In this document: piece after piece, positions 1 to 64,000 of the stretch
How the letters are laid out: the number at the start of each line of letters is the position of its first letter
How positions within the stretch are numbered: the stretch's first letter is position 1
From: Caerostris darwini
Lineage: Eukaryota
Reading direction: 5' to 3'
Length of the DNA: 64,000 nucleotides
Assembly: GCA_021605075.1 (NCBI GenBank)
Contig: BPLQ01015363.1
Span: 963,513 to 1,027,512 of the forward strand
The notes under the pieces: model-generated
The model's database searches: none
Told to the model about the DNA's origin: nothing
The model's input: the letters and a program-made list of their open reading frames with translations, nothing else
Program-made: the position numbers and the translations under genes

Positions 1-73
1 TTCAATTTCTTATTTCTAAAATAATAATGTGATTGTCAATAAATACAATCAACAATTCAATTCATTTTTCCAG

Positions 74-183
74 GTTCAGGAAGTTTACTTTAGTTGGTTC
101 CGAGTTTGAAAAGGCTGTTGAAAAATTTTATTTAAATAAAAATTTTATGAAATTTTCCAAATATATGCATCGTATCTTAGCAG
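74..183 (+). CDS. WD40 gene exon 0. It starts in phase 1 after the acceptor cag at 71–73, and the donor gtaaga is at 184. An internal ATG at 147 could instead be the start codon.
   Basis: An open frame (…FRKFTLVGSEFEKAVEKFYLNKNFMKFSKYMHRILA) ends exactly at a strong donor. Its phase joins the exon starting at 4887 in frame. Confidence 0.4.
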
Positions 184-1002
184 GTAAGATGTTTCTTAAA
201 TTTTTAAAGTATTTAAAAGTGTTTAGCTTTTAATTGTTATATGACTACAGTAATATAATTGCTTATGATAGTTAATTATTATTTATATCATAGTTATTAA
301 GAAAGAGATTATTCAGATTTTTGGCATATCTTTGTCAACTTAATCTTGTCGATTTTTAATTAATCATAATTGTAAAATGAGGTTCTAATACTACTGCACT
401 CTTGAGATTACCGAAAGTTATAATTAACAAATTTGAAACCATAGTATACTTTCAAGAAAATGTAGCTTGAAAGTAAAAGAAAATTAAGTTGCATTAACAA
501 TGATTAATAATTTTATTTAAATCTTTCTGAGTGAATAATTAGGAAAATAAAAATAATTTTGATTAAAAATAGCAAATAAATTCAAAAAGTAATTCACTAA
601 TCTGTTTCTGATAATTGTTCTTAAGTGTTTTAAATGAATATTAACTTCTAAATACCTAATTTCAAGTTATGCGATCATTTTAAAACTTAGTGAATAATTC
701 AGTTCCTTCTGCGCCTAGGAATAAAACAATTATAGTGCACATGCCAACTCTACTGAATTTCAGCCCTTTCTGCCAAATTCCCTAATTGCATATAAATCTC
801 CCAAATGTATCAAATATCAGGAAATTCTTTTTTTTGTACAAGAAATAGGGAGAATTTCGAAGAAAATCCGTATCGATGAAACTGTAAAATAATCCATCAC
901 AAATGAAAAATAAAAAGCATGAAAATATCTCATCTTGAAGCTTAGCATCACTTCCTTGAAATGGTGCATGGGACTTCTTCCGTTGGAGATGCCCGCGAAT
1001 TA

Positions 1003-1285
1003 GCGACCGCCAAAAAAGCCGATGGGTCATTTGCACACTTGTTACTAGATCATACTAATAAAAAAAGGAAAGTTAAGTAAAGAACGAGTCTACGCTTAGA
1101 AATACACAATATAGCTGTCAGAATTTCTAATTAATTATTAGTAATTAATAGTAATTAATTCATTAATTAATATTTACTTGAAGTAGATGAATACAATATT
1201 AATGCAAAAAATTTAAAATGAACGAATCACAGGAACGATCTAGTAATAAATGTTCTAATGACCCATTAGCTTTCTTGGCGGTAGG
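1003..1285. repeat. Candidate foldback element or small MITE with ~30-bp terminal inverted repeats.
   Basis: The left arm at 1006–1037 reads accgccaaaaaagccgatgggtcatttgcaca. The right arm at 1252–1283 reverse-complements to accgccaagaaagctaatgggtcattagaaca, a match of about 27 of 32 positions. The inner ~220 bp is AT-rich. Confidence 0.35.
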
Positions 1286-1552
1286 CAGTTGGCCATCACC
1301 TCTTACCATTTCAGTTCTGAATGCAAATGTGAAAAGAATATATACCCTAATGCCAACTTAGTAGTTGGATGCAAGAAACAAGTTATAAGAAGAAGTAAAG
1401 TAATTTTGATTTCTAGTTATAACTTTAAAATAACTAGCACTCAATGTTGTAATTATGTGATAAAAAAATGTAAATTAAAGTAAACTTTAAAATATGGCAG
1501 TATCCTAAAAAAATTGCATGGCATCTTTTATTTTGTATTCATTTTATCAAAT

Positions 1553-1632
1553 TGCTTGTATACATTTTACAAATCAAATTGTTTGTATACATTTTACAAA
1601 TCAAATTGTTTGTATACATTTTACAAATTTAT
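1553..1632. repeat. Minisatellite made of about three copies of a 27-bp unit (caaattgtttgtatacattttacaaat).
   Basis: The tandem repetition is directly visible, and ORF 1518–1784 reads through it as IVCIHFTNQ repeated three times. Confidence 0.9.
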
Positions 1633-2003
1633 CAATTGTTGGGAATTTTTTATCAGGTAAAAATAAAATGCTTTACCAACGCGTTTTTCATATTTATTTT
1701 TATGCATTTACAATTTTGGTAAAAAAGCATAGCATTTATGGTAAACCTACTCATATATTTCATTTATTCAATAACTATAAATAACAAAAAATATCTTCAT
1801 TATTTATTAAAAATTTTATTTGAGAAAATGTGTCTGTATTCAGAGATATGCTAATATTTGCATTGGTCATGTCCCAGAGCAATTGTTTACTTTTTATTTT
1901 ATTCCTTATAATTTGTTTATTTTTATTATAGATGTGCTTATTTTGTAGAATACCTATTTAACTTAAAATTTCCTACACCAAAATCCGTATATATATATAT
2001 ATA

Positions 2004-3212
2004 CACACTGAAGTGACAAAAGTCATGGGATAGCAATATGCAAATTTTCAGATGGCAGTAGCATCGCGTAGAACAGGTATAAATGCGCAGAGCTTTCATT
2101 TCTGTTCAAGTTATTCATGTGAAGAGGTTTCGACGTGATGATGACCGCACGACGGGAATTAACAGACTTTGAACGCGAAATGTTAGTTGGAGCTAGACGC
2201 ATGGGTCATGCCATTTCGGAAATCGTTAGGGAATTCAACATTCCCAGATCCGCTGTGTCAAGAGTGTGCCGAGAGTATGAAATTTCAGGCATAACATCCC
2301 ACCATGGACAGCGCAGTGGTCGACCGCCTGCACTTAACGACCGAGACCGGCGACGTCTGCAAAGAGTCGTAAATTCTAACAGACAAGCAACACTGCGTCA
2401 AATAACCGCAGAAATCAATGTGGGACGTACAAGGGACTTGTCTGTTAGAACTGTGCGGAGAAATTTGGCTTTCTTGGGCTATTCCAGCAGAAGACCGACT
2501 CGAGTGCCTTGACTGACAGAACGACATCGCTTGCAGCGACTCTCGTGGGCACGTGAGCATATCGGTTGGTCCCTAGATGAATGGAAAACCGTGGCCTGGT
2601 CCGAGGAGTCATGATTTCAGTTGGTAAGAGCTGATGGTAGTGTTCGAGTGTGGCGCAGACCCCACGAAGACATGGACCCAAACTGTCAGCAAGGCACTGT
2701 TCAAGCTGGTGGTGGCTCCGTAATGGTGTGGGCTGTTTTTTCATGGCATGGACTTGGTCCTCTGGTGCGACTGGACCGAATATTGACTGGAAATGCTTAT
2801 GTTCAGCTACTTGGAGATCACTTGCAGCCATTCATGGAATTCATGTACCCAAACAACGATGGGATTTTTATGGATGACAATGCGCCATGTCACCGGGCCA
2901 CAACTGTTCGCGATTGGTTTGAAGAACATTCTGGACAATTCCAACGAATGATCTGGCCACCTAGATCACCCGACATGAATCCCATCGAGCATTTATGGGG
3001 CATCATCGAGAGGTCTGCTCGTGCCCAAAATCCTGCACCATCAACGCTTTCACAATTATGGACGTCTATCGAGACAGCATGGCTCAATATTCCTGCAGAA
3101 GACTTCCAACGACTTGTTGAGTCCACGCCACGTCGAGTTGCTGCACTTCGCCGGGCGAAAGGAAGGCCGACACGATATGAAGAGGTATCCCATGACTTTT
3201 GTCACTTCAGTA
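2004..3212 (+). mobile_element. Defective Tc1/mariner-superfamily DNA transposon (Tc1-like, family A) lying in intron 0 of the WD40 gene.
   Basis: It has ~24-bp terminal inverted repeats: cactgaagtgacaaaagtcatggg at 2006–2030 and its reverse complement at 3188–3211. Both ends abut (TA)n tracts, consistent with a TA target site. The internal transposase ORF shows a paired-like HTH N-terminus and the Tc1 catalytic C-terminus (DDNAPCH…SPDMNPIEHLW). Confidence 0.85.
2135..3180 (+). pseudogene. Pseudogenised Tc1-like transposase.
   Basis: The reading frame is split between ORFs 2135–2512 and 2621–3247, indicating a frameshift. There is an in-frame TGA within …VAWSEES*FQLVRADG…, and the first catalytic motif reads WSEES rather than FSDES. 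Confidence 0.8.
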
Positions 3213-3236
3213 TATATATATATATATATATATATT
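3211..3236. repeat. (TA)n microsatellite abutting the right end of Tc1-A. Similar (TA)n tracts occur at 1991–2003, 6829–6850 and 52257–52284.
   Basis: The repeat is directly visible in the sequence. Confidence 0.9.
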
Positions 3237-4886
3237 TATTTATTTAGTTATGAAATATATTCAGGCAAGTATCCCAAATTTTCTTTCCTCGATGTTGCCA
3301 GCTATGTTATAGATAATAACTTTCATCTTTAAAAAAAATAATTCATGGTATTTAACAATTTATAATCATTTACCTTTAAATATATTTTATTATATTTATA
3401 ATATTTCTTCATATGACAATTTATTTATAAATAAATATTTATAAATGTTTTTTTTTATATATATATATTATTTGTAAAAAAATGCTTTTTGTTTTGTTTG
3501 TGTCTCCACCTTAAAAGTTTTTTTTTTCTTCTATAAAATGAGTAATTTATTTCAATTTGTTTCTTTGAATATTTCATATTTGTTTTCTGAAATGTTTTTA
3601 AAGGAAACTATATTACATTCCTTTTGTCATATAAATTTTTAGCAAAATTTATTTTAAATAATAGGAAGTTCCCTATAATAACAAGGAAACTTAATTTCTA
3701 TTTTGTTTTAATTTTAAAAATATTTAGAAAAAAAAGTCATTAGATTTAGTCACTTGAAGTAGAATTAAATTTACGATTCCTCTATTTGTATAAGAGATTT
3801 AATTTAGAGAGCACAAAAATATTTGAAATTTATGGTTTGTTTTATTATTTGAATTTTTTTACAATTTTTTTCATTTTATAGTAAGAAGGATGGATTCTTT
3901 GAAATTCTCTCTAAAATCTTCTTTCTCTTGTACCAGAATTACTCAGTCACATTTTAGTATTTCTCCCAATTTTTTTGTTGTTCTTAAATTTTCTCTTGAT
4001 TTTTACTTGTTTCTTGTCCCAGATTATTAAAAAAATCTTATGATTTTTTCTTTGAGAGATTGGCATGTAATCCTACACTTTAAATTTTTCTATTTGGTTA
4101 TAATTCAGTTTGACTATTCGTCTCTTATTTATTATTAAATAACATAACCATCCTAATTATGTTCACAAAAATGTATATTGTAATACTTTAAGCAAAATAT
4201 GTAAAGATTTATTACTGAAACAAAAATATAAAGGAAAAATTTGATGTAGAAAGCTAAATAAAAATTTTGGCAGCAAAATAATTTAGAAGAAACAGGAAGT
4301 AATAATTTTGTACCACTAACCATTATCACCATAAGAATTACCATTTATTAAGATAAGAATCACCATTTATTTGTTTATATTTATATATTTTTCTTTTTTC
4401 TAATACTGTGTAATACTAAATTTGAACTAATTGTAGTTCAAATTTCTTTCTTTTTTTTAAATTTTGTATTTTTGTATTGATATACTTTATTATTTATTTT
4501 TTGAAAATTATAAATTCTCAAAATTTAGATTAGTTTGTTTTTTGAATTGCTACAATTTTGAAATTTATTATGGCATTGAGAAATATTTTTCTTTTTTAAA
4601 AGATATTTATTGAATAAAAGCTTTATAATTTTTGGAAATTATGCGTGTGTGTGTCAGTTATAATATAATTAAGTACCATTGATACAATTCATTTTAAAAA
4701 TTATGTGTTAACATTGAATAAATGAAGATTGATTTATATTAAATTTTATAAAATATACGAACTGATATTGTCAATTCAAAGTTTTTCACAAGTTTAATTG
4801 TTTTGTGGTAAAATGCATGTATATATATATTTTTTTATCATAATGCATTTTATTCACTTTTATTGATTGTTTGTTTTCTTTTAAAG

Positions 4887-5196
4887 CTTACTACTATACC
4901 ATTTGTGATATTGAAAAGACTGGTTCGTGGAAAGGTTGTTCAGGATCTGCATATAGAGGATTAATTTACCATTTGTTCAATGGAGAATGCTACTTAGAAC
5001 TAGCTAGTTACCTTTGTTCTCTTCAGTTCTTGGAAGCCATATTCCGTATAGAAGCAGCAAATTCTCTTTTAGAATATTATTCACTTTTATTTGAAGAACG
5101 TCAAAATAGAAGTAATGAAATTATAAGGAAAATTGATTTTCCTCTGCTGACATCATTTTATGATTTCATATCACGCAACCTACATATTTTTCAGAT
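4887..5196 (+). CDS. WD40 gene exon 1.
   Basis: The exon follows acceptor ttttaaag and ends at donor gtgagt (5197). The ORF reads AYYYTICDIEKTGSWKGC…SFYDFISRNLHIFQ. Confidence 0.55.
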
Positions 5197-5895
5197 GTGA
5201 GTGATTATTTTTTTAGTGCAGTATTTACATGTGATATTTATGGAACTACTATATAGAATATTTCTCTGATTTAACAATTCAATTTCTTATTGTTACTTCC
5301 TTTTTGATAGATATATTAAAACATAACATCATATTTGCTAGAAGAAATCTTTATCTACATGCTTCATTATTTAAATATAATTAGTATTTATGTATAAATA
5401 AAAAAATTTAATGTTTTACATCAGTTTTTTTTTTTTAATTTCAAATATTTTACCAATTTTATAAAGCAGTAAATTTAATTATAATAGAAAATTCTAACAA
5501 TTTAAAAAATTTTCTTTGTAGCTGTTATATCAATAATAAAAAAGAAAATTAAAATTATTCAATTTTCAGAAAAGAAAATTAGTTAATAATTACTGATACT
5601 TTTTTTTAAATTGTAAATCTATTTTTAATAAAAGTTCATTTGAAAAGCCATCTGTATAGTTATTGATTTGGGATGTTGAGTTAAATATTCCAAACTGTAA
5701 AATATCTATATGTAAATTACAAATGAAATGTCTTCATAACAGATTCCATTATTACTTTTTGACTTTATCATTTTTATAGGAAATGTGTAATAATAATGAA
5801 ATGTAATGTGAAATTTTAGAGTCTTGACAAGATATTTTTATTTATCTATTAAAAGGTGTATTTATCATGATAATTGCATTATACTTCTATGTTAG

Positions 5896-6055
5896 ATGTC
5901 CTGATTTGGTTATGCAACAAGCTTTAAATGAACCTTCAGAATCTTTAGTGAAAAGAAATCTTCAAGGAAATGTTATTTATAAATTGCCTGTTATTGAGTG
6001 TCTTTCACAATATGAAGGAGATCCTAGAATTGCAACACTAAGGGGTTTTTTTAAG
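5896..6055 (+). CDS. WD40 gene exon 2.
   Basis: The exon follows acceptor tatgttag and ends at donor gtatga (6056). The ORF reads CPDLVMQQALNEPSESLV…IATLRGFFK, and its phase matches exon 1. Confidence 0.6.
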
Positions 6056-6974
6056 GTATGAGATCTTTATCTAATTTTATGTCTTCCAAAAGTATTAAAT
6101 TCTTATAATATAATTTTTTATATTTTAGTAATTAAACTAAAATGTAAAAGAACATTTATCCAATTAAATTAAATGAAAGATAATTGTAATTCCTATGTGA
6201 TTACCATATTGAAAATTATTTATTTAAAACTTTAATTAACTAATATTGTGTTTTAATTTTAATTTCTAATGTTAAATTATCATTTAATATTTGATACTAT
6301 TTAAAAATGTTTTATAAAAAAATCATAATAAGAATAATGTAAGTAATTCAATGAGTATTTTACAGTTAGCTTAAAAAATTATGTTTGGTGAAAATATATT
6401 AAGTAACAGTAATGTGGTATAAAATTTCATCCATGTATTTAGATATAGTTAATTTTTTATTCAAGCATTCTTGTCATGCAGGAGAATGATTATTCTCAAT
6501 ATATCTTCCTAACTCTAATTCCATTTAATTATTCTTAAAAAAATTAAACTTTTTTTTTCCAAAATAAATTAAATTTTGTAGGAATTTTTTTATATAAATT
6601 TTTTTCTATTTTAACTTTTATATTCATCTTTAAAATTCTTAGCATTCTTCAACACATTTTTTTATCCTTACTTTTATATTTATATTGTAACATTTAATTT
6701 TCTTTTTATGTAATTGCAATCATGTAATTGCATTCAAAAAAATGTCATCTGGATAATTACTTTATGAATTACAAAATTGCTTTTTTTCCCTTATTATTGT
6801 GCAAACTAACAATAATTTTTTTTCTATTATATATATATATATATATATACATTTTAAAAATACCCATATGCATTTATATTATATGTATGCATGCATATGA
6901 GTATTTTTAAATAAGTATTTATGTATGTAATAAAATAAATACTTTAATTTAAATGATTGAATTTCTTTATGTAG

Positions 6975-7070
6975 AATATAACTGCTGTTGTTTGTCAAAA
7001 AAATACACCTCATGCATTATTAGGAAGTGAAGATGGTTATTTAAAAGTTCTTGATTTTACATCAAAAAAG
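6975..7070 (+). CDS. WD40 gene exon 3.
   Basis: The exon follows acceptor tttatgtag and ends at donor gtgaga. The ORF reads NITAVVCQKNTPHALLGSEDGYLKVLDFTSKK. Confidence 0.7.
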
Positions 7071-8875
7071 GTGAGAAAATCTGGTTAATTTTTCTTAGCT
7101 TTTGTAATTTTAATTCCCACATGTATTTAGCATATTTCGTTTGAGAATTATTAGCATAACTATTTAAATTTGCTCTAGCGAATAATTAAAAAAAATCTGC
7201 ATAAATAAGACATTGAATATAATTATTTAGAGGAAAGATCACAAAACACGGTAAAAAAGGATAATGAATTGTATATAAGTGGGGCCAGCGAAATTCTTTC
7301 ATCACACTCTTCTGGGCCTCAATGCTGATTTTGTGAGGCGAGCTTCTTTCAGGCTGACGACAAACGTTTGTGATTGTAGAAACAGCATTTAAATTTAAAT
7401 ATTTATTTTAACCAATAGAACCATATTATGAAACCTGCCTTGAATTGTTTTATTTACAAATGTTTTTTTTTAATATGATTAAAAAAAATTTTAAAAGTAG
7501 ATAATATCCCGTCTTAAATATTTTTTATCTTATTTTGTTCAGAAATATTTCCCAAAAAATTTCTGCAGTGCAAATTAATTCTTTTAATTAAATAGTTTAT
7601 TTATAAAAATTTATGAACAAATAACCCATACAGTTTGTATATATATAACAAAATATATTTTCTAAATTTTTATTTATTTGTGAAGTTAAATTTTTCTAGA
7701 GAAATTGTAAAAAAATTTAGTTCAATGGTGGAAAAGTTCATTTTAATCCTGAAAAGTTTTTATTTGAATGTTAGCAAATTATTTAATATAACAAAATATT
7801 ATTATTTTGCATCATTCCAAAACAATAAGAAAACCATTCACGATACAAAAATACTTTTTATATTTACATTTATGGCATAAAAAGTTAGTTTTGGTGAAGA
7901 ACTTTGGGATTTCTAAACAATTGTAGTTTAATGAATGTCAGAATTATTTCTAGTTAAAAACAAAGCTAAATTATCTAGCCATTATCACTTTATATTAATC
8001 TTATACAAAATCATATCTAAATACTAAATGGTTAGTATAAAACTTCTAATACTAAATATATAATAGTTAATAATCTAATTCTCAATCAAAATATATGCAA
8101 TTATATACATAGTGAATCGAAAATACATATTAATAAATTTTCAAATTATCAATTTTTTTTCTAAACTAAGTATACAAAATACATGCAATTCATTCTTTTT
8201 ACCTTAACATAATTATTAATAAAAATATTAACTGAATCAGTTAAACAATGTTTAGTTAAAATTTCTGCTTTAGGTGTTCAAATACATTGAGTTTCTGGAA
8301 TAAAAGAATATCTAATTTTTCTAAAACAGAATAACTAGTTTTTGAATGTTTGAATGTTAGCAAATTTATTTAATATAACATTTTTGATTTTTACACCCCA
8401 AGGATATACTTTAATATTTATGGTTGATAATTTTTAAAACTATTATGTAAGTTTTAACAATGTCAACAATAAATTGAGTCTGGTATTTTAAAATACCTTT
8501 GTTAATAATAATTACTGTCCACAAGCTTTTAATATGCCAGTTGTTACCATTCAGTGAACCTGTGCTATTACTTTCTGTATATTTGTGTAATATCAGAAAC
8601 TGATTTACTCTCTTTTCTTGAAACTGAAATTAGAAAAGAACTATGTGACAAAGGTATTATTATTGCCCATCAAATTACAATTTAAAAAAACCCTAAAAAC
8701 ATTCCCACAAAATAAATTGTTTCTTGCAAGTATATCAATTATATTTTGTGACGAACTCAGAGTTGGTAAGAAATAGCTTTATAATTATTATTATAAGGGC
8801 TTTAAAAATTAAATAATTAAAAAATGTTTAAGGTTTAATCTTATAATGCAACATGTGTCTATTTTTGTTTTATAG

Positions 8876-9000
8876 ATTATTAGAAGTGTTAAAAGTCATT
8901 CATCTTCGATAACTTTTATATGTTTGGCTGGAAAGAATAGAATATGTACTGCATCTACAGATACCACATTAAGTATTTGGAGCAGTGTTGACTACAGCCG
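8876..9000 (+). CDS. WD40 gene exon 4.
   Basis: The exon follows acceptor ttttatag and ends at donor gtatga. The ORF reads IIRSVKSHSSSITFICLAGKNRICTASTDTTLSIWSSVDYS. Confidence 0.7.
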
Positions 9001-10524
9001 GTATGAGAATAATTAGAAAATATCCTGAATATTTCTATCATATTGTTATATGTTCCATTTTATTAATACTTAAATATCTGTAAATACATGCTTCTTTTTA
9101 TTTTAAAATGCGTGAGTTGCATTTCATGAAAGGGGTACAAAAATATTAAACACCTAAATATCATTTTTTTTTATAATACTATAAAAATATATATTAGTTT
9201 TCCAATTTTTCCAATCATTACTTATAAAGATATGTAAGTGATTAATTATTAGTTGTCCTGTACTGAACTATGATATTTAATTTAACACATTTTAAAAATA
9301 TATTACTTTTAAAACATTCTTTCTATATTTTGATTAAAAATTTCACAAAAAGAAAAATGCTCATGAAACATATGGAATAAAATTTATAATTCAATTACAT
9401 TATGGAAAGAAATTATTTTGTCCATGGTTTCTTTTTATTAGGTCTCTCATATGTTTCAGCTAGTAATATTTCCATCTGTCTTTGGTTGTATAATCGATTT
9501 TTACTAATTATTTGTAAATATTCATTTTCATTGTAATCAAGAAGAATTTTTAAGTAATTGCATAAATTGTTATGGTCTGTTAATATTGCTTTGGAATTTT
9601 TTCTTAAATATTACATGTGTTATTCTTCCTCATAAGTCAAATCGAATGATGGAAAGTAAGGTATACCCTGTAGAAAAAGTGATAATTCAACTGATAATTA
9701 TCTTATAATATTTGGAGTTTTCAAATTAAATTGAGGATGCAGATAGAAGATAGACTTAAATATTTTTTTTTTTTTTTATCTGTTTTAATAGCAGTAAAAA
9801 AAAGTTTCAATAGTTGTGATTTATTGGCATTTTTCTGGGCTGTTTAAAAAATAATGTAATAATCCATGATAAAATCGTTCTTTTTTGTAGGGGACTGGTA
9901 ATATGATTAATACTGCTAAAATAGTACTTTAAACAATATCTGATGTCTGTTATAAACAGAACTTCAATCATTCCAAAAAGACCATTTCAGAAATTGATGT
10001 CAAATTATTTAAAATATTACATTATAGCTGTGTAACCTGGAAATTATAAATTTCCTTAAAGAAATTTAGATTTTTTTGTTTTTAATATATTTTAGATTTA
10101 TAATTTACATTAAAATTTATAGCCAGTTATGAAAAAGGAGTTTTTACTTTATTGAAACACCAAACTGCAATTCCCATTTTTATTTTCTAAGTTATTTCTT
10201 ATTTCACAGATCAAATTGATTCAATAATAAATAATGCTTCTCAAAAATAAATAAAAAATAATTATATTACAACATTTTTGTTTATTTCTCATAGTGGATA
10301 CTAATACAATATTTTTTAATCATATATAACTATAAAAAAAAATCAATACTAATTTATTGATAGAGATTATTCAATAAAAAATCGCTTTAAAATAAATCAA
10401 ATATTTTATGCTTGGGATAAAAATGTTTTACATTTTTGTTTTTATTTTTGCATAAAAATAAGGATAAATATAACAAATTTATCCTATTTCTTGCTATCAA
10501 TAAATTAGAATTTTTTTTCATTAG

Positions 10525-10671
10525 AATCTCTGTGCTCAAAGGACATAGACATATTGTTTCTTGTTGTTGTGCTGACTACTCAAGCAATATTTTGCTCTCA
10601 TCTGGATGGGATAATTCTGTTCGGTTATGGAGCTTGAAAGATGGAAGATTCATTTCAACCATTGAATTTGG
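10525..10671 (+). CDS. WD40 gene exon 5.
   Basis: The exon follows acceptor ttttttttcattag and ends at donor gtattg. The ORF reads ISVLKGHRHIVSCCCADYSSNILLSSGWDNSVRLWSLKDGRFISTIEF, a canonical WD repeat. Confidence 0.7.
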
Positions 10672-13426
10672 GTATTGCTTTTTTAAAAGTTTTCTCTTTA
10701 AAATAACAAAGCTATATTTTTACCTTTAGTATATTATATTATTAAGCTTTAATAATTAAATGTTTTTATCTTCTCTTACTACTGAAGAATTGAATCAAAT
10801 AACATAAATTATATTCAGAGAAATAGGTATGTAATATCTTAAAATGAAACTACCTTATCAATTATGCCTTTTTGTATTTAAATGAAATTGAAGCAGCTAA
10901 TTTCTTAACTATTTTCATTTAGAATTAATATTCAATTTTGAACTAATATTTGTTTGTTTTAACTGATACCGTATAAAAAAAAAGGTTCTTCATGAAAATT
11001 AATTTTTTTTTCTATTATAAAAATTAATCAGGAAATCTACAAATATTGTGTGTAATTTACATATGATAAATAATTTAATTCATTTGCCTTATATTATCTA
11101 GTAAAAAGATATCATAAAGAATTAAGCAATGATAGAAGCAGATAAAGCAAGTGCAAATATTGTTAAATATTTTTTCATTTATTTCAAATATATATATATT
11201 TTTTCAAATTCATATTATATTTTTAACTATAAGTACATTATTATATTATATTATTATTACATAACTATATAATACTAGTACATATAACCTGCATTGCTTC
11301 ACTTCAGAAAATAAAACTTAGCTCTTTTGTTTAAATTCACATATGTTCAAGACAGCATCTTATCTTTCTTTATTTCTAGTATTGGTCATTCTCGACCAAT
11401 TAGATTCATTCCAATTTTTTGATATCTCCTCATTTTCTATAGATCTATGTGCTGTTCTTCGTTTAGAGTCAATTCTGGTCTGATTAAATATTTTTTTTCC
11501 TTAAGATTTCAAATTGAAAAATAAAAACCGTGTGAAGTACAACAAACTCTTTCTCCCAACCTCATGCTAGGACAAGCTGGGCTAACAAATTTTGAGCATC
11601 CAAAGATGTAAGAGTAGAGAATCCCAGGGGGGGGAAAGGGTCAAAAACTCAGGCAGTACAAAAGCATATAAAATAATGTCAACCATGGCAGTCGCCAAAT
11701 TGGTTTAAAACCTAATTTATAATAAATTGGGTATTTTTTTTAACTAATACTGATTCAGTTTTGAATTTTATTTTTAATGGGATCCAGGCTTTATATTAGA
11801 AGTATCTCTGGCAAATTTTAGGAAATTTAGATGTAATTTGAGGCCATGCATGAGTAAACACTCGCACAATTTTTGATTAAATATGTATATAATTATGCAA
11901 TATTATTTAGTATTTTACTTAAATATATTTTTTTCGTAAACTAAATATAGAGATGCAAATTTACATTGCAAACTTTTATTAATCATGATAAAACAGAGAT
12001 ATTTTACTATTTCATATCCTTCAAGATATGCATAATTTCATTTTGATTTTTGTTGATTGTATGAGTTATATAATTAGTATCTGTTAAAAATAACAATACG
12101 CATTTATAAAATATCATTGCATTTTTAATGATAAAAATTATTTTTAATTCAGAAGAAATCTATCCCAAAATTTAATGCTTTAGACGACTTACTAGCAACT
12201 TGCTATCGTTTCAGAAATCGTATAATCATATATCATCGATTTTTATTGAAAAACCTTCCAGTAAATATCGCTGTGGAATACATACTAGAACTTTTAGCTT
12301 CGTCATCAGCTGTAAAGCTTATTGATCTGTTATCAGTTAAAATAGTAGTTTAGTGAACCATTTTTGGCCTCTAATGCCATCTGAATGTGAAACATATATC
12401 CAAGAGCTCTGAGGATTTTATTTCTTAACTCTTTTTCTTAAAATCTAATATAGAATATTTTCAGCTTACAGATTTATCCTGTATCCCCAACGAGTTGTTT
12501 CAGATATGTTGTGCTTAAAAAAAAACCTTCAAAAGCTTACCGCTTTAATTTGTGTCTCTTTTCAACAATAGAATTCAAGGCTTATTCTGTCTTAAAATAA
12601 AATAAAATTTTACTTTTTATAATAAAAAATGTATATTTCTTAAAAAAGGTTTTTTAGTTTAAAAATATTAAATTGCATTTATCTAATAACAAATTAAAAA
12701 ATTATTTCCTTATAATGTTTAAAATATATTATATTTCAATGCCTACTAACAGGCATGGCATGGTGTTATACAGATTAAATTTAAATAATAATAATAAAAT
12801 GTTTTTTATCATATTCTGCTGAGCAAACATTTGAGTATAATAAAATACAAATTTAGAAGAGTTTCGAGCGAAAATTTATTTTATCTCTTTAAACTTGATT
12901 TGTTTATCACATACCAACACACAATCTAAAATTTAAAAACAAACGATTAATTTAAGTGTTATCCTACAAAAATACATAAAATTGTGGTGTTGCCATATTT
13001 TAAAACCTAAAATTAAAACAAAAACCTGATTCTGGAAATAACTAGCTACACCGTTTACTTAACACACACGATAACCATTATGTATAACCGCAATAACCCA
13101 TACCGCATTATAAACCAACAAGTTCGCATGCCTTCAGAGACTTATATTATATAATTAGAAAAGGAAACACACTCACATGAAATAATTCACAAACAAATTC
13201 ATAATTTTAAATATAAACAAAAGTGAATTTATTATTATTTACAAATTTAAGGTTGTAATAAGTTTTGCAATTAACCTTATCTAAGTAACTGTGAAATTCG
13301 GATAATGCATTAATATAAATGTAACCTATACAAGTTGCCGCAATTCTAAATTAATATTTAATAATAAAATAATATGGTGGTAGACCTTACAGTTCATAAC
13401 TTGCAACGACAGCTGGGGAAGAGGTG

Positions 13427-14230
13427 CTCCTTTTTTTTTTTTTTTTTTTTCTTTCAACTTTAAAGATTCAGTGTTAATAATGTTCTATACGCACCATTGT
13501 TCAAAGTCTTGGCAGCAGGGGGCCAAAAGCTCATGGGGCTCTTGTGTCGGGCAGGTTACCTGGGGAAACATGTCCATATCATGTAGCATGGGAGGAGCAT
13601 TTTCCTTTTTCAAAAGACGCTGTAGCCAGAGGATCTTCAGCTAACTCGTTCAAACCGAGAATCAGGCTCAAATGCATCATGACGAAAGAAGTCTTGGCAT
13701 CACAGTTCAAAGTCCGTGGTAGCAGGGGCCAACCGATTAATTGGGCCCTTCCGTCGGGCATGAGGTCTCTAGACTTGGTCTTTTCATTCGGGGTCATCTT
13801 TTCTCTCCTGGGTCTTTCAGCACGTCATTAAGGGGGATGGGACAGCTCCCTCCCTTCGTCATCTCCTGTCTTCAGTCCTACATCTTGCTCTCTTCTCTGG
13901 GTTTCTCCTTCTCTCTCTCTTTGCGATGTCCATCACCTCCCTTTTATAGCTGATTTCCGGGGATGATTGCCGACACCATATCAGAGTCTACATCCGTTCG
14001 GCAGACTGACCCCCGTCCATAAAAATCCCAGCATACTAGAAGACAAAGTCTTAGTAAATTATTGCTCTTGGCCATCTGGCACGAAGTTTCGTAAGACCCC
14101 TGCCAATTAAAATATTTTCCAGAGATATCCCCTTTACCCCCAGCTGTGATAAATGTCCTGCACTCACCGGAAACGGGGCATTCCGCTGCACAAATCGAAT
14201 ACCCATCCGGTCAGGTGCAGAGGTCAACAA
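13427..14230 (-). mobile_element. GC-rich retroposon-like insertion, possibly a 5'-truncated non-LTR element or other repeat on the minus strand. It has a poly(T) tract (poly(A) on the minus strand) at 13427–13452.
   Basis: There is a sharp compositional shift relative to the AT-rich intron. A 24-nt T run sits at the left edge. A ~65-bp direct duplication is present internally (13497–13565 versus 13703–13770). The ORFs within it have no recognisable domain. Confidence 0.35.
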
Positions 14231-15942
14231 ACATATGCAATAATTATATAGGATTTTACCATAAAAAAAACTTACTAAAAGATAATGCACATATTGACAC
14301 GACTAATCATTAAATAATAAATACGAAACAGACCGTATGATGCGAATAATAATCAAACATTAAAAAGATAATTTACATAAATCGGAAAACTTTGGATGTA
14401 GTAATAACAAACTATATATTTTAATAGAACAAACAATAAGCACTAGCAAGAATATTTGAAATGAATAAAAACTAAAATCCAGTTATACAATTCCCTAATA
14501 AAATATTTTCTATGAAAAAAAATAATTTAAAAATATTAATTCATTATTAAAATAATGAGGTATTAGAAAGTAAATCCCTTATGAATTAATTTCAAATCAT
14601 AAATTTTTGAAAATGTCAGCAATAAAGGAATATATGTTTATCGCATCGTTTAAAACATCGCTCATAAGAAATATCATTCAAGATTTTATTGACTCTAAAC
14701 AGTATAAGCGTGATAAAATAGTAAAGGTGCAATTATTATTATTTATATAAACAATTTGAATTGTTTTTATTGTTTACAAACTTTTATCAATGAAATTAAG
14801 TGTTGTTTTTTTTTTTTTTTTCGCTTTTTTCTTAATAATCAATCCAATAAGTCGATAATACATTATTATACGTTATTGGATGAAATTATTGCAATATTGA
14901 TACAGGCCCTTTTCTGTAATTTTAAAAGTTATGCGAATTTGACACAAAAATTGATAAGTATACTATTATTCACACTCTGAATCGATTGCGGTAGCAACAT
15001 CGGTTTCCGCAATGGAAAAATTTCGAGTTAGCTGTTAATTAATTTTGTTAATAAACTGAACTGCATCATAAGTTATTTCCCTTCAAGCCATTTCCAACGG
15101 TACCACCTAAAGATAAGTACATAAGTTATTAAAGGTGTGCCCCCCCACCACCTTTTTGTGACTATGCAAGTATTATAACATATAAATAAAACCCTCATTT
15201 TCATCTGGGTGAATTTGAAATGTGAAAAGTTGAATTTGAACTGAAAAGCCTGTATAATAATTGCTTGAATATTTGGTAAAGCTTTTGTGATATCCAAGTG
15301 CAGAATCGATTTTAATTTCATTGTTAAAGCAATTTCTTTTCTTCAGTTTGTTAATATTTCATACAATGTAAGTTTTTTCACACATTATACCCAAAGATGT
15401 TTGTATATTTTTAGATTAAATAACTACAATTTATAATTGTTATTATTGATATAATGAATGAATGAAATTAAATATATTGTTTTCATTATTTTATTTTCAG
15501 ATTATTTCATTCTGCATATTGATGAGTTCAAACTGTACTTTCAAATGCATTGTTGAACTAAATAGTAGAAGATGTTTTTGAAGAATCAATAAACTTCTTA
15601 AGTATTTAAAAACCAGAAAAATATTCTTCAAAGCTAATATTTTTTTAATTTAGTCAATTTTGAATTTAATACTGTATTTTTCATAAATCTCCTTGTAATT
15701 AGGAAAAATAGTGTAATCCCTTAATTTAAATATATTCTGAAGTGAATTTCCATTAACTTAGCAGAGGGATAAAGTCAATGTATCTCTGCTGTAGAAGCGT
15801 TTTGTGAATTTATTGAAATAATCTGACCTAAAAATATGAAGGCAATTATATAATTGAAAAGTTTATTCTCAAATATATGTATTCTTTAATACATGTATTG
15901 CATTCCTCATTTTAATAAATTGTTTATTTTTTTGGTTAATAG

Positions 15943-16051
15943 ATGTCCAGTAAATTGTCTCGATCACCATCCTTTAAAGCAACAAGTTGCTTGTGGGTTA
16001 TGGAATGGAAATGTTGAAATATGGGATACTGTCTCACTTCAAAGAAATGTG
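15943..16051 (+). CDS. WD40 gene exon 6.
   Basis: The exon follows acceptor ggttaatag. The donor is gtcagt, or gtggtc 3 nt earlier. The ORF reads CPVNCLDHHPLKQQVACGLWNGNVEIWDTVSLQRNV. Confidence 0.6.
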
Positions 16052-16983
16052 GTCAGTTGTATTAAATCTTAATTCTTTTTTACTTGTTTTTATATTTTAA
16101 AACAAAACTTTAGGTAAATTGAATATCAAATTAACCTTATTTGATGCATTAAATTATTTCTTTTTATTTTTGTTATTTTTTAATTAATTTATTTATTTTG
16201 TCAGAAATTTTATAAAATTGTTCATTATTTATATATTTATATTTTTGAATAGCAGAAAATATCTTATATGAAATATATAATAGATATTGTTCTTGAACGA
16301 AAATAAATCTGGAATTCTAAGTAAATAATTCCAAATATAAATGTTTTTTTTTTTTAATTTAAAACATTTACAATTTTAAATTATAACGAAGGGAATATAT
16401 AAGTGCTAAAATGACTATCAAATTCAATGGGAACTTGAACTAATGAAATTGGAAATTGAACTAGTGGCATTAATTGCCATAATATATGCCAATTTAATTT
16501 GAGATTCCTGAGTATGAATTTAGATTAATAACTTTGAAAGTTGGTTGTGTATAAATTAATGTTGTTTCTGTAAAATTTAAAAAATATATAACAATTAAAT
16601 GTACAGGAAGTTATCGTGAAATTAGCTTTTCCTTTATTGAAAACTGCTGAACAGCTGTAAAAAGTTAAACTAATATTTTGTTTGATGAGATTTCATCTGT
16701 TATCTCTATTAGAAACTCCAAATTTTTGAAGACATCATTTTGCAACAGTTTGTCTGAAGCAAAATTTTTCAGTGCCATACATAAGAGTGTAATGCTATCT
16801 TAGAGCTAACAACTCCCATTCCATTAGCAATGGGAGTTAAAATTATGTTGCCTCTTAGAATTGGGTCTTATTATTTCCATATTTATGATGCATACCATAT
16901 GGTCTTTCTTACAAAAGTATTAGTTAACTATGTGACTTTTTATTCATTTATTTTTATTAAGTTTTAAAATTTTATTCTTCTAG

Positions 16984-17103
16984 ACATTGTCGAACAACTC
17001 TTCTTCAGTTAAATCTGTAGTCTATACAGCAGATGGTATTAATATTATTTCATCATATATGAATTCTGATGTAACAATATGGTCTTCTGATCTGGGACTA
17101 AAG
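16984..17103 (+). CDS. WD40 gene exon 7.
   Basis: The exon follows acceptor ttattcttctag and ends at donor gtttga. The ORF reads TLSNNSSSVKSVVYTADGINIISSYMNSDVTIWSSDLGLK. Confidence 0.65.
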
Positions 17104-18775
17104 GTTTGAATATATTTTTATATTGTAAAAAGAACATATCTTTTTTTACTATTTTTCTGATTTGGATAGAAATAATTTTAGATATCTTTCAGTACAAGAA
17201 AGATTATTAAAAATATATGTAATTTTTTGTTTAATTTAAATACACTATTGTTTTTATCACTTACATTAATAGCTTATAACATTTAGAATGTTGTATCAAT
17301 TAATGCTACTTCATTTTATAATTAATAAAAAATTAACTCAATATTTTATACATATGAAAATGGCTATATAAAGAAATAAACTTTTTTATGTTTGGATATT
17401 TTGTTGATATTTATAATTTTGTTCTGTACCATAATTGTTATGCAGCCTTTCAGATATTCTGAAATTACTTTCACCAAACTAAATTTACTGAATTACAAAA
17501 TTAAAAATTTCTTAAAAAAGAACAATTGTAATCAAATAAAATTATTTTTTAAAGTAATTTTCTCATTTTTTTTCTAAATAATCAGTTTAAATTTTTATAT
17601 AAATAAAACTGCACATCATAATAAAATCTGCTTATTATATAAGATATTTTGCTGTAAGCTATCTTACACCTAATCATTTATCTGTGAATTCAGTAATTCC
17701 ATTTAATCATTATATGTGAAACTCCACCGTTAAAAAATAACATTTATATTAATGATTTAGTTGAAAAAATTATTTGAATAAAAAAAAATCAGTAATTAAA
17801 TCTAGTTTTAAGTTATGAATGCTATTTTTTATTTATTTGAAATCTTAAAATTCTGAGCAAAATATAAGTGAAGATGTACAATATTTTTTATTCATATAAA
17901 TATAATAAGTATAACATTATTTTATTTAAATACAGTAAGACAACAGATTTTTTTTATTATAAGAATTGTAAATCCGAATTATAGTTTTTCATTCAATTCA
18001 GAATATTTGTTAACTTTAAACTGGCAATAAAAAATTTGTTTGGTAACTTTAAAATAATAAGCATTTAATTATGAAGTATAATTAAAATAATTTTAAGATA
18101 CATACAGCTGTTTCTGATATAAAATTAATCTTTCTTGTGAATATTTTGTTCATTACTGCATTCATAACTAAAAAGAAATATAGTAAATATTAGAAGGATC
18201 GTCAATGTTTATCGGATATTATTTGTTTCTAGAACAGTTTGTACAGAAAAGTTGTTTATAAATTTTCTTGATGTTTTCCATTAAAAATCAAAATTATTAA
18301 TTTTTATTTATTTATTCTTTTTATCTTATTGCAGTAGATTTGCTGATTAATTTTGTTGTTTATTAAGAAAAATTATGCAAAACACATATTAATTATTTTG
18401 AAAATTATATACTTCGTGTTTTGCCTTATTTTTTAACCAAAATACAAGACAATCACCAATTGTAAGTTTTAACTGATATAACAGAAGGTTATTAGTTATA
18501 CTGATTATTTAAACCGTAGAGTATTGAGGGTACAAGCCTATTTATAATGATAGTTACAATTTTCGTTTGCAAATGCCAAGAAAAGAAGGAAAAATGGCAT
18601 TCAATATTTATTCATATTAATATAATATTTCCCTGCCTGTTCACAGAAATATTAGTATAATCTTTTATTTCTCTTGTTAACTTTTAACTTGAGTACAACA
18701 GCAATATTTTAAAATGTCTTTTTTTTTATGTAGATTACAACATCCTTTTACTCATAATATATATTTTTCTTGTAG

Positions 18776-18874
18776 ATTTCAAATCTTAAAGGACATATAT
18801 TACCTGTGAAATCAATCAGTTATTCACCTGAACAGGATATGATTATTAGTGGTAGTGATGACTGCACTCTCAAG
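18776..18874 (+). CDS. WD40 gene exon 8.
   Basis: The exon follows acceptor ttttcttgtag and ends at donor gtagtc. The ORF reads ISNLKGHILPVKSISYSPEQDMIISGSDDCTLK. Confidence 0.75.
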
Positions 18875-20489
18875 GTAGTCTTTGTTTTTATGAAAAGCAT
18901 TTCTTGGTATTCATGTAAAATATATAGATTTATTTATAATTAATTTGTATTTTATATTATCTAAAAATTTTGGATTAAATTTTTTTTTTTATTGATATAG
19001 AAAAATTAGCTTTTTTGTAGAATAACAGGAATTTCCTATTTGATTAATTTCATGGCATTCTGGATCATTTTTTTCTAAACTTTTTATTGCCATTTTAAGA
19101 AGCATTTTGTATTACCACAGTGTAAGTACTGTATAACGAATTTGAAATTGTACAGAATTACTCGTTTTAAATTTACGTCAAATTAACCTGTGTAAGGTAA
19201 ATAGATGCTAATGCTTTTATTAATTTTTACCTCATTTCTCAAGAAAAAATAAATCTTTGAGATTTCTTAAATTAATAGATAGAGGATTTAATATTGACCT
19301 CTCCTTTATAAGCCAGTCAACAAATTTAAACATAAATTTCCCCAATGATATTTAAAAAATTAAAAATACAGTGAATTTAAGTTAGAAAACATTTTCATCT
19401 TATTAACATTAATAATATAAAACATGTGATTTCTGTTAAAATTGAAATGTTAAATGTTATCTTAAACATATTAAAATACAGTGTATTAATTCATATAACA
19501 TTCAATTTACTTTTCAAATTTTTCATTGATATTTTAAATCAATCATATTATCTTAAAATTTATACTTTATGTTCTAGTTTGGGAAATTAAATTCTGCTCT
19601 ATACAGGTTAATTGGTATATAAGGATATGTTCTTAAAATACATACAAATTGTTCAGCATCAATTAATAAATAGCTAAATTTAATTTTGAAAATTCTACCT
19701 TAAGGTTCTCCCAAATTCTTATTGGAGAATGGAAATTTCTTACATGTAAGCCAGTTTGTTTCCACATTACTATCTCCCTAAAATGAACTTCTTGATTTAA
19801 AAAAGTGTTGATTATTAAAAGTCTGTTTCTTAATATCTGCTTAGATTTATGTGCTTAACTTCTTTGAAAACTACAAAAGCATACTGTTCCATCTCTATAA
19901 ATTTATTGACACATTTATAAATCAACAATATTTCGTCTTTACTTGTATAACGAGATAATAATGCAATGTTTGAGATTTAATTTTAAAAATGGGACTTTGT
20001 GTTCTGAATCTTGAGTGAAGTCATATTTGAATTCTCTCATCATATTTGAAATAAATTCGAAATAATTGCATCAAAATAGGTATGTAAGCAATGCATTGAC
20101 ATCCATGTTTATATTCTGCAGATCATTAAAAAATTATCTATTGATTGTGAAATTCTAACTATTTATGTTTAAAATTTTATTACATATAATCAAGTATTGT
20201 TTTTAAAAACTTTAACATATTAAAACTTATTGTTTTACGAATTTTAGTTCATAAAAAATATTTTTCTGCAGTACTATATTTGGTTTATTTTATTATTTGC
20301 AATTTTAGAAAAATTGCTATTTTGTCCATTAAAAGCACATGTTTAGAAATTGTTTCAATCAAGCTTTATTTTTTTTTTTTTTTTTTGTATTAAACTCACA
20401 AAGTCCATAACAGTCTTACATTAATAATTTATGAATAACTAGGAGTAGTTGATTTATAATTTTGTCAGAGTAAATTTTTTCCATCTTAG

Positions 20490-20634
20490 GTTTGGCCAAC
20501 TGAATTAGGCCTGTCTCTTCATACTTTATCTGCATGTAAATTCTGTCCTATTAGTTTATTGGAAATTATATCGCCAAACTACTTAGCTGTTGGATTTCAG
20601 AATTCTGATATCTGGATAATGGACATCACCACTG
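20490..20634 (+). CDS. WD40 gene exon 9.
   Basis: The exon follows acceptor tttttccatcttag and ends at donor gtaagt. The ORF reads VWPTELGLSLHTLSACKFCPISLLEIISPNYLAVGFQNSDIWIMDITT. Confidence 0.7.
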
Positions 20635-23600
20635 GTAAGTCTTATTATTTCTCATCATAATATGAAATATATCTTAAATATGTATATAAAAATTAAAATG
20701 TATTATATAAACATGCTTATAGACAGCATGCTTTGCTTAAAGAAAATTAATATTTTTTTTTAGAACTTTAACATTGCAACTTTTTCTGATTATTGAATTG
20801 TTAAGACAATTTTTCATTGGTCAAAGAAATTTTTGAATGGCAGATATTTTTTACCTGATATAACTTAAGGCTGTCAGCAAAAAGTCCAAATGGAAAGAAA
20901 GAAAGAAAAAAAAAAAAAAAAAAAAGGACATCTATAATTGGGAATGAGTGGTGTGTCGAACGGCAAATAAAGCGCTGCTACGGAGAAAGTAATTCTTGAA
21001 TTTTTCATTCAAATACTTAATTTAAGCATTTTCGACATCATTTTTTGTATTAATATTGAAAAAAAAAATTCAAATATAAAATATGAACAAATGTAAATAT
21101 TAGAAGTGCTGAAAGGTTAGGGAAATGATATTTAAAGTGCAGGGTAGAACAAAAGATATACTTTGTTTTACTCAGAATTGGGAAAGTTTGATTTTCTTTT
21201 GACTCAAGATCTCTAAAAGAAAGTAGTTTTGCCTATAAGTAAAAGAAGTTATAGTTTTACCTTACCAAGACAAATTCACACATCAATATCTCCTGATAAA
21301 TATAGAAGAGGAGAGTCACAATTAAATATGAGATAACTGTGAATAAAAGTTAAAAAAAAAATTATTTAAATCCTGAATATGCATTTTGTTTTATTTTAGA
21401 ATTCTGACAAGGGTGAATTAAGTGATTAAAAGTTTTTTTTTAAATACTGCAGTTGACTTCATTTTTTTTTATTTCTTAATTTCGTAATGTGCGATACTAA
21501 AACCAAATTCTAATTGAAGTCAGCATTTTTTTTTAAAAATCAGTGCTTTGGCATTAAAATTACGATAGTAAATGTATATTTTGTTTTACCAGAACATTTC
21601 ACTTTTATTTTAAATTGAGAATATATTTATCTTAAGATTTATGAAAGAGCAAATTTACTAGGAAAAATTTCATTTATAAGTATGTATGTTGATATTGAGA
21701 AAACATTAACAAAACACACATCATATTGTTATATTATATAAATTTTCTAAAGGCTTTATAGCATCCTTTACATGTTGCAGTCCATATCATAATAGTTGTA
21801 CTGAAATGAAATAAAGCCTTTTTTTAATTATCTATTCATAACTCATATATTCTAGGTTTGCAATAAACCATACTTGAATCCAATGCTGTATGCACTTATG
21901 GCATTCTTCTTCCAATTCTGGATTGACTTTTTGTGTGATTTTTCATAGCGAAGGAAAGAAAACAAATTCTTAAAAGAAAGGAAAATAATTATTCATTTTT
22001 TATAAATATAATTTTTTTTATCTAAGTCAGGTTTCTCAATGATTAAGCTGTTGTTTTTCTGGGATTTCATTTTCGTCAATTTTTAGACCAAACGATATAC
22101 AGAATAGCCCCACCCCCACCGGTCTTTTTTTTCAAGAAATTTTCCCTCATAAATTTTATTTAATCTTGTATATTTCTTACGGAGCTGTATTATAAATAAT
22201 TTTGGGGACAAATTAAAATCATTTGGGATGTAAGGTATTACAGTGCCATTTACATAATGCTTTGTAGCTTTGGCAAAGAAAAAATTCTTATCCTACCAAT
22301 AAGTTTTACGATTATTAAGTGTAATCATTATTTCTTGAAAATATTAGACAGTGACTATTTTCCAGTCGAATTATTCATTATGCATATTATTTTATAAAAA
22401 AAAATCACTTCCTAAAACTCAAATCAAGAAGAAAATCAAAATAAAATTTGTTGATGCAGATATACATATTTTTCTCTTATTGTATTTTTAAAAAGAGTTA
22501 AAAAATATTGCTTTGAAAAGAATAAACGAATTAGTCTTACTTTTAAATTTGTTTTATATGTACAATGTATAAAAGTGAACTTCGTTAGATTTTTTAAAAA
22601 AAATAATTTAATGAAAGAAATAAAAACTATAAATGATGAATAAAAAAAATCATAACTTAAATCTATTTTTTTTTCATTTGTAAAATTTTATTATGTAATA
22701 AAATTATGTAGGACATATAAGCTAGCTATACATGAACTGTAAAATTGCATATTTAATAAATTGAAAATTTGTTAAAAATTTTACTGCTATTCAAGAATAC
22801 CTATTTTACTAACTTAATGAAATAATTATTGAAGTTTTAAATTAATATTTTTCCAGAAGAAAAATTATAAATAAATGTAGCTTGGAAACAACAGGTATCT
22901 CTAAACTGCAGCCCATGGGGCAAAACCGCCCAATGACAACCAGTCATTGAGCTTATACTTGTCGGGATGCTGACTTTATTTTTAAATAATCAACAGTAAC
23001 CATCAGGTGTTTTTATTGTGTAATAAAACACAAATATTGGGATGTATGTTAAGCCCTTATCTACAAAGATAAGGCTTTATACATGACAGAATATAATATT
23101 ATAATAATAATTAATGGTACTGTGTTTCTCACTAACAATTATTTGTAGTTAGTTATACATGAATTTTTAAATGATTTTTGAAGGATAATTCAGTGAATTA
23201 AACAAAACAAAATGAACAATAAATTGTGAATAAAAAGCTTTTTTGTTAAAAAATAGTTCAACATAGTTAGTATATTTTAATTCTAAAGATAATTTACTAA
23301 AGATGCAAATATTCCATTCTTTACTCATACTTTATTTATTTTTTTATTTTTTAGAACAGGGTTTAAGAAAGGTTACTATATTATGAATTATATGAATGTA
23401 TAGTTTTTAAATATTTGCTAATGTAAAGTCATAGAAAGTTAAGTAAAACTTCTTGAAGGTATATATTGATAAGTTTGAAAGTAAATAAATGATAATTGAT
23501 AAGTATAAAAAGTCACTGATAAGTAAGAAATATATTTAACCTTTATATGTGCCCTTTTAATTCATCAAAATACTTAGCATTTTAAATTATACTTGTCTTT

Positions 23601-23772
23601 TAATTTCCTAGTCAGCTAATGCTTGATTAAGGTTAAATTTAAATTCTTGTATGAACTTTTATATAATGATTGTAAAAATGTCTGTTGAATATTTTAAATG
23701 AATATAATCTTAGAGACATTTTATGTCTTTCCTTTTTAGTATGATTTAAATGCAATTATTTATTTATACCAG

Positions 23773-23915
23773 GTTTTGCTGTAACCAAAATGGCTTTAGA
23801 GGCAGATATTGTTTCATGTTTTAGTAGATTTCATTCAGCAACCTATGCTAGAAATACTGAAGAAAACTGGGTTGATTTATCTGTAGTGTTTGGAACACAG
23901 TCTGGAAAAATATTG
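23773..23915 (+). CDS. WD40 gene exon 10.
   Basis: The exon follows acceptor tatttataccag and ends at donor gtaaga. The ORF reads FAVTKMALEADIVSCFSRFHSATYARNTEENWVDLSVVFGTQSGKIL. Confidence 0.7.
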
Positions 23916-25180
23916 GTAAGAAGTTATCAAATGATAATAATTTTCTGTCAATCAATATTAATAATTAATTTTGAATTACTTTTTGCCATAAGTAAATAAA
24001 TTAATCATATGATGCAGTATATTTTTATTTTTATTTAAAGATTTTTATGTAGAATATTTTTATTGGTATTATTTCCATAATTCCTTCCTTCCTTTCCTTT
24101 CAACTTAACTCTAACAGCAAATACCCTCTCAAATATTTCATCAGATACATTAGAAATTGAAAAAAATATATGTACACTTACGCAACAAATATGATATATA
24201 TCTAATTTTTCAGGTACCAGAAAGTTATTCTAAATCATATTTTGCATCTTCAACTAAAATGCACATGAAGTCTATATTATTTAACATCTAATCAATTTTG
24301 ATTTCTTGCTTGAATACCTATAATCAGTGTATGGGTTATAAATGGTTTTAAATACCATTTGAATAACGTTTTACTACATATTATTGCACATACGGTTAAT
24401 TTTACAATATATCATTTCTTATTCGATTCAGGTAAAAGAAGTTACTAACTTAAAGTTTTAAACTTGAAGTAAAACTACAATGAAAAACAATATTGGTTAA
24501 AAAAAGTTTAAAAATTTTGTTTTGCAGGATCAAGTTTAAATAAGAAATAACCATGTAGCTTTTATTTTCTCTTCAAAGTGTGCATAAATGTTTTGAAACC
24601 ATTTGTATTTTATTATATAACTGTAATTGCTCTTTTTTTTTTTTCTTGAATTTCTCAACTGATTATGTTGCTCATTAATCATTTGTTTTTAATTTGAGGG
24701 TTAAAAAAATTGAAAATATTTTATATTATCATTTTGTATCAAATTTAATTAGATTTTGTTTATCATAATTAATTATTTGTTTCATTTGGAAAATAATTTA
24801 TAGTATTTTAAGAACTTTATTATGTTACAATGTTATAAGATTATTTGATTTATAAAACTTAAATATGAAACATCATTTGTTGAAAGAAAATCAAAAATAA
24901 TTTTTTCACAATTTTCCAGAAAAATATCCTTGGTTTTATATGCTTCTATCAATTGTTAACTTTAGTAAAATTTTAAGCTATTGAATTCAGACGTAGTAGT
25001 TTCTCTTTTATTAAAAATTAATATTTATTATTAAATGTGTTAGGTGCAAGTTATTCCTCACAAAAAATATAAATATTCCCCACAATTACAATAAACTGAA
25101 AAAATTGTATATATTATTTCATTTAGATTATATGAATGTTTTATTTTCGTCGTACTGAAATAGCATTCATTCTTTTTTAG

Positions 25181-25317
25181 ATAGGAAACTTACAAACATC
25201 AGCAATCACCACTGTTGGAAATATTAAAGCCAGAGTTACAGCCATTATCCATAATATGAGAATTATAGTTTGTGGTTCTTCTGAAGGGGACATTGGATTA
25301 TTTTCTTACCCAGAACT
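25181..25317 (+). CDS. WD40 gene exon 11.
   Basis: The exon follows acceptor cattcttttttag and ends at donor gtatgt. The ORF reads IGNLQTSAITTVGNIKARVTAIIHNMRIIVCGSSEGDIGLFSYPE. Confidence 0.65.
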
Positions 25318-25538
25318 GTATGTTGTCTCCTATATTTTTTAAAATGATATATAATGTTGAAATACTTTATAAAAGCTTGCTTAATTTGTTGCTTCTTTAA
25401 GCAATTTCAGATCACTTAAAATATGCTTTAATGAATGCTTGGAATATTTAATATGCTGTTTAAATACTACCTTTTGTAATCATGCACTCTAGTAGAAAAA
25501 TTGCGTAGGTGAATGATTATTTTTTTTTCCTTTTTCAG

Positions 25539-25641
25539 TGACACTAAAGTTATTAATGGAGCACATGGAGGTTCAGTTACATCTTTGGACTTGTTTGTTA
25601 GAAATGAAAATGTATGGGTTATGTCTTCAGGCAGTGATAAA
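25539..25641 (+). CDS. WD40 gene exon 12.
   Basis: The exon follows acceptor tttttttttcctttttcag and ends at donor gtaaga. The ORF reads DTKVINGAHGGSVTSLDLFVRNENVWVMSSGSDK. Confidence 0.7.
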
Positions 25642-25721
25642 GTAAGATTTGATTTACTTCATGTAAGTCTTTATTTTTAAGTTTATATTAAAATATTCAT
25701 TAATTTGCTGTCTTTTTTCAG

Positions 25722-25829
25722 ATGATCAAATTATGGGAGATAGATTATGAAGAACTTGTATTCAAGCAAGAATTTATTTCAAAACATTATGATTATGTCA
25801 CCTGCCTGTGTTGGTTTCCAGTTTCAAAT
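25722..25829 (+). CDS. WD40 gene exon 13.
   Basis: The exon follows acceptor tgtcttttttcag and ends at donor gtagga. The ORF reads MIKLWEIDYEELVFKQEFISKHYDYVTCLCWFPVSN. Confidence 0.7.
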
Positions 25830-25931
25830 GTAGGATATGTTTTATTTTTAAAGAATAGTTTTATTTAACCATGTATTTTTTAAAATAATAAATATTCACT
25901 TATTTATAATAATGAATGCTTGTGTTTTCAG

Positions 25932-26048
25932 ATTGAAACCAATAGTTACCTTACTGGTTCTCATGATAATAATATAATTTTACAAAGTGGAACGTCTAAA
26001 ACTGTATTTCAAGGCTTGAAAACTAGTATTATAAATGTGGATTTTACA
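25932..26048 (+). CDS. WD40 gene exon 14.
   Basis: The exon follows acceptor gtgttttcag and ends at donor gtgagt. The ORF reads IETNSYLTGSHDNNIILQSGTSKTVFQGLKTSIINVDFT. Confidence 0.7.
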
Positions 26049-26471
26049 GTGAGTAATTTAAAGCTTTTATTTTTTATATAATTAAATTCAGAAAAATATT
26101 GAAGATTGTGGGGTTTTTTTTCCTTATTATTATTATTACTGAAATCTTAAATTTATAATAAACTAGCAGACGCGTTACTGTGGCTTTCTTGTTTTTCGTT
26201 CAATTATTAGATACTATAATTTGTATTGTTAAGGAAGTGATTAGTAAAGATTGATGAAAAGTTCAAATTAAGTTTCAACGAATAGAAAATGTTTATTTTT
26301 TATTCATTTAATGAATGAGGTAGATCATGTTGATTTTTAACACTGTTTTATAATTATTTTACCTAATTTAATTTTTAATGATCATTACTTTCATTTAACT
26401 AAGGACTAAGCGATGAACAATATTTCTTGTTAATCTGTCTTTCGTCAAAATAAATAAATTCGTTAAATAAT

Positions 26472-26790
26472 TTAATAAGTTGGTAAAGATTTTCTAAAAG
26501 ATTTTCCAACAATTCTACAATAGCTCTTTGTATTTGCTTGTTCGATAAAATTATACTGACATCGAGTTGTCACACGTTCTTCAGAACTGCCCATGAAATA
26601 AATTTGAAGAAATTTTGGCTCTTCGTTAGGTATTGGCATCAACGACCCGATCTTATGGTACACCTGACCTTGTATTTTGAATGTACTTACGAAATTACGT
26701 CCATCGGATGGGAAATCGCACATTTTAGTTGCGCCAAATGACGAAATATGAAAATCATCGATTTTGCATTTAAATAAAAATAAAAAATCT
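26472..26790 (-). mobile_element. Fragment resembling the N-terminal (Helitron_like_N) region of a Helitron Rep/Hel protein.
   Basis: The minus-strand ORF reads …KIDDFHISSFGATKMCDFPSDGRNFVSTFKIQGQVYHKIGSLMPIPNEEPKFLQIYFMGSSEERVTTRCQ…. The motifs QVYHxIGSLxP and KFxQ(L/I)YF resemble what I recall of the Helitron Rep N-terminal region, from memory only. Confidence 0.45.
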
Positions 26791-27186
26791 GAATAAAAAC
26801 TATCCTATCTCTCAAGTTGGAACAAAACACACATTTAAAGGGGAAAAAAAGTTAAAATCGGATTGTTAGTTTCAGAGTTCATTCCGAACAAACATCGTGA
26901 CACGGGAATTATATATAATAGATATTATCAAAGCAAAGAAGTATGTGTACATTGCATTATCTTTTTTCTTACTCTAATTAAATGGAAATATTTAATTGTT
27001 TCTCAGTTGATATAATATGCCTATCGTCATATTGTAAAAGAAGTATAATTTCTCTAAAATGCATCTTTCTAAAAAAAATATGTTATTTTATCTTTGATAA
27101 ATTTAATTGCTATGTTACTCATTAAAGCTTATCGTTTCATTTTAAATTTATGTTTGTAAACAATGCATTTTTTTCTGGTCATTTAG

Positions 27187-27313
27187 AACAATTGTATTCT
27201 TGGCTGTGCCAGTGATGGAAGTGTTGCAGTATGGTCTCAAGATGGAAAATTGCTGAGCTTTACTTCCGGAATTGAACAGTCATCTGTTGTTTTGTCCTTT
27301 CGAATTGACAAAA
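27187..27313 (+). CDS. WD40 gene exon 15.
   Basis: The exon follows acceptor ttttttctggtcatttag and ends at donor gtataa. The ORF reads NNCILGCASDGSVAVWSQDGKLLSFTSGIEQSSVVLSFRIDK. Confidence 0.65.
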
Positions 27314-27969
27314 GTATAATTATATTACTATTCAACTTTAAATAACTTTTAAAAACTAAAACCATTTTTTTTTATTTCATTCAAATTATAAAACTGTTGA
27401 AATACTCCAACATGATAAACATTTTATCTATGCATAATGTTATGAAGAATATATATAAATTTATGTAAACATTTAGAAAATATTTAATTCTATTATATTA
27501 TATATATATATCAGTATGCATTTGTTTTTATGCTTTTGGCTTAATAGATATATTCAGCATGATAAAAGCAATTTAACTCATAATAGAAACTTTTTATTGG
27601 ATAAAATGTTTAATTTAAAGATGTTCTAAATTTTATAATATTTAAGTGATTGGAATTTATTTTGAATTGACTAATTGTTTAACATAAGCTTTTATGCAAT
27701 TTATGAAAATAAGCTATCAAATATTTTTGAATACGTTAATAACAATTCACTAGAATTAGAATTTATAATTAGAAATAACTTGTTATAATTATAAATTATT
27801 TAAGAATAACTAAAAAATGTGTTTTTTTAAGAAAAATTGCTATAAGTGAATCTAATATATTGTTCTATGAAAATATAGAAGAATATATTAGATTTACTAA
27901 TATATTCTCACTCAATTGTAACTCACTCAATCTCAATTGTGAAACTTTTTAATTAATGTTCTTTTTAAG

Positions 27970-28049
27970 CAAATACTACTGGAGACTTTGATGTAACCTT
28001 AGCATTTGTTGATAAGGATGGTAGTGTTAAAATAAAGAAACCAAATCAG
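27970..28049 (+). CDS. WD40 gene exon 16.
   Basis: The exon follows acceptor ttctttttaag and ends at donor gtacgt. The ORF reads NTTGDFDVTLAFVDKDGSVKIKKPNQ. Confidence 0.65.
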
Positions 28050-31000
28050 GTACGTCATTTTTATTTATTTGCAAATTATTAAACATTATTCTTTTTACTG
28101 AATAAACATTCATAAAAGGAGTTGGAATTATTTCATTTTTGATTGTGTATTACAATTTATATGTGTTTTTTATATTAAATCTGTTAGCAATGTGTTACAT
28201 TAGTTCATGCTAAAAAATTCTAAACTTTCCAATGGTTCTATGAACAGATTGTGTTTAATTGCTTCATATTGGGGTGCATATATTACATACATAAACCAGT
28301 ATTAAAATTCTAATTTAAGATCAAACTTTCATACACATTTAAGCCAGGAATTAATAAAGTGCCTGTGATAAATACAAAAATTATTAATTGAATTTTCTAA
28401 GAATTCCTTTCAATGATCATGTTTCAAAAGAAATATATACACAAATATATATAGTTATAATAAATATTGTTCATGTATCAATGAACCAAATTATTAAAAC
28501 TACTTGTGTGCCATACAATAAATTTGTCTGTCAGACCAAGTATATTATTATAATTGTGAATATTATTACAGCACAGGAAAAGGTAAAGATTTATCACATG
28601 GACAAAAGCAAATTATGATGAACATACAGCTGAGTTATAATATTTCAAAAACTACAAAATATATGAACTGTTCATGTTGCATCATAATTATCATGATAGT
28701 CAGCTGGTAGATAATAAACATATGAAACATTCAGCAGAAAACAAAGGAATCCATTGATAGTGAAAAAAGCCTTTGATATAAGTGATCAAATGCGTTTTTT
28801 ATTTGTTTGTGTGGATATACTCGTAAGTGCTACAGAACAGCCATTGAAAATGAATTAAATAGAAGTTAAAAAGTCGATGTGTCAAAAATACCCTTTTGAC
28901 ATTGAGAATAAGCCCATGACTACATTTGTTGTAATTCATTGACTTAAACACATACTGTGAGTGTGTACTCATATCCTAATGTTTGGAAGAAATTCAGTTG
29001 AACTTGCAAATCTCATTTTACTTACATCATGTAGAATGGCAAATTTCTCTGTAACATTTTCTGATACAATTCTCAAAATTAAGAGTACAAGCATTAACAC
29101 CACAATCGAGGAATTTTCACAAATTAATCTATCTGCACATTTAACAACAGCATGACTTAAATTAAATATATAATTTCTTGTAAGCATCAATGCTCTTTTA
29201 TGTTAAAGAAGGATTTACACTTATTCAATTGATATTATTAATGTTTTATCACATCAATGTATGTTCATTGGAAATCCATATTTATAATTAATATTGATAA
29301 AAGGCTGACCTGATCAGAATCTTTTTCTATTTCATTAATGTATATTATTTATTTAGACTTATCCTTCTTTTGAGTAGAATAATCATAGCAAGCTGCAAAT
29401 AATATTTGAAAACACATTTGAATCTTGCTTTTTATTTTAGCTTTTAAGTTCATCCATATTAATATGAAACAATACTTCATTTTATGACATTTCTTGTTGT
29501 TCTTTTTATAGATTTTATACTTATTTGTCAATGCTAAAGGTTTTGCATTTTTACCAACAAATATCGTTAAAAATTATTTAAATTATTTTTGTTTATGTTA
29601 ATTGACTTTGTTAATTTAATGTATCAGTCTTAAAATTGATATTAGACAAAAAAAAGTTTTTTAATATACAATCGATTTGTCCTTGCTGTTTGTCATATAT
29701 AAATGATAGTTTGATTAATGCATAATTTCTTTTCTCTCTTTTACTTAGCTACATTTTTTTTTAATATTCAAATTTTTTTTTTTTTTTTTAATAATTTTAG
29801 AATTTTAATAGTTGTAGTTCCTCCATCCACTTGAGATTATTATGAAGAAAGTGAGATTTTTATTTTTTTATATTTACATGCAAATTTTAAAAGTTAAATG
29901 GTTTTTAATAATGAATTACAGAGCAAGTCAGTGTTATATAGTATGTGTATGTTTTTCTAAATGAATATTTTACTCGTTATTTTTTTTATTTGATCTACAT
30001 AAATGATGCTATCTCTGGAGAATTACTTGTTTTCATTCTTGTTTGTAGTTTCTGGCTTTTATGGTATTAGTTTGCAACTTCAAAAATTTAAGATTATGTA
30101 AACCCCTCACATTAAGTATTAATATTCATTTCTTAAAATATTTTTTTTTATTTATATATCAGTTAAATTTCGTTCTTTTTTAAACAGAATTATTTTGTAA
30201 TAACTTGTTCATCTTCTTTTAAAATCACTAAGAGCTCTGATGGTTTAGATGTTAATATTTCCCTTTTCTATTTAACATTTGTACTAATATAAATAGCAAT
30301 TCACTTTTATAAATTTGTTCCTGCTTAAAGTAATCGCCTTATTCGTTTTTTAAAGTGCAATTTTATTATTACATTCATATAGGATATAATTATATGTTTT
30401 TTTACAATAAATACCAATATACTTATTACAATTCACGTTGCAGAGTATTCTTTCGGCATGTTATTTATCAAATAACTTACTTATCTAATTTCTTGTCTAT
30501 AGTCTGCAGTGAAGTATAATATGTAGTTATTTGTGGCCCAAAACATAAAGGAATTAGCATAATCCATGAGCGATTCAACCTTGTTTGTTTACATTCTTTG
30601 ACATAGCATGTATCTTCAATCAAATTCTTTTATCCATATCATAAAATTAGCAAATGTTTTTCAATTTTAAAATGTATTTTTCATAAGATTTTTAATCTGA
30701 GAAGATCATATCTGTAGTATAAAATTATATTCATTAGAAACAAGTCATGGTTAATTTTAAATTTGCTGTATTGCAATTACCTGGAATGAAATAAGAGTAT
30801 CTAATTTCATTCCAGACCTTTTCCATCTATTAGCACATATTAATATATGATATTTCATATTTTTCTACTTTTGTAAAAGTAAGACTCTTTGGATACAACT
30901 CTTAATTTTCTTTTTGTTCAAAAATTTTAGTTTTATGTCATACAAAAGTATTGTATATTTTAATGTATAATATTAGTTGATGATTTTTAATAAATAAATA

Positions 31001-31142
31001 TGAAAGGATGGGGAGTATACAGATATATTCGTACCAAAAAATTCTAAGGGTTTTGAGTGTTAATTTGCAGAATATTGACAAGAAATTACAGCATTTTCAT
31101 GATTTTTAAAAAGGTAAAAACTTTTTATTCTTTTCTTTCCAG

Positions 31143-31430
31143 AGATCTTTTTCGTATTCACTAGAAGGACATAGCAGAAGTATTACTTCTTGTTGCACAA
31201 ATGAAAATGGAGAAATTTTATCATGTTCTTTAGATGGTACTGTCAATCTATGGAAAATACCTTCTGATACTGAAGACATTCATATGGGTCATTCAGCTTA
31301 CATAACTGATATCAGTATGTCTGTATCAGAAAATGTAGTTATAAGTTCAGACATTTATGGTAATATTATTCTTTGGAAATTAAAATTGTCACCAACAAAT
31401 ATATCTTTAGATTATGCTGGAAAGAAAACA
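31143..31430 (+). CDS. WD40 gene exon 17, the largest exon (96 codons, two WD repeats).
   Basis: The exon follows acceptor cttttctttccag and ends at donor gtaagt. The ORF reads RSFSYSLEGHSRSITSCCTNENGEILSCSLDGTVNLWKIPSDTEDIHMGHSAYITDISMSVSENVVISSDIYGNIILWKL…KKT. Confidence 0.75.
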
Positions 31431-31957
31431 GTAAGTATACTTATTTTTTGGGTAGTCTTATTAATAACTTAAAATAAGTGTTTAATATTATTTTTATTGT
31501 AGCCGGACAATAGCATAAAATTTACACTTGAAACAGTGAAAATGATGTTATAAATAAGTTTCATTAATTCCATTGGGCCCAAAAATATTTCTCATCCGAT
31601 AGTCCCAATGTCCCATACAATAATGTCAGAATGGTTGAAGTGGTAGATAATTCACTGGGCTGGCTACAAAGCTTCTATCATCCCAATAAATAAGCTTAGA
31701 TGTTTTTCTTAACTTTGAGAGCTTCTAATATTTGCTTTGATGGTAGGATAAAAGCATCTTTGGTAATGAAACATCCCTCTGCAGCTGAAACTGCATATGA
31801 TAACAATGTAAGAGATTAATGGAACACTTTGGACCAAAAACTGCTTAAACTCCTATCTGGCATTATTCAAGTACACTATAGTCAGCATCCATAATAAGTA
31901 AATTAAATAATATTTCGACTTAAAATAAAAGTAAAAAATTTGAAGTCCAAAAAATAA

Positions 31958-32040
31958 GTTACAAAAATAATCAATCAAATTTCAAATCAAATTTTCAAAT
32001 CAAATTTTAGAATCAAATTTCAATGAGATAAAAGTTAAAT
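31958..32040. repeat. Intronic minisatellite with unit (a)atcaaattt(c/t), about 7 copies.
   Basis: The repeat is directly visible in the sequence. Confidence 0.8.
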
Positions 32041-33312
32041 TCAGGCATTTATAGTTTGCTGTTGATAAAGTGTTTTATAGGAATTGCAATTCAATAAACA
32101 ATTAAGAGAAAGACTCCTCTTTAAATGGAGGTGTATAGTATGAACTAGAAGTGAAAGCTGGAGCTAACATGCAGGTGATTCTTTATTTATGATGACATGA
32201 TGGGAAAACTATTTTAAGATATAAGTCAGAGTCATAATTCATTTGGAATTTTCAAGAAATGAAATATTTTAAATTGGCTTGATTAGTAATAAATTTTAAG
32301 TTATTCTAGAAATTTTCAGATATTTTAAACATAAATTCTTTTAGACTAAGAAGGTCATGTGATTTGTATCATTTATAAAAAAAAACCCCAACCAGTATTT
32401 GTAATTGTTCTAAGTATCAAGAACTTAAATAATGATTTTAGATTTTGCATGTGATTCGGTAATAAATGTCTTAATAGGATTATTTCTATTCATGATAGGT
32501 TTGGAGGATAGTTAAGTATGGATTGAGCATAATATTTTCTGTGATATGAATGAAAACTCAGAATGCCTGAAGGCTACTGTTTATGATTTATTATTATATT
32601 TTACTACATATCAACGCCTTTTACTGGTCTTGAGCAATGCAAAATTAAGCTGCAATATATGCGGGACACAAACCTTTCTGCCAAGTTTTCTAATGGTCTG
32701 GCAACTCCTTGCTAATGTTTATGTCAGGATATATAATAACAAATAAGCCTGATTTGATAAATATTTGGATACTCTAGAAATGTGCATCCTATAGAATTTA
32801 CTTTTCTGGCTTTACTTGTAAAGTATAATAAAGATTATTTCTTTTCTAAAGACAATGACCAAGCCAGTGAAAAGATTTAAAGATAACAATTATAATATTC
32901 TGAAAAAAAAATTTGAACAGCAGAAAAATACGATAATAATTATTCATATAAAATGTCCTACATTGTCTAGCAATTTTTAAAAATTTATTTTTAAAAATAA
33001 TAATTGTCGGTTAGTTTGGTTAATAATTTTTAAAATTTATTTTTTATAAATATAATAGGTACTTTTCAAAGCTTAATAAAAGTCATTTAGATATTTTATC
33101 AAAGTCTAACATTAAATAATGATTTTTCAATTTACTTTTAGTTATCTAATTTGTAATTAATAATTAACCATTAACTTAACTATATATATGTGTATGCATT
33201 GCAAACAATAAATAATCCGTCTCCTATGCTCGTTTTCACGTATATGGTGCACATGACAGTAATATTTTTTTTTATGAAGAAAAATATTTTATTAATAAAA
33301 CTTATTTTTCAG

Positions 33313-33467
33313 TATATTGGAGGTTTTATCAAAGCAATATCCTTGTTCAAGGAGAAACATTTTGTTTGTGCAATAACACAGACCACAAACGATGGAGAAA
33401 AACATTTTCTGGATATGATATCATTTGACTGTAATATTTCTGAGGATAATTCTTTGTATAGTTTTCA
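33313..33467 (+). CDS. WD40 gene exon 18.
   Basis: The exon follows acceptor cttatttttcag and ends at donor gtaagt. The ORF reads YIGGFIKAISLFKEKHFVCAITQTTNDGEKHFLDMISFDCNISEDNSLYSF. Confidence 0.7.
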
Positions 33468-33587
33468 GTAAGTTCAATGCCTTATCTTTGATCTATATCT
33501 TCATTTCAATCTAACAATTAAAATAATTTAATATGAAATTTGGGCAATTTGTAATGCAAAAAGAAACAATATATGTTTGTTTTTTTA

Positions 33588-33794
33588 ACCCTTTGCACTC
33601 GAAGTTTTTTCATTCGTATTACCAGCAACTCGAAGCGATATTAGTGAAAAGATTATATTCACACGTAAGTTTGATATACGCATTAAAAGAAACGCATTAT
33701 TTATATTGTTATTTGCATTGTCTCCGTAGCGGAGCCCTCGAGCTTGAAGACAAATTTTAAATGGCTCCGCTCCGGAGCCCTCGAGTGCAAAGGG
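33588..33794. mobile_element. piggyBac-like MITE of 207 bp with 16–18-bp terminal inverted repeats and TTAA/TTGA flanks.
   Basis: The left terminal repeat at 33588 is CCCTTTGCACTCGAAG, and the right end at 33777–33794 is CTCGAGTGCAAAGGG, its reverse complement. The flanks are TTAA (33584–87) and TTGA (33795–98). The CCC…GGG termini with a TTAA target are the piggyBac hallmark. Confidence 0.6.
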
Positions 33795-34564
33795 TTGAAT
33801 ATCATTAACAATTTTATTTTATTATCTAAATGTCAGCATAATCACTCTACTTTTTAATTTTTAAAATGAAATAAAAATCCAATTATATAAAACCACCATG
33901 CTTTTTGCCATCAAAGGTTGACAGAAAAAATTAATCAAAAACTTAAGTAAATCTTGTACTTACTTCACTAAATTAAGAAATTAATCAAATTCACTAAATT
34001 CGAAATTAAATTATTTCAATAATGTGTGAATAATTCTAGAATTATGACGTTGTTAGGGGATATATTCAGAGATTTATGGAAATTTTTCCCTGCCAACATG
34101 CAAAATTTTCTCATAACTTTTATTTAATTTAATTAATATAAAACTATCCTTTTACTTATTTCAATTTCTATAATTATTATGAGACAATACTCAATCTCAT
34201 TATTGTAAATATTCAACATGTGTTTGTCTGTAAAAAGAAAATAGTACAGTAATAGTACTTAATTAATTTTCTGGCTGAAAATACACCTTTTTATTATAAG
34301 AATAAATGTTTACATGTGTATTATATTTTTATATGTTTTTGTTAAGAAATATTTCAAGAAAAAATTGAAGTGAAAGATCATTAATATGGATTTCTTCAAG
34401 TACTAAAAAAAACTTTTATTACCTTAACTTTGCATTTTGATATTTAAATTATATATGAACTAGCAAATATTAATATCTGTCTATGAATTAATATATTTTA
34501 AATCATTTCAAATTTGACAGAAACCATTTATTAGAAACATGTTCTAAGCCAAAGTTAACTATCT

Positions 34565-35848
34565 ACACTCATGTCCATAAATTAAGGATAATGAAGTTCA
34601 GGCAAAGAAAGAGACAGAAGCAAAACAAATTTGACTTATTTGTAAAGTCTATTTATTAAACAAAAGGTAAAGAGCAAAACAGATGCTATATGTTTGACAT
34701 AATTAATAAAAATTGCGATTTTTACTCCCTGGAGCAAATTTCAAAAAAGAACCTATTTACAAAAAACAGTATAACATGGTTAGTATGATGGTTAATATGG
34801 AGTATGTCTCCCGGACGATGCAATACAGGCCTTACAACGCCTAGGCATGCTGAGTATCACATTATCAATCTGATCTTGGGGAATATTACACCACACATCA
34901 AGCAATGCCCTCCGAAGTTCCGGTTGACAGGTGGGAGGGGGTTGACGGGCTGCAATTCGTCGGCCAAGCATATTCCACACATGCTCTATTGGATTCAAGT
35001 CCGGTGAGTATGCTGGCCATTCCATACGGGTGATATCCTCCAATTGAAGGCATTCGTCTACAGTGTTTGCACGGTGAGGACGGGCGTTGTCATCCATAAA
35101 CCTGGTGGTAACGGGTACCTGGCGCTCTCCATATGAAAGTCCGGCGAGAATCAGACTGCAAACTAAACCTGGACTCGTCGGAAAACATCACACCAGACCA
35201 CTGTTGCGGTGTCCACAATGCATGCTCTCTACTCCAGGTTAATTGCAGGCGACATTGAGTTGCGGTAAGTGGAACACATCTGACAGGCCTACGAGCATAT
35301 AGACCAATGTGCCCTAAGCGTCTGTACACGGTCTGCTTTGAAACTGTCGTACCGGTAGCTGAAGAGAGCGAACGAGACAGGTCTGATGCTGTGCTCCGTC
35401 TGTTTCTTTTGGCAGTAACTGCTAAATACCGGTCCTCATTCAGCGTTGTAACTCGGGGGCGACCTGTGCTGTAACATCTACTCACGTTACCATCATCTTG
35501 GAATCGTTGCCAAAGCCTGGAGATGACACTCTGGGCGATTCCAAGTTCCTCGGATACTTCCAGCTGGGTACGTGCACATTCCAGTCGTCCGATAATTCTA
35601 CCACGTAAAAAATCATCCAAATGCGTTTAAAGCGCTTGTGAACAATTTTACTTCTTTGCCACCATTCCTTATATACCTCTCTCTAACACTCTCGTCATTG
35701 TGACGTACTATCCGCGCCATATGGTGGTTTCATGTAATTTGCATATTCTTCTTCAAGATGTGTGTGATAATTCTACAGGTGAAATTTTTATTTTAGAGTT
35801 CAATTTCTGTGTGATTCTGAATTATCCTTAATTTATGGACATGAGTGT
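34565..35848 (-). mobile_element. Tc1-like DNA transposon, family B (DD34E). This is an internally deleted copy with a TA target-site duplication.
   Basis: The 28-bp terminal inverted repeat TACACTCATGTCCATAAATTAAGGATAA is present at both ends. TA dinucleotides flank it at 34563–64 and 35849–50. Transposase fragments lie between the repeats. Confidence 0.85.
34792..35620 (-). pseudogene. Tc1 family B transposase remnants, comprising an N-terminal HTH portion (35090–35620) and a C-terminal catalytic portion (34792–35097).
   Basis: The remnants read …LEVSEELGIAQSVISRLWQRFQDDGNVSR…VMFSDESRFSLQSD… and MDDNARPHRAN…WPAYSPDLNPIEHVW. About 190 bp is deleted relative to copy C between RAPGTRYHQ and FMDDNARPH. 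The initiator ATG is lost (TTG). Confidence 0.8.
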
Positions 35849-36312
35849 ATATTTGATGCAAATTTTAATCTAAATGCTTAAGAAGGATTAACTGGATGAA
35901 AGCATTTTAGAATTAAAATAATTAGTTCTTAATTTTTTTGGTTTAAAAAACCGTTTTGTAATCTGCAATTTTATAGACATATAGGTTTAACTTATTAGAA
36001 AAAAAACCTTCATTTCTGAATATTCTTCATTCTTTTATTATATAAATTTAAGAATACTTTTATTTATTTTGACCAATTGAGAATTATTATTGAAGGAATT
36101 GTACAAATCTAAAAAAATACAAGTACAATAAATTGATTACTATAGATTGTGTATGCTTAAGAAACAGTGAATTCTTTTTAATTGCAATTTTTTATAAAAT
36201 TTGGAGGATTAACAGGAAACAGTTCTACATTAATTTCTAAGCATGTGATTATTTGTCATAAAAATAAGGGCTAATTTATTAATTGCACAATTAATATTTA
36301 TTTCTCTTTCAG

Positions 36313-36447
36313 GATTAAAGCTTCTCACAACTTTGATAGTGAAGTGTTATGTCTTGATACTAATTTTAAGACTAATAAAATAGCAGTTGGTTTAAAGTCT
36401 GGGGATATAATAATAATTACTTCTGATGCAAAGAAGACCTTTAATGT
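36313..36447 (+). CDS. WD40 gene exon 19.
   Basis: The exon follows acceptor tttctctttcag and ends at donor gtatgt, chosen so that the phase joins exon 20. The ORF reads IKASHNFDSEVLCLDTNFKTNKIAVGLKSGDIIIITSDAKKTFN. Confidence 0.65.
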
Positions 36448-38600
36448 GTATGTTTATGTCTTGTTTATTTTATATCTTAAAAATGTATTTAAATCCATGT
36501 ACATAATATTTTTATCTATAAAAATTTCAATTATTTCAAAATTTATAAATTCTTATGCATTTTTTACATTAACTGGGATAAATATTAATTCTTATTGCAT
36601 AACTAAAATAAAGAAGTTTTAGTACATGTTTCAATTATTTAAATTTAACATTTTGAAAAAATTTATTGTTGGCATAATAAAATGAATTAATTTTTAATAT
36701 AAATGATTGAAATACATATTTGCATTTTTTTTAAGATTTAGATTAATTTAAAATTTAACTAAATTTCAAAAGTTAATATTATATATCTTTATAAATTAGC
36801 TTTGTTTTAAGCTTGAAATCTCTTGAAGGTTTTCTCCATCAGTGTTTTTAATTTTTAAAGAAATAAAAGAACATTTATTATATCAAATAATAAATACAAG
36901 TTAGAAGTGTAAGCTTAATCATTTTGGGGGCATCGTAAGAAATTGAAAGATCATAATACTTCTGATATTTTAATGCATTCAAAAATCAGGAAGTCTTAAA
37001 ATGTAATGTGAATTACATATTTTTATAAGTGCAATGCAAGTTTATGTCATCTTTTTAAGAATTTTTTTATTCAATTTATAAAAATAAATCTTCAAGCCAT
37101 GTGAATCATATATTTAACACATTATGATGGATTTCATAATTAAATAAAATTACTTTGACAAAAAATAGTCTTGTATAGATTGTTTTCAAAATTAGGTATT
37201 TTAGTTTAAATGTGACTCAGTATATTTTAAATTTAATTCTGGTTTATCTGTACCGTTTTTAGATATTTGTTTTCACTAATATACAGTTATATTGAACAAG
37301 GTGGAATGAGTATTATTTCAAGGTGGAATAAGTATTTATTTATTAACAGTGTTTGTAAAAATCCAACTGTTCAAACTTTCTCATGTTAAATTTATTTGTG
37401 GGTATAAGTTTTTGTTATGCAGTTTAAATTCTTTGAAAATTGTAGAGCATTGGAACATGTTTAATGATAATATACTTGTCTTGTACTCTAATCACAGTGT
37501 GTTTGTTTAAAAGGTGACCAGTATTCAGCTCTGGCTCTTCAAAAAACAAAAACAAAATTTACAAATTATATCTTTGCCTGCTTAACCTTAATGATTTACT
37601 TGCAGATGTGTTACCCACATACTATGCCATTATCTAGCTGTTTTTATTAGATTTCCCTCACATGAATAAAAATGCAAGCTGTATAATCCTTAGAAAAAAC
37701 TCTTTGAGGACAGACCTTCTCTTGTAAATAGTACAATGCTCCCTGCAGTGCACTTTGGGGACTGTAACTCTTTGCTACAAAGCTGCCAGATTATGATAGA
37801 GCAAATGTTTGTCATTGAAAATTTGTTTTTCTCATATTTTGTTTCTAATAAAGCTCTTTGTATATTAGCTCTCCGAAATATTCCTGCTTTTTATTGCAAG
37901 CTTTTCTAACTAATCTCTTTTGACAAAATTAATTCAATTTATCAAAATTTACATTTTATTTACTAAATATTTTTTATTTCTTCTGTTAATTTGAAAAGAA
38001 TCTGTCACAATATTAATTCCTGTTGTAACATTTCAGTGAAAAATGAAAGAAGATTATTTTCTTCCAATTTGGCGATAAAAATATATTTGAATTATTTCTT
38101 TATTAGGATACTATTTCCTGGTGTTCATTTTTATAAAATTCATAATTAGTCTATTTTAACATAAACTATACAGTGGAAGACAAAGAATTTACAAACAAAG
38201 AATTATTTTATATCAGTAATTATTTTTTACTGTAATACTTTCATTGTAATATGTCTAATTTTATATAGTAGATTTTAAATATAACTTATATTTTAAATGT
38301 TAGATAAAAGCTCTAAGAAAAAAATACATCAAATTTTAAATTTTTATATACATAGAATCTTCTTAATTTAAAATATATATTCTTCTTATGAATGATATTT
38401 CAATATTTCTTTTTATTAAAAAATATCTTTTTTTGATTAAAATTTCAGAGACATTTTATATTTTTAGCCTTATTATATGTACCATAGATATTTTTCCAGG
38501 TTTGCTTCTTTCTGTTTCAAAATATTTTTCCTTTAATAACTTAACCATGTAGAAGTAAATTTATGTCTTAATATATAAATTTTTCAAATTTATTTTTTAG

Positions 38601-38724
38601 ATCAAAAGACTGGGTTTTAGGTATGAAATTGTTCCATTCTGAAAATTCCACAGAATATCTCTTTACTTCACTATTAAATGGTTCAGTTGAACGCATTGAA
38701 ATATCAGAAGACTTAAAATGTGAT
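38601..38724 (+). CDS. WD40 gene exon 20.
   Basis: The exon follows acceptor tttattttttag and ends at donor gtgagt. The ORF reads SKDWVLGMKLFHSENSTEYLFTSLLNGSVERIEISEDLKCD. Confidence 0.65.
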
Positions 38725-41700
38725 GTGAGTTACATTTTTTTTTTTATGTGCATTGCAAGTTTATATAATCTTTCTAAGAACTTTTTTAATTCTAAGTCAG
38801 AATATATTCCTCACAAATTAGTGAGGTATTATAAAAGATCTAACTTTTACAGTATCTTTAAAAAAATTTAATAATAAAATATAAATGCATGACCTGCTTA
38901 TTTTACTTATGTATTTTTTTGAATTTTTTAATGAAATCATATTTTTTTAAGTTACATATTTGTGGACATGTGGGTTCATATTCTTTTAAAATAATTGTGT
39001 GTAGGGACATTTAATTGTTAATGATTTTTAAATAGATTAAACTCTAGAATTTATATCTATGTTATTTGAGAAATTTAAAAATAACTTATGCATTTGATCT
39101 ATTTGCAAAGTCTTTAATTCTTGAATTATATGCTTTTAAATTAGAACTGAAATTTATTTCTGCAATTTAGTTTTATATATATATACATATATATACTATG
39201 ATTCATTGGATTACTATCAGAAAATGATATGTAAAAGACAATAAAAATTGGTTAATTTTTTTGTCATCATATATTTTTATAAGTTTATTCATATTTCTTT
39301 ATATTAATTGCATCAGAAATGAATGGTTACTTCTTTTATCATGGCTTTGATAAACACTTATGATAATAATTGAGCATTGACTCCATAGTTTTTGCAAAAA
39401 AATTACAATTTAACTGTTTTACTGTATTTTCTATTTTAATTGTATTGTCTTACAGTTGCATTAGATATAATAAATATGCAAATATAATAATGTATATAAA
39501 ATGTAATAAATATATCTTTCCATCTAAATGAATACTTTTTGAAGTATTCCTAATTATAATAATTTCTCATGTGTAATTCTTCAGTCAAGTTATATTGCTT
39601 CACATCATTGCGAATTTTAATATTAAAAGATAAAGGAAATATTCTCATTTAATTATACTTGGAATTGAAATTTGCCAATCTAAAACTTGAATTTTTTTGG
39701 GAGGGAAACTGTTGCAGTAAATCTACATATCTTTTAAATTGTGATTTATATGAAGAAAAGCAGAAAAATGTGAACATAAAATATAAGAACTCCACTAACA
39801 ACTCTTAAAAGTGATTTGTTTTCTAATTTAAAAAGGTGCATGGGTCAGTATAGTAGTTTCAGAGTACTTTGCTCATGTCATTAAAGTAAGGAGCTAGTGG
39901 TTTTCATAAGATTTATAACAAGTACAAATTTAGTTCATCTTATGATGAAGTACCAGCTCTAATACTTTTTTTAAATGATTTTTTTTTTTTTTTTACTTTA
40001 AAAATATATTTCTATGAATTGTATTTCTTGGTATCCTTTGCATTAAAATTTATTTTAACTTGTCATTAGAATGTATTTTACTGAAATACCAATGGTTTGA
40101 TTTGCCCATTTATCTATTAATTAATTATTAATCTGTGTATTCATTATGTGTGGTGTTTTGCATCAAGAGTGTTATTTAAAATTGTCATTATCAGCAGGCA
40201 TTTAAGCGTTCTCAATTTTATTGGTTCAAAGCACTAAACTTTTATAAATATAGTTTTAAATATCTATTTGCGACTAAGGATAGTCCATATGATATCAATT
40301 TTACTCAAAGATTACATTATACTAAATGTCCAATCTTGCAATTTTTAATATTTGCAGAAAGATAATACAATGGATTTTCAAACTGATTTGAGAGATAATT
40401 TATCACTTAATTCTGATTGTCTAAATTCCAAATTTGCCCTAATTTATTTGATTAATCACTTCCAATATTGCTCTCTATTTTAAAACATTTTTTTTTCTGT
40501 ATTACCCATAATTTCCTGTCTATAGTTAGCAGATTATGTGTTTTAAAATCTTGAAAATTTCTTTGGTGTATATCATAGGTTTCTTTTTGTAATCTTCAAT
40601 AATTTTTGCAGTATTGAAAAAAATTAATTTTTGGAAAAATGCCACAGGAACATGTGTTTATCCAAAGCTAATTATTGAAATGTTTTATGTGAGAAAGAAG
40701 TAAACGATTCTTTAAAAAAAGAAGTGATGAATTCATAGAGCCTGCGAATGAAGGAATATATATAGCCAAATTTTTATTATAAGCACATTAAATGCAAGTT
40801 ATATGCCAATATTTATGAGAAGATATAAAATATCAAGAATGAATTCACAGAAATTCTGGAAACTTATTTGTATTTTTATTAAATATAGCCAGTAAATATT
40901 TTTTGTTTGCATTGCAGTTCTTTTGATGTACATTTCTTCATTTTTGACATGCACAATGTGTCATCAGTAAATTTTTGATAATATTATTTTGGTAAGGGAA
41001 AAGCTAAAGATCTCAACCATTTTGATACAAAATGGAACTTTATAAGTTAATGTTATGCCCTAGAAAATATGTGAACTGACACAAATCATCTATGGTTTAT
41101 GCAAGGTTTTTTTTTTATTATTGCTGAAACTTACAAATGCAGATTATAAGCAGAAAAATTACCTTTGAATGTGCTTAAATTTTATTTTATATTAAATTTT
41201 TCTCAGCTTATTTTTTTCCTGCTGATTCCCTTATTGTCTATTGTGAAGAGAATTACAGTACCTAATAAATTAAAATTTTTTTTTATTTATCATTTAAATT
41301 TGATTACCTGTTTTATTTTTAAAATTATATAAATGATAAGAAAGAAGTAAATGCAAAAAAAAACCCATATAATTATTTTTTAAAATAGGTATTAGATGCT
41401 GTATATTATGCAGGATCATTTATTAAGGTAGTCATATCAGGATTAAGAGTCTATTATTGTTTGTGGTAAAAGAAATTAAATTATTTTCTTGTATTTATGT
41501 TTAAAATAATATTTATATCATTTATGAAAATAAATATGTTTGTATATAAATAATTTTCTCTTCAGTTTTTTATAAACAATTAGGTAATTGTGTTTTTTTA
41601 TTCTTCTGTTAGATATAATTGTCATCAAGCAATTTTGTGGGTGGATTAATTAATATAGGTTGTTTTCTTTTCCTTGTTTAATTATATATATTTTTTCTTT

Positions 41701-41732
41701 TTAAATATTATATGTTTTATTTATTTAAAAAG

Positions 41733-41891
41733 GTTAATGGTAAAGCTTCATCCAAAGAATTACCTCACCCAAACTTTGGAAATGTTTCTCCTTACTTAAG
41801 TGCTCTGTGTTGTGAAAATGTTGATAGTGTGTACTGTGGTGATTCTCAAGGATGGTTGAGAAGATATTCTACTGTTCCTATATCTAAAAAG
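41733..41891 (+). CDS. WD40 gene exon 21.
   Basis: The exon follows acceptor tttatttatttaaaaag and ends at donor gtatgt. The ORF reads VNGKASSKELPHPNFGNVSPYLSALCCENVDSVYCGDSQGWLRRYSTVPISKK. Confidence 0.6.
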
Positions 41892-42483
41892 GTATGTTTT
41901 TGTTGTAATTAATTTATTAAAAATTTCGTATTCATGTTTTGTTTTTAAATATTTACTAGCTATAGATAATATTTAAAAAATTTTATAATTGGTTAAACAC
42001 CATACTTCATTTTACATTACTGAATACTTGATGTATGCTACTTTTTGAATATATTATTTTTTTTATTAATTTTTTTTTTTTTTTTTTTAAATTAATATGC
42101 GTTCTTTCACTAATGGTCAGACTATATGAAGATATATTTGAAGATGTATAAATTTAAAATTCACATGTTATTTTAATTATCATAAATATTTAAATACTTA
42201 CTCTTCATATATTATACTCATTAATAATTTATGAGAAAACCATTTTTCCTTTTTATATATTTTGCATGTCCTCCTTTGTTGTTAACTTTTCTCATTGAAA
42301 AATAGTATTTAGTGGATGAAAAATTTTGTGAGAAAAATAATTTTTAATAATATAGAATTTGTTCATATGATTTGATCATCAGTCATTATAATTATTTAAA
42401 TAAGGTATTTAATAAAGCTAGCTTCACTTAGTCAATCTATGCTATTTGTGCTCAAGATAGCTAATGTTTACTTTTAGAATAAT

Positions 42484-42779
42484 GGGGCCTGATGGTTCAG
42501 TGGCTAACACTCTGGCGCTCGGTTCCACAGGTTTCGGGTTCGATTCCCGGTGGGGCCATGGATGTTTGTAGTGGTTCGGAGTCCAATTTAAACCGTAGGT
42601 CCCGGTCTAATAGTACCGTAGAGCGTTGTGGGGGGGTAGTGTTACTCACGTCTGTAGCATATCTTCAAGCTATACGTGCTCCTGGGTAGTGTTAAATGAG
42701 TAACAATGTTGCAGTCCTTGTTTATTGCATAAAGATTAACTGTCTCTGTATTGCCAGCTGCATTGGAACAACAACAACC
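42484..42779 (+). mobile_element. tRNA-derived SINE, copy A, lying in intron 21.
   Basis: The tRNA-like head carries A box TGGTTCAGTGG and B box GGTTCGATTCC. The conserved core reads CCATGGATGTTTGTAGTGGTTCGGAGTCC…GTAGGTCCCGGTC. It is flanked by an 11-bp direct repeat tttagaataat (42473–83 and 42780–90). Confidence 0.8.
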
Positions 42780-43014
42780 TTTAGAATAATAATATTGAAT
42801 CTAATAACTCGAATCTCTATCCACAACTTATAAGTGAAAAATGATAAAGTATAAATTCCTTCTTAGCATTAAACATATATATTTTTATACCCTTAAGTTT
42901 GTCTTGTTTTCCAACTGAAATTGCGTATCAAAACTTTTTTAACAAATTTGTACTTATTAGTCATGTGTTTATATTTAATTTTTTTGAGGTTAAATAAATG
43001 AGTTTGTTTTCTAG

Positions 43015-43116
43015 ATTCATGATGATTCAATTACTGGCATTTCAGTCGCTGGTTTATATATATTTACAAGCTCTTTAGACAAAACTTTGAAAGGATGGGA
43101 TACTACTCTAAACCAG
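43015..43116 (+). CDS. WD40 gene exon 22.
   Basis: The exon follows acceptor gtttgttttctag and ends at donor gtactt. The ORF reads IHDDSITGISVAGLYIFTSSLDKTLKGWDTTLNQ. Confidence 0.7.
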
Positions 43117-43588
43117 GTACTTGAAAACTTTGGTTTCTCATTACTTGTCTTTATTTGTGCATAGTTATGGTTTTTAAAAATTTATTTCATTTCAGTTATT
43201 TTTACATATATTTATTCGTCATTAAAATATGCTTAAAAATGAGGTCATAACTAATTTATATACATTTGTATTAAATTTTTAAAGTAATTTTCAGTTTAAA
43301 TTAATGTAATTTTTAACATTCTTCAGTAAGTGGTTTTATATATATTTACTCCTATTTTAAAATTGTTAAATTGTATGTAAATGCACGTAATAGTTAAAAG
43401 ATAAATCTCAGTTTCTCTCTTCAACCACCTTTTAAAATAATAGCCTGCCACACTTTTTTTTTCAAGAATATTTAAATTGCTAAAAACTGCTTTAAAATTA
43501 TTATTTAGAGTTTTTATTGGGTATAGTTAATAATTTGTAAAATAAAAAGGGATTACTATTTAAACTAAATGTTTTCATTTATTTATAG

Positions 43589-43735
43589 GTGTGCCAGTTT
43601 CATTCATCTGTACCTATTACTAGTCTTGTTGGATGTAAAGTAATAATTACTGAATCCTTTTCTACATATATTTTGCTAATTGGAACTTCTTCAGGAACTG
43701 TTCAATTATTGAAATTCCATGATAAAAGAGTTTAA
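43589..43735 (+). CDS. WD40 gene terminal coding exon (stop TAA at 43733–43735).
   Basis: The exon follows acceptor ttcatttatttatag. The ORF reads VCQFHSSVPITSLVGCKVIITESFSTYILLIGTSSGTVQLLKFHDKRV followed by the stop. Confidence 0.75.
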   Translation: MCQFHSSVPITSLVGCKVIITESFSTYILLIGTSSGTVQLLKFHDKRV

Positions 43736-44400
43736 AATTTTTGTTCTTCTAATGAAAGTGAATTCTGTTAAAAAAATTCATATTTTCTTAATTTTGCTTT
43801 GTATTAGTATTTTTGATTGTTTTTGTCTGATTTTAGTGTGATAATGCTACATTCCTATCTAATAAATATTTAAAATTATTTTGTTCTTTTTTTATTTAAT
43901 TAATTGTTATAAATGTGTAGATGAGGGAAAATGTACAAATAAATAGTTAAATAGGCATTGTTTGTGAAATTATTTGTATGTAACTCGAATATAATTTAAG
44001 AGGTAGGTTGGTCATTCAAGAAACTATTGTAGTTTCTATTTATTTTATTCTTAATTAATTAAGTCTTCATTAATTTTTGGTTAACAAAAATCTATTCATT
44101 TTATTAAGTAAATGAAAGTGAAATTATTTATTTTTTCATAAATCTAAAATAAACTACTTAATAGTCTAATGAGAAATCAAAAATGAAAATATTTGTAAAT
44201 TAAGTTGAAAATAAAATGCTAAGTTATGTTAATCTAAAAATATAATTACTACATTAATAACAAGTTATTTAGAAGACATTTTTTATGCTTAACTTGATGA
44301 CAGTAGAAATAAAATAAATCATTCTTGTAAATCTTAAAATATCATACTGAAACTGGTGATTTTCACTAGGTGTCAATTCAGTTTTCAAAACTATAGTTGT
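43736..44400 (+). other. 3' UTR and downstream flank of the WD40 gene.
   Basis: This region lies between the stop codon and the start of the repeat nest, and contains AATAAA at 43861. Confidence 0.4.
43861..43866 (+). promoter_or_regulatory. Probable polyadenylation signal (AATAAA) of the WD40 gene.
   Basis: An AATAAA hexamer lies 126 nt downstream of the stop codon. Confidence 0.45.
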
Positions 44401-44899
44401 AAACAAATGATTTAAAAAAGTATTTTTGATATATTTTCATAGTTGTATGCAGTAAGTATAGACAGAGTTATCCCTTGCACATTTAGGGGAAATGTAAAAA
44501 GTAAATTAAAAATTATTAAATTCAAAAATTAAAATCAACCATAGTTCAGCACCTCAAATATATCGAAAGATAATTAACCTCAGTTAATTAACTTTTTGCA
44601 AATGGGAAAATCCCTCCTAATGGGAATGAATGGATTTTCTCTGTAATAATTAAAGAGTTGATTGATGTCTTGAATAGACAGATTACAGGTAGGATTGTTC
44701 ACTTTGTGCATTAGTTATTAATTGACAAGAAATAGCATCTGTATCTCTGGGGTTGTCTGGGAACTGAAGAATGGCGCTTTGAAGTAGCTTCCATTGGTTC
44801 TTATTTTAAAACTGTTTCATGTGATATTGTTGAACTATTTATTGATTGTTAAGTTAACTATCCTATGACAAATTTACCAAGAATATTGAACTAGCAGTA

Positions 44900-46100
44900 A
44901 TTCTTTCTGCTATCATATCTGTAATTTATTTTCCAGGAATATCTATTAAAGAATGCTAATAAACATTTTTTGGCTAATTTGTCTAAAATGGATTTGTATT
45001 CCATGTTAAATGTAAAATGCAGAGATTTTTCCACGTTGCATTGGCCCTGAGAATCAAATTAAATGATTGATTAAAAAGGTCAGTTGTATGCATATAATGA
45101 TGGAAAGAGATCACAGTAAACATCTGCTAATTATGTTGTATTCCATTTTTATGAATATTAAATCAAGTTCTAAAGTATAAATTGTTTTTATACCAGGAAA
45201 TAAGACTTCTGTACATTTCTGTGACTTAGAAATAAGACTTTACATAACTAGGTGCTTTGAGATTTATACTCGTGCAAGCTGCTTTATCTCGATGTATCCA
45301 ATTACGCTTAAGAAGAATGTGTTTTAAAATATTCTTATTATATATATAGATGCTATTTTTGGGAGAAATCAAATTGAAGATTATTGTATCTGGCACGGGT
45401 TTTGCTAAAGAATCTGCTAGTTCATGTTTTGTTATGGCTTACGTGACATGGAGTTCAGACAAATTCTAAAGATAAAATTGAGTTCTAGTTTTTTCTTAGA
45501 TGATCTTCTAGAAGTTTGAAAATTACAGTTTTAGAGAAGAGAGAGACTATCTGATAAAATAATGTAGTTGTGCTTGGAATACAAATATAGTGATTGATTA
45601 AATCAGATCTAAACTAACTTTATTTTTCCATTCTTCTTCATGTTAAAAAATGTTCTTGGCTACATGATGTGGTAGTTGTTTATTCTGGAGGGGTAAATCG
45701 TCTAGGTGAAATGAAATTTTACAAATTGGATGCAGATTATAGGAAGGAGGAATATTTAAGTTTTTCAAAAGGTTAGCTAAAAAAGTCTGAAAGGAAATAG
45801 GATACTTCAGAGCAGAATAATCCTCAAATCTGAGTTATTTAAAAGACAGCGGAGGTTGGCTCGAAAGAAATTTGTTTTAGAAAAAGAGTTCAGATCTGGT
45901 CAGTTTCTTTGTATGACACTGGAATGGGAGTCTATTTGGAGACCTGTTGCGAACCGTAAATCAAGATTATACACTGTTGTGAGATGTTGGAGATCGCTGT
46001 GACGAGAGGAAATAAAAATAGGAGAACCATATTCCAGAATGCTACAAATAATGGAGTTACTATTCTGACGAGAGGGCAAGAACGTCAACCCCAAAATTTA
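44900..46100 (-). mobile_element. Degraded 3' half of a non-LTR (LINE) retrotransposon ORF2.
   Basis: The minus-strand ORF 45900–46094 reads …ICSILEYGSPIFISS…LQHLTTVYNLDLRFATG…, resembling the post-RT motif (…YG.PVW…L..VQN.A.R). Minus-strand translation of 45392–45427 gives HELADSLAKPVP, resembling the RNase H NE.AD.LAK motif. Confidence 0.5.
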
Positions 46101-46308
46101 GAAACTGTTGCTTTAATGGCATGTAGTTTAATAACTTTTTTTTTAATGTAAGAAACCTGTTGCTTGAAGTTGAGATTATGCGATAAAATAAGAACAAGAT
46201 GTTGTTTCTTGGAATATTAATGTTGTACATTTGCTGTGGTCTGTTTTGATCTTGAGTTCAAACATGCCTAATAACACATCTTTTGTTTGCAAAAATTAAT
46301 TTCTTCGC

Positions 46309-46309
46309 T

Positions 46310-46348
<39 letters not shown>

Positions 46349-46358
46349 CCTTTTTCTG
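46309..46358. repeat. Poly(T) tract of about 48 nt.
   Basis: The tract is directly visible. It lies between the two RT fragments on the minus strand, where it reads as poly(A). Confidence 0.9.
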
Positions 46359-46386
46359 CTTTAAGAGTGAAATTGCAAGTGTTACA

Positions 46387-46599
46387 TCATTGTGAGATCT
46401 TATGAAGTGATATTTGGAGATTTGATCCAGATATTATTAAAAACTCGTAGTTGTTAAAGATAGTAGTTGGGAGTATTTTGATAAGTTTGGCTGGAATACC
46501 GTCATTTCCAGGTGAGGTATTGGGAGTAAATTTAATTGCATCAGTGAGTTCAACGAAAAAAAAAGGATTATTATAATTGTGAGAGGAATCTTCAGACAA
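46387..46599 (-). mobile_element. Non-LTR retrotransposon RT N-terminal fragment (RT domain 0/1).
   Basis: The ORF reads …FTPNTSPGNDGIPAKLIKILPTTIF…, resembling the LINE RT motif SPGPDGIP..(F/L).K. Confidence 0.6.
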
Positions 46600-47221
46600 G
46601 TTTAAAGGAATAAAATGTGTGATAGAGGAGGGGGGGTATTATTCATCAAGAATTTCTTCTTCGCGGTTCCACTGTGATTGGAGAATTCTTCAAAGATGTT
46701 TTGAAACGAATGCAGCATTATTTGCTGGACAGTGGAAATTACTGTCGCTTGAAAGCTTTACAAGTCCATCTTGTATAGCAGTTTTTGGCGAGAAGGCAGG
46801 ATGTATATTTTATTTACTTTCCCTCTGCTTCCCACTCCTAGAATATTTTTTTATTTCCCAATTTGAAATTGAAGATGAAGGGGTGGCAGTATGAATCGAT
46901 AGAGGAGATTGAAGAGTCGCTGACGTCGAGACTCAATAGCGTTGGAGGCGTTTACGGACCTGCACATTCGTTTCAAGCATTGTATTGAATTGGAAGGAGA
47001 CTATGTAAAAGCTTAATATCAAATTTAAGTATATCATCTGTGTTATGTGTTCTGTATGTGATCAGTCCAAAACCTTTTTGAATACACAGTTATTTTCTAC
47101 ATTGCATGTTTTTTGCATAGTTTTTGCTATGCTCATAATCATTTAAAGAACATGGAAAATTTGATTTCAATGCGACTCATTTTATTGTAATTATTCTTCA
47201 CTTGAAATTGGTTTGAATTTT

Positions 47222-47760
47222 GATGGGAATATACATATAATTCTTCACTGTTTGTCACTGAACTCCTAAACGGCTGGACCGATTTTGATAAAAAAATTTG
47301 TTTGAATGGGTTTGAATCGATTTTGATAAAAAATGTTTCAGTGAGTTCCTGGATGTTTTAGATTAACAATTGGTCCTGGTAGGTGGCGCTGCAATCGCGA
47401 TAATACTTCTGTACGTGTGTTTATTACTGAACTCCTTCTAAACGGCTGGGCCGATTTTGATGAAATTTTTTGTGTATATTTGACAAAACATGGAGAATGT
47501 TTTTATGCTATCCCCATTGTTGTAAGTCACCATTAGATGGTGCTGCAATATATAAATTTCTATACCGTTCAACCAATCGCTATGAAAATTGGTAATAAGA
47601 TGTATTCGAGTATGGAAAATATGTTCGCCCTATCCACTTTATTGTTATTTGCCACCAAATGGTACTGCAGCATTTCATCTTATATGCCATGAAAACTAGT
47701 ATGCACGTATATCGGAACATGAAGAGTTATATTGTCTGTGAGTATTTATGGTATTCCTGA
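47222..47760. repeat. Tandemly duplicated units within the LINE debris.
   Basis: The unit actgaactcct(tc)taaacggctgg(a/g)ccgattttgat occurs twice (47260, 47430). A ~110-bp unit (…ctatcc.c.ttgttgt.a.t..ccacca.a.atggt.ctgca…) occurs about 2.5 times at 47380–47720. Confidence 0.6.
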
Positions 47761-47989
47761 AAAATAGAGGCCTGAGCCTGACTTTCTTTAACAAGTTGTA
47801 GAGTTTCCAAGACTTATTGCTAAATAATTTTGTAATTTCTTTGTAATATAATTGAAAGTAGTGCCAGTTTTTAATTTAGATGAAAAAGTGTCTCTTTTTC
47901 GGGGAGCGATATAGTCTCTGAGCTTCAACAAAAGAAGCAAAAAGCTTCAAGAAAATCCATTGAGAATTTTAAATTTTAGAAAATTTTCT

Positions 47990-48606
47990 TCTGCTTTACG
48001 TTTAGGACAATTAATGTCTGTGGCATTTTGATTTGCACTACAGTATTTGGGGATTTTGGCCGAGCACGATTCTATGGAATGTTGACAATACAGTATTCAC
48101 AGGCAATTGAATTTTAACAATTTGCTGTTGGACGAGTATATGAATGACATTTTTTACACTGACGAGGTTTATCATAAAACAGAGCAATTTTTTGTTGTGT
48201 TAACCATAATAGGACATCATCTGGCAAAATCATACCTAAAGTAGTAACTAAAACTGGAGTGGAAATGGTAGGCGTTGTCCGTTTTCCTGCAAATCTGCGA
48301 AGTTCTGTGACGGAGAAGTTTTCTTCTTCTAATTCCGTTACAAGTTCAGCGAGTGATATATCTGTAGATATACTATGCAGTAAAATCTGATAGAGATTTT
48401 TTCAGGGTAAAGGGAGGCCTTGATTGGAAACCCAGGATGGCTTTCATGATTCTTAGTTCTCTTGCGGTTTCAAAATGGACAGTTGATAAAAGTAGTTTTC
48501 CATGTCTAGTAATACACATATAATCAATATGTTTTAAGGTGGGGATTTTTGAAGCTATGTTGAGAACTCTGGGATGGGCTTTCGGTATTGCGCCGTTTGG
48601 AACTTC
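47990..48606 (-). mobile_element. gag/ORF1-like repeat unit, copy a, from a non-LTR retrotransposon. This is the best preserved copy.
   Basis: Minus-strand translation gives EVPNGAIPKAHPRVLNIASKIPTLKHIDYMCITRHGKLLLSTVHFETARELRIMKAILGFQ… followed by …ISTDISLAELVTELEEENFSVTELRRFAGK…PVLVTTLGMILPDDVLLWLTQQKIALFYDKPRQCKKCHSYTRPTANC and …NCPKRKA. It is homologous to copies b and c. Confidence 0.6.
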
Positions 48607-50135
48607 ACAATGATGAATGAACGAGCTCAGTGTTGATATGCTAATTATAAATTAAGAAAAAAGTCACGAGAAAGCATAATAAATAAAGTCTGAGTATATT
48701 TATAAGTAAGGTCTGAGATCTGGCGTCTGAACTGTAATCCATTAAATTAGTATTAGCGGTGATGTCCGCCATGCCAATCTCGAAACCAGTCCACATTAAG
48801 TGTAGGAACTTCTTTAATTTACATGAATTGAGAAATAAGTTAACAAAAAAATATAATTGAATAGGAAATACAGGTGACTTACCTGAAAAGACAAAATAAA
48901 TGAAAAAGGATCAAATACACTATTTTACCAGGATACCTTGACCCAAAAACTAAAAGACAAACCGAGAAAAAACTAAATCAAACTACTCAAAACTCACTAA
49001 TCAGTTTTCTCTCACACACAATATATGCTGTATTCATGTGTTGATTATGAATGCTGTATGTTATTCGCCATTTTAGGACTTTTCATTTCGTTTCTTAAAA
49101 TTGATTAAAAAAAATATGAGAACTTCTGAGAGGGAAGTCATTCGATTTTTCAGATAAAAGGTTTGCTGTCAATGTCAAATATTTGTCTGAACTATCATGA
49201 ATTGGAAATATATTTTGGTAAAAGTGTGATTTGAAAATACAACGTAAAAGTCTGCAAAAAATCTGTTGATATTCATACCAGCAATTGATTTTGAGCATCG
49301 AATTCATTCGAAATTTTATTGTTGGTTCAAGAGCATACATCAGAAGAATGGTGTAATAACTTGAGATGGCTCTTACAAAACAGTAACGAATAGAAAAATT
49401 GCACGAGAAAAGTTTGGTTGAAAATTAAACCAGGCAACCGATTACGAGAATTGGAGGATTTAGAGGGAATTGTAGAAGTTATTGAAAGCCTTCATTCAAG
49501 TAAAAAAATAACGCGGCTAGAATACTAGCTGAACAGTAGATTTTTATAGACTGTGAAACGAAGCTAAACAAATTTTTTAAATTAAAGTTAGGAATCGTAC
49601 TCCAAGCCCATTAATATCTCCAACAATGCTGCCTAAGGAACGACTATATTTTTAGAATATTGGAAAGATTACAGGTGATGAATCCGAAAGTGCTGGCAAA
49701 GCTCCCTTTTACAGTTAACCATCTCTACTATTTTGTAAATCCAGAGAGCACTGCATATACATAAGGTATCAAGAGACTACGGGGATCATCCAAATAGTGG
49801 ATCAATAAGTACTGCAGCAAGATTCTGCATCATTACTATACGTATCTTGCGGAATTCATGTGGAGAAATAAGGTTGGTCACATCTACTTTGATGTCATTT
49901 GAAACCAAACTGTTGCCCACCGGAAGTTCATAAAAAGTAGTACAAATAGTACAAATATTTTGACTGCATTCTTCACGATATATATTATTCACACTTATGA
50001 CAAAAACCGCATTACATTCTGATATCAATGATTGCGGTCCGGTTGACGATTTTCATTTCAAAGCTATTCGCGATATTCAAACTAATCTACAGATAGCATT
50101 TCAACATGGCTCACGATCTTTTACTTTTGTTCTCG

Positions 50136-50760
50136 AGGTTCCCAACGGCACAATTCCCAAAGCACATCCAAAAGTGCTAAAAGACAAAATTTCTTCCAAA
50201 GTAACTACTTTAAGATACATCGATTATATGCACGTCATCAGACAAGTTAAATTACTCATATCCACAGACCATTTTGACACTGCCCATGAATTGGAAAATA
50301 TGAAGGCTCTTATAGGTATCCCAATATCAATATCCCTTAACTCGATTTCTTCTTCACAACATCTCTACTGATATACTCCTAACAGGCCTTACCAAAGAAT
50401 TGGAAGAAGAAAATAATTTTTTAGTATCAGAACTAAGACTATTTTCCTGAAAACGAAATAAGTCTTTCTTATTCACACCTGTCTTAGTAACTATTTTGGG
50501 AAAAATTTTACCAGCATACATCAGATTATGACTCACACAACAGAAAATATCCTTATTTTTCTATAAACTCTGTCAATGCTTAGATAATGTTACTCTTTCA
50601 CGCATCACACAGCTAATTGTAAAAACTCCGGTTACATAAGAAATTTGCAGCGCTCAACATTCCACAGATTCATGCTCAGTCCTATTTACCAAATGCACTA
50701 ATTGTGGTGAGGAACATAGGCACAGACAACAACTGCATTAAACGCAAAGAAGAAGAAATA
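50136..50760 (+). mobile_element. gag/ORF1-like repeat unit, copy b. It is degraded and embedded in LINE-like sequence spanning about 49990–51200.
   Basis: ORF 49997–50371 reads …FVLEVPNGTIPKAHPKVLKDKISSKVTTLRYIDYMHVIRQ…. A degenerate knuckle KCTNCGEEH lies downstream. Confidence 0.55.
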
Positions 50761-51227
50761 CTTCTAAATTCAAAACACTCAACCGCCTTTCTTTTAGAGA
50801 CAGCTGCATACTTTATCATATTCAAAAGAACTGCAAACTGATACTTCTTTATCTACCTATTATGTTACAGAATACGAAATAACTCAATTGTTTAAACAGA
50901 ACGCCTTTGAAACCCAACAAATGATTAGAAAAATCTATCAAACACAAGCTTCAGTTTTCCACGCTTCCATTAAAACTTCTGCATGAAAAGCTTTTGCATC
51001 TGCCTTTCCCTCCTCTACCAAGCAATAACGAATCTATTAATATTAATATTAAGCAATAATGAAACTATCTACTCCCACCAAGTACAACTCCAATAACTGG
51101 ATTGAAAGATAAAAGAAAAAATATTAAAAACAAAAATTGACTACTAGGACACAATCGTATCAAACTTTACAGTTCCTGGTATTCAATTTTTAATCCTCTT
51201 TTCTTATCATAAATGATTTAATAACTT

Positions 51228-51300
51228 ATTAAATCGTTTAAGATAAGATAATTTAATAAAACAATGGATAATTTAATAAAACAATAGATAATTTAATAAG
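51228..51300. repeat. Short tandem repeat (gataatttaataaaacaat)n, about 3 copies.
   Basis: The repeat is directly visible in the sequence. Confidence 0.7.
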
Positions 51301-52255
51301 ATTATTTAATAAAAAATGAATTTATTGTTAGAACTAAAAATGAGATAGGTTAATAGCTGGATAAAAATGAGATAAGTTAAAAATAGCTGGATTTCTCAGA
51401 AATTAAAAAAAAAAAAACTCTTTTTAATAAGAACATGAAACATAAAGAAACTAAACAAATCATAGCTTTTATGTGCTTATGGGGATTTGTTAAATTTTTT
51501 AAAACAAATTGCAGTTTATTTTTATGAGGCTTTGAGTAATGCTTTTACGGATAATAGATATTGGGGTCGTTTATTTTGTTTACTTTTTATTACCGAAAAC
51601 AGTCGCAAACACTTTTTATTACAGTCTGCAGCCGTAAAATATAAAAAAGGAAGCGTTTTAGGTTTTCCTGTTCTTTTCTACTTTTCTAGTACTTTTTTTA
51701 GTTGCATTCATAAAACATTCAAGATGAAAAAATAGTTTTGCAACTTATTATATATACATTTGTTAATATTTTGTTTTGAAGATAATTAATATATTCTCAA
51801 ATGTTATTAAAGAAAAATTGAGAGTTTATTAATATATTAATATTTGGTATTCATTTTGCATATATTTTCTTGATTTGTTTTATAATAAGGGTATTTACAA
51901 TAATATAAAAAATTATTAATATGTATTTGGGATTCTTTATATATATAAACGTATAAATATGTAATATATTTCGTGTATTCGCCAAGGCGACTTGCTGTTA
52001 TTGGTAACCATAGGAAAATACCATGCGCACTAATACATTTACATCGCGTAGTGAGTGATACATGACTTTCTCATTCGAGAATTGATATTGTTATTTATTT
52101 TGTTTAAAGATTTTTTTTATCCCTTTTGTCTTTTACTTAGTTTGTCTTTTCAATTTTCTTTTCTCAAAGTGGAAGAGCGTTTTCATTTTTATTTAAGTTT
52201 TCATTTAATCACAGGCCACTACATATAAATATAATTTAATAATTAATTTTAAAAG

Positions 52256-52288
<33 letters not shown>

Positions 52289-52500
52289 GTATAGGTCTGC
52301 CTTGTTAATTTAACGCTTATTATGTTTTTTTTATTATTTAAATAAATAAATATAAAATACAAAATTTTAAAATAAGTATTAAAATGGCTATAAAACTGGA
52401 TAAAAATGGCTGTAAACCGGATATGACGTCGTACATTTTCTCTCGCATTTTTCTCGAAAACTATGGGTCGTAGAGGTAACAGTGCAATAACCGCATAGTT

Positions 52501-53528
52501 ATGGTACAAAGGAAGCATTTGGATGATTTTTTACGTGATAGAATTATCGGACGACTGGAATGGGGACGTACCCAGCTGGAAGTATCCGAGGAATTCGGAA
52601 TCGTCCAGAGTGTCATCTCCAGGCTTTGGCAACGATTCCAAGATGATGGTAATGTGAGTAGATGTTACAGCACAGGTCGCCCCCGAGTTACAACGCCGAA
52701 TGAGGACCGGTATTTAGCAGTTACTGCCAAAAGAAACAGACGGAGCACAGCATCAGACCTGTCTCGTCAGCTCTCTTCAGCTACCGGTACGACAGTTTCA
52801 AGGCAGACCGTGTACAGACGCTTAGGGCACATTGGTCTATATGCTCGTAGGCCTGTCAGATGTGTTCCACTTACCGCAACTCACTGTCGCCTGCAATTAA
52901 CCTGGAGTAGAGAGCATGCATTGTGGACACCGCAACAGTGGTCTTGTGTGATGTTTTCCGACTAGTCCAGGTTTAGTTTGCAGTCTGATTCTCGCCGGAC
53001 TTTCATATGGAGAGCGCCAGGTACCCGTTACCACCAAGAGAACACCATTGAACGACACGGTTACGGTGGTGCAGGATGGCTTGTTTGGGGAGGAATTATT
53101 CTTGGTTCCAGAACTGACCTGCATGTTCAGAGTGTAACGATGATAGGCCACATCTATCGGGATGTCATTCTGGAACAACATGTACGTTAGTTTCGGGCTC
53201 CATGGGTGCTGAATTTCTGTTTATGGATGACAACGCCCGTCCTCACCGTGCAAACATTGCAGACGAAAGCCTTCAATTGGAGGATATCACCCGTATGGAT
53301 TGGCTAGCATACTCACCGGACTTGAATCCAATAGAGCATGTGTGGGATATGCTTGGCCGACGAATTGCAGCCCGTCAACCCCCTCCCACCTGTCAACCGG
53401 AACTTCGGAGGGCATGGCTTGATGAGTGGTGTAATATTCCCCAAGATCAGATTGATAATTTGATACTCAGCATGCCTAGGCGTTGTAAGGCCTGTAGTGC
53501 ATCGTCCGGGAGACATACTCCATATTAA
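52501..53528 (+). pseudogene. Tc1 family B transposase, inactivated.
   Basis: An in-frame TAG follows VMFSD (ccgacTagtcc in this copy versus ccgacGagtcc in copy B). There is a frameshift before …MGAEFLFMDDNARPHRAN…SPDLNPIEHVW. The D-to-E spacing is 34 residues by my count. Confidence 0.8.
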
Positions 53529-53549
53529 CCATCATACTAACCATGTTAT

Positions 53550-53830
53550 TATATATTGGGCCTGATGGCTGAATGGCTAGCGCTCTGGCGTTCGGTACCA
53601 TAGGTACCGGGTTCAAATCCCGGCTTTGCCATGGGTGTTTGTAGTGGTTCGGAATCCGCTTTAAGCCGTAGGTCCCGGTCCTGTTAGGATCGTAGAGCGC
53701 TGCGGGGGCATTGTTACTTCGCGTCCGTGGCTTACCATCAAGTTACACGCGCTCCCTGTTTAACATCGTAACATCGGTGCAGCCCTTATGGCGAAGATCA
53801 CGGTCTATTTGCCTGCTGCATTAGAAGGAA
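53550..53830 (+). mobile_element. tRNA-derived SINE, copy B, inserted into the 3' UTR of Tc1 copy C.
   Basis: It belongs to the same family as 42484–42779. It is flanked by a perfect 14-bp target-site duplication, actaaccatgttat, at 53536–49 and 53831–44. The orthologous position in Tc1 copy B (34740–34800) is uninterrupted. Confidence 0.85.
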
Positions 53831-54244
53831 ACTAACCATGTTATACTGTTTTTTGTAAATAGGTTCTTTTTTGAAATTTGCTCCAGGGAGTAAAAATCGT
53901 AATTTTTATTAATTATGTCAAACATATAGCATCTTTTTTGCTCTTTACCTTTTGTTTAATAAATAGACTTTGCAAATAAGTCAAATTTGTTTTGCTTCTG
54001 TCTCTTTCTTTGCCTGAACTTCATTATCCTTAATTTATGGACATGAGTGTAAAAAGGGGAGGTGAAAGGGCCTCATAAGTGGAATAGCCGAGGGCCTCTT
54101 TTCATCTAAATCCGGCCCTGGCTGTATTAGATGAAGATTCTGAAAGGAAAGCATTAAAGCATGGGTGGCCAACCCGCGTCCCGCCTTGAATATTTTTCCG
54201 GCCCGTGAGATTTATCACACTCTTACAAATATATTTATTTTATA

Positions 54245-54720
54245 ATGGCCAAAGTAGTGAAAACAGCTGCTTTTGAAAGCCGATTCACAAATTTAGAGTT
54301 AGACAAATACAACAAAATTTTTGAAGTATATTCATCTCCTTTTCATGTTGAAATCGAATCGGCCCCAGAATATTTCCAAATGGGACTGGTTAACTTACAA
54401 TGCAATATTGAATTGAAAACATTTTTTAAACATCAGAATCAAAAATAAATTTTATAACACTTACGTCACAAAAGAGAAATTTTCCAATCTGAAAAATCTA
54501 GCACAAAAAGTTGTTAGCACTTTTGGCTAAACTTCCACCAGCGAATCGGATTTTTTTTCCCCCGTTCGAAAATGAAATTGACCAAACTCAAAACACATTC
54601 AAACATAATGGACGCTAACCTACCACACCAATTAGGATGTGGAATACCCAAATTGTTGAGGTCGATTTGCAGAAGTCAAGTGAAAGAGTGGAGGAACAAA
54701 TATCGCACTAGTAAAATAAA
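54245..54720 (+). mobile_element. Fragment of a hAT-superfamily (Charlie/ZBED-like) transposase C-terminal dimerisation domain, degraded.
   Basis: The fragment reads …SPFHVEIESAPEYFQMGLVNLQCNIELKTFFK… followed by …FSNLKNLAQKVVSTFG, then …MKLTKLKTHSNIMDANL…. This matches the hAT C-terminal pattern NPF.V…P…Q.ELI.LQ.D..LK..F…YP.L…A..L..FGSTY.CE..FS.M..IK.K.R..L. Stop codons and frameshifts are present. Confidence 0.5.
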
Positions 54721-55379
54721 TATTTTTTTAATGACTTCATTTTTTTCTATTTCATTTATATTTATACAGTTTTTATATTTCATTTTTTAGTGTTATATAT
54801 TTCTTTTACAATGTGCTTTTAGTATCATTATTATTATATTATCTATGTTCACATGTTAGAATAGTGATAACTTATTATGTTTCAATTTTTCACTCCGAAA
54901 AATGTCTATAGAGGGTATAAATCTAATATGGGAATATATAATTTTATATGCAGCCCGCGTAGTTATGATGCATTTCCAAAATGGCCAACGAGATCATTTG
55001 GGTTGGGGAGAGAGAGAATTAGAGAATTTGACGAATTGTCTTGTCCAGTTTAAAAGAGAAAAATTAAGAATAGAAATAGAGACATAATTATTTTTCTTTA
55101 TTTTATATTTATTTAAAGTTATTATTATTATTATTAAAAGTAATAAAATAATTGCGAGAAACAGAGCAATTAAAACAAAAAGAGAAAGTAAAAGAAAAGA
55201 AAAGAAAAAAAAATTAAATTTATTCATATAATGCAAGAACAAATTATTTAAGCATTAAATTATTTAAATATTTTTATTTATTTATTTTACGTATTAATTA
55301 ATTAAAAGTTATTTAAAAATCTAAACAAGGAGAAAAAAAACAAAAAAAAACTGTAAAAGGCAATTCGCTGAGAAAGTCG

Positions 55380-55690
55380 CAGACTCACAAGTTGAAAAGA
55401 CTAAAGGCTCGTTCCCACCGCAGCGTGAAGCGTTGAAGATTCATGCGGCAGGCAAGAGAATTTTTTCGACCCCTTTCAGAGCGAAACGTCGGAAATAGCA
55501 TTAAGCCTAGTGAAGTTCCGCTTCGAGTTCAAAGTTGGTCAACTCGAAACAGTGAATTTCAAACCGGTTTCAGGCGAACGTGGCGAGGCTAGTGATTTGT
55601 CAGCGCTTCTCGTTTAAAGCCTCACCTCTCGGTGGGAAGGAGCCTTAACTGGAGAGAACGGAATGGGTGATACAGTCAGTGTCTTTAACA
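55380..55690. other. Unassigned GC-balanced segment with 15-bp complementary ends. It may be the divergent 3' module of the adjacent minus-strand SINE, or a structured-RNA-derived repeat.
   Basis: GGCTCGTTCCCACCG at 55415 is complementary to CGGTGGGAAGGAGCC at 55625. The segment is contiguous with SINE copy E and has no protein-coding signal. Confidence 0.25.
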
Positions 55691-55858
55691 GAAGTGGGGG
55701 TTTGGTTTGGTTTGTCGCTCTACGGTCATCTTGTGCACACGAGGGCTAAACAGATCAGGATCTACAGTTTAAAGTGGATTCCGAACCACTAACATACATC
55801 CATGCCAACGCCAGGATTCGAACCTGAAGCCTGTGATTCAATGGTCAATAGTAGTGGG
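55690..55858 (-). mobile_element. tRNA-derived SINE, copy E. The head and core are present and the tail is divergent.
   Basis: The reverse complement reads …ggcttcaggttcgaatcctggcgttggcatggatgtatgttagtggttcggaatccactttaaactgtagatcc…, which is the B box plus the family core. Confidence 0.65.
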
Positions 55859-56789
55859 GGAAACGGATTGAGACATATATACCTTCATATTACACAGTGC
55901 TGCAAATTATAAAGCAGGAAATTTCATTACATTTTTAAAAACATTGTAAAATTTTAAATTTCGTTCAGAAATGTATTTTTATTTCTATCACAGTGTTTTT
56001 CAGGTAAAAAAAAATACATAAAAAAAAATCATTTAATGCAATTTGAATATTTTTTTTATTTACTATTAAATTTACATAATGCAAAAATATACATTACTAT
56101 GATACAACAAACTTATTGAGAAATTTATCATTGCAGATTTTATTAATGTAAAGGATTAATATAACTCAATTTATAAAGTGACCACGAATTATTTTGTTTA
56201 AAACATTCTCGAATTTTTTATTTTATATATAAGAATCTTTCAAGCGGTATATTTTATTAATTTCCATTGATCTTTACTGATGGCTATAAGAAAAATTTTA
56301 CACGTGTAATTAATTAATATGTAAAATTTTATTTGGAAATTTAAAAGAAATTTATTTATTAAGAAAAACGATTTTTATATTAAAAATAAAAGTAACACTT
56401 TTCCTCACTAAATATTTTTTAGTAAAAAAAAATATATTTGTATATTTAATTTTTTTTTTTTTTTTTTTTTGTCAAGTTTGATAATTAGTAGCCACATAAT
56501 CAAAGAACGAGAAGAGTCAGCATTCAGATACAAATATGATCCACTGTCACAATGAACACTTATTTTGATAAACATTCCTAGTTTGCATCAGTTGTATAAA
56601 AATTCTGTATTTATGAAACATTAGTAGAGCATTAAAAAAATATCATAGAATAAACATGAAAAACATAATAGAAATAAATGAAATGAAAGTATTAAAAAAT
56701 TGAGATTAAAAAATAATTTAAATGTCTAGTTACTTCGGATTATCACATATGTAGATTATTTTGTACAATATTTTTGCGACTACAAATTA

Positions 56790-57013
56790 TGTATAGAAAT
56801 AGCCCAAAGTTATTCACTCAGCACTACCTAGAAGGTGCGTATAACTTGAAGATAAGCTACGGACGCGGAGTAACACTACCACAACGCTCTATGATCCTGT
56901 TAGACCGGGACCTACGGTTTAAAGTGAATTCCGAACTACTACAAACATCCATGGCACCACCAGAACTCGAACCCGAAACCTGAGGTACAGAGCCACTCTA
57001 CCATTCAGGCCCT
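56790..57013 (-). mobile_element. tRNA-derived SINE, copy D, on the minus strand.
   Basis: The reverse complement reads agggcctgaatggtagagtggctctgtacctcaggtttcgggttcgagttctggtggtgccatggatgtttgtagtagttcggaattcactttaaaccgtaggtcccggtc…. ORF 56774–56983 lies inside it and is spurious. Confidence 0.8.
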
Positions 57014-57616
57014 GTAAAAAGCTTATTGTCGATAACATTCTTCAGATAATTATTTCTTTAAGCGGAAACACATAACCACTCGGTTATTAGATAGTCAAAC
57101 CTCTACGTCTTCTAATTAACTTTTTTTTAAAGGGGGCATCTAGGAGAAGGACACATTAACAGTCAAGCTTGAGAACGTAAGCAACATTTGGTTCGCATGA
57201 GGTAGATTTGAATTATTGAAAATGCTTTCTTTTTTTATTGAGAAGTCAGTGGATTTAATTTCGCAGCGTTAATCTCAATTTATCCTGTTGTTTTGTTCTA
57301 GGTTTTTCTGGTAATACAGAATTGATTTCCTTTTTTTTTTCTTTGATTTCCACCGTTCAGGTAAGTCACCTGTATTTATTTGCATTTATTTTCAATTTTT
57401 TTTTCTCTGGGTTTTTGTTAACGACTTAATGTGAGTTTAGAAGCCCCAACACTCTGAGTGGGCGAGCTTAGAGTTTTAACATGGCAGATAATAATTTAAA
57501 TTCTAATCTCATGGAATATACCTCCGAAGTTTATCTTACTTTCATTTCTCATCGGGACATAATTTCAAAATTACAAATTATATAGGAAAATGGCGCTCTT
57601 TCCTTTATTTTATTCC

Positions 57617-58260
57617 AGGTTCCGAACGACGCGATACCAAAAGCACATCCCAGAGTTCTAAAGGAAAAGATATCGTCAAAAGTAACTACCTTGAAATATA
57701 TTGACTGTATCCGTATCACTCGACGAAACGAATCCTATCTACTACTCACTTTGATACAGCCAAAGAATTGGCAAAAATAAAAGCCATTAGGGGAGTTCCA
57801 GTCAAAGCATCTCTTTACCCAGAAAAGATCGCCACCAGATTTCTGCTTTATAACATTCCTACAGATATATCACTTGAAGAACTTGCATCAGAATTGGAAG
57901 AGGAAAATAATATATCTGTCACAGAACTCATGCGATTTGCAGGAAAAGGAGCAGCACTGACGTCTTCCACCCCAGTTTTAATTACTGTATTAGGTACAAT
58001 CTTGCCAGAAAATGCTAGATTATGGCTTACAACAAAAAATATCTCTGTTTTATGATAATCCCCGTCAGTGTCGTAATGTTATTCCTATGCTCACCCAACA
58101 GCAAATTATAAAAATTCAATGGCCTGGGAATTCTGCAGCGATAGACATATTATAGGCTCGTGCTCAACTCAAATTCCTAAATGTATCAATTGCAGTGAAA
58201 CACATAAAACCACTGATGTTAATTGTCCCAAACGTAAAGCCTAAGAAAAATTTCTGCAAT
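57617..58260 (+). mobile_element. gag/ORF1-like repeat unit, copy c.
   Basis: The translation reads …VPNDAIPKAHPRVLKEKISSKVTTLKYIDCIRITRR… and ORF 57768–58055 reads …NIPTDISLEELASELEEENNISVTELMRFAGKGAALTSSTPVLITVLGTILPENARLWLTTK…. A knuckle IPKCINCSETHKTTDVNCPKRKA follows. Confidence 0.6.
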
Positions 58261-58379
58261 TTAAGACTTTTAACAGACTTTCTTTCATTGAAGATCGGAA
58301 ACTATATCGCGTTCCGAAGGAAGACTCCTTTCCCTCCAAAGTTAAAGCTGATACTATTTCCAATTTGATTACAAACGAT

Positions 58380-58520
58380 GAAATTACAAAATTATTTCAA
58401 CAGCAAGCCATGGAAACACGAAAATTTGGGCTGAATTCATCCTCATTATGCCCGATCTGCAAGACTCCGGAAACAATTAAACACATTTTTTTGGATCCAT
58501 AAAATAAGTAGAAGCATGAA
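58380..58520 (+). mobile_element. Possible non-LTR ORF2 C-terminal Cys/His motif.
   Basis: The translation …FGLNSSSLCPICKTPETIKHIFLDP* resembles the C-X2-C-X6-8-H motif found at LINE ORF2 C-termini. Confidence 0.35.
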
Positions 58521-60139
58521 ATAAACTGCAAAGTGATTATGGATATAGAGTTCTGATTTACTCTTGGATATTTGATATGCCAGATGATGCTTATTATAAG
58601 ACACAACAGTACTTTAATTTCTACGAAAAATCTAGTAATCCTGTAAGCTATGGGGGTACCCTCACTTTTTCTATCAGAGGTTATTATTTCTTTTTCACTT
58701 TTTATTTCAAGTACTAGTTGTGCTTTATATTTTCTAATTATCGTTCAACTGTTGAAATATTATGGTCTGTTAGATCTGAAGTTTTACCCATTTTTCTTCT
58801 TTTTCAAATTTACTTTTTTTATTTATATTCTTTTGGTTGATAGAAAGTACGAGCAACGATTCTTGTGTTTTAACAGGAATTTGTAAGCCGTCATAAGCAA
58901 CGAATTCAAAAATTCCGAGTTTTAGAATAAAGGTTTCATTTCCACTTTTTAAAATTTTTTTTATCTGTTGTATATTTTAAAAAGCATTTGGATAAATTGA
59001 GATAAAACAGCATCAGCGAGCATACAACTCAAAGTACCAAGTCGCATGTGCTTTAGTAAAAACGAAAACAAAACGGGAAACGAAACTTTTGTAGAAGGGA
59101 ATTCCCCTGATTTATTATCTGTGATAAGGTTTTAAATATAAATTTAACGACCAGACGCAGCTTATCATTTTCGTGTTGAATGTACGCGAAAAGTAGGAAA
59201 AAAAAGTAAATTGCTGTAAGTTAAATTGATATTCTTATTAGTTTTTAAAAATTTATCTTAAACTATTTCATATTGTATTATGTGCACTATTGTTTGTATA
59301 GTATATATTCAAAGTAATGCTATTTCTTTTGCACATTATTTAAACAGAAGAAAAATTGTTCCACATTTACTCTGCATTATAAATTAATCTATTAATGCTA
59401 TTAAAAAAACTATAATTGAAATTTTCTTTGAATTGGTATATAATAACAATAATTCAAATATAATAATACTTTAATCGAATTTTGCAACACTATGCGAATA
59501 AAAACCATTTTTTGGGGGTTTTAAACAATTATTTAATAGCATATTTATTTAATTGTAAAAGAAGTTGTTCTTCGTGTTATTGTAATATAGTAAAAAGTTT
59601 TATTAAATTTCAAGAATAGAATGCATTAATATTTAAATTAGGAATTTATGTACAAAGACTTTCATGTATATATTTAATGAGACATTAAATGAGTTTTAGA
59701 AAGTTTATTAGAAATGCATGTTTTTCAAATTACTGTTTAAATATCAAGTTGAATTAATTTATTACAAAAATGTTCTTAAAATATCTTATATTGTTCTGTG
59801 GATTATAAAAATCTTATAAGATTTATGCTCACTTATGGGCAGTTTTATCTTGAATTATTTGAATAAATTTCAAAATTACTATGCAAGTTATTTGGTTGAT
59901 AAACGAGTAATTTCAGTTTTCACAAAAAATACATTGTAAAAACTGAACATACTTTCTTGTAAGCACAATATTTCATAGTTCAATTTTTTTTAATTTTAAT
60001 TTTTTGAAATTGTAGAATTATTTTTTTGTGTTATTATTTCAACTGAAAATTTTAATATGCTTAAAAAAAAAATTGTAATGCCTCAATTTATTAAAAACAA
60101 TTTTCTCAAAATTTATTATATATGGAATATTAGATAACT

Positions 60140-60431
60140 GGGGCCGGATGGCCGAGTGGCTAGCACTCGGTACCACAGTTTTCGGGTTTGGGTCCCGACT
60201 GTGCCATGGATGTTTGTAATGGTTCGGAACCCACTTTAAACCATAGATCTCGGTCTAATTTTGATCATAGAGCATTGTGGGGGTATTGTTACTCTGAGTC
60301 TGTAGCTTTTCTTTAAGCAACATGCCCCCCTGGGTAGTGCTAAGTGAGTAAAGTCGGTGCAGCCTTTGTTCATGACATAAAAGACGACTGTCTAATATGT
60401 ATTTGCCAGCTGCAGTAGAAACAAAACATGA
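60140..60431 (+). mobile_element. tRNA-derived SINE, copy C.
   Basis: The head reads ggggccggatggccgagtggctagcactcggtaccacagttttcgggtttgggtcccg, followed by the core ccatggatgtttgtaatggttcggaacccactttaaaccatagatctcggtc. The flanks (tagataact and ttgataact) form an approximate target-site duplication. Confidence 0.8.
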
Positions 60432-62640
60432 TTGATAACTATAATAACACACATTCACATATGTTTTAATGACAAAACTATATAACTAATCAAAACAGCT
60501 TGAATATTGCTTATGAATTAATTTAACTTTATTTATTATGATTTTATTTTGAGAAGTGAAGTATAAATTGATCATTATTATATTTTTATTGAATATGCTA
60601 AAGTTTTATTTTATTAAAATTTTATTAATGTGTTAGTGTCAGAATAATTTAATTTATGAATGGACATTGAAGCTTCTTTTTCTAAATTACCATTTTTCAA
60701 TCTTAATTTTTTTTTTTACTTTAACAATAATTTTACTTCAAAGGTCATGTTAATGGTAATATTTTTAATATTTAAGTACTTTGTTATGACTTAAAAACAA
60801 AAATTAAATTACAACTTATGAAAAAATGTCTTGATGTGTACCATGCTAGGGATATGTTGGGACAGCACTGAAATAAGAATGGAGCATATTGATAATGTTA
60901 TGTTTTTATAATTCTATTTTTATATTTTTTTATTTGTATAACTAATAATATTTAACTTAAAAAAATGATTGATTGGTTAAAATGACTAATAAAAATGATT
61001 TACATTTGCAAAATAATTTATTAATGATTAAATTAATTATTCACAGTGTATTTTCAATTATATAAGGACATCTTGACTAGGCAACATTTTAATGTTATAG
61101 AGGATAGTGTTGATGTCACATACCTCATTGGTGGTGGAGGTTATAATGCAATGATTTTTATATCAACTGTACTGACATGTTCTGTGAGAATAAATTTTTT
61201 GTTTTTTCTCCTTGGAAAGCACACAATCTCTTTATTAAACACTTTTAATCTGACCTATATAATGCACTTATTTATTTGTAGCAGAATTTTCGATATAGTA
61301 TTTTAATACGACTCAAGTTTTTTATTGCATCTCACCTACTTATGGGTTCATCATTTTAAGTTTTTAGTATGTAACAATGACATTATAACAACTCTAATTA
61401 GATACTAGTATCCAAATTAAGATTCACACTTCTGCCAGGCTAATTATTAACATAAGCATAAAAAATTTAGCTTCAATATGTTTATTGTACACTATAATCT
61501 TTTAATAGTAATGTATTGGGATTGTGTCAATTTTCCCCCATAAATCAGTGTCCCAATGGATCATTTTCTAAATGGATGCTTATTATTCATTTTCTAGAGC
61601 ACATGGAACTATGATTTGTATTGGAAAAGAAAGTTTAATTGTTTTTATAGACATGGTATATTTCTCAAATTAATTACTTTTCTTTCTTTAATTGAAATGT
61701 TTATATTCACAGAATTAAGAAAAATTGTTTTATATGACAAAAAAATTTTATCTTGCTCTTAAAGCAGCAGTCTTCAAGGAATAGTTGAAATTGCAATTAC
61801 AAGCATGTCCTTTATGGGTCATCATATAATTTTTTACAGTTTCTATTTTTCAATATTTGGTAAATTGTAGCCTTTGTCCTAATGTGGCCTCTCTTCCTCT
61901 AGTAATGAAGTTCTACCACTATTTCTGAAAATCTGGAAAAGGCTTTGGCTTTTATTTGCTTAATTATTCGCCTAACTTGTTCGTCATAAAATTTCCTTGA
62001 AATTGCTGTGAATCTTTTCTGTGATGATTATTAAAAAATTTTTAATGATTTATTTGTATTCAATTATAATAATATTTTTTGCTTTAATTATATTTATGTT
62101 TGCCAGTTTCAGTGATCTCAAAATTTATTAGTTGAGTCACACAAATAGAAATTAAAATTTAAGTAGTATATCTAGTGAAGATTAAAAATTATGCTTTAAG
62201 TTATTTTTTTTGTTTTTTTTTTGTTTGCAGTAACATTGCACTTTCTGAGTTGTTCTACTTTATATTATATAACAAAAAAATACATTTTACATTTCACATT
62301 TATGATTCTTCAAATCAGTTTTGTTTTCTAAAGCATGTTAATCATCTTTTTTTATAAATTTCATGAAATGTGTTTAGTTTTACTTTTTTAAAGTGTTTTC
62401 AGGTTTTTTAATCATTGGCATTTTGTAACAGGTTGTGAAGATGAAAAATGAAATATTATTAATGCATGCTAAGAAAAATATAATAAACAACTGAGAAAAA
62501 AAAAACTATTCAATATTTTACTTAAACTCTTCACTTTCCTTTCTTAAACAATTACTATTTATTCAATTTCTATATTTTATAATTTATTTGAATCTTAAGT
62601 AGCTAATCTTCTTAGAAAATAAATTGCTGTATATGCATTT

Positions 62641-62668
62641 ATTTCTACTTGTTCAAAAAAAAAAAAAA
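62641..62668. repeat. Poly(A) tract of about 28 nt.
   Basis: The tract is directly visible in the sequence. Confidence 0.9.
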
Positions 62669-62897
62669 AAAAAAAAAATATATATTTTGGTTTGTGCATC
62701 TTAATATAATTGACTATTTATAAATAAATTTTTAAAAATAATTCTAATTTTAATTGAGGAGTTGATAGTCTTAATGTAACATAACTTATCTTTACAAAAG
62801 ATTACATTATCAAATTTCTAGATAAAAAGATATTTATAAATTTTTGTGCTTTTTCTCTGAGAACTATATAATATGTAATATATGTATATTTTATAGA

Positions 62898-64000
62898 ATG
62901 GAGGAACAAATTTTGGACTTGGAATTCCTGTGGCTGCTTAACCGAGAAGACTCATTGGAATTGAATAAAATTCTTAAGTCACAATCTAGCAGTTGTTCTT
63001 TGAAACCTAGTGGCCCTTTATTACAGCTAAAAAAAGATCTTTCAACTTTCTGTGGGTTTCCAGTTTTTATAAAAGAATGTAAGAAAAGAATTGGATTTAC
63101 GGAATCCAACAATGAAGAAAAACAGAAAAAAAATAAAAATGAACATGCTATGTTTCATTTAGAATTTTATTATAATGTTTTTTGTACTGTCTCTATTGAA
63201 AAGAATTTGGAAGATGATTTTAGACGTTTTGTAAATATGTTTTCTTGTACAAAATATGGAAAACTTGTTTCGAACATCTATTTAAAATTTATCTCTGTTC
63301 CATTTACTATTGAAAATAGTCTTTCCACTAAAAATAAAGAAATTGATCTATTAAACTTTTCTTTTGGTAATTTCATAGAATTGAATAAATTTTATGAACG
63401 TTTTAACAGTAAAATTTCATTAGTAGAAGACAATTATAAAATCAGCCAAATTAAACTTTTATTATTGCATGATTATAAGAAACTGATATTGTATTTTTTA
63501 GTTGGTAGAAATTGTCCTGTGAAAAAACGTAATTCAACTACACATCGTTGGCATAAATTTGAATTACAGTATTCATCAATAAGTTCAATAGTGGTTTCAA
63601 AAGCTGATAATTTAACTATATATATAAGAATGTTGTTGCCGCCATTAATGTATGCTATTCAAAATGAAGATGATACGGAAGATTGTGTTCCGTTTTGCGA
63701 AATTGACTACAAAACTGATTGGGCTCGAACTATTGATCTTTATGAAAATTGCCCTGCTTTTCTTAAGAAAGAATTTAGTATGAATACCGTTCTTAAACTT
63801 GATTTTAAAAGTGAGGAATATGATTTTCTTTTCCAGATATTGACCTATTGTAAAAGCATTCAACTCTTCTTTTCCCCTGTAATTGTAATTAAAAGTCCAT
63901 CACCTCCAATTAAGCTTCAATTGAATTTCCTTTCAAAATTAGGGCCTTTAAATGAAAAACAAGAACAAGATGCATTTGAATGTTTTTATGCTGTACAGTG
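62898..64000 (+). CDS. 5' part of an unidentified protein-coding gene. It is an uninterrupted ORF of at least 367 codons running off the window end.
   Basis: The ORF starts with ATG immediately after an acceptor-like ttttatag. There is no stop in 1103 nt of very AT-rich DNA. The translation reads MEEQILDLEFLWLLNREDSLELNKILKSQSSSCSLKPSGPLLQLKK…FSMNTVLKLDFKSEEYDFLFQILTYCKSIQLFFSPVIVIKSPSPPIKLQLNFLSKLGPLNEKQEQDAFECFYAVQ. The six-frame track omits it because no stop is reached before the window ends. Confidence 0.6.
   Translation, partial: MEEQILDLEFLWLLNREDSLELNKILKSQSSSCSLKPSGPLLQLKKDLSTFCGFPVFIKECKKRIGFTESNNEEKQKKNKNEHAMFHLEFYYNVFCTVSIEKNLEDDFRRFVNMFSCTKYGKLVSNIYLKFISVPFTIENSLSTKNKEIDLLNFSFGNFIELNKFYERFNSKISLVEDNYKISQIKLLLLHDYKKLILYFLVGRNCPVKKRNSTTHRWHKFELQYSSISSIVVSKADNLTIYIRMLLPPLMYAIQNEDDTEDCVPFCEIDYKTDWARTIDLYENCPAFLKKEFSMNTVLKLDFKSEEYDFLFQILTYCKSIQLFFSPVIVIKSPSPPIKLQLNFLSKLGPLNEKQEQDAFECFYAVQ

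Follow-up and report, generated by a model that had tools for sequence, protein, structure and literature searches.

Five copies of a tRNA-like repeat in two families

The 64-kb stretch of Caerostris darwini DNA analysed here (the window) contains five copies of a short interspersed element (SINE), which are 152-296 bp long and dispersed on both the + and - strands. A profile built from the five copies and run with nhmmer recovered all of them (E-values 1e-93 to 2.5e-40) and no sixth copy in the window. A 30-nt core pattern with up to three mismatches matched four copies, where 100 shuffles gave an expectation of 0.00, and the tail motif TTTGCCAGCTGCATTAGAA matched three copies against 0.06 expected in the shuffle control. 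The preliminary description had listed the same five copies, with positions that were right to within a few bases. The sole open reading frames within the copies are chance frames, nothing in them being coding, and a search for terminal inverted repeats on the copies found none. An exact protein look-up of reading frames of the window matched no record, nor did its putative WD40 exons, when concatenated, match the protein database searched.

The element consists of a tRNA head, a 53-bp central core (GCCATGGATGTTTGTAGTGGTTCGGAATCCACTTTAAACCGTAGGTCCCGGTC) and a 3' module. Four copies (c1, c2, c4 and c5) form a long family of about 290 bp, which ends in TTTGCCAGCTGCATTAGAA and a short A/C-rich run, whereas c3 is the only copy in the window of a short family of about 175 bp ending in GACCGTAGAGCGACAAACC(AAAC)n. 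Head and core are common to both families, and it is the 3' modules that differ. The subfamilies announced in the preliminary description are therefore present, but its single family of five has to be replaced by two families. Its remark that the tails differ applies to c3 alone, since the three full-length copies c1, c2 and c5 have one tail in common.

Three members of the long family are full length and lie on the + strand. Copy c1 (42484-42779, 296 bp), identified by nhmmer, the tRNA model, the tail motif and its target-site duplication (TSD), has the A box TGGTTCAGTGG at 42493-42503, the B box GGTTCGATTCC at 42537-42547, the core at 42555-42607 and a tail of ATTGCCAGCTGCATTGGAA followed by (AAC)n, and is flanked by the 11-bp TSD TTTAGAATAAT (42473-42483 and 42780-42790). 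Copy c2 (53550-53830, 281 bp), delimited by the alignment of filled and empty sites described below, begins with eight additional bases, TATATATT, followed by the GGGCCTG head, with the A box at 53566-53576, the B box GGTTCAAATCC at 53610-53620 and the core at 53628-53680. Copy c5 (60140-60433, 294 bp; nhmmer and TSD) carries the A box TGGCCGAGTGG at 60149-60159, the degenerate B box GGTTTGGGTCC at 60185-60195 and the core at 60203-60255; its TSD is GATAACT, 7 bp perfect or 10/11 with one indel (60133-60139 and 60434-60440).

The two other copies lie on the - strand. The long-family copy c4 (56804-57013; nhmmer and ARAGORN) is 3'-truncated and has no tail, with the A box at 56993-57003, the B box at 56963-56973 and the core at 56903-56955, and no TSD was found around it. 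The short-family copy c3 (55701-55852; nhmmer, tail and TSD) is 5'-truncated and lacks the A box. It retains a head remnant of the long type with the B box GGTTCGAATCC (55814-55824), followed by the core (55753-55806) and by CCCTCGTGTGCACAAGATGACCGTAGAGCGACAAACC and (CAAAC)n, and its 8-bp TSD is CCCCCACT (AGTGGGGG on the + strand; 55693-55700 and 55853-55860).

The head, about 70 nt long, is a degenerate tRNA with internal A and B boxes. The A boxes have no or one mismatch to TRGCNNAGTGG, and the B boxes (GGTTCGATTCC, GGTTCAAATCC, GGTTCGAGTTC and GGTTCGAATCC), located about 44 nt downstream of the A box, are GGTTCGANNCC or near-matches, with the exception of c5. Since some B boxes are degenerate, most of the copies are probably dead, as judged from these motifs. 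The T-arm stem of the head has retained compensatory changes. In an E-value scan of one copy, the sole Rfam match was a sub-threshold tRNA; the tRNA model aligned to one head over model positions 1-71 with 25.5 bits (gathering score 29), and at the gathering threshold no family was reached and no tRNA was found in the whole window. Sub-threshold scores of this kind are expected for SINE heads. ARAGORN called a single copy, c4, as an aberrant 97-nt tRNA-Arg(tcg) at 56915-57011, and at a relaxed threshold it drew a cloverleaf whose acceptor stem is mispaired, the isotypes assigned (Arg, Pro) being in disagreement. A functional tRNA gene or tRNA gene cluster was rejected on the score, the acceptor stem and the isotypes, in agreement with the original reading of the copies as SINEs that derive from a tRNA and carry A and B boxes.

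Target-site duplications and an insertion into a Tc1 transposon

Copy c2 is located within a Tc1-family DNA transposon (copy B, 52515-54056, + strand), which is 97.2% identical to a second Tc1 in the window (copy A, 34559-35624, - strand). At the target, copy A reads ...CCATCAT-ACTAACCATGTTAT-ACTG... without interruption, the 14-mer occurring once (34771-34784), whereas in copy B the same ACTAACCATGTTAT stands on either side of a 281-bp insert, which is c2, as a perfect 14-bp TSD (53536-53549 and 53831-53844). Because the 14-mer flanks the insert in copy B and is single in the uninterrupted copy A, c2 at 53550-53830 is a precise retro-insertion. The site is also uninterrupted in Tc1 copies of Araneus ventricosus, Trichonephila clavipes and Stegodyphus mimosarum, where the 14-mer is again the stretch in which the alignments overlap, so that one filled site (copy B) can be compared with four empty ones (copy A and the three spider genomes). 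The Tc1 protein of the window is 93% identical to that of A. ventricosus, 88-91% to that of T. clavipes and 86% to that of S. mimosarum, and the corresponding nucleotide identities are 96.6-98%, ~95% and ~89%, values that point to a spider, probably an araneid, as the host. This region of the window is rich in Tc1 elements.

TSDs of 7-14 bp with unrelated sequences flank four of the five copies, including the 5'-truncated c3. Three TSDs of 9-14 bp had been proposed previously; the present lengths are 11 bp for c1, 14 bp for c2 and 7 bp perfect or 10/11 for c5, and the 8-bp TSD of c3 had been missed. Variable TSDs together with 5' truncation are typical of LINE-mediated insertion. Thus, the TSDs and the comparison of filled and empty sites bear out the presence of dispersed, retroposed copies.

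Pairwise identity among the four long copies is 70-78%, below the 75-85% estimated before, and c2 differs from the other copies by 26-30%. The insertion of c2, at least, is little decayed, because its TSD is intact at 14/14 positions and its host Tc1 is 97.2% identical to the paralogue. As c2 is so little decayed and yet this divergent, much of the divergence lies between source genes and does not reflect decay after insertion. The earlier view of an old family is therefore only partly sustained: the long copies are indeed diverged, but c2, with a perfect TSD in a 97.2% identical Tc1 pair, does not fit it.

Conserved core and occurrence beyond the window

By module, pairwise identity of the long copies is 74% in the head, 89% in the core and 69% in the body and tail, and the core, as had been noted from inspection, is the best conserved part. 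Of the 53 columns in the core, 12 are variable, compared with 107 of the 216 outside it (Fisher p = 4e-4), and CpG content does not account for the low variability of the core. The element thus has a central domain that exceeds head and tail in conservation and is common to families with different tails, as in SINEs with a highly conserved domain (HCD-SINEs).

The core holds a T-arm-like hairpin, GTTTG.TAGTGG[TTCGGAAT]CCACT.TTAAAC, whose motif GGTTCGGAATCC equals the B box with one additional base. In the most divergent copy (L012), two compensatory pair changes convert AGTGG/CCACT to AGCCG/CGGCT. RNAalifold applied to head and core suggested that the core pairs differently, but no compensatory change accompanies that alternative. 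It is conceivable, though on balance doubtful, that the core represents a new SINE highly conserved domain, defining a new superfamily in spiders and other animals, and that it may have been kept for its RNA hairpin. If so, the changes in L012 would be rare direct evidence that a SINE core acts through its RNA structure; this hint, which has a single sequence as its basis, touches on why SINE cores stay conserved.

Relatives of the element occur outside the window. The C. darwini predicted protein GIY02518.1 contains a translated head and core of the long type, and a search of proteins with a translated-SINE profile gave seven true matches and two false ones (repetitive bacterial-type proteins); six-frame SINE peptides had no match in a word-indexed protein search. 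A single scan of metagenomes with the core pattern returned four contigs. Nine additional copies of the short family, several with TSDs, were found on eukaryotic contigs of host-associated metagenomes, five of them on contigs of a single sample that add up to 22.5 kb, and the core is present on eukaryotic contigs of at least three metagenome samples. Neither Rfam, nor the protein cluster of an LTR-retrotransposon gag/pol, nor a literature search by sample gave any indication of the hosts of these contigs. Two core patterns had no match in the IMG/VR viral contigs or in the GTDB genomes, and no SINE copy was present in the Tc1-anchored loci of A. ventricosus (63 kb), T. clavipes (21 kb) and S. 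mimosarum (24 kb; 108 kb in total).

Origin and relation to known SINEs

We are confident that these elements are non-autonomous tRNA-derived SINE retroposons of a spider genome, which form two families with a common head and core. Five copies inside 18 kb, one of them called as a tRNA by ARAGORN, might instead suggest tRNA pseudogenes, or a decayed tRNA gene that was duplicated locally together with its flank, in tandem or as part of a segment. This is highly improbable, given that the flanks differ from copy to copy, the TSDs differ in sequence and length, the copies lie on both strands, the homology runs 100-220 bp past the tRNA-like part, and relatives exist on unrelated contigs and in a C. 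darwini gene model. The reading is refuted by the comparison of the filled site with the empty ones, relative to which c2 is a precise insertion. It is equally hard to credit a MITE with a chance tRNA-like segment, moved by a transposase such as that of a nearby Tc1. The Tc1-rich region and the position of c2 inside a Tc1 would suit such an element, but the copies have no terminal inverted repeats, their variable TSDs of 7-14 bp are not the TA of Tc1/mariner, c3 has lost its 5' end but kept a complete 3' end and is flanked by a TSD, and the 3' ends, short A/C-rich or (CAAAC)n, are a retroposon signature. A non-autonomous Tc1/mariner element was rejected for lack of inverted repeats and of a TA duplication.

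For SINE retroposons, a plausible life cycle would begin with Pol III transcription of a source copy from its internal promoter. A partner LINE would then supply the endonuclease and the reverse transcriptase that insert a DNA copy of this RNA by target-primed reverse transcription, which would generate the 7-14 bp TSDs and, at times, 5' truncation. A swap of the 3' module might enable one head and core to use different LINE partners. Dependence on a LINE is suggested by the class of the element. Searches with the tail motifs and a tail consensus found no LINE with a 3' end like either tail in the window, its LINE fragments included, or in ~190 kb of other loci, a sample far too small for exclusion. 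An internally deleted LINE is located at 57.6-58.5 kb of the window, and the sequence downstream of it has no tail match.

The architecture is that of the HCD-SINEs (CORE-SINEs, V-SINEs, DeuSINEs/Nin-DC, Ceph-SINEs and MetaSINEs), which likewise combine a tRNA head, a best-conserved centre and variable 3' tails, join the same head and core to different tails, and have cores common to elements of different genomes. In molluscs, the joining of head and core to different tails has been described as 'mosaic' or 'jigsaw' evolution (PMC4758252, PMC11481361). The spider core differs from these in its T-arm-like hairpin with the loop TTCGGAAT and the motif GGTTCGGAATCC, and the hosts named in the HCD-SINE literature examined include no spider. 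MIR and other mammalian CORE-SINEs also have a tRNA-derived head, a conserved core, TSDs and LINE-dependent retroposition (putative for the spider SINE), but differ in tail and host clade, and the spider core showed no similarity to a MIR consensus in the comparison given below. Among chelicerates, Ruka of ixodid ticks is a tRNA-derived SINE as well, likened here by class and not by sequence, and within the arachnids ticks are distantly related to spiders. Ruka (Sunter et al. 2008) is the sole chelicerate SINE cited in the text of the 2012 SINEBase paper (PMC3531059).

The element is genuine and of a well-known type, and is probably undescribed, to judge by the literature search and the core length. 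That Repbase, Dfam or SINEBase already has an entry for it, as a known SINE family or through a core of the V, Meta, Nin/Deu, Ceph or CORE superfamily, for instance from a curated or automated library for spiders or chelicerates, nevertheless has to be taken seriously, although we consider it somewhat less than probable. Many animals, including arthropods and the chelicerate Limulus, have HCD-SINEs in which tRNA heads are combined with swapped tails (PMC5804259; PMC4824008; PMC11481361), and spider genome papers list RepeatModeler SINE fractions (1.85% in Dysdera, 0.08% in Argiope), so that uncurated models covering such elements may exist. Against this, an exact-string search with six core fragments across 8 million full texts returned no relevant paper, the fragments are absent from the texts of the HCD papers, and no paper on any spider SINE family was found. 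The core measures 53 bp compared with ~120 bp in V, 66 bp in Meta and ~120 bp in Nin, a comparison by published length alone. Alignment of the core with a MIR/CORE consensus gave a Smith-Waterman score of 9 versus a shuffle mean of 9.7, which serves as a lead only.

These SINEs are ordinary selfish DNA and leave the understanding of SINE mechanism unchanged; their main use is in the catalogue of poorly described spider repeats. Unclassified repeats make up 20.5% of the Argiope bruennichi assembly and 22.6% of the Dysdera silvatica genome, and are most of the repeat content of spiders. If the core is new, it would bring a chelicerate example to the few SINE superfamilies that have a conserved central domain. 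A curated pair of consensus sequences could provide presence/absence markers for araneid phylogeny and improve repeat masking and gene annotation, one C. darwini gene model already holding a translated piece of the SINE.

SINE copies and their anatomy

The elements of this window are a real pair of tRNA-derived spider SINE families with directly evidenced retro-insertion and a constrained central domain. The five stretches claimed as SINE copies in the preliminary description proved mutually alignable, and an nhmmer profile built from them recovered exactly these five places in the 64 kb of AT-rich DNA (G+C about 22-28% outside repeats; E = 1e-93 to 2.5e-40). Alignment and nhmmer identified the full-length copies c1 (42484-42779, +), c2 (53550-53830, +; also delimited by a Tc1 interruption) and c5 (60140-60433, +), the copy c4 without its 3′ third (56804-57013, −), and a shorter piece, c3 (55701-55852, −), with a 3′ end different from the rest. 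The 30-nt centre of their core occurs in four copies at ≤2 mismatches versus 0 expected from shuffles, and the fifth carries an insertion of 1 nt at this position.

The first ~70 nt of the element align with the whole length of the Rfam tRNA model at 25.5 bits, below the threshold of 29, and no Rfam family reaches its own gathering score anywhere in the window. This head contains A boxes (TGGTTCAGTGG, TGGCTGAATGG, TGGCCGAGTGG, TGGTAGAGTGG) at tRNA spacing from B boxes (GGTTCGATTCC, GGTTCAAATCC, GGTTCGAGTTC, GGTTCGAATCC), the B box of c5 being degenerate (GGTTTGGGTCC). Because the acceptor stem is mispaired and the isotype calls are inconsistent (Arg, Pro), these are SINE heads rather than tRNA genes, as originally proposed. 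ARAGORN called a 97-nt tRNA-Arg(tcg) at 56915-57011 (−), which corresponds to the head and part of the core of c4 and illustrates how such SINEs can inflate tRNA counts in spider annotations.

Directly 3′ of the head lies a 53-bp core, GCCATGGATGTTTGTAGTGGTTCGGAATCCACTTTAAACCGTAGGTCCCGGTC, followed in long copies by a ~170-bp body terminating in TTTGCCAGCTGCATTAGAA plus a few bases rich in A and C; a motif scan of the window found TTTGCCAGCTGCATTAGAA in the three full-length copies only. Copy c2 starts with eight extra bases, TATATATT (53550-53557), ahead of its GGGCCTG head, which are absent from the other two full-length copies and may represent a source-gene 5′ leader (upstream Pol III initiation) or an untemplated addition.

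Retro-insertion into a Tc1 transposon

A repeat finder identified 34559-35624 (−) and 52515-54056 (+) as two copies, A and B, of a single Tc1-family transposon whose alignment is interrupted precisely at 53550-53830. Pairwise alignment showed that copy A carries the empty site CCATCAT-ACTAACCATGTTAT-ACTG, and copy B the filled site, in which the 281-bp SINE c2 lies between two identical copies of ACTAACCATGTTAT, a target-site duplication of 14 bp without a mismatch. In this Tc1 from Araneus ventricosus, Trichonephila clavipes and Stegodyphus mimosarum the site is likewise uninterrupted, with alignment blocks overlapping by the same 14 bp. Thus, the filled/empty site pair shows that c2 is an insertion.

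Other target-site duplications are TTTAGAATAAT (11 bp), GATAACT (7 bp) and CCCCCACT (8 bp, around the 5′-truncated c3). Taken together, variable duplication lengths, truncation at the 5′ end, 3′ ends of simple A/C-rich sequence and missing inverted terminal repeats are what LINE-mediated target-primed reverse transcription characteristically leaves behind, and on these same grounds an origin as a DNA transposon or by segmental duplication was rejected.

Tc1 copy A lacks an internal stretch of 182 bp that is present in B (B 53037-53218), and copy B contains an in-frame stop at 52963-52965 as well as frame changes. The reconstructed transposase is 93% identical to that of A. ventricosus, 88-91% to T. 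clavipes and 86% to S. mimosarum, with DNA identities of 96.6-98%, ~95% and ~89%, respectively. These values place the window in a spider, most likely an araneid or a near relative, an assignment that horizontal movement of Tc1 could blur. The high DNA identity to the A. ventricosus and T. clavipes copies suggests that the element either was active in araneids very recently or was transferred horizontally. A second, different Tc1-like transposon at 1981-3237 has a DDE_3 domain with an FMDDNAPCH motif and is bounded by ~52-nt inverted repeats (1981-2032 and 3186-3237); either end carries (TA)n.

Two families with a constrained core

A core scan of JGI metagenome contigs matched four eukaryotic contigs, one of which also carries LTR-retrotransposon gag and pol. 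Their ~175-bp element consists of a tRNA-like head, the same core and then CCCTCGTGTGCAAAAAATGACCGTAGAGCGACAAACC(AAAC)n. The tail of this short family runs ...GACCGTAGAGCGACAAACC(AAAC)n, and that of the long family TTTGCCAGCTGCATTAGAA... Since c3 (55.7 kb) has exactly the 3′ module of the metagenome element and a head remnant closer to the long-family head, the genome of the window holds both long and short SINE families. The earlier view of one family with diverged tails was therefore correct as to the shared head and core, but the 3′ module of c3 marks a second family. The motif CGTAGAGCG just 3′ of the core is kept in both. One head and core combined with different 3′ modules matches the modular "mosaic" pattern reported for SINEs whose central domain is highly conserved (PMC4758252, PMC11481361, PMC5804259).

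An exhaustive profile search with a SINE-frame peptide yielded more short-family copies, and one JGI sample held five in 22.5 kb of contigs, several with target-site duplications. The eukaryotic contigs L008 and L013 (JGI 3300013871, Ga0181466) carry the short SINE at about one copy per 4-5 kb. Gene calls on the Ga0181466 contigs treat TGA as sense, and the recorded protein products of L008 and L013 are therefore artefacts. L008 is 99.9% identical to ENA contig ERZ27311415, so one host was sampled twice. The profile search also found a translated long-type head and core, AEWLALWCSVPQVSGSNSGVAMGVCSGSESILNH, at residues ~80-114 of the predicted protein GIY02518.1 of the spider Caerostris darwini, reflecting either SINE exonisation or an annotation artefact of unmasked repeats.

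The four long copies (c1, c2, c4 and c5) are only 70-78% identical overall, lower than the 75-85% initially estimated. By module, identity is 89% in the core, 74% in the head and 69% in the body and tail, with 12 of 53 columns variable in the core versus 107 of 216 elsewhere (Fisher p = 4e-4), a difference for which CpG density does not account. Post-insertion decay is expected to be uniform along the element; the extra conservation of the core therefore implies that a large share of the divergence accumulated between source genes with a constrained core. Copy c2 is 26-30% divergent from the other copies, and its duplication is undamaged (14/14) within a Tc1 copy 97.2% identical to its paralogue A. 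This combination is consistent with divergence between source genes. Hence, the description of an old family holds only in part: there are distinct subfamilies, and at least one insertion, c2, shows little decay.

Within the core, a hairpin of 11 positions is possible, GTTTG.TAGTGG-[TTCGGAAT]-CCACT.TTAAAC, which resembles a tRNA T arm, its motif GGTTCGGAATCC being a B box with a single additional base. In the 13 copies compared, 93.8% of cells are paired. Compensatory double changes occur at two pairs, both from the most divergent copy (L012) alone. This level of compensatory change was also reached by 11 of 500 shuffles, and the alternative fold from RNAalifold pairs equally well with zero compensatory changes. 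These predictions hint at, but do not prove, an RNA structure within the core.

Full-text literature searches, both with fragments of the core and for papers on spider SINEs, returned nothing relevant, and the core showed no similarity to a MIR consensus, a comparison that gives a lead only. It is plausible that the families are unclassified, and most likely the pair is an undescribed example of an already known kind of element. No SINE copy occurs in 108 kb sampled from A. ventricosus, T. clavipes and S. mimosarum, a sample too small to judge presence.

Other features of the window

A LINE ORF1-like segment is present in three diverged copies, at 48117-48651 (−), 49964-50700 (+) and 57586-58500 (+). 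The last leads straight into a weak match to zf-RVT (58245-58499), which gives it the look of an internally deleted LINE. Decayed reverse-transcriptase-like fragments at 45900-46640 (−) lie beside a ~40-nt poly(T) run (about 46311-46350). None of these segments or fragments shares a 3′ end with the SINEs, and no partner LINE matching either tail was found among the window's LINE fragments and the fetched loci.

At ~13430-14260, a ~830-bp block with G+C of ~45-50% in AT-rich surroundings starts with a T run of 20-odd nt (about 13430-13452) that reads as a poly(A) tail on the − strand. Pfam and Rfam gave no match for this block, which looks like another retroposed sequence or a processed pseudogene.

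Short WD40-like exons are spread across 10436-41912 (+), including VLKGHRHIVSCCCADYSSNILLSSGWDNSVRLWSL at ~10.5 kb and further ones at 20.5, 25.2, 27.2, 31.3, 36.3, 38.6 and 41.7 kb. Their arrangement suggests one putative host gene with very long AT-rich introns; the concatenated exons returned no homologue from the protein database. Immediately 3′ of the last of these putative exons, the SINE cluster begins. Two 66-nt inverted repeats (986-1051 and 1237-1302), 76% complementary and separated by 185 nt, may represent a foldback or a small MITE-like element.

Follow-up and report, generated by a model that had tools for sequence, protein, structure and literature searches.

Three homologous segments lie in the 64,000-nucleotide stretch of Caerostris darwini DNA analysed here (the window), at 47990-48606 on the minus strand (copy a) and at 50136-50760 and 57617-58260 on the plus strand (copies b and c). 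The first-pass annotation had presented them as ~640-bp units with an identical sharp 5' boundary and unrelated upstream flanks. By blastn, copies a and c match between 48603..47792 and 57619..58428 with 70.9% identity over 835 columns (~810 bp, E 1e-111), while copy b matches a and c with 64% identity over ~710 bp each (E 2e-25 and 9e-30, respectively). The consensus motif proposed for the boundary, AG(G)TTCC.AACG.C.C.AT.CC.AAAGC.CATCC, was found at 48606(-), 50136 and 57617, and the homologous peptides quoted along with it were recovered in the translations of the copies. The homologous copies are real, but they form no 640-bp unit and have no common 5' end. On the 3' side, homology extends 170-360 bp further than proposed in each copy, up to 47792 (a-c) or 47741 (a-b) in copy a, ~50977-51121 in copy b and 58428 in copy c. 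On the 5' side, the ATG of an ORF1 stands 46-47 codons before the boundary, at 48772, 49997 and 57481 in a, b and c, respectively.

State of the three copies

Copy a (minus strand) comprises a 5'UTR (48773..48967), which includes a conserved 42-nt block at 48866-48907 and is homologous to the 5'UTR of copy c (windowed identity 0.64-0.68 back to 48967), and an ORF1 pseudogene (47741..48772) covering family-profile positions ~1-300, with HMM matches at 48597-48397, 48389-48090 (iE 3e-35) and 48084-47944. This ORF1 is damaged by a ~32-nt insertion in its N-terminal part and by several frameshifts and stops. Collinear ORF2 remnants follow 3' on the same strand (45909..46617; HMM iE 1.5e-10, 4e-4 and 9e-7), with 46617-46462 corresponding to profile positions 414-465 and 46315-45909 to 708-840. 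Most of the RT core (profile 466-707) is absent, and 146 nt with an A40 run stand in its place. A distal ORF2 remnant of the same element lies at 45247..45301 (minus strand) and is homologous to 58988-59042 (56-nt block, score 51 against a shuffle mean of 27.6, sd 2.8). Strand, order and proximity are our only grounds for grouping the ORF2 remnants of 46617-45247 with copy a as a single insertion.

Copy b (plus strand) is the most diverged and consists of an ORF1 pseudogene at 49997..51121, with HMM matches at 50051-50626, 50337-50828 and 50810-51121. Its reading frame starts with the ATG at 49997, stays open over 124 codons and is frameshifted thereafter, reaching profile position ~374/405; no ORF2 was detectable downstream of it. 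Two adenine runs were also seen, an A13 run at 51407-51420, 3' of copy b, and the A40 run at 46308-46350 inside copy a, neither of which is tied to an element end.

Copy c (plus strand) has a 5'UTR at 57272..57480, homologous to that of copy a, with the conserved block at 57336-57377, followed by an ORF1 pseudogene (57481..58428, profile 11-312, HMM match 57732-58424, iE 2e-62) that carries a stop at codon 35 and two or more frameshifts and ends at a deletion junction. There it is fused in frame to the final ~80 ORF2 residues (58413..58630), which hold a C-terminal CX2CX7HX4C-type motif, LCPICKTPETIKHIFLD. Relatives of this tail are P0155 (aa 1121-1148 of 1199, 43% identity) and P0153 (up to aa 1201), and it also matches zf-RVT (E 0.015) and profile positions 1164-1208 of 1238 (iE 0.004); each of these matches is short and, taken singly, weak (E 7e-5 to 0.04 in small databases). 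Compared to full-length relatives, ~3.6 kb are absent, and the HMM and protein matches uphold the large internal deletion that had been proposed to join ORF1 to the Cys-His motif of the ORF2 C-terminus. A second and weaker C-terminal ORF2 fragment lies ~360 nt 3' of this tail (58988..59189, plus strand), with a DNA block in common with 45301-45247 and weak tblastn matches, and probably represents a distinct copy with a truncated 5' end. The copy c tail (58413-58760) showed no significant similarity to the region 3' of copy a (z 1.6).

ORF2 is thus left in the window only as fragments (profile 414-465, 708-840 and 1164-1208), with weak traces only of an RNase H in the copies, and no intact copy or RT core of this family was found within the window. 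No 3' tail, target-site duplication or element terminus could be defined for a, b or c. Also, no long direct or LTR-like repeats flank the copies, and an Rfam scan of 42000-61000 gave no match.

The ORF1 family, its fold and its relatives

The ORF1 proteins of the copies were translated by stitching across frameshifts by hand; the six-frame HMM scan is independent of this stitching. The family counts 2,489 cluster representatives at E<=1e-3 and 79 at E<=1e-30, with a typical length of 400-470 aa, and a word-indexed protein search returned a single relative, C. darwini CDAR_464901. No ORF1 domain was recognised by a Pfam scan of the stitched translations and of seven full-length relatives. The AlphaFold model of the relative P0151 (mean pLDDT 82, and >90 for residues ~20-280) has two tandem RRMs, then three CCHC knuckles and a ~55-residue C-terminal helix. 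The beta-alpha-beta-beta(-beta) units of the model span residues 42-114 and 120-189, a region over which the window copies align, and the best Foldseek matches are tandem-RRM proteins, namely NONO, SFPQ, hnRNP A1 UP1, nucleolin and ETR-3 RRM1+2 (probability ~1.0 over 137-157 columns). The knuckles read CX2CX4HX4C, CX2CX3HX4C and CX2CX3HX6C, and their Cys and His residues are invariant or >90% conserved in the family alignment. A PDB profile search returned marginal knuckle matches only, with HIV NC weakly similar (E 0.035-0.1). The gag/zinc-knuckle character and the LINE ORF1 identity suggested for these segments thus both hold, in that the CCHC knuckles are gag-like and the family is the ORF1 of a LINE.

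The domain architecture of the element was read from relatives whose ORF1 is only ~30-35% identical to that of the window copies. In contigs L001 and L002, the ORF1 relative is followed 108-112 nt downstream, on the same strand, by an ORF2 with an endonuclease (Exo_endo_phos_2, E 3e-16 and 8e-21, respectively) and a reverse transcriptase (RVT_1, E 1e-35 and 5e-39). This is the arrangement of APE-type LINEs, and the ORF2 remnants 3' of copy a are collinear with it. The L002 ORF2 also has an RNase H (RNase_H, PF00075, E 2e-10), and the other ORF2 of the pair ends at its contig edge before that region. Full-length ORF2 relatives of ~1200 aa with endonuclease, RT and RNase H occur in Araneus ventricosus, Trichonephila clavipes and Nymphon striatum, and PF00075 is present in most full-length ORF2 relatives.

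In the classification of Khazina and Weichenrieder, a Type I LINE ORF1p has at least one RRM immediately upstream of the CCHC knuckle(s), as summarised for the I, Jockey, R1, Tad1, plant L1 and L2 clades (PMC4120745). In the model, the ORF1 fold is that of a Type I ORF1p, with two RRM-like domains and then three knuckles, encoded just upstream of an APE-RT ORF2. Unlike Type I ORF1p, the modelled family has an extra N-terminal beta/alpha segment and the C-terminal helix; it is matched by no Pfam model, and its RNA binding is predicted here. Elements of the I-group (I, Nimb, LOA, Ingi, Tad1 and similar) are said, following Malik, Burke and Eickbush in 1999, to carry an RNase H after the RT. The relatives' ORF2, which combines APE, RT, RNase H and a C-terminal Cys-His motif and accompanies a Type I ORF1, resembles that of I-group LINEs, with the RNase H C-terminal to the RT in L002 and in most full-length relatives. 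We describe the remnants in the window as a LINE that is I-group-like, a grouping based on domain content.

Spider relatives appear in databases as 'mobile element jockey' or 'transposon BS'. Jockey-clade elements are not known to have an RNase H in ORF2, whereas the relatives carry one, which speaks against placing them in the Jockey clade sensu stricto; therefore these names are probably best-hit labels only. A retroviral or LTR-retrotransposon Gag was rejected as well, since the fold is a tandem RRM, LTR-like direct repeats are absent and the neighbouring ORF encodes APE, RT and RNase H.

Sequence across the boundary

Contrary to the description of the upstream flanks as unrelated, the ORF1 N-terminus precedes the boundary in a, b and c, and the 5'UTR is common to a and c. 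In copy c, the 46 codons 5' of the boundary resemble the N-terminus of the C. darwini protein P0001 (23/44 identical, E 1e-15). The copy b ORF aligns with P0001 without gaps starting at Met1; its N-terminal 47 residues alone gave no match to P0001 by blastp, and the alignment emerges with the whole ORF and the HMM. With an HMM built from outside relatives only, the alignment begins at 50051 in b and 57529 in c, that is 85-88 nt 5' of the boundary, and family matches begin at profile positions ~5-40, also 5' of the boundary (profile 47/48). Moreover, the ATG context and the 42-nt 5'UTR block are common to a and c (83%, z 9.4). It was right, as judged by eye, that visible DNA similarity begins at the boundary, as the ATG-to-boundary segments (135-184 nt) are not significantly alike between copies (z 0.7-2.9 vs shuffles). 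It is the protein alignments and the family profile that support homology of these segments upstream of the boundary.

The information content of the family is <1 bit at residues 1-20, 1.2-1.6 at residues 21-40 and >2 from residue 51, and the boundary corresponds to the end of the strand formed by residues 42-48 of the P0151 model, inside the confidently folded N-terminal domain. Mismatch rates at codon positions 1/2/3 are 0.21/0.14/0.40 for c vs a and 0.30/0.21/0.48 for c vs b, third positions differing 2-3 times as often as second positions. Therefore the copies diverged under selection, and DNA similarity is therefore visible only where the protein is constrained. The "sharp 5' boundary" is the start of the well-conserved part of ORF1 and no element end. 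Sublineages would have split while the ORF1 protein was still under selection, so that constrained codons remained alike and drift took the 5'UTR and the ~45 initial codons past what DNA comparison can recognise. The apparent common onset would then fall on (E/Q)VPNGxIPKAHP, the earliest motif under strong conservation. Both the family profile and full-length relatives continue across this point, which speaks against the edge of an independently mobilised gag-derived module. The unit is an inner portion of a longer conserved element that has no boundary at this place, an outcome that the first-pass annotation had itself named as counting against its reading.

Origin of the copies

Very probably, the segments go back to three separate, old insertions of one APE-type non-LTR (LINE) retrotransposon family, all of them now dead. 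Intact relatives consist of a 5'UTR, an ORF1 of ~420-440 aa, a ~110-nt spacer and an ORF2 of ~1200 aa. Their ORF1 is predicted to be an RNA-binding chaperone with a variable N-terminal segment, two tandem RRMs and three CCHC knuckles ahead of a long helix at the C-terminus, and their ORF2 provides an apurinic-type endonuclease, a reverse transcriptase, an RNase H and a C-terminal Cys-His motif. Copying presumably proceeds by target-primed reverse transcription, as judged from the family. The three copies likely come from different sublineages. After insertion, a deletion of ~3.6 kb in copy c would have removed what lay between ORF1 codon ~315 and the final ~80 ORF2 codons; in copy a, the C-terminal part of ORF1, the endonuclease region and the RT core would have disappeared and foreign sequence would have been gained, and copy b would have kept ORF1 alone.

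HAL1 ('half-L1') elements are ORF1-only derivatives of mammalian L1. We consider it improbable that the structure seen in c (5'UTR, ORF1, last 80 ORF2 codons and 3'UTR) defines a non-autonomous HAL1-like family served by ORF2 protein in trans, and marginally less probable still that copy c is itself an amplifying ORF1-plus-tail derivative, a spider counterpart of mammalian HAL1 mobilised in trans by full-length relatives. As in HAL1, the copies keep ORF1 and none of the three has a usable RT; copy c retains both element ends around a clean in-frame ORF1/ORF2-tail junction, and b has nearly the whole ORF1 and no ORF2. If true, copies of the c type would retain an ORF1 for RNA binding, together with the 5'UTR and the 3' end on which recognition depends. 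However, the junction occurs in one copy only, as a and b go on in ORF1 for at least ~50 nt past that point; ORF2 remnants lie 3' of a, and a protein search across the junction found no spanning protein. Stops and frameshifts run throughout all copies, and random post-insertion deletion accounts for the data. Unlike HAL1, the window copies are pseudogenes with differing breakpoints.

The remaining readings fare worse. A 5'-truncation hotspot, at which reverse transcription was repeatedly halted at the same nucleotide of a LINE ORF1, is highly improbable: it would fit the by-eye onset of DNA similarity, which a, b and c have at one common motif, and the dissimilar DNA of the 135-184 nt before it, but it is refuted for these three, all of which keep the start codon 46-47 codons upstream and N-terminal coding sequence, two of the three together with a 5'UTR whose block is common to a and c, and the point sits within a folded domain. 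We give almost no credence to a splice acceptor paired with the conserved CAG|GTAAGT of the 5'UTR block as donor, a reading in which the unit would be an exon, either from a multi-copy, intron-containing gene or from a LINE transcript that is spliced. A pyrimidine-rich stretch and an AG do stand right before GTTCC in 3/3 copies, and CAGGTAAGT is common to a and c ~250 nt upstream. This reading was rejected because the AG closes a Glu/Gln codon of a frame that continues upstream to the ATG; family proteins have an N-terminus homologous to the product of that frame, and the supposed intron contains the start codon and is missing from none of the copies. Just as little can be said for local segmental duplication of one insertion followed by neutral decay: the three copies do lie inside 11 kb, but their divergence of 29-36% is concentrated at third codon positions, similarity is limited to constrained coding sequence and does not reach the flanks, and one copy is inverted.

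The three segments are ordinary transposon debris, of small significance beyond annotation, and are to be masked as LINE (I-group-like) remnants rather than as genes or a new mobile module. They illustrate that uneven selective constraint along a protein can mimic a sharp common start between diverged transposon copies with no structural boundary. They also belong to a widespread arthropod ORF1 family, with tandem RRM and three CCHC knuckles, which has no Pfam model and is therefore labelled 'uncharacterized protein' by automated annotation.

Homology of the three copies and of their upstream sequence

By using blastn, we could confirm that the three segments delimited by the first-pass annotation are homologous. 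Copy a (48603..47792, minus strand) and copy c (57619..58428) share 70.9% identity over 835 columns (E 1e-111), and copy b shares 64% with a and with c over ~710-730 columns (E 2e-25 and 9e-30, respectively). The motif at the proposed common 5' start, AG(G)TTCC at 48606 (minus strand), 50136 and 57617, and the quoted peptides were found in the copies. The locations hold but the 3' ends do not, as homology reaches 47792/47741 in a, about 50977-51121 in b and 58428 in c. All three copies contain stops and frameshifts and are pseudogenes.

The 135-184 nt directly 5' of the motif show no significant DNA likeness (z 0.7-2.9 versus shuffles), so that the annotation, in calling the upstream flanks unrelated, described what can be seen by eye. 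However, N-terminal coding homology and a 5'UTR shared by a and c indicate that these flanks are related. The closest database protein, and the only close one, is Caerostris darwini CDAR_464901 (P0001; 220 aa, 67% identity), in which 47 residues precede the EV(A/P)NG motif. The ORF of copy b starts with an ATG at 49997, exactly 47 codons ahead of the motif, and aligns without gaps to P0001 from Met1. The translation of copy c 5' of the boundary, from the ATG at 57481, is identical to the N-terminal residues of P0001 at 23 of 44 positions (E 1e-15), and in copy a, too, the reading frame opens with MAD...NLMDYSS (at 48772), after which ~32 nt have been inserted. With an ORF1 HMM made solely from 54 family members outside the window, alignment begins at 50051 (b) and 57529 (c), that is 85-88 nt 5' of the boundary. 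The 5'UTR sequence common to a and c includes a 42-nt block (48866-48907 / 57336-57377; 83%, z 9.4), which could be a promoter or RNA element of the LINE family. Within it lie a small hairpin (CAGGT-AAGTC-ACCTG) and a perfect splice-donor-like sequence (CAG|GTAAGT).

A LINE ORF1 family and the origin of the sharp boundary

In a profile search against 1.84 billion representative proteins, we found 2,489 relatives at E<=1e-3 (79 at E<=1e-30), most of them 400-470 aa long and aligned from profile positions ~5-40 onward; Pfam has no model for this ORF1 family. For two relatives on Logan contigs, a second ORF begins 108-112 nt downstream; it encodes Exo_endo_phos_2 and RVT_1 on each contig, and on L002 also RNase_H. 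Full-length ORF2 relatives (~1200 aa) have the same domains and come, among other sources, from the spiders Araneus ventricosus and Trichonephila clavipes and the sea spider Nymphon striatum. Given these neighbours with endonuclease, RT and RNase H, the family represents ORF1 of an APE-type LINE with an RNase H domain in its ORF2. By domain content, it would belong to the I group and not to Jockey proper, in spite of the source labels "jockey" and "BS" on relatives.

The AlphaFold model of the ORF1 relative P0151, which drew on a 53-sequence alignment (mean pLDDT 82; >90 for residues ~20-280), begins with a beta/alpha segment, continues with a pair of beta-alpha-beta-beta units and the knuckle region, and ends in a long helix. 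Its best Foldseek matches were the tandem-RRM proteins NONO, SFPQ, hnRNP A1 UP1, nucleolin and ETR-3 RRM1+2. The three CCHC knuckles vary little or not at all across the family; in copy c they read CRNCYSYAHPTANC, CEFCSDRHIIGSC and CINCSETHKTTDVNC, and some cysteines are mutated in the window copies. This is the architecture of "Type I" ORF1p, in which an RRM lies directly upstream of CCHC knuckles (PMC4120745). The family is common and its architecture known.

The boundary had been proposed to be a 5'-truncation hotspot or the edge of an independently mobilised module. The upstream coding homology excludes truncation at this point for a, b and c. Copy c aligns with P0151 from its residue 11 (E 4e-51), and the boundary falls at P0151 residues ~47-50, at the end of a modelled strand (42-48, local pLDDT ~95); in the model, this point lies well inside a folded domain and not at a module edge. 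We also considered a splice acceptor, since an AG precedes the motif in all three copies and the shared 5'UTR block offers a donor-like sequence. This reading fails, as the AG is part of a Glu/Gln codon, and the frame to which this codon belongs runs back to the ATG and shows homology to the N-termini of the family. Neither the absence of homology in the flanks nor the codon-position pattern agrees with a local duplication: in the RRM2 region, mismatches at positions 1/2/3 are 0.21/0.14/0.40 for c versus a and 0.30/0.21/0.48 for c versus b. It follows from this pattern that much of the 29-36% divergence arose before insertion, in separate active sublineages under purifying selection. Information content, computed over the 54 family members, rises along the protein from <1 bit per position (residues 1-20) through 1.2-1.6 (21-40) and 1.8 (41-50) to >2 from residue 51 on. 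Constrained codons stay recognisable in DNA while the variable N-terminus and UTR do not, and the visible onset thus falls, in every copy, on the first strongly conserved motif. The copies are ordinary decayed LINEs whose boundary results from uneven constraint.

Deletions and ORF2 remnants

Copy c runs on the plus strand from the 5'UTR (at least from 57272) to ORF1 profile position 312 of 405 at 58424, and continues in frame into LCPICKTPETIKHIFLD. This stretch corresponds to the end of ORF2 in relatives, with its Cys-His motif and final ~80 residues; the hits are to P0155 (aa 1121-1148 of 1199), P0153 (as far as aa 1201), profile positions 1164-1208 of 1238 and, weakly, zf-RVT. Because ORF1 in a and b extends ~50 nt or more past this junction point, copy c has undergone an internal deletion of ~3.6 kb joining ORF1 to the ORF2 tail, in agreement with the large deletions previously proposed. 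Such an ORF1-plus-tail form could be an amplified, HAL1-like non-autonomous derivative. However, the breakpoints differ among a, b and c, so private deletions are the simpler account; a protein search across the copy c junction found nothing.

Copy a is followed on the minus strand by collinear ORF2 remnants at 46617-46462 (profile 414-465) and 46315-45909 (708-840), with weaker traces to ~45250. Missing from the element are the C-terminal part of ORF1, the endonuclease region and the greater part of the RT core, and the gaps hold foreign sequence and an A40 run. This run of ~40 A (46308-46350, minus strand), exactly at the missing RT core, may have come from the tail of a different retroposed insert or from the expansion of a simple repeat. 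Between the ORF1 and ORF2 remnants, 46890-47060 (plus strand) resembles by eye a mariner-type transposase C-terminus (…FPNLKLKMKGWQYESIEEIEESL… / …RFKHCIELEGDYV), and the foreign sequence 3' of ORF1 contains an 82% direct repeat (47249-47301 and 47418-47473). Copy b reaches profile position ~374 of 405, AT-rich tandem repeats come next, and no ORF2 was detectable after it. Tandem copies of GATAATTTAATAAAACAAT lie after copy b at 51226-51300, and an A13 run at 51407-51420.

A 56-nt block is common to 58988-59189, ~360 nt past the copy c ORF2 tail, and to the distal copy a ORF2 remnant (45247-45301; z ~8). The former region also resembles ORF2 aa ~1055-1155 weakly at the protein level, and together this suggests a second, 5'-truncated copy head-to-tail after copy c.

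Other repeats

The window is AT-rich (GC about 22-42%), and its Tc1-type transposon remnants and tRNA-derived repeats make it look like repeat-rich animal DNA. A tRNA-derived SINE-like repeat occurs in five copies of 77-82% identity in both orientations (42517-42704, 53569-53755, 55746-55840, 56837-57011 and 60145-60351), had no Rfam match at gathering score, and includes a tRNA-Arg(tcg)-like fold found by ARAGORN at 56915-57011 (minus strand). One copy adjoins the 5' side of copy c. Tc1-type remnants (HTH_Tnp_Tc3_2 and DDE_3) lie at 2135-3247 (plus), 34792-35620 (minus) and 52501-53528 (plus). The latter two encode nearly identical proteins, and one remnant falls inside the span of the three LINE copies.

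Follow-up and report, generated by a model that had tools for sequence, protein, structure and literature searches.

The window, by which we mean the whole 64-kb stretch of DNA that was analyzed, contains two elements of a Tc1 family that we call Tc1-B. One of them, copy C on the forward strand, is interrupted shortly after its transposase frame by 281 bp (53550-53830) enclosed by two copies of the 14-mer ACTAACCATGTTAT. Most of this insert is a SINE (copy S1). The other element, paralog P, lies on the reverse strand and has the corresponding site empty. The features of the two elements and of the insert are as follows, with the basis of each reading in parentheses.

52480-54049, forward strand: Tc1-B copy C, the host element (BLAST to the paralog; alignment to family consensus contigs)
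52501-53528, forward strand: decayed DD34E Tc1 transposase frame (translations, tblastn)
53536-53549, forward strand: left 14-bp target-site duplication, ACTAACCATGTTAT (direct reading, alignment)
53550-53557, forward strand: TATATATT, eight additional bases that precede the SINE 5′ end (family-copy alignment, flanks)
53558-53830, forward strand: SINE proper, copy S1, 273 bp (family-copy alignment)
53559-53631, forward strand: tRNA-like head of S1 (Rfam RF00005, box scan)
53632-53691, forward strand: conserved central core, GGGTGTTTGTAGTGGTTCGGAATCCGCTTTAAGCCGTAGGTCCCGGTC..., 60 bp (alignment)
53778-53820, forward strand: candidate 3′ stem-loop with the arms TGCAGC (53778-53783) and GCTGCA (53815-53820) (RNAalifold)
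53821-53830, forward strand: S1 tail, short and A-rich, TTAGAAGGAA (sequence)
53831-53844, forward strand: right 14-bp target-site duplication, ACTAACCATGTTAT (direct reading, alignment)
53849-53854, forward strand: T6 run in the Tc1 flank, a putative Pol III terminator (sequence)
34566-35847, reverse strand: Tc1-B paralog P, with the empty site at 34771-34784 (BLAST, inverted-repeat reading)

Homology of copy C to the family consensus contigs begins at CAGTGCAATAACCGCA (52480); the element is truncated by about 200 bp at its 5′ end and has thereby lost the left inverted repeat. Its right 27-bp inverted repeat is present (54023-54049) and is followed by TA at 54050-54051. The transposase frame carries an in-frame TAG (FSD*SRF) and a frameshift near 53187-53217, and its stop codon (TAA, 53526-53528) lies 7 nt before the target-site duplication. 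The reconstructed Tc1-B protein contains the motifs FSD(E)SRF, FMDDNARPH, and SPDLNPIE, and 34 residues separate its second D from the E; judged by its sequence, Tc1-B belongs to the Tc1 DD34E group of the Tc1/mariner superfamily. The protein was 93% identical to Tcb1/Tcb2-like transposases of Araneus ventricosus containing PF01498 and PF13358 and 82 to 89% identical to many transposases of Trichonephila clavipes and Stegodyphus mimosarum, so that a spider is the most likely source of the window. Upstream of copy C, the truncation point (52480) is adjoined by approximately 190 bp of AT-rich sequence unrelated to Tc1-B (52287-52479), which is itself preceded by a (TA)n microsatellite (52256-52286); the truncation may stem from a deletion or from another insertion. 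The window also holds a third Tc1-like element from a different family (2141-3178, forward strand), with 30% amino acid identity to Tc1-B and with Pfam HTH_Tnp_Tc3_2/DDE_3 fragments in broken frames.

Paralog P is bounded by 27-bp terminal inverted repeats (CACTCATGTCCATAAATTAAGGATAAT; 34566-34592 and 35821-35847) and is flanked by TA at either end; it has suffered internal deletions of 182 bp and 41 bp. The sequences flanking copies C and P are dissimilar beyond the TA, which indicates that the two elements arrived by independent transpositions. A segmental duplication of the Tc1 locus was ruled out, as the flanks of C and P diverge immediately beyond the TA.

The 14-bp duplication and the 281-bp insert had already been claimed in the first-pass annotation, and direct reading gave exactly the same coordinates (53536-53844). 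Elsewhere in the 64-kb window, ACTAACCATGTTAT occurs in a single place (34771-34784, reverse strand). The empty site that had been proposed for the paralogous Tc1 at 34740-34800 is thus present as one uninterrupted 14-mer. When, along the lines proposed there, we aligned 53500-53880 to the reverse-complemented paralog (34730-34820), the flanks were identical and were separated by one gap, the ends of which fell on the 14-mer. A BLAST comparison of positions 51000-55000 with the window returned three collinear blocks matching P: 52515-53036 with 35624-35103 (97.3% identity), 53219-53549 with 35101-34771 (97.0% identity), and 53831-54051 with 34784-34564 (98.6% identity). Homology of copy C to P stops at 53549 and resumes at 53831. 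Since the last two blocks overlap on P by exactly the 14-mer (34771-34784), the site is filled in copy C and empty in P.

The 14-bp repeat by itself is statistically nondecisive. Perfect direct repeats of at least 14 bp at a spacing of 150 to 450 bp were found six times in the window, when a first-order Markov simulation predicts about 1.9; apart from ACTAACCATGTTAT, the five pairs consist of low-complexity AT strings in this 73%-AT sequence. The insertion is decisive because the ends of the repeat match the insertion boundaries to the base when copy C is compared with 15 uninterrupted copies. Its significance therefore stems from this coincidence of boundaries and from the nature of the insert, which is a member of an independently dispersed repeat family.

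Fourteen of the uninterrupted copies come from outside the window. This external set consisted of Tc1-B copies or collapsed contigs, with 6 of the 14 originating from three named spider genomes: four genomic copies from A. ventricosus (L008, L011, L012, and L013) and single copies from T. clavipes (L014) and S. mimosarum (L015). The rest comprised seven collapsed Tc1-B contigs of approximately 1.5 kb from independent read sets (L001 to L007) and an additional read-set contig (L016). All 14 sequences aligned straight over the reconstructed empty site and none contained the SINE. The site reads CATCAT-ACTAACCATGTTAT-ACTG in these copies, with a few substitutions at most in the more distant ones. 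Together with P, this gives 15 empty sites versus 1 filled site (copy C), from which we conclude that the empty site is ancestral and that the 281 bp are an insertion specific to copy C. The filled and empty pair described in the first-pass annotation is therefore genuine. The converse possibility, that most Tc1-B copies carry the SINE-like segment, is contradicted by its absence from all 15 other copies. As a separate observation, positions 53440-53950 of the window were 96 to 97% identical to the Tc1-B copies of A. ventricosus and T. clavipes (L008 and L011 to L014), even with the 3′ noncoding part included. Identity at this level across Araneus and Trichonephila copies may reflect a recent horizontal spread among spiders or a close relationship of the hosts.

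The inserted SINE differs in composition from its surroundings: S1 has a GC content of 54.6%, versus 27% in the window, and contains 21 CpGs (CpG observed/expected ratio of 1.04). Its 5′ end, GGGGCC(T/G)GATGG, was defined by aligning the family copies. Between this end and the left duplication lie the eight bases TATATATT, which have no equivalent in the siblings S2 and S4. They may represent a 5′ leader transcribed from the source copy or filler from second-strand joining.

The head of S1 (first 73 nt) matched the Rfam tRNA model over its full length with 21.6 bits (E = 0.052), and the head of S2 did so with 25.5 bits (E = 0.0042). Both matches come from small-region E-value searches and do not reach the Rfam gathering score (29), which is unsurprising if the head derives from a tRNA that has decayed. 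When Rfam was run at gathering thresholds, the entire window gave no match, nor did a search of S3 to S5 up to an E value of 1. An A box (TGGCTGAATGG, 53566-53576) and a B box (GGTTCAAATCC, 53610-53620) are located at SINE positions 9 and 53, with spacing as in tRNA genes. Relaxed ARAGORN runs on the head pointed to tRNA-Arg or tRNA-Pro as the parent, depending on the register. Conservation was highest in the core, with a mean pairwise identity of 83% among seven copies, and lower in the head (64%) and the tail (48%).

The 3′ part of the SINE contains a candidate stem. RNAalifold analysis of S1, S2, and S4 retained a 6-bp stem (UGCAGC...GCUGCA) in all three copies, with zero covariation. The stem is followed by UUAGAA and then by a short simple repeat in S2 and S4, whereas S1 has just GGAA and no clear repeat. 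The tails accordingly read ...GCTGCATTAGAA and then GGAA in S1, (CAA)n in S2, and ACAAAACATG in S4, where the simple-repeat tail is ACAAAACAUG. The T6 run begins 4 nt past the right target-site duplication and could end Pol III transcripts of S1 (53849-53854). We found no terminal inverted repeats in S1. All six reading frames contain stop codons, leaving no coding capacity, and the predicted RNA fold of the entire SINE was no more stable than that of shuffled sequence (z = -0.52). The tRNA-model scores, the A and B boxes, the lack of inverted repeats and of an open frame, and the dispersed relatives described below all bear out the earlier identification of the insert as a tRNA-derived SINE.

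Four diverged relatives of S1 (S2 to S5) are present in the window, all of them outside any Tc1.

42484-42779, forward strand: S2, full length, with a (CAA)n-like tail (alignment; tRNA model, 25.5 bits)
55700-55860, reverse strand: S5, of a shorter SINE family, with a decayed or truncated head (alignment)
56837-57011, reverse strand: S3, with head, core, and body; 3′ part diverged or lost (alignment, ARAGORN)
60140-60430, forward strand: S4, full length (alignment)

S2 is flanked by a perfect 11-bp duplication (TTTAGAATAAT, 42473-42483 and 42780-42790), and S4 is flanked by a duplication of 10 to 11 bp with one indel (ATTAGATAACT on the left, 60129-60139; ATTGATAACT on the right, 60431-60440). 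The sole "tRNA gene" called by ARAGORN in the window, a 97-nt tRNA-Arg(TCG) at 56915-57011 on the reverse strand, is the head of S3. We rejected a bona fide tRNA gene as a reading of the SINE head, which scores below the gathering threshold, occurs in multiple copies, and is accompanied by 200 bp of extra body. The window also has a 67-nt inverted repeat pair (48319-48385 and 57841-57907, 76% complementary) that was detected with a repeat finder and is possibly another dispersed repeat.

S5 has its core in common with S1 but differs from it in the 3′ part, which terminates in (CAAAC)n. In this it resembles short elements on contig L010, one of two contigs (with L009) that a metagenome scan identified as bearing a related short SINE, which is not of the S1 subfamily. 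Each contig contains two elements of approximately 175 bp that share the head and core with S1 and continue into a 3′ part of the form ...AGCCCTCGTGTGCAAAAAATGRCCGTA...(CAAAC)n. These elements are at 2041-2215 and 2637-2815 in L010, and L009 has the same elements on the opposite strand. The two contigs are from two different metagenomes and appear to represent one AT-rich eukaryotic locus, given the identical spacing and identical match statistics. Across the family, the target-site duplications measure 14 bp (S1), 11 bp (S2), approximately 10 to 11 bp (S4), and 9 bp (one of the L010 elements).

The SINE reaches a density of five copies per 64 kb in the window. It was absent from approximately 143 kb surrounding Tc1-B copies in three other spiders (about 98 kb in A. 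ventricosus, 21 kb in T. clavipes, and 24 kb in S. mimosarum), and this difference suggests that the family is lineage restricted and that the window derives from a spider other than these three. The core motif had no match among the viral contigs scanned, and a spurious 62-amino-acid frame spanning the SINE, searched against 5.8 billion predicted proteins, yielded no SINE-bearing candidate.

There is direct evidence for a copy-and-paste insertion and its 14-bp staggered-cut duplication, for the ancestral empty site, for a modular tRNA-like anatomy without inverted repeats and with a Pol III-type internal promoter at the 5′ end, and for a dispersed family whose duplications vary in length. We are highly confident that a SINE was retroposed into a resident Tc1 copy and that the 14-bp repeat is a genuine target-site duplication. 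According to the model that we propose, Pol III would have transcribed SINE RNA from the internal A and B boxes, and a LINE-encoded endonuclease and reverse transcriptase would have copied this RNA at a staggered break by target-primed reverse transcription. The bottom strand would have been nicked first, at the left boundary of the 14-mer, and the top strand second, 14 bp downstream; fill-in of the 14-bp stagger would have produced the perfect ACTAACCATGTTAT duplication. The 273-bp tRNA-derived SINE landed in the 3′ noncoding part of the resident Tc1/mariner copy, 7 nt past the transposase stop, and the eight bases TATATATT would have been captured at the 5′ junction.

Among mechanisms, we infer that LINE-driven target-primed reverse transcription has the best support. 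The variable duplication length (14, 11, approximately 10 to 11, and 9 bp) fits this process, and the non-poly(A) tail with its preceding stem suggests a "stringent" LINE partner that would recognize the 3′ end of the SINE. Neither the window nor the fetched loci yielded a partner LINE whose 3′ end matched, and dependence on a LINE is for that reason an indirect conclusion. The attribution of the duplication to LINE machinery in the first-pass annotation consequently holds as far as the duplication lengths are concerned, which vary as expected, and is tempered with respect to the LINE itself.

We weighed three other explanations. According to one, the SINE was acquired by a Tc1-B master copy that was still active, and this composite later transposed to the present position; the nesting would then not place the SINE insertion after the arrival of copy C here. 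Such a course of events is conceivable in that the insertion lies in noncoding sequence and alone would not abolish the activity of the element, but the SINE is found in none of the 15 other Tc1-B copies and S1 looks young, with its CpGs intact. We consider it extremely unlikely. The probability seems closer still to negligible that the 281 bp are ancestral to Tc1-B and were precisely lost from P and the other copies by recombination or slippage between the 14-bp repeats. Direct repeats are able to mediate precise deletions, and other deletions have occurred in these elements (182 and 41 bp in P; the 5′ truncation in copy C). Against such a loss stands the single 14-mer in 15 out of 15 other copies, which include collapsed contigs built from many reads and copies from three spider genomes. 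In addition, the segment is homologous to a repeat family residing at four non-Tc1 sites with duplications of their own, and a tRNA-like Pol III module would be out of place in a Tc1 consensus.

The insert could also be a MITE or a similar nonautonomous DNA transposon, or DNA picked up in the repair of a double-strand break, an origin to which the missing poly(A) tail, the eight unexplained bases at one junction, and the failure to find a partner LINE would lend themselves. We nevertheless judge it very unlikely. Transposases make duplications of fixed length, whereas those of this family vary (14, 11, approximately 10, and 9 bp); this variation and the lack of terminal inverted repeats led us to reject a MITE or other DNA transposon. 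Furthermore, the tRNA-like head with its A and B boxes is always at one defined end, the siblings have simple-repeat 3′ tails, and S5 is without an intact 5′ head, which could be due to either 5′ truncation or decay. Two further element classes were dismissed as identities of the insert: a solo LTR, because the insert lacks TG...CA ends and has too long a duplication, and a Helitron, because the insert has a target-site duplication.

With retroposition of S1 into copy C as the preferred reading, the locus also bears on relative timing. Since S1 interrupts Tc1 sequence, its insertion must be younger than that sequence. S1 is probably the youngest SINE copy in the window, as implied by its perfect duplication, its retained CpGs, and its high GC content. 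The CpG observed/expected ratio is 0.71 in S2 and 0.60 in S4 (1.04 in S1), the GC content of these two copies is 46 to 48%, and they show CG-to-TG/CA changes at sites corresponding to CpGs in S1. In a 27%-GC genome, this gradient of CpG and GC decay from S1 to S2 and S4 could serve as a relative clock. The SINE copies are mutually 66 to 74% identical, compared to 97 to 98.6% for the two Tc1-B copies, which implies that SINEs of this family were probably active both before and after the spread of Tc1-B. Part of the SINE divergence may be due to differences between subfamilies. The first-pass annotation had taken the nesting to mean that the SINE transposed after the Tc1 family had spread. This conclusion stands for the S1 insertion, which postdates Tc1 copy C, but not for an order of one family after the other, given the older-looking SINE copies. 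A single nesting event orders two insertions, and the family-level statement was thus overgeneralized.

Nested elements, tRNA-derived SINEs, and the duplications left by target-primed reverse transcription are textbook material, and the locus changes no concept. Elements of the Tc1-B family are, moreover, already annotated in three spider genomes. What the locus offers is a fully resolved example of a retroposon within a DNA transposon, for which 15 other copies document the empty site. It can also act as an annotation anchor by providing the exact SINE termini, the duplication length, and the extra 5′ bases. For the ordering of transposable elements it contributes one data point, namely, a SINE subfamily that was still mobile after a young Tc1 family (97 to 98% identity) had arrived. 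As for the SINE, no paper dedicated to spider SINEs turned up in a literature search, and a full-text search for substrings of the core gave no usable match; the family may be undescribed. The putative new SINE domain is defined here as the 60-bp core common to the approximately 290-bp and approximately 175-bp families, which have different 3′ parts. We suggest, tentatively and with more doubt than conviction, that these elements form an undescribed, lineage-restricted group of spider SINEs in which this core is a new highly conserved domain and at least one subfamily has been active very recently.

Chronologies based on nested filled and empty sites have been used for Alu and L1 and in "transposition-in-transposition" analyses. 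Our locus follows the same logic, with a younger element interrupting an older one and an uninterrupted paralogous copy serving as the empty site. It differs from family-level chronologies in that it offers one nesting, whereas the ordering of families requires many reciprocal nesting counts. On the side of the host element, the closest relatives of Tc1-B are the spider Tc1 (DD34E) elements annotated as "Tcb1/Tcb2 transposase" in A. ventricosus, T. clavipes, and S. mimosarum. Tc1-B resembles Tc1 (DD34E) elements in its 27-bp terminal inverted repeats and TA duplications and in a transposase of approximately 342 amino acids with HTH_Tnp_Tc3_2 and DDE_3 domains and DD34E spacing. Unlike intact Tc1 elements, both Tc1-B copies in the window are dead, owing to stop codons, a frameshift, deletions, and 5′ truncation.

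tRNA-derived SINEs have a modular build of head, core, and tail, and some are grouped into superfamilies by conserved central domains (PMC4824008, PMC5804259). The SINEs of the "stringent type," which have non-poly(A) tails, are mobilized by CR1, L2, or RTE-like LINEs (PMC4824008, PMC5804259). The S1 family is like these stringent-type SINEs in having a variable 3′ region with a candidate stem, a short simple-repeat tail in S2 and S4, and duplications of variable length. The superfamilies with highly conserved domains include CORE, V, Deu/Nin, Ceph, Meta, Inv, Pln, and Mesc (PMC4824008, PMC5804259). As in these superfamilies, the Pol III head of the S1 family is followed by a core that is better conserved than the head (83% versus 64%), and the core is common to two families with different 3′ parts, a likeness in the build of the elements.
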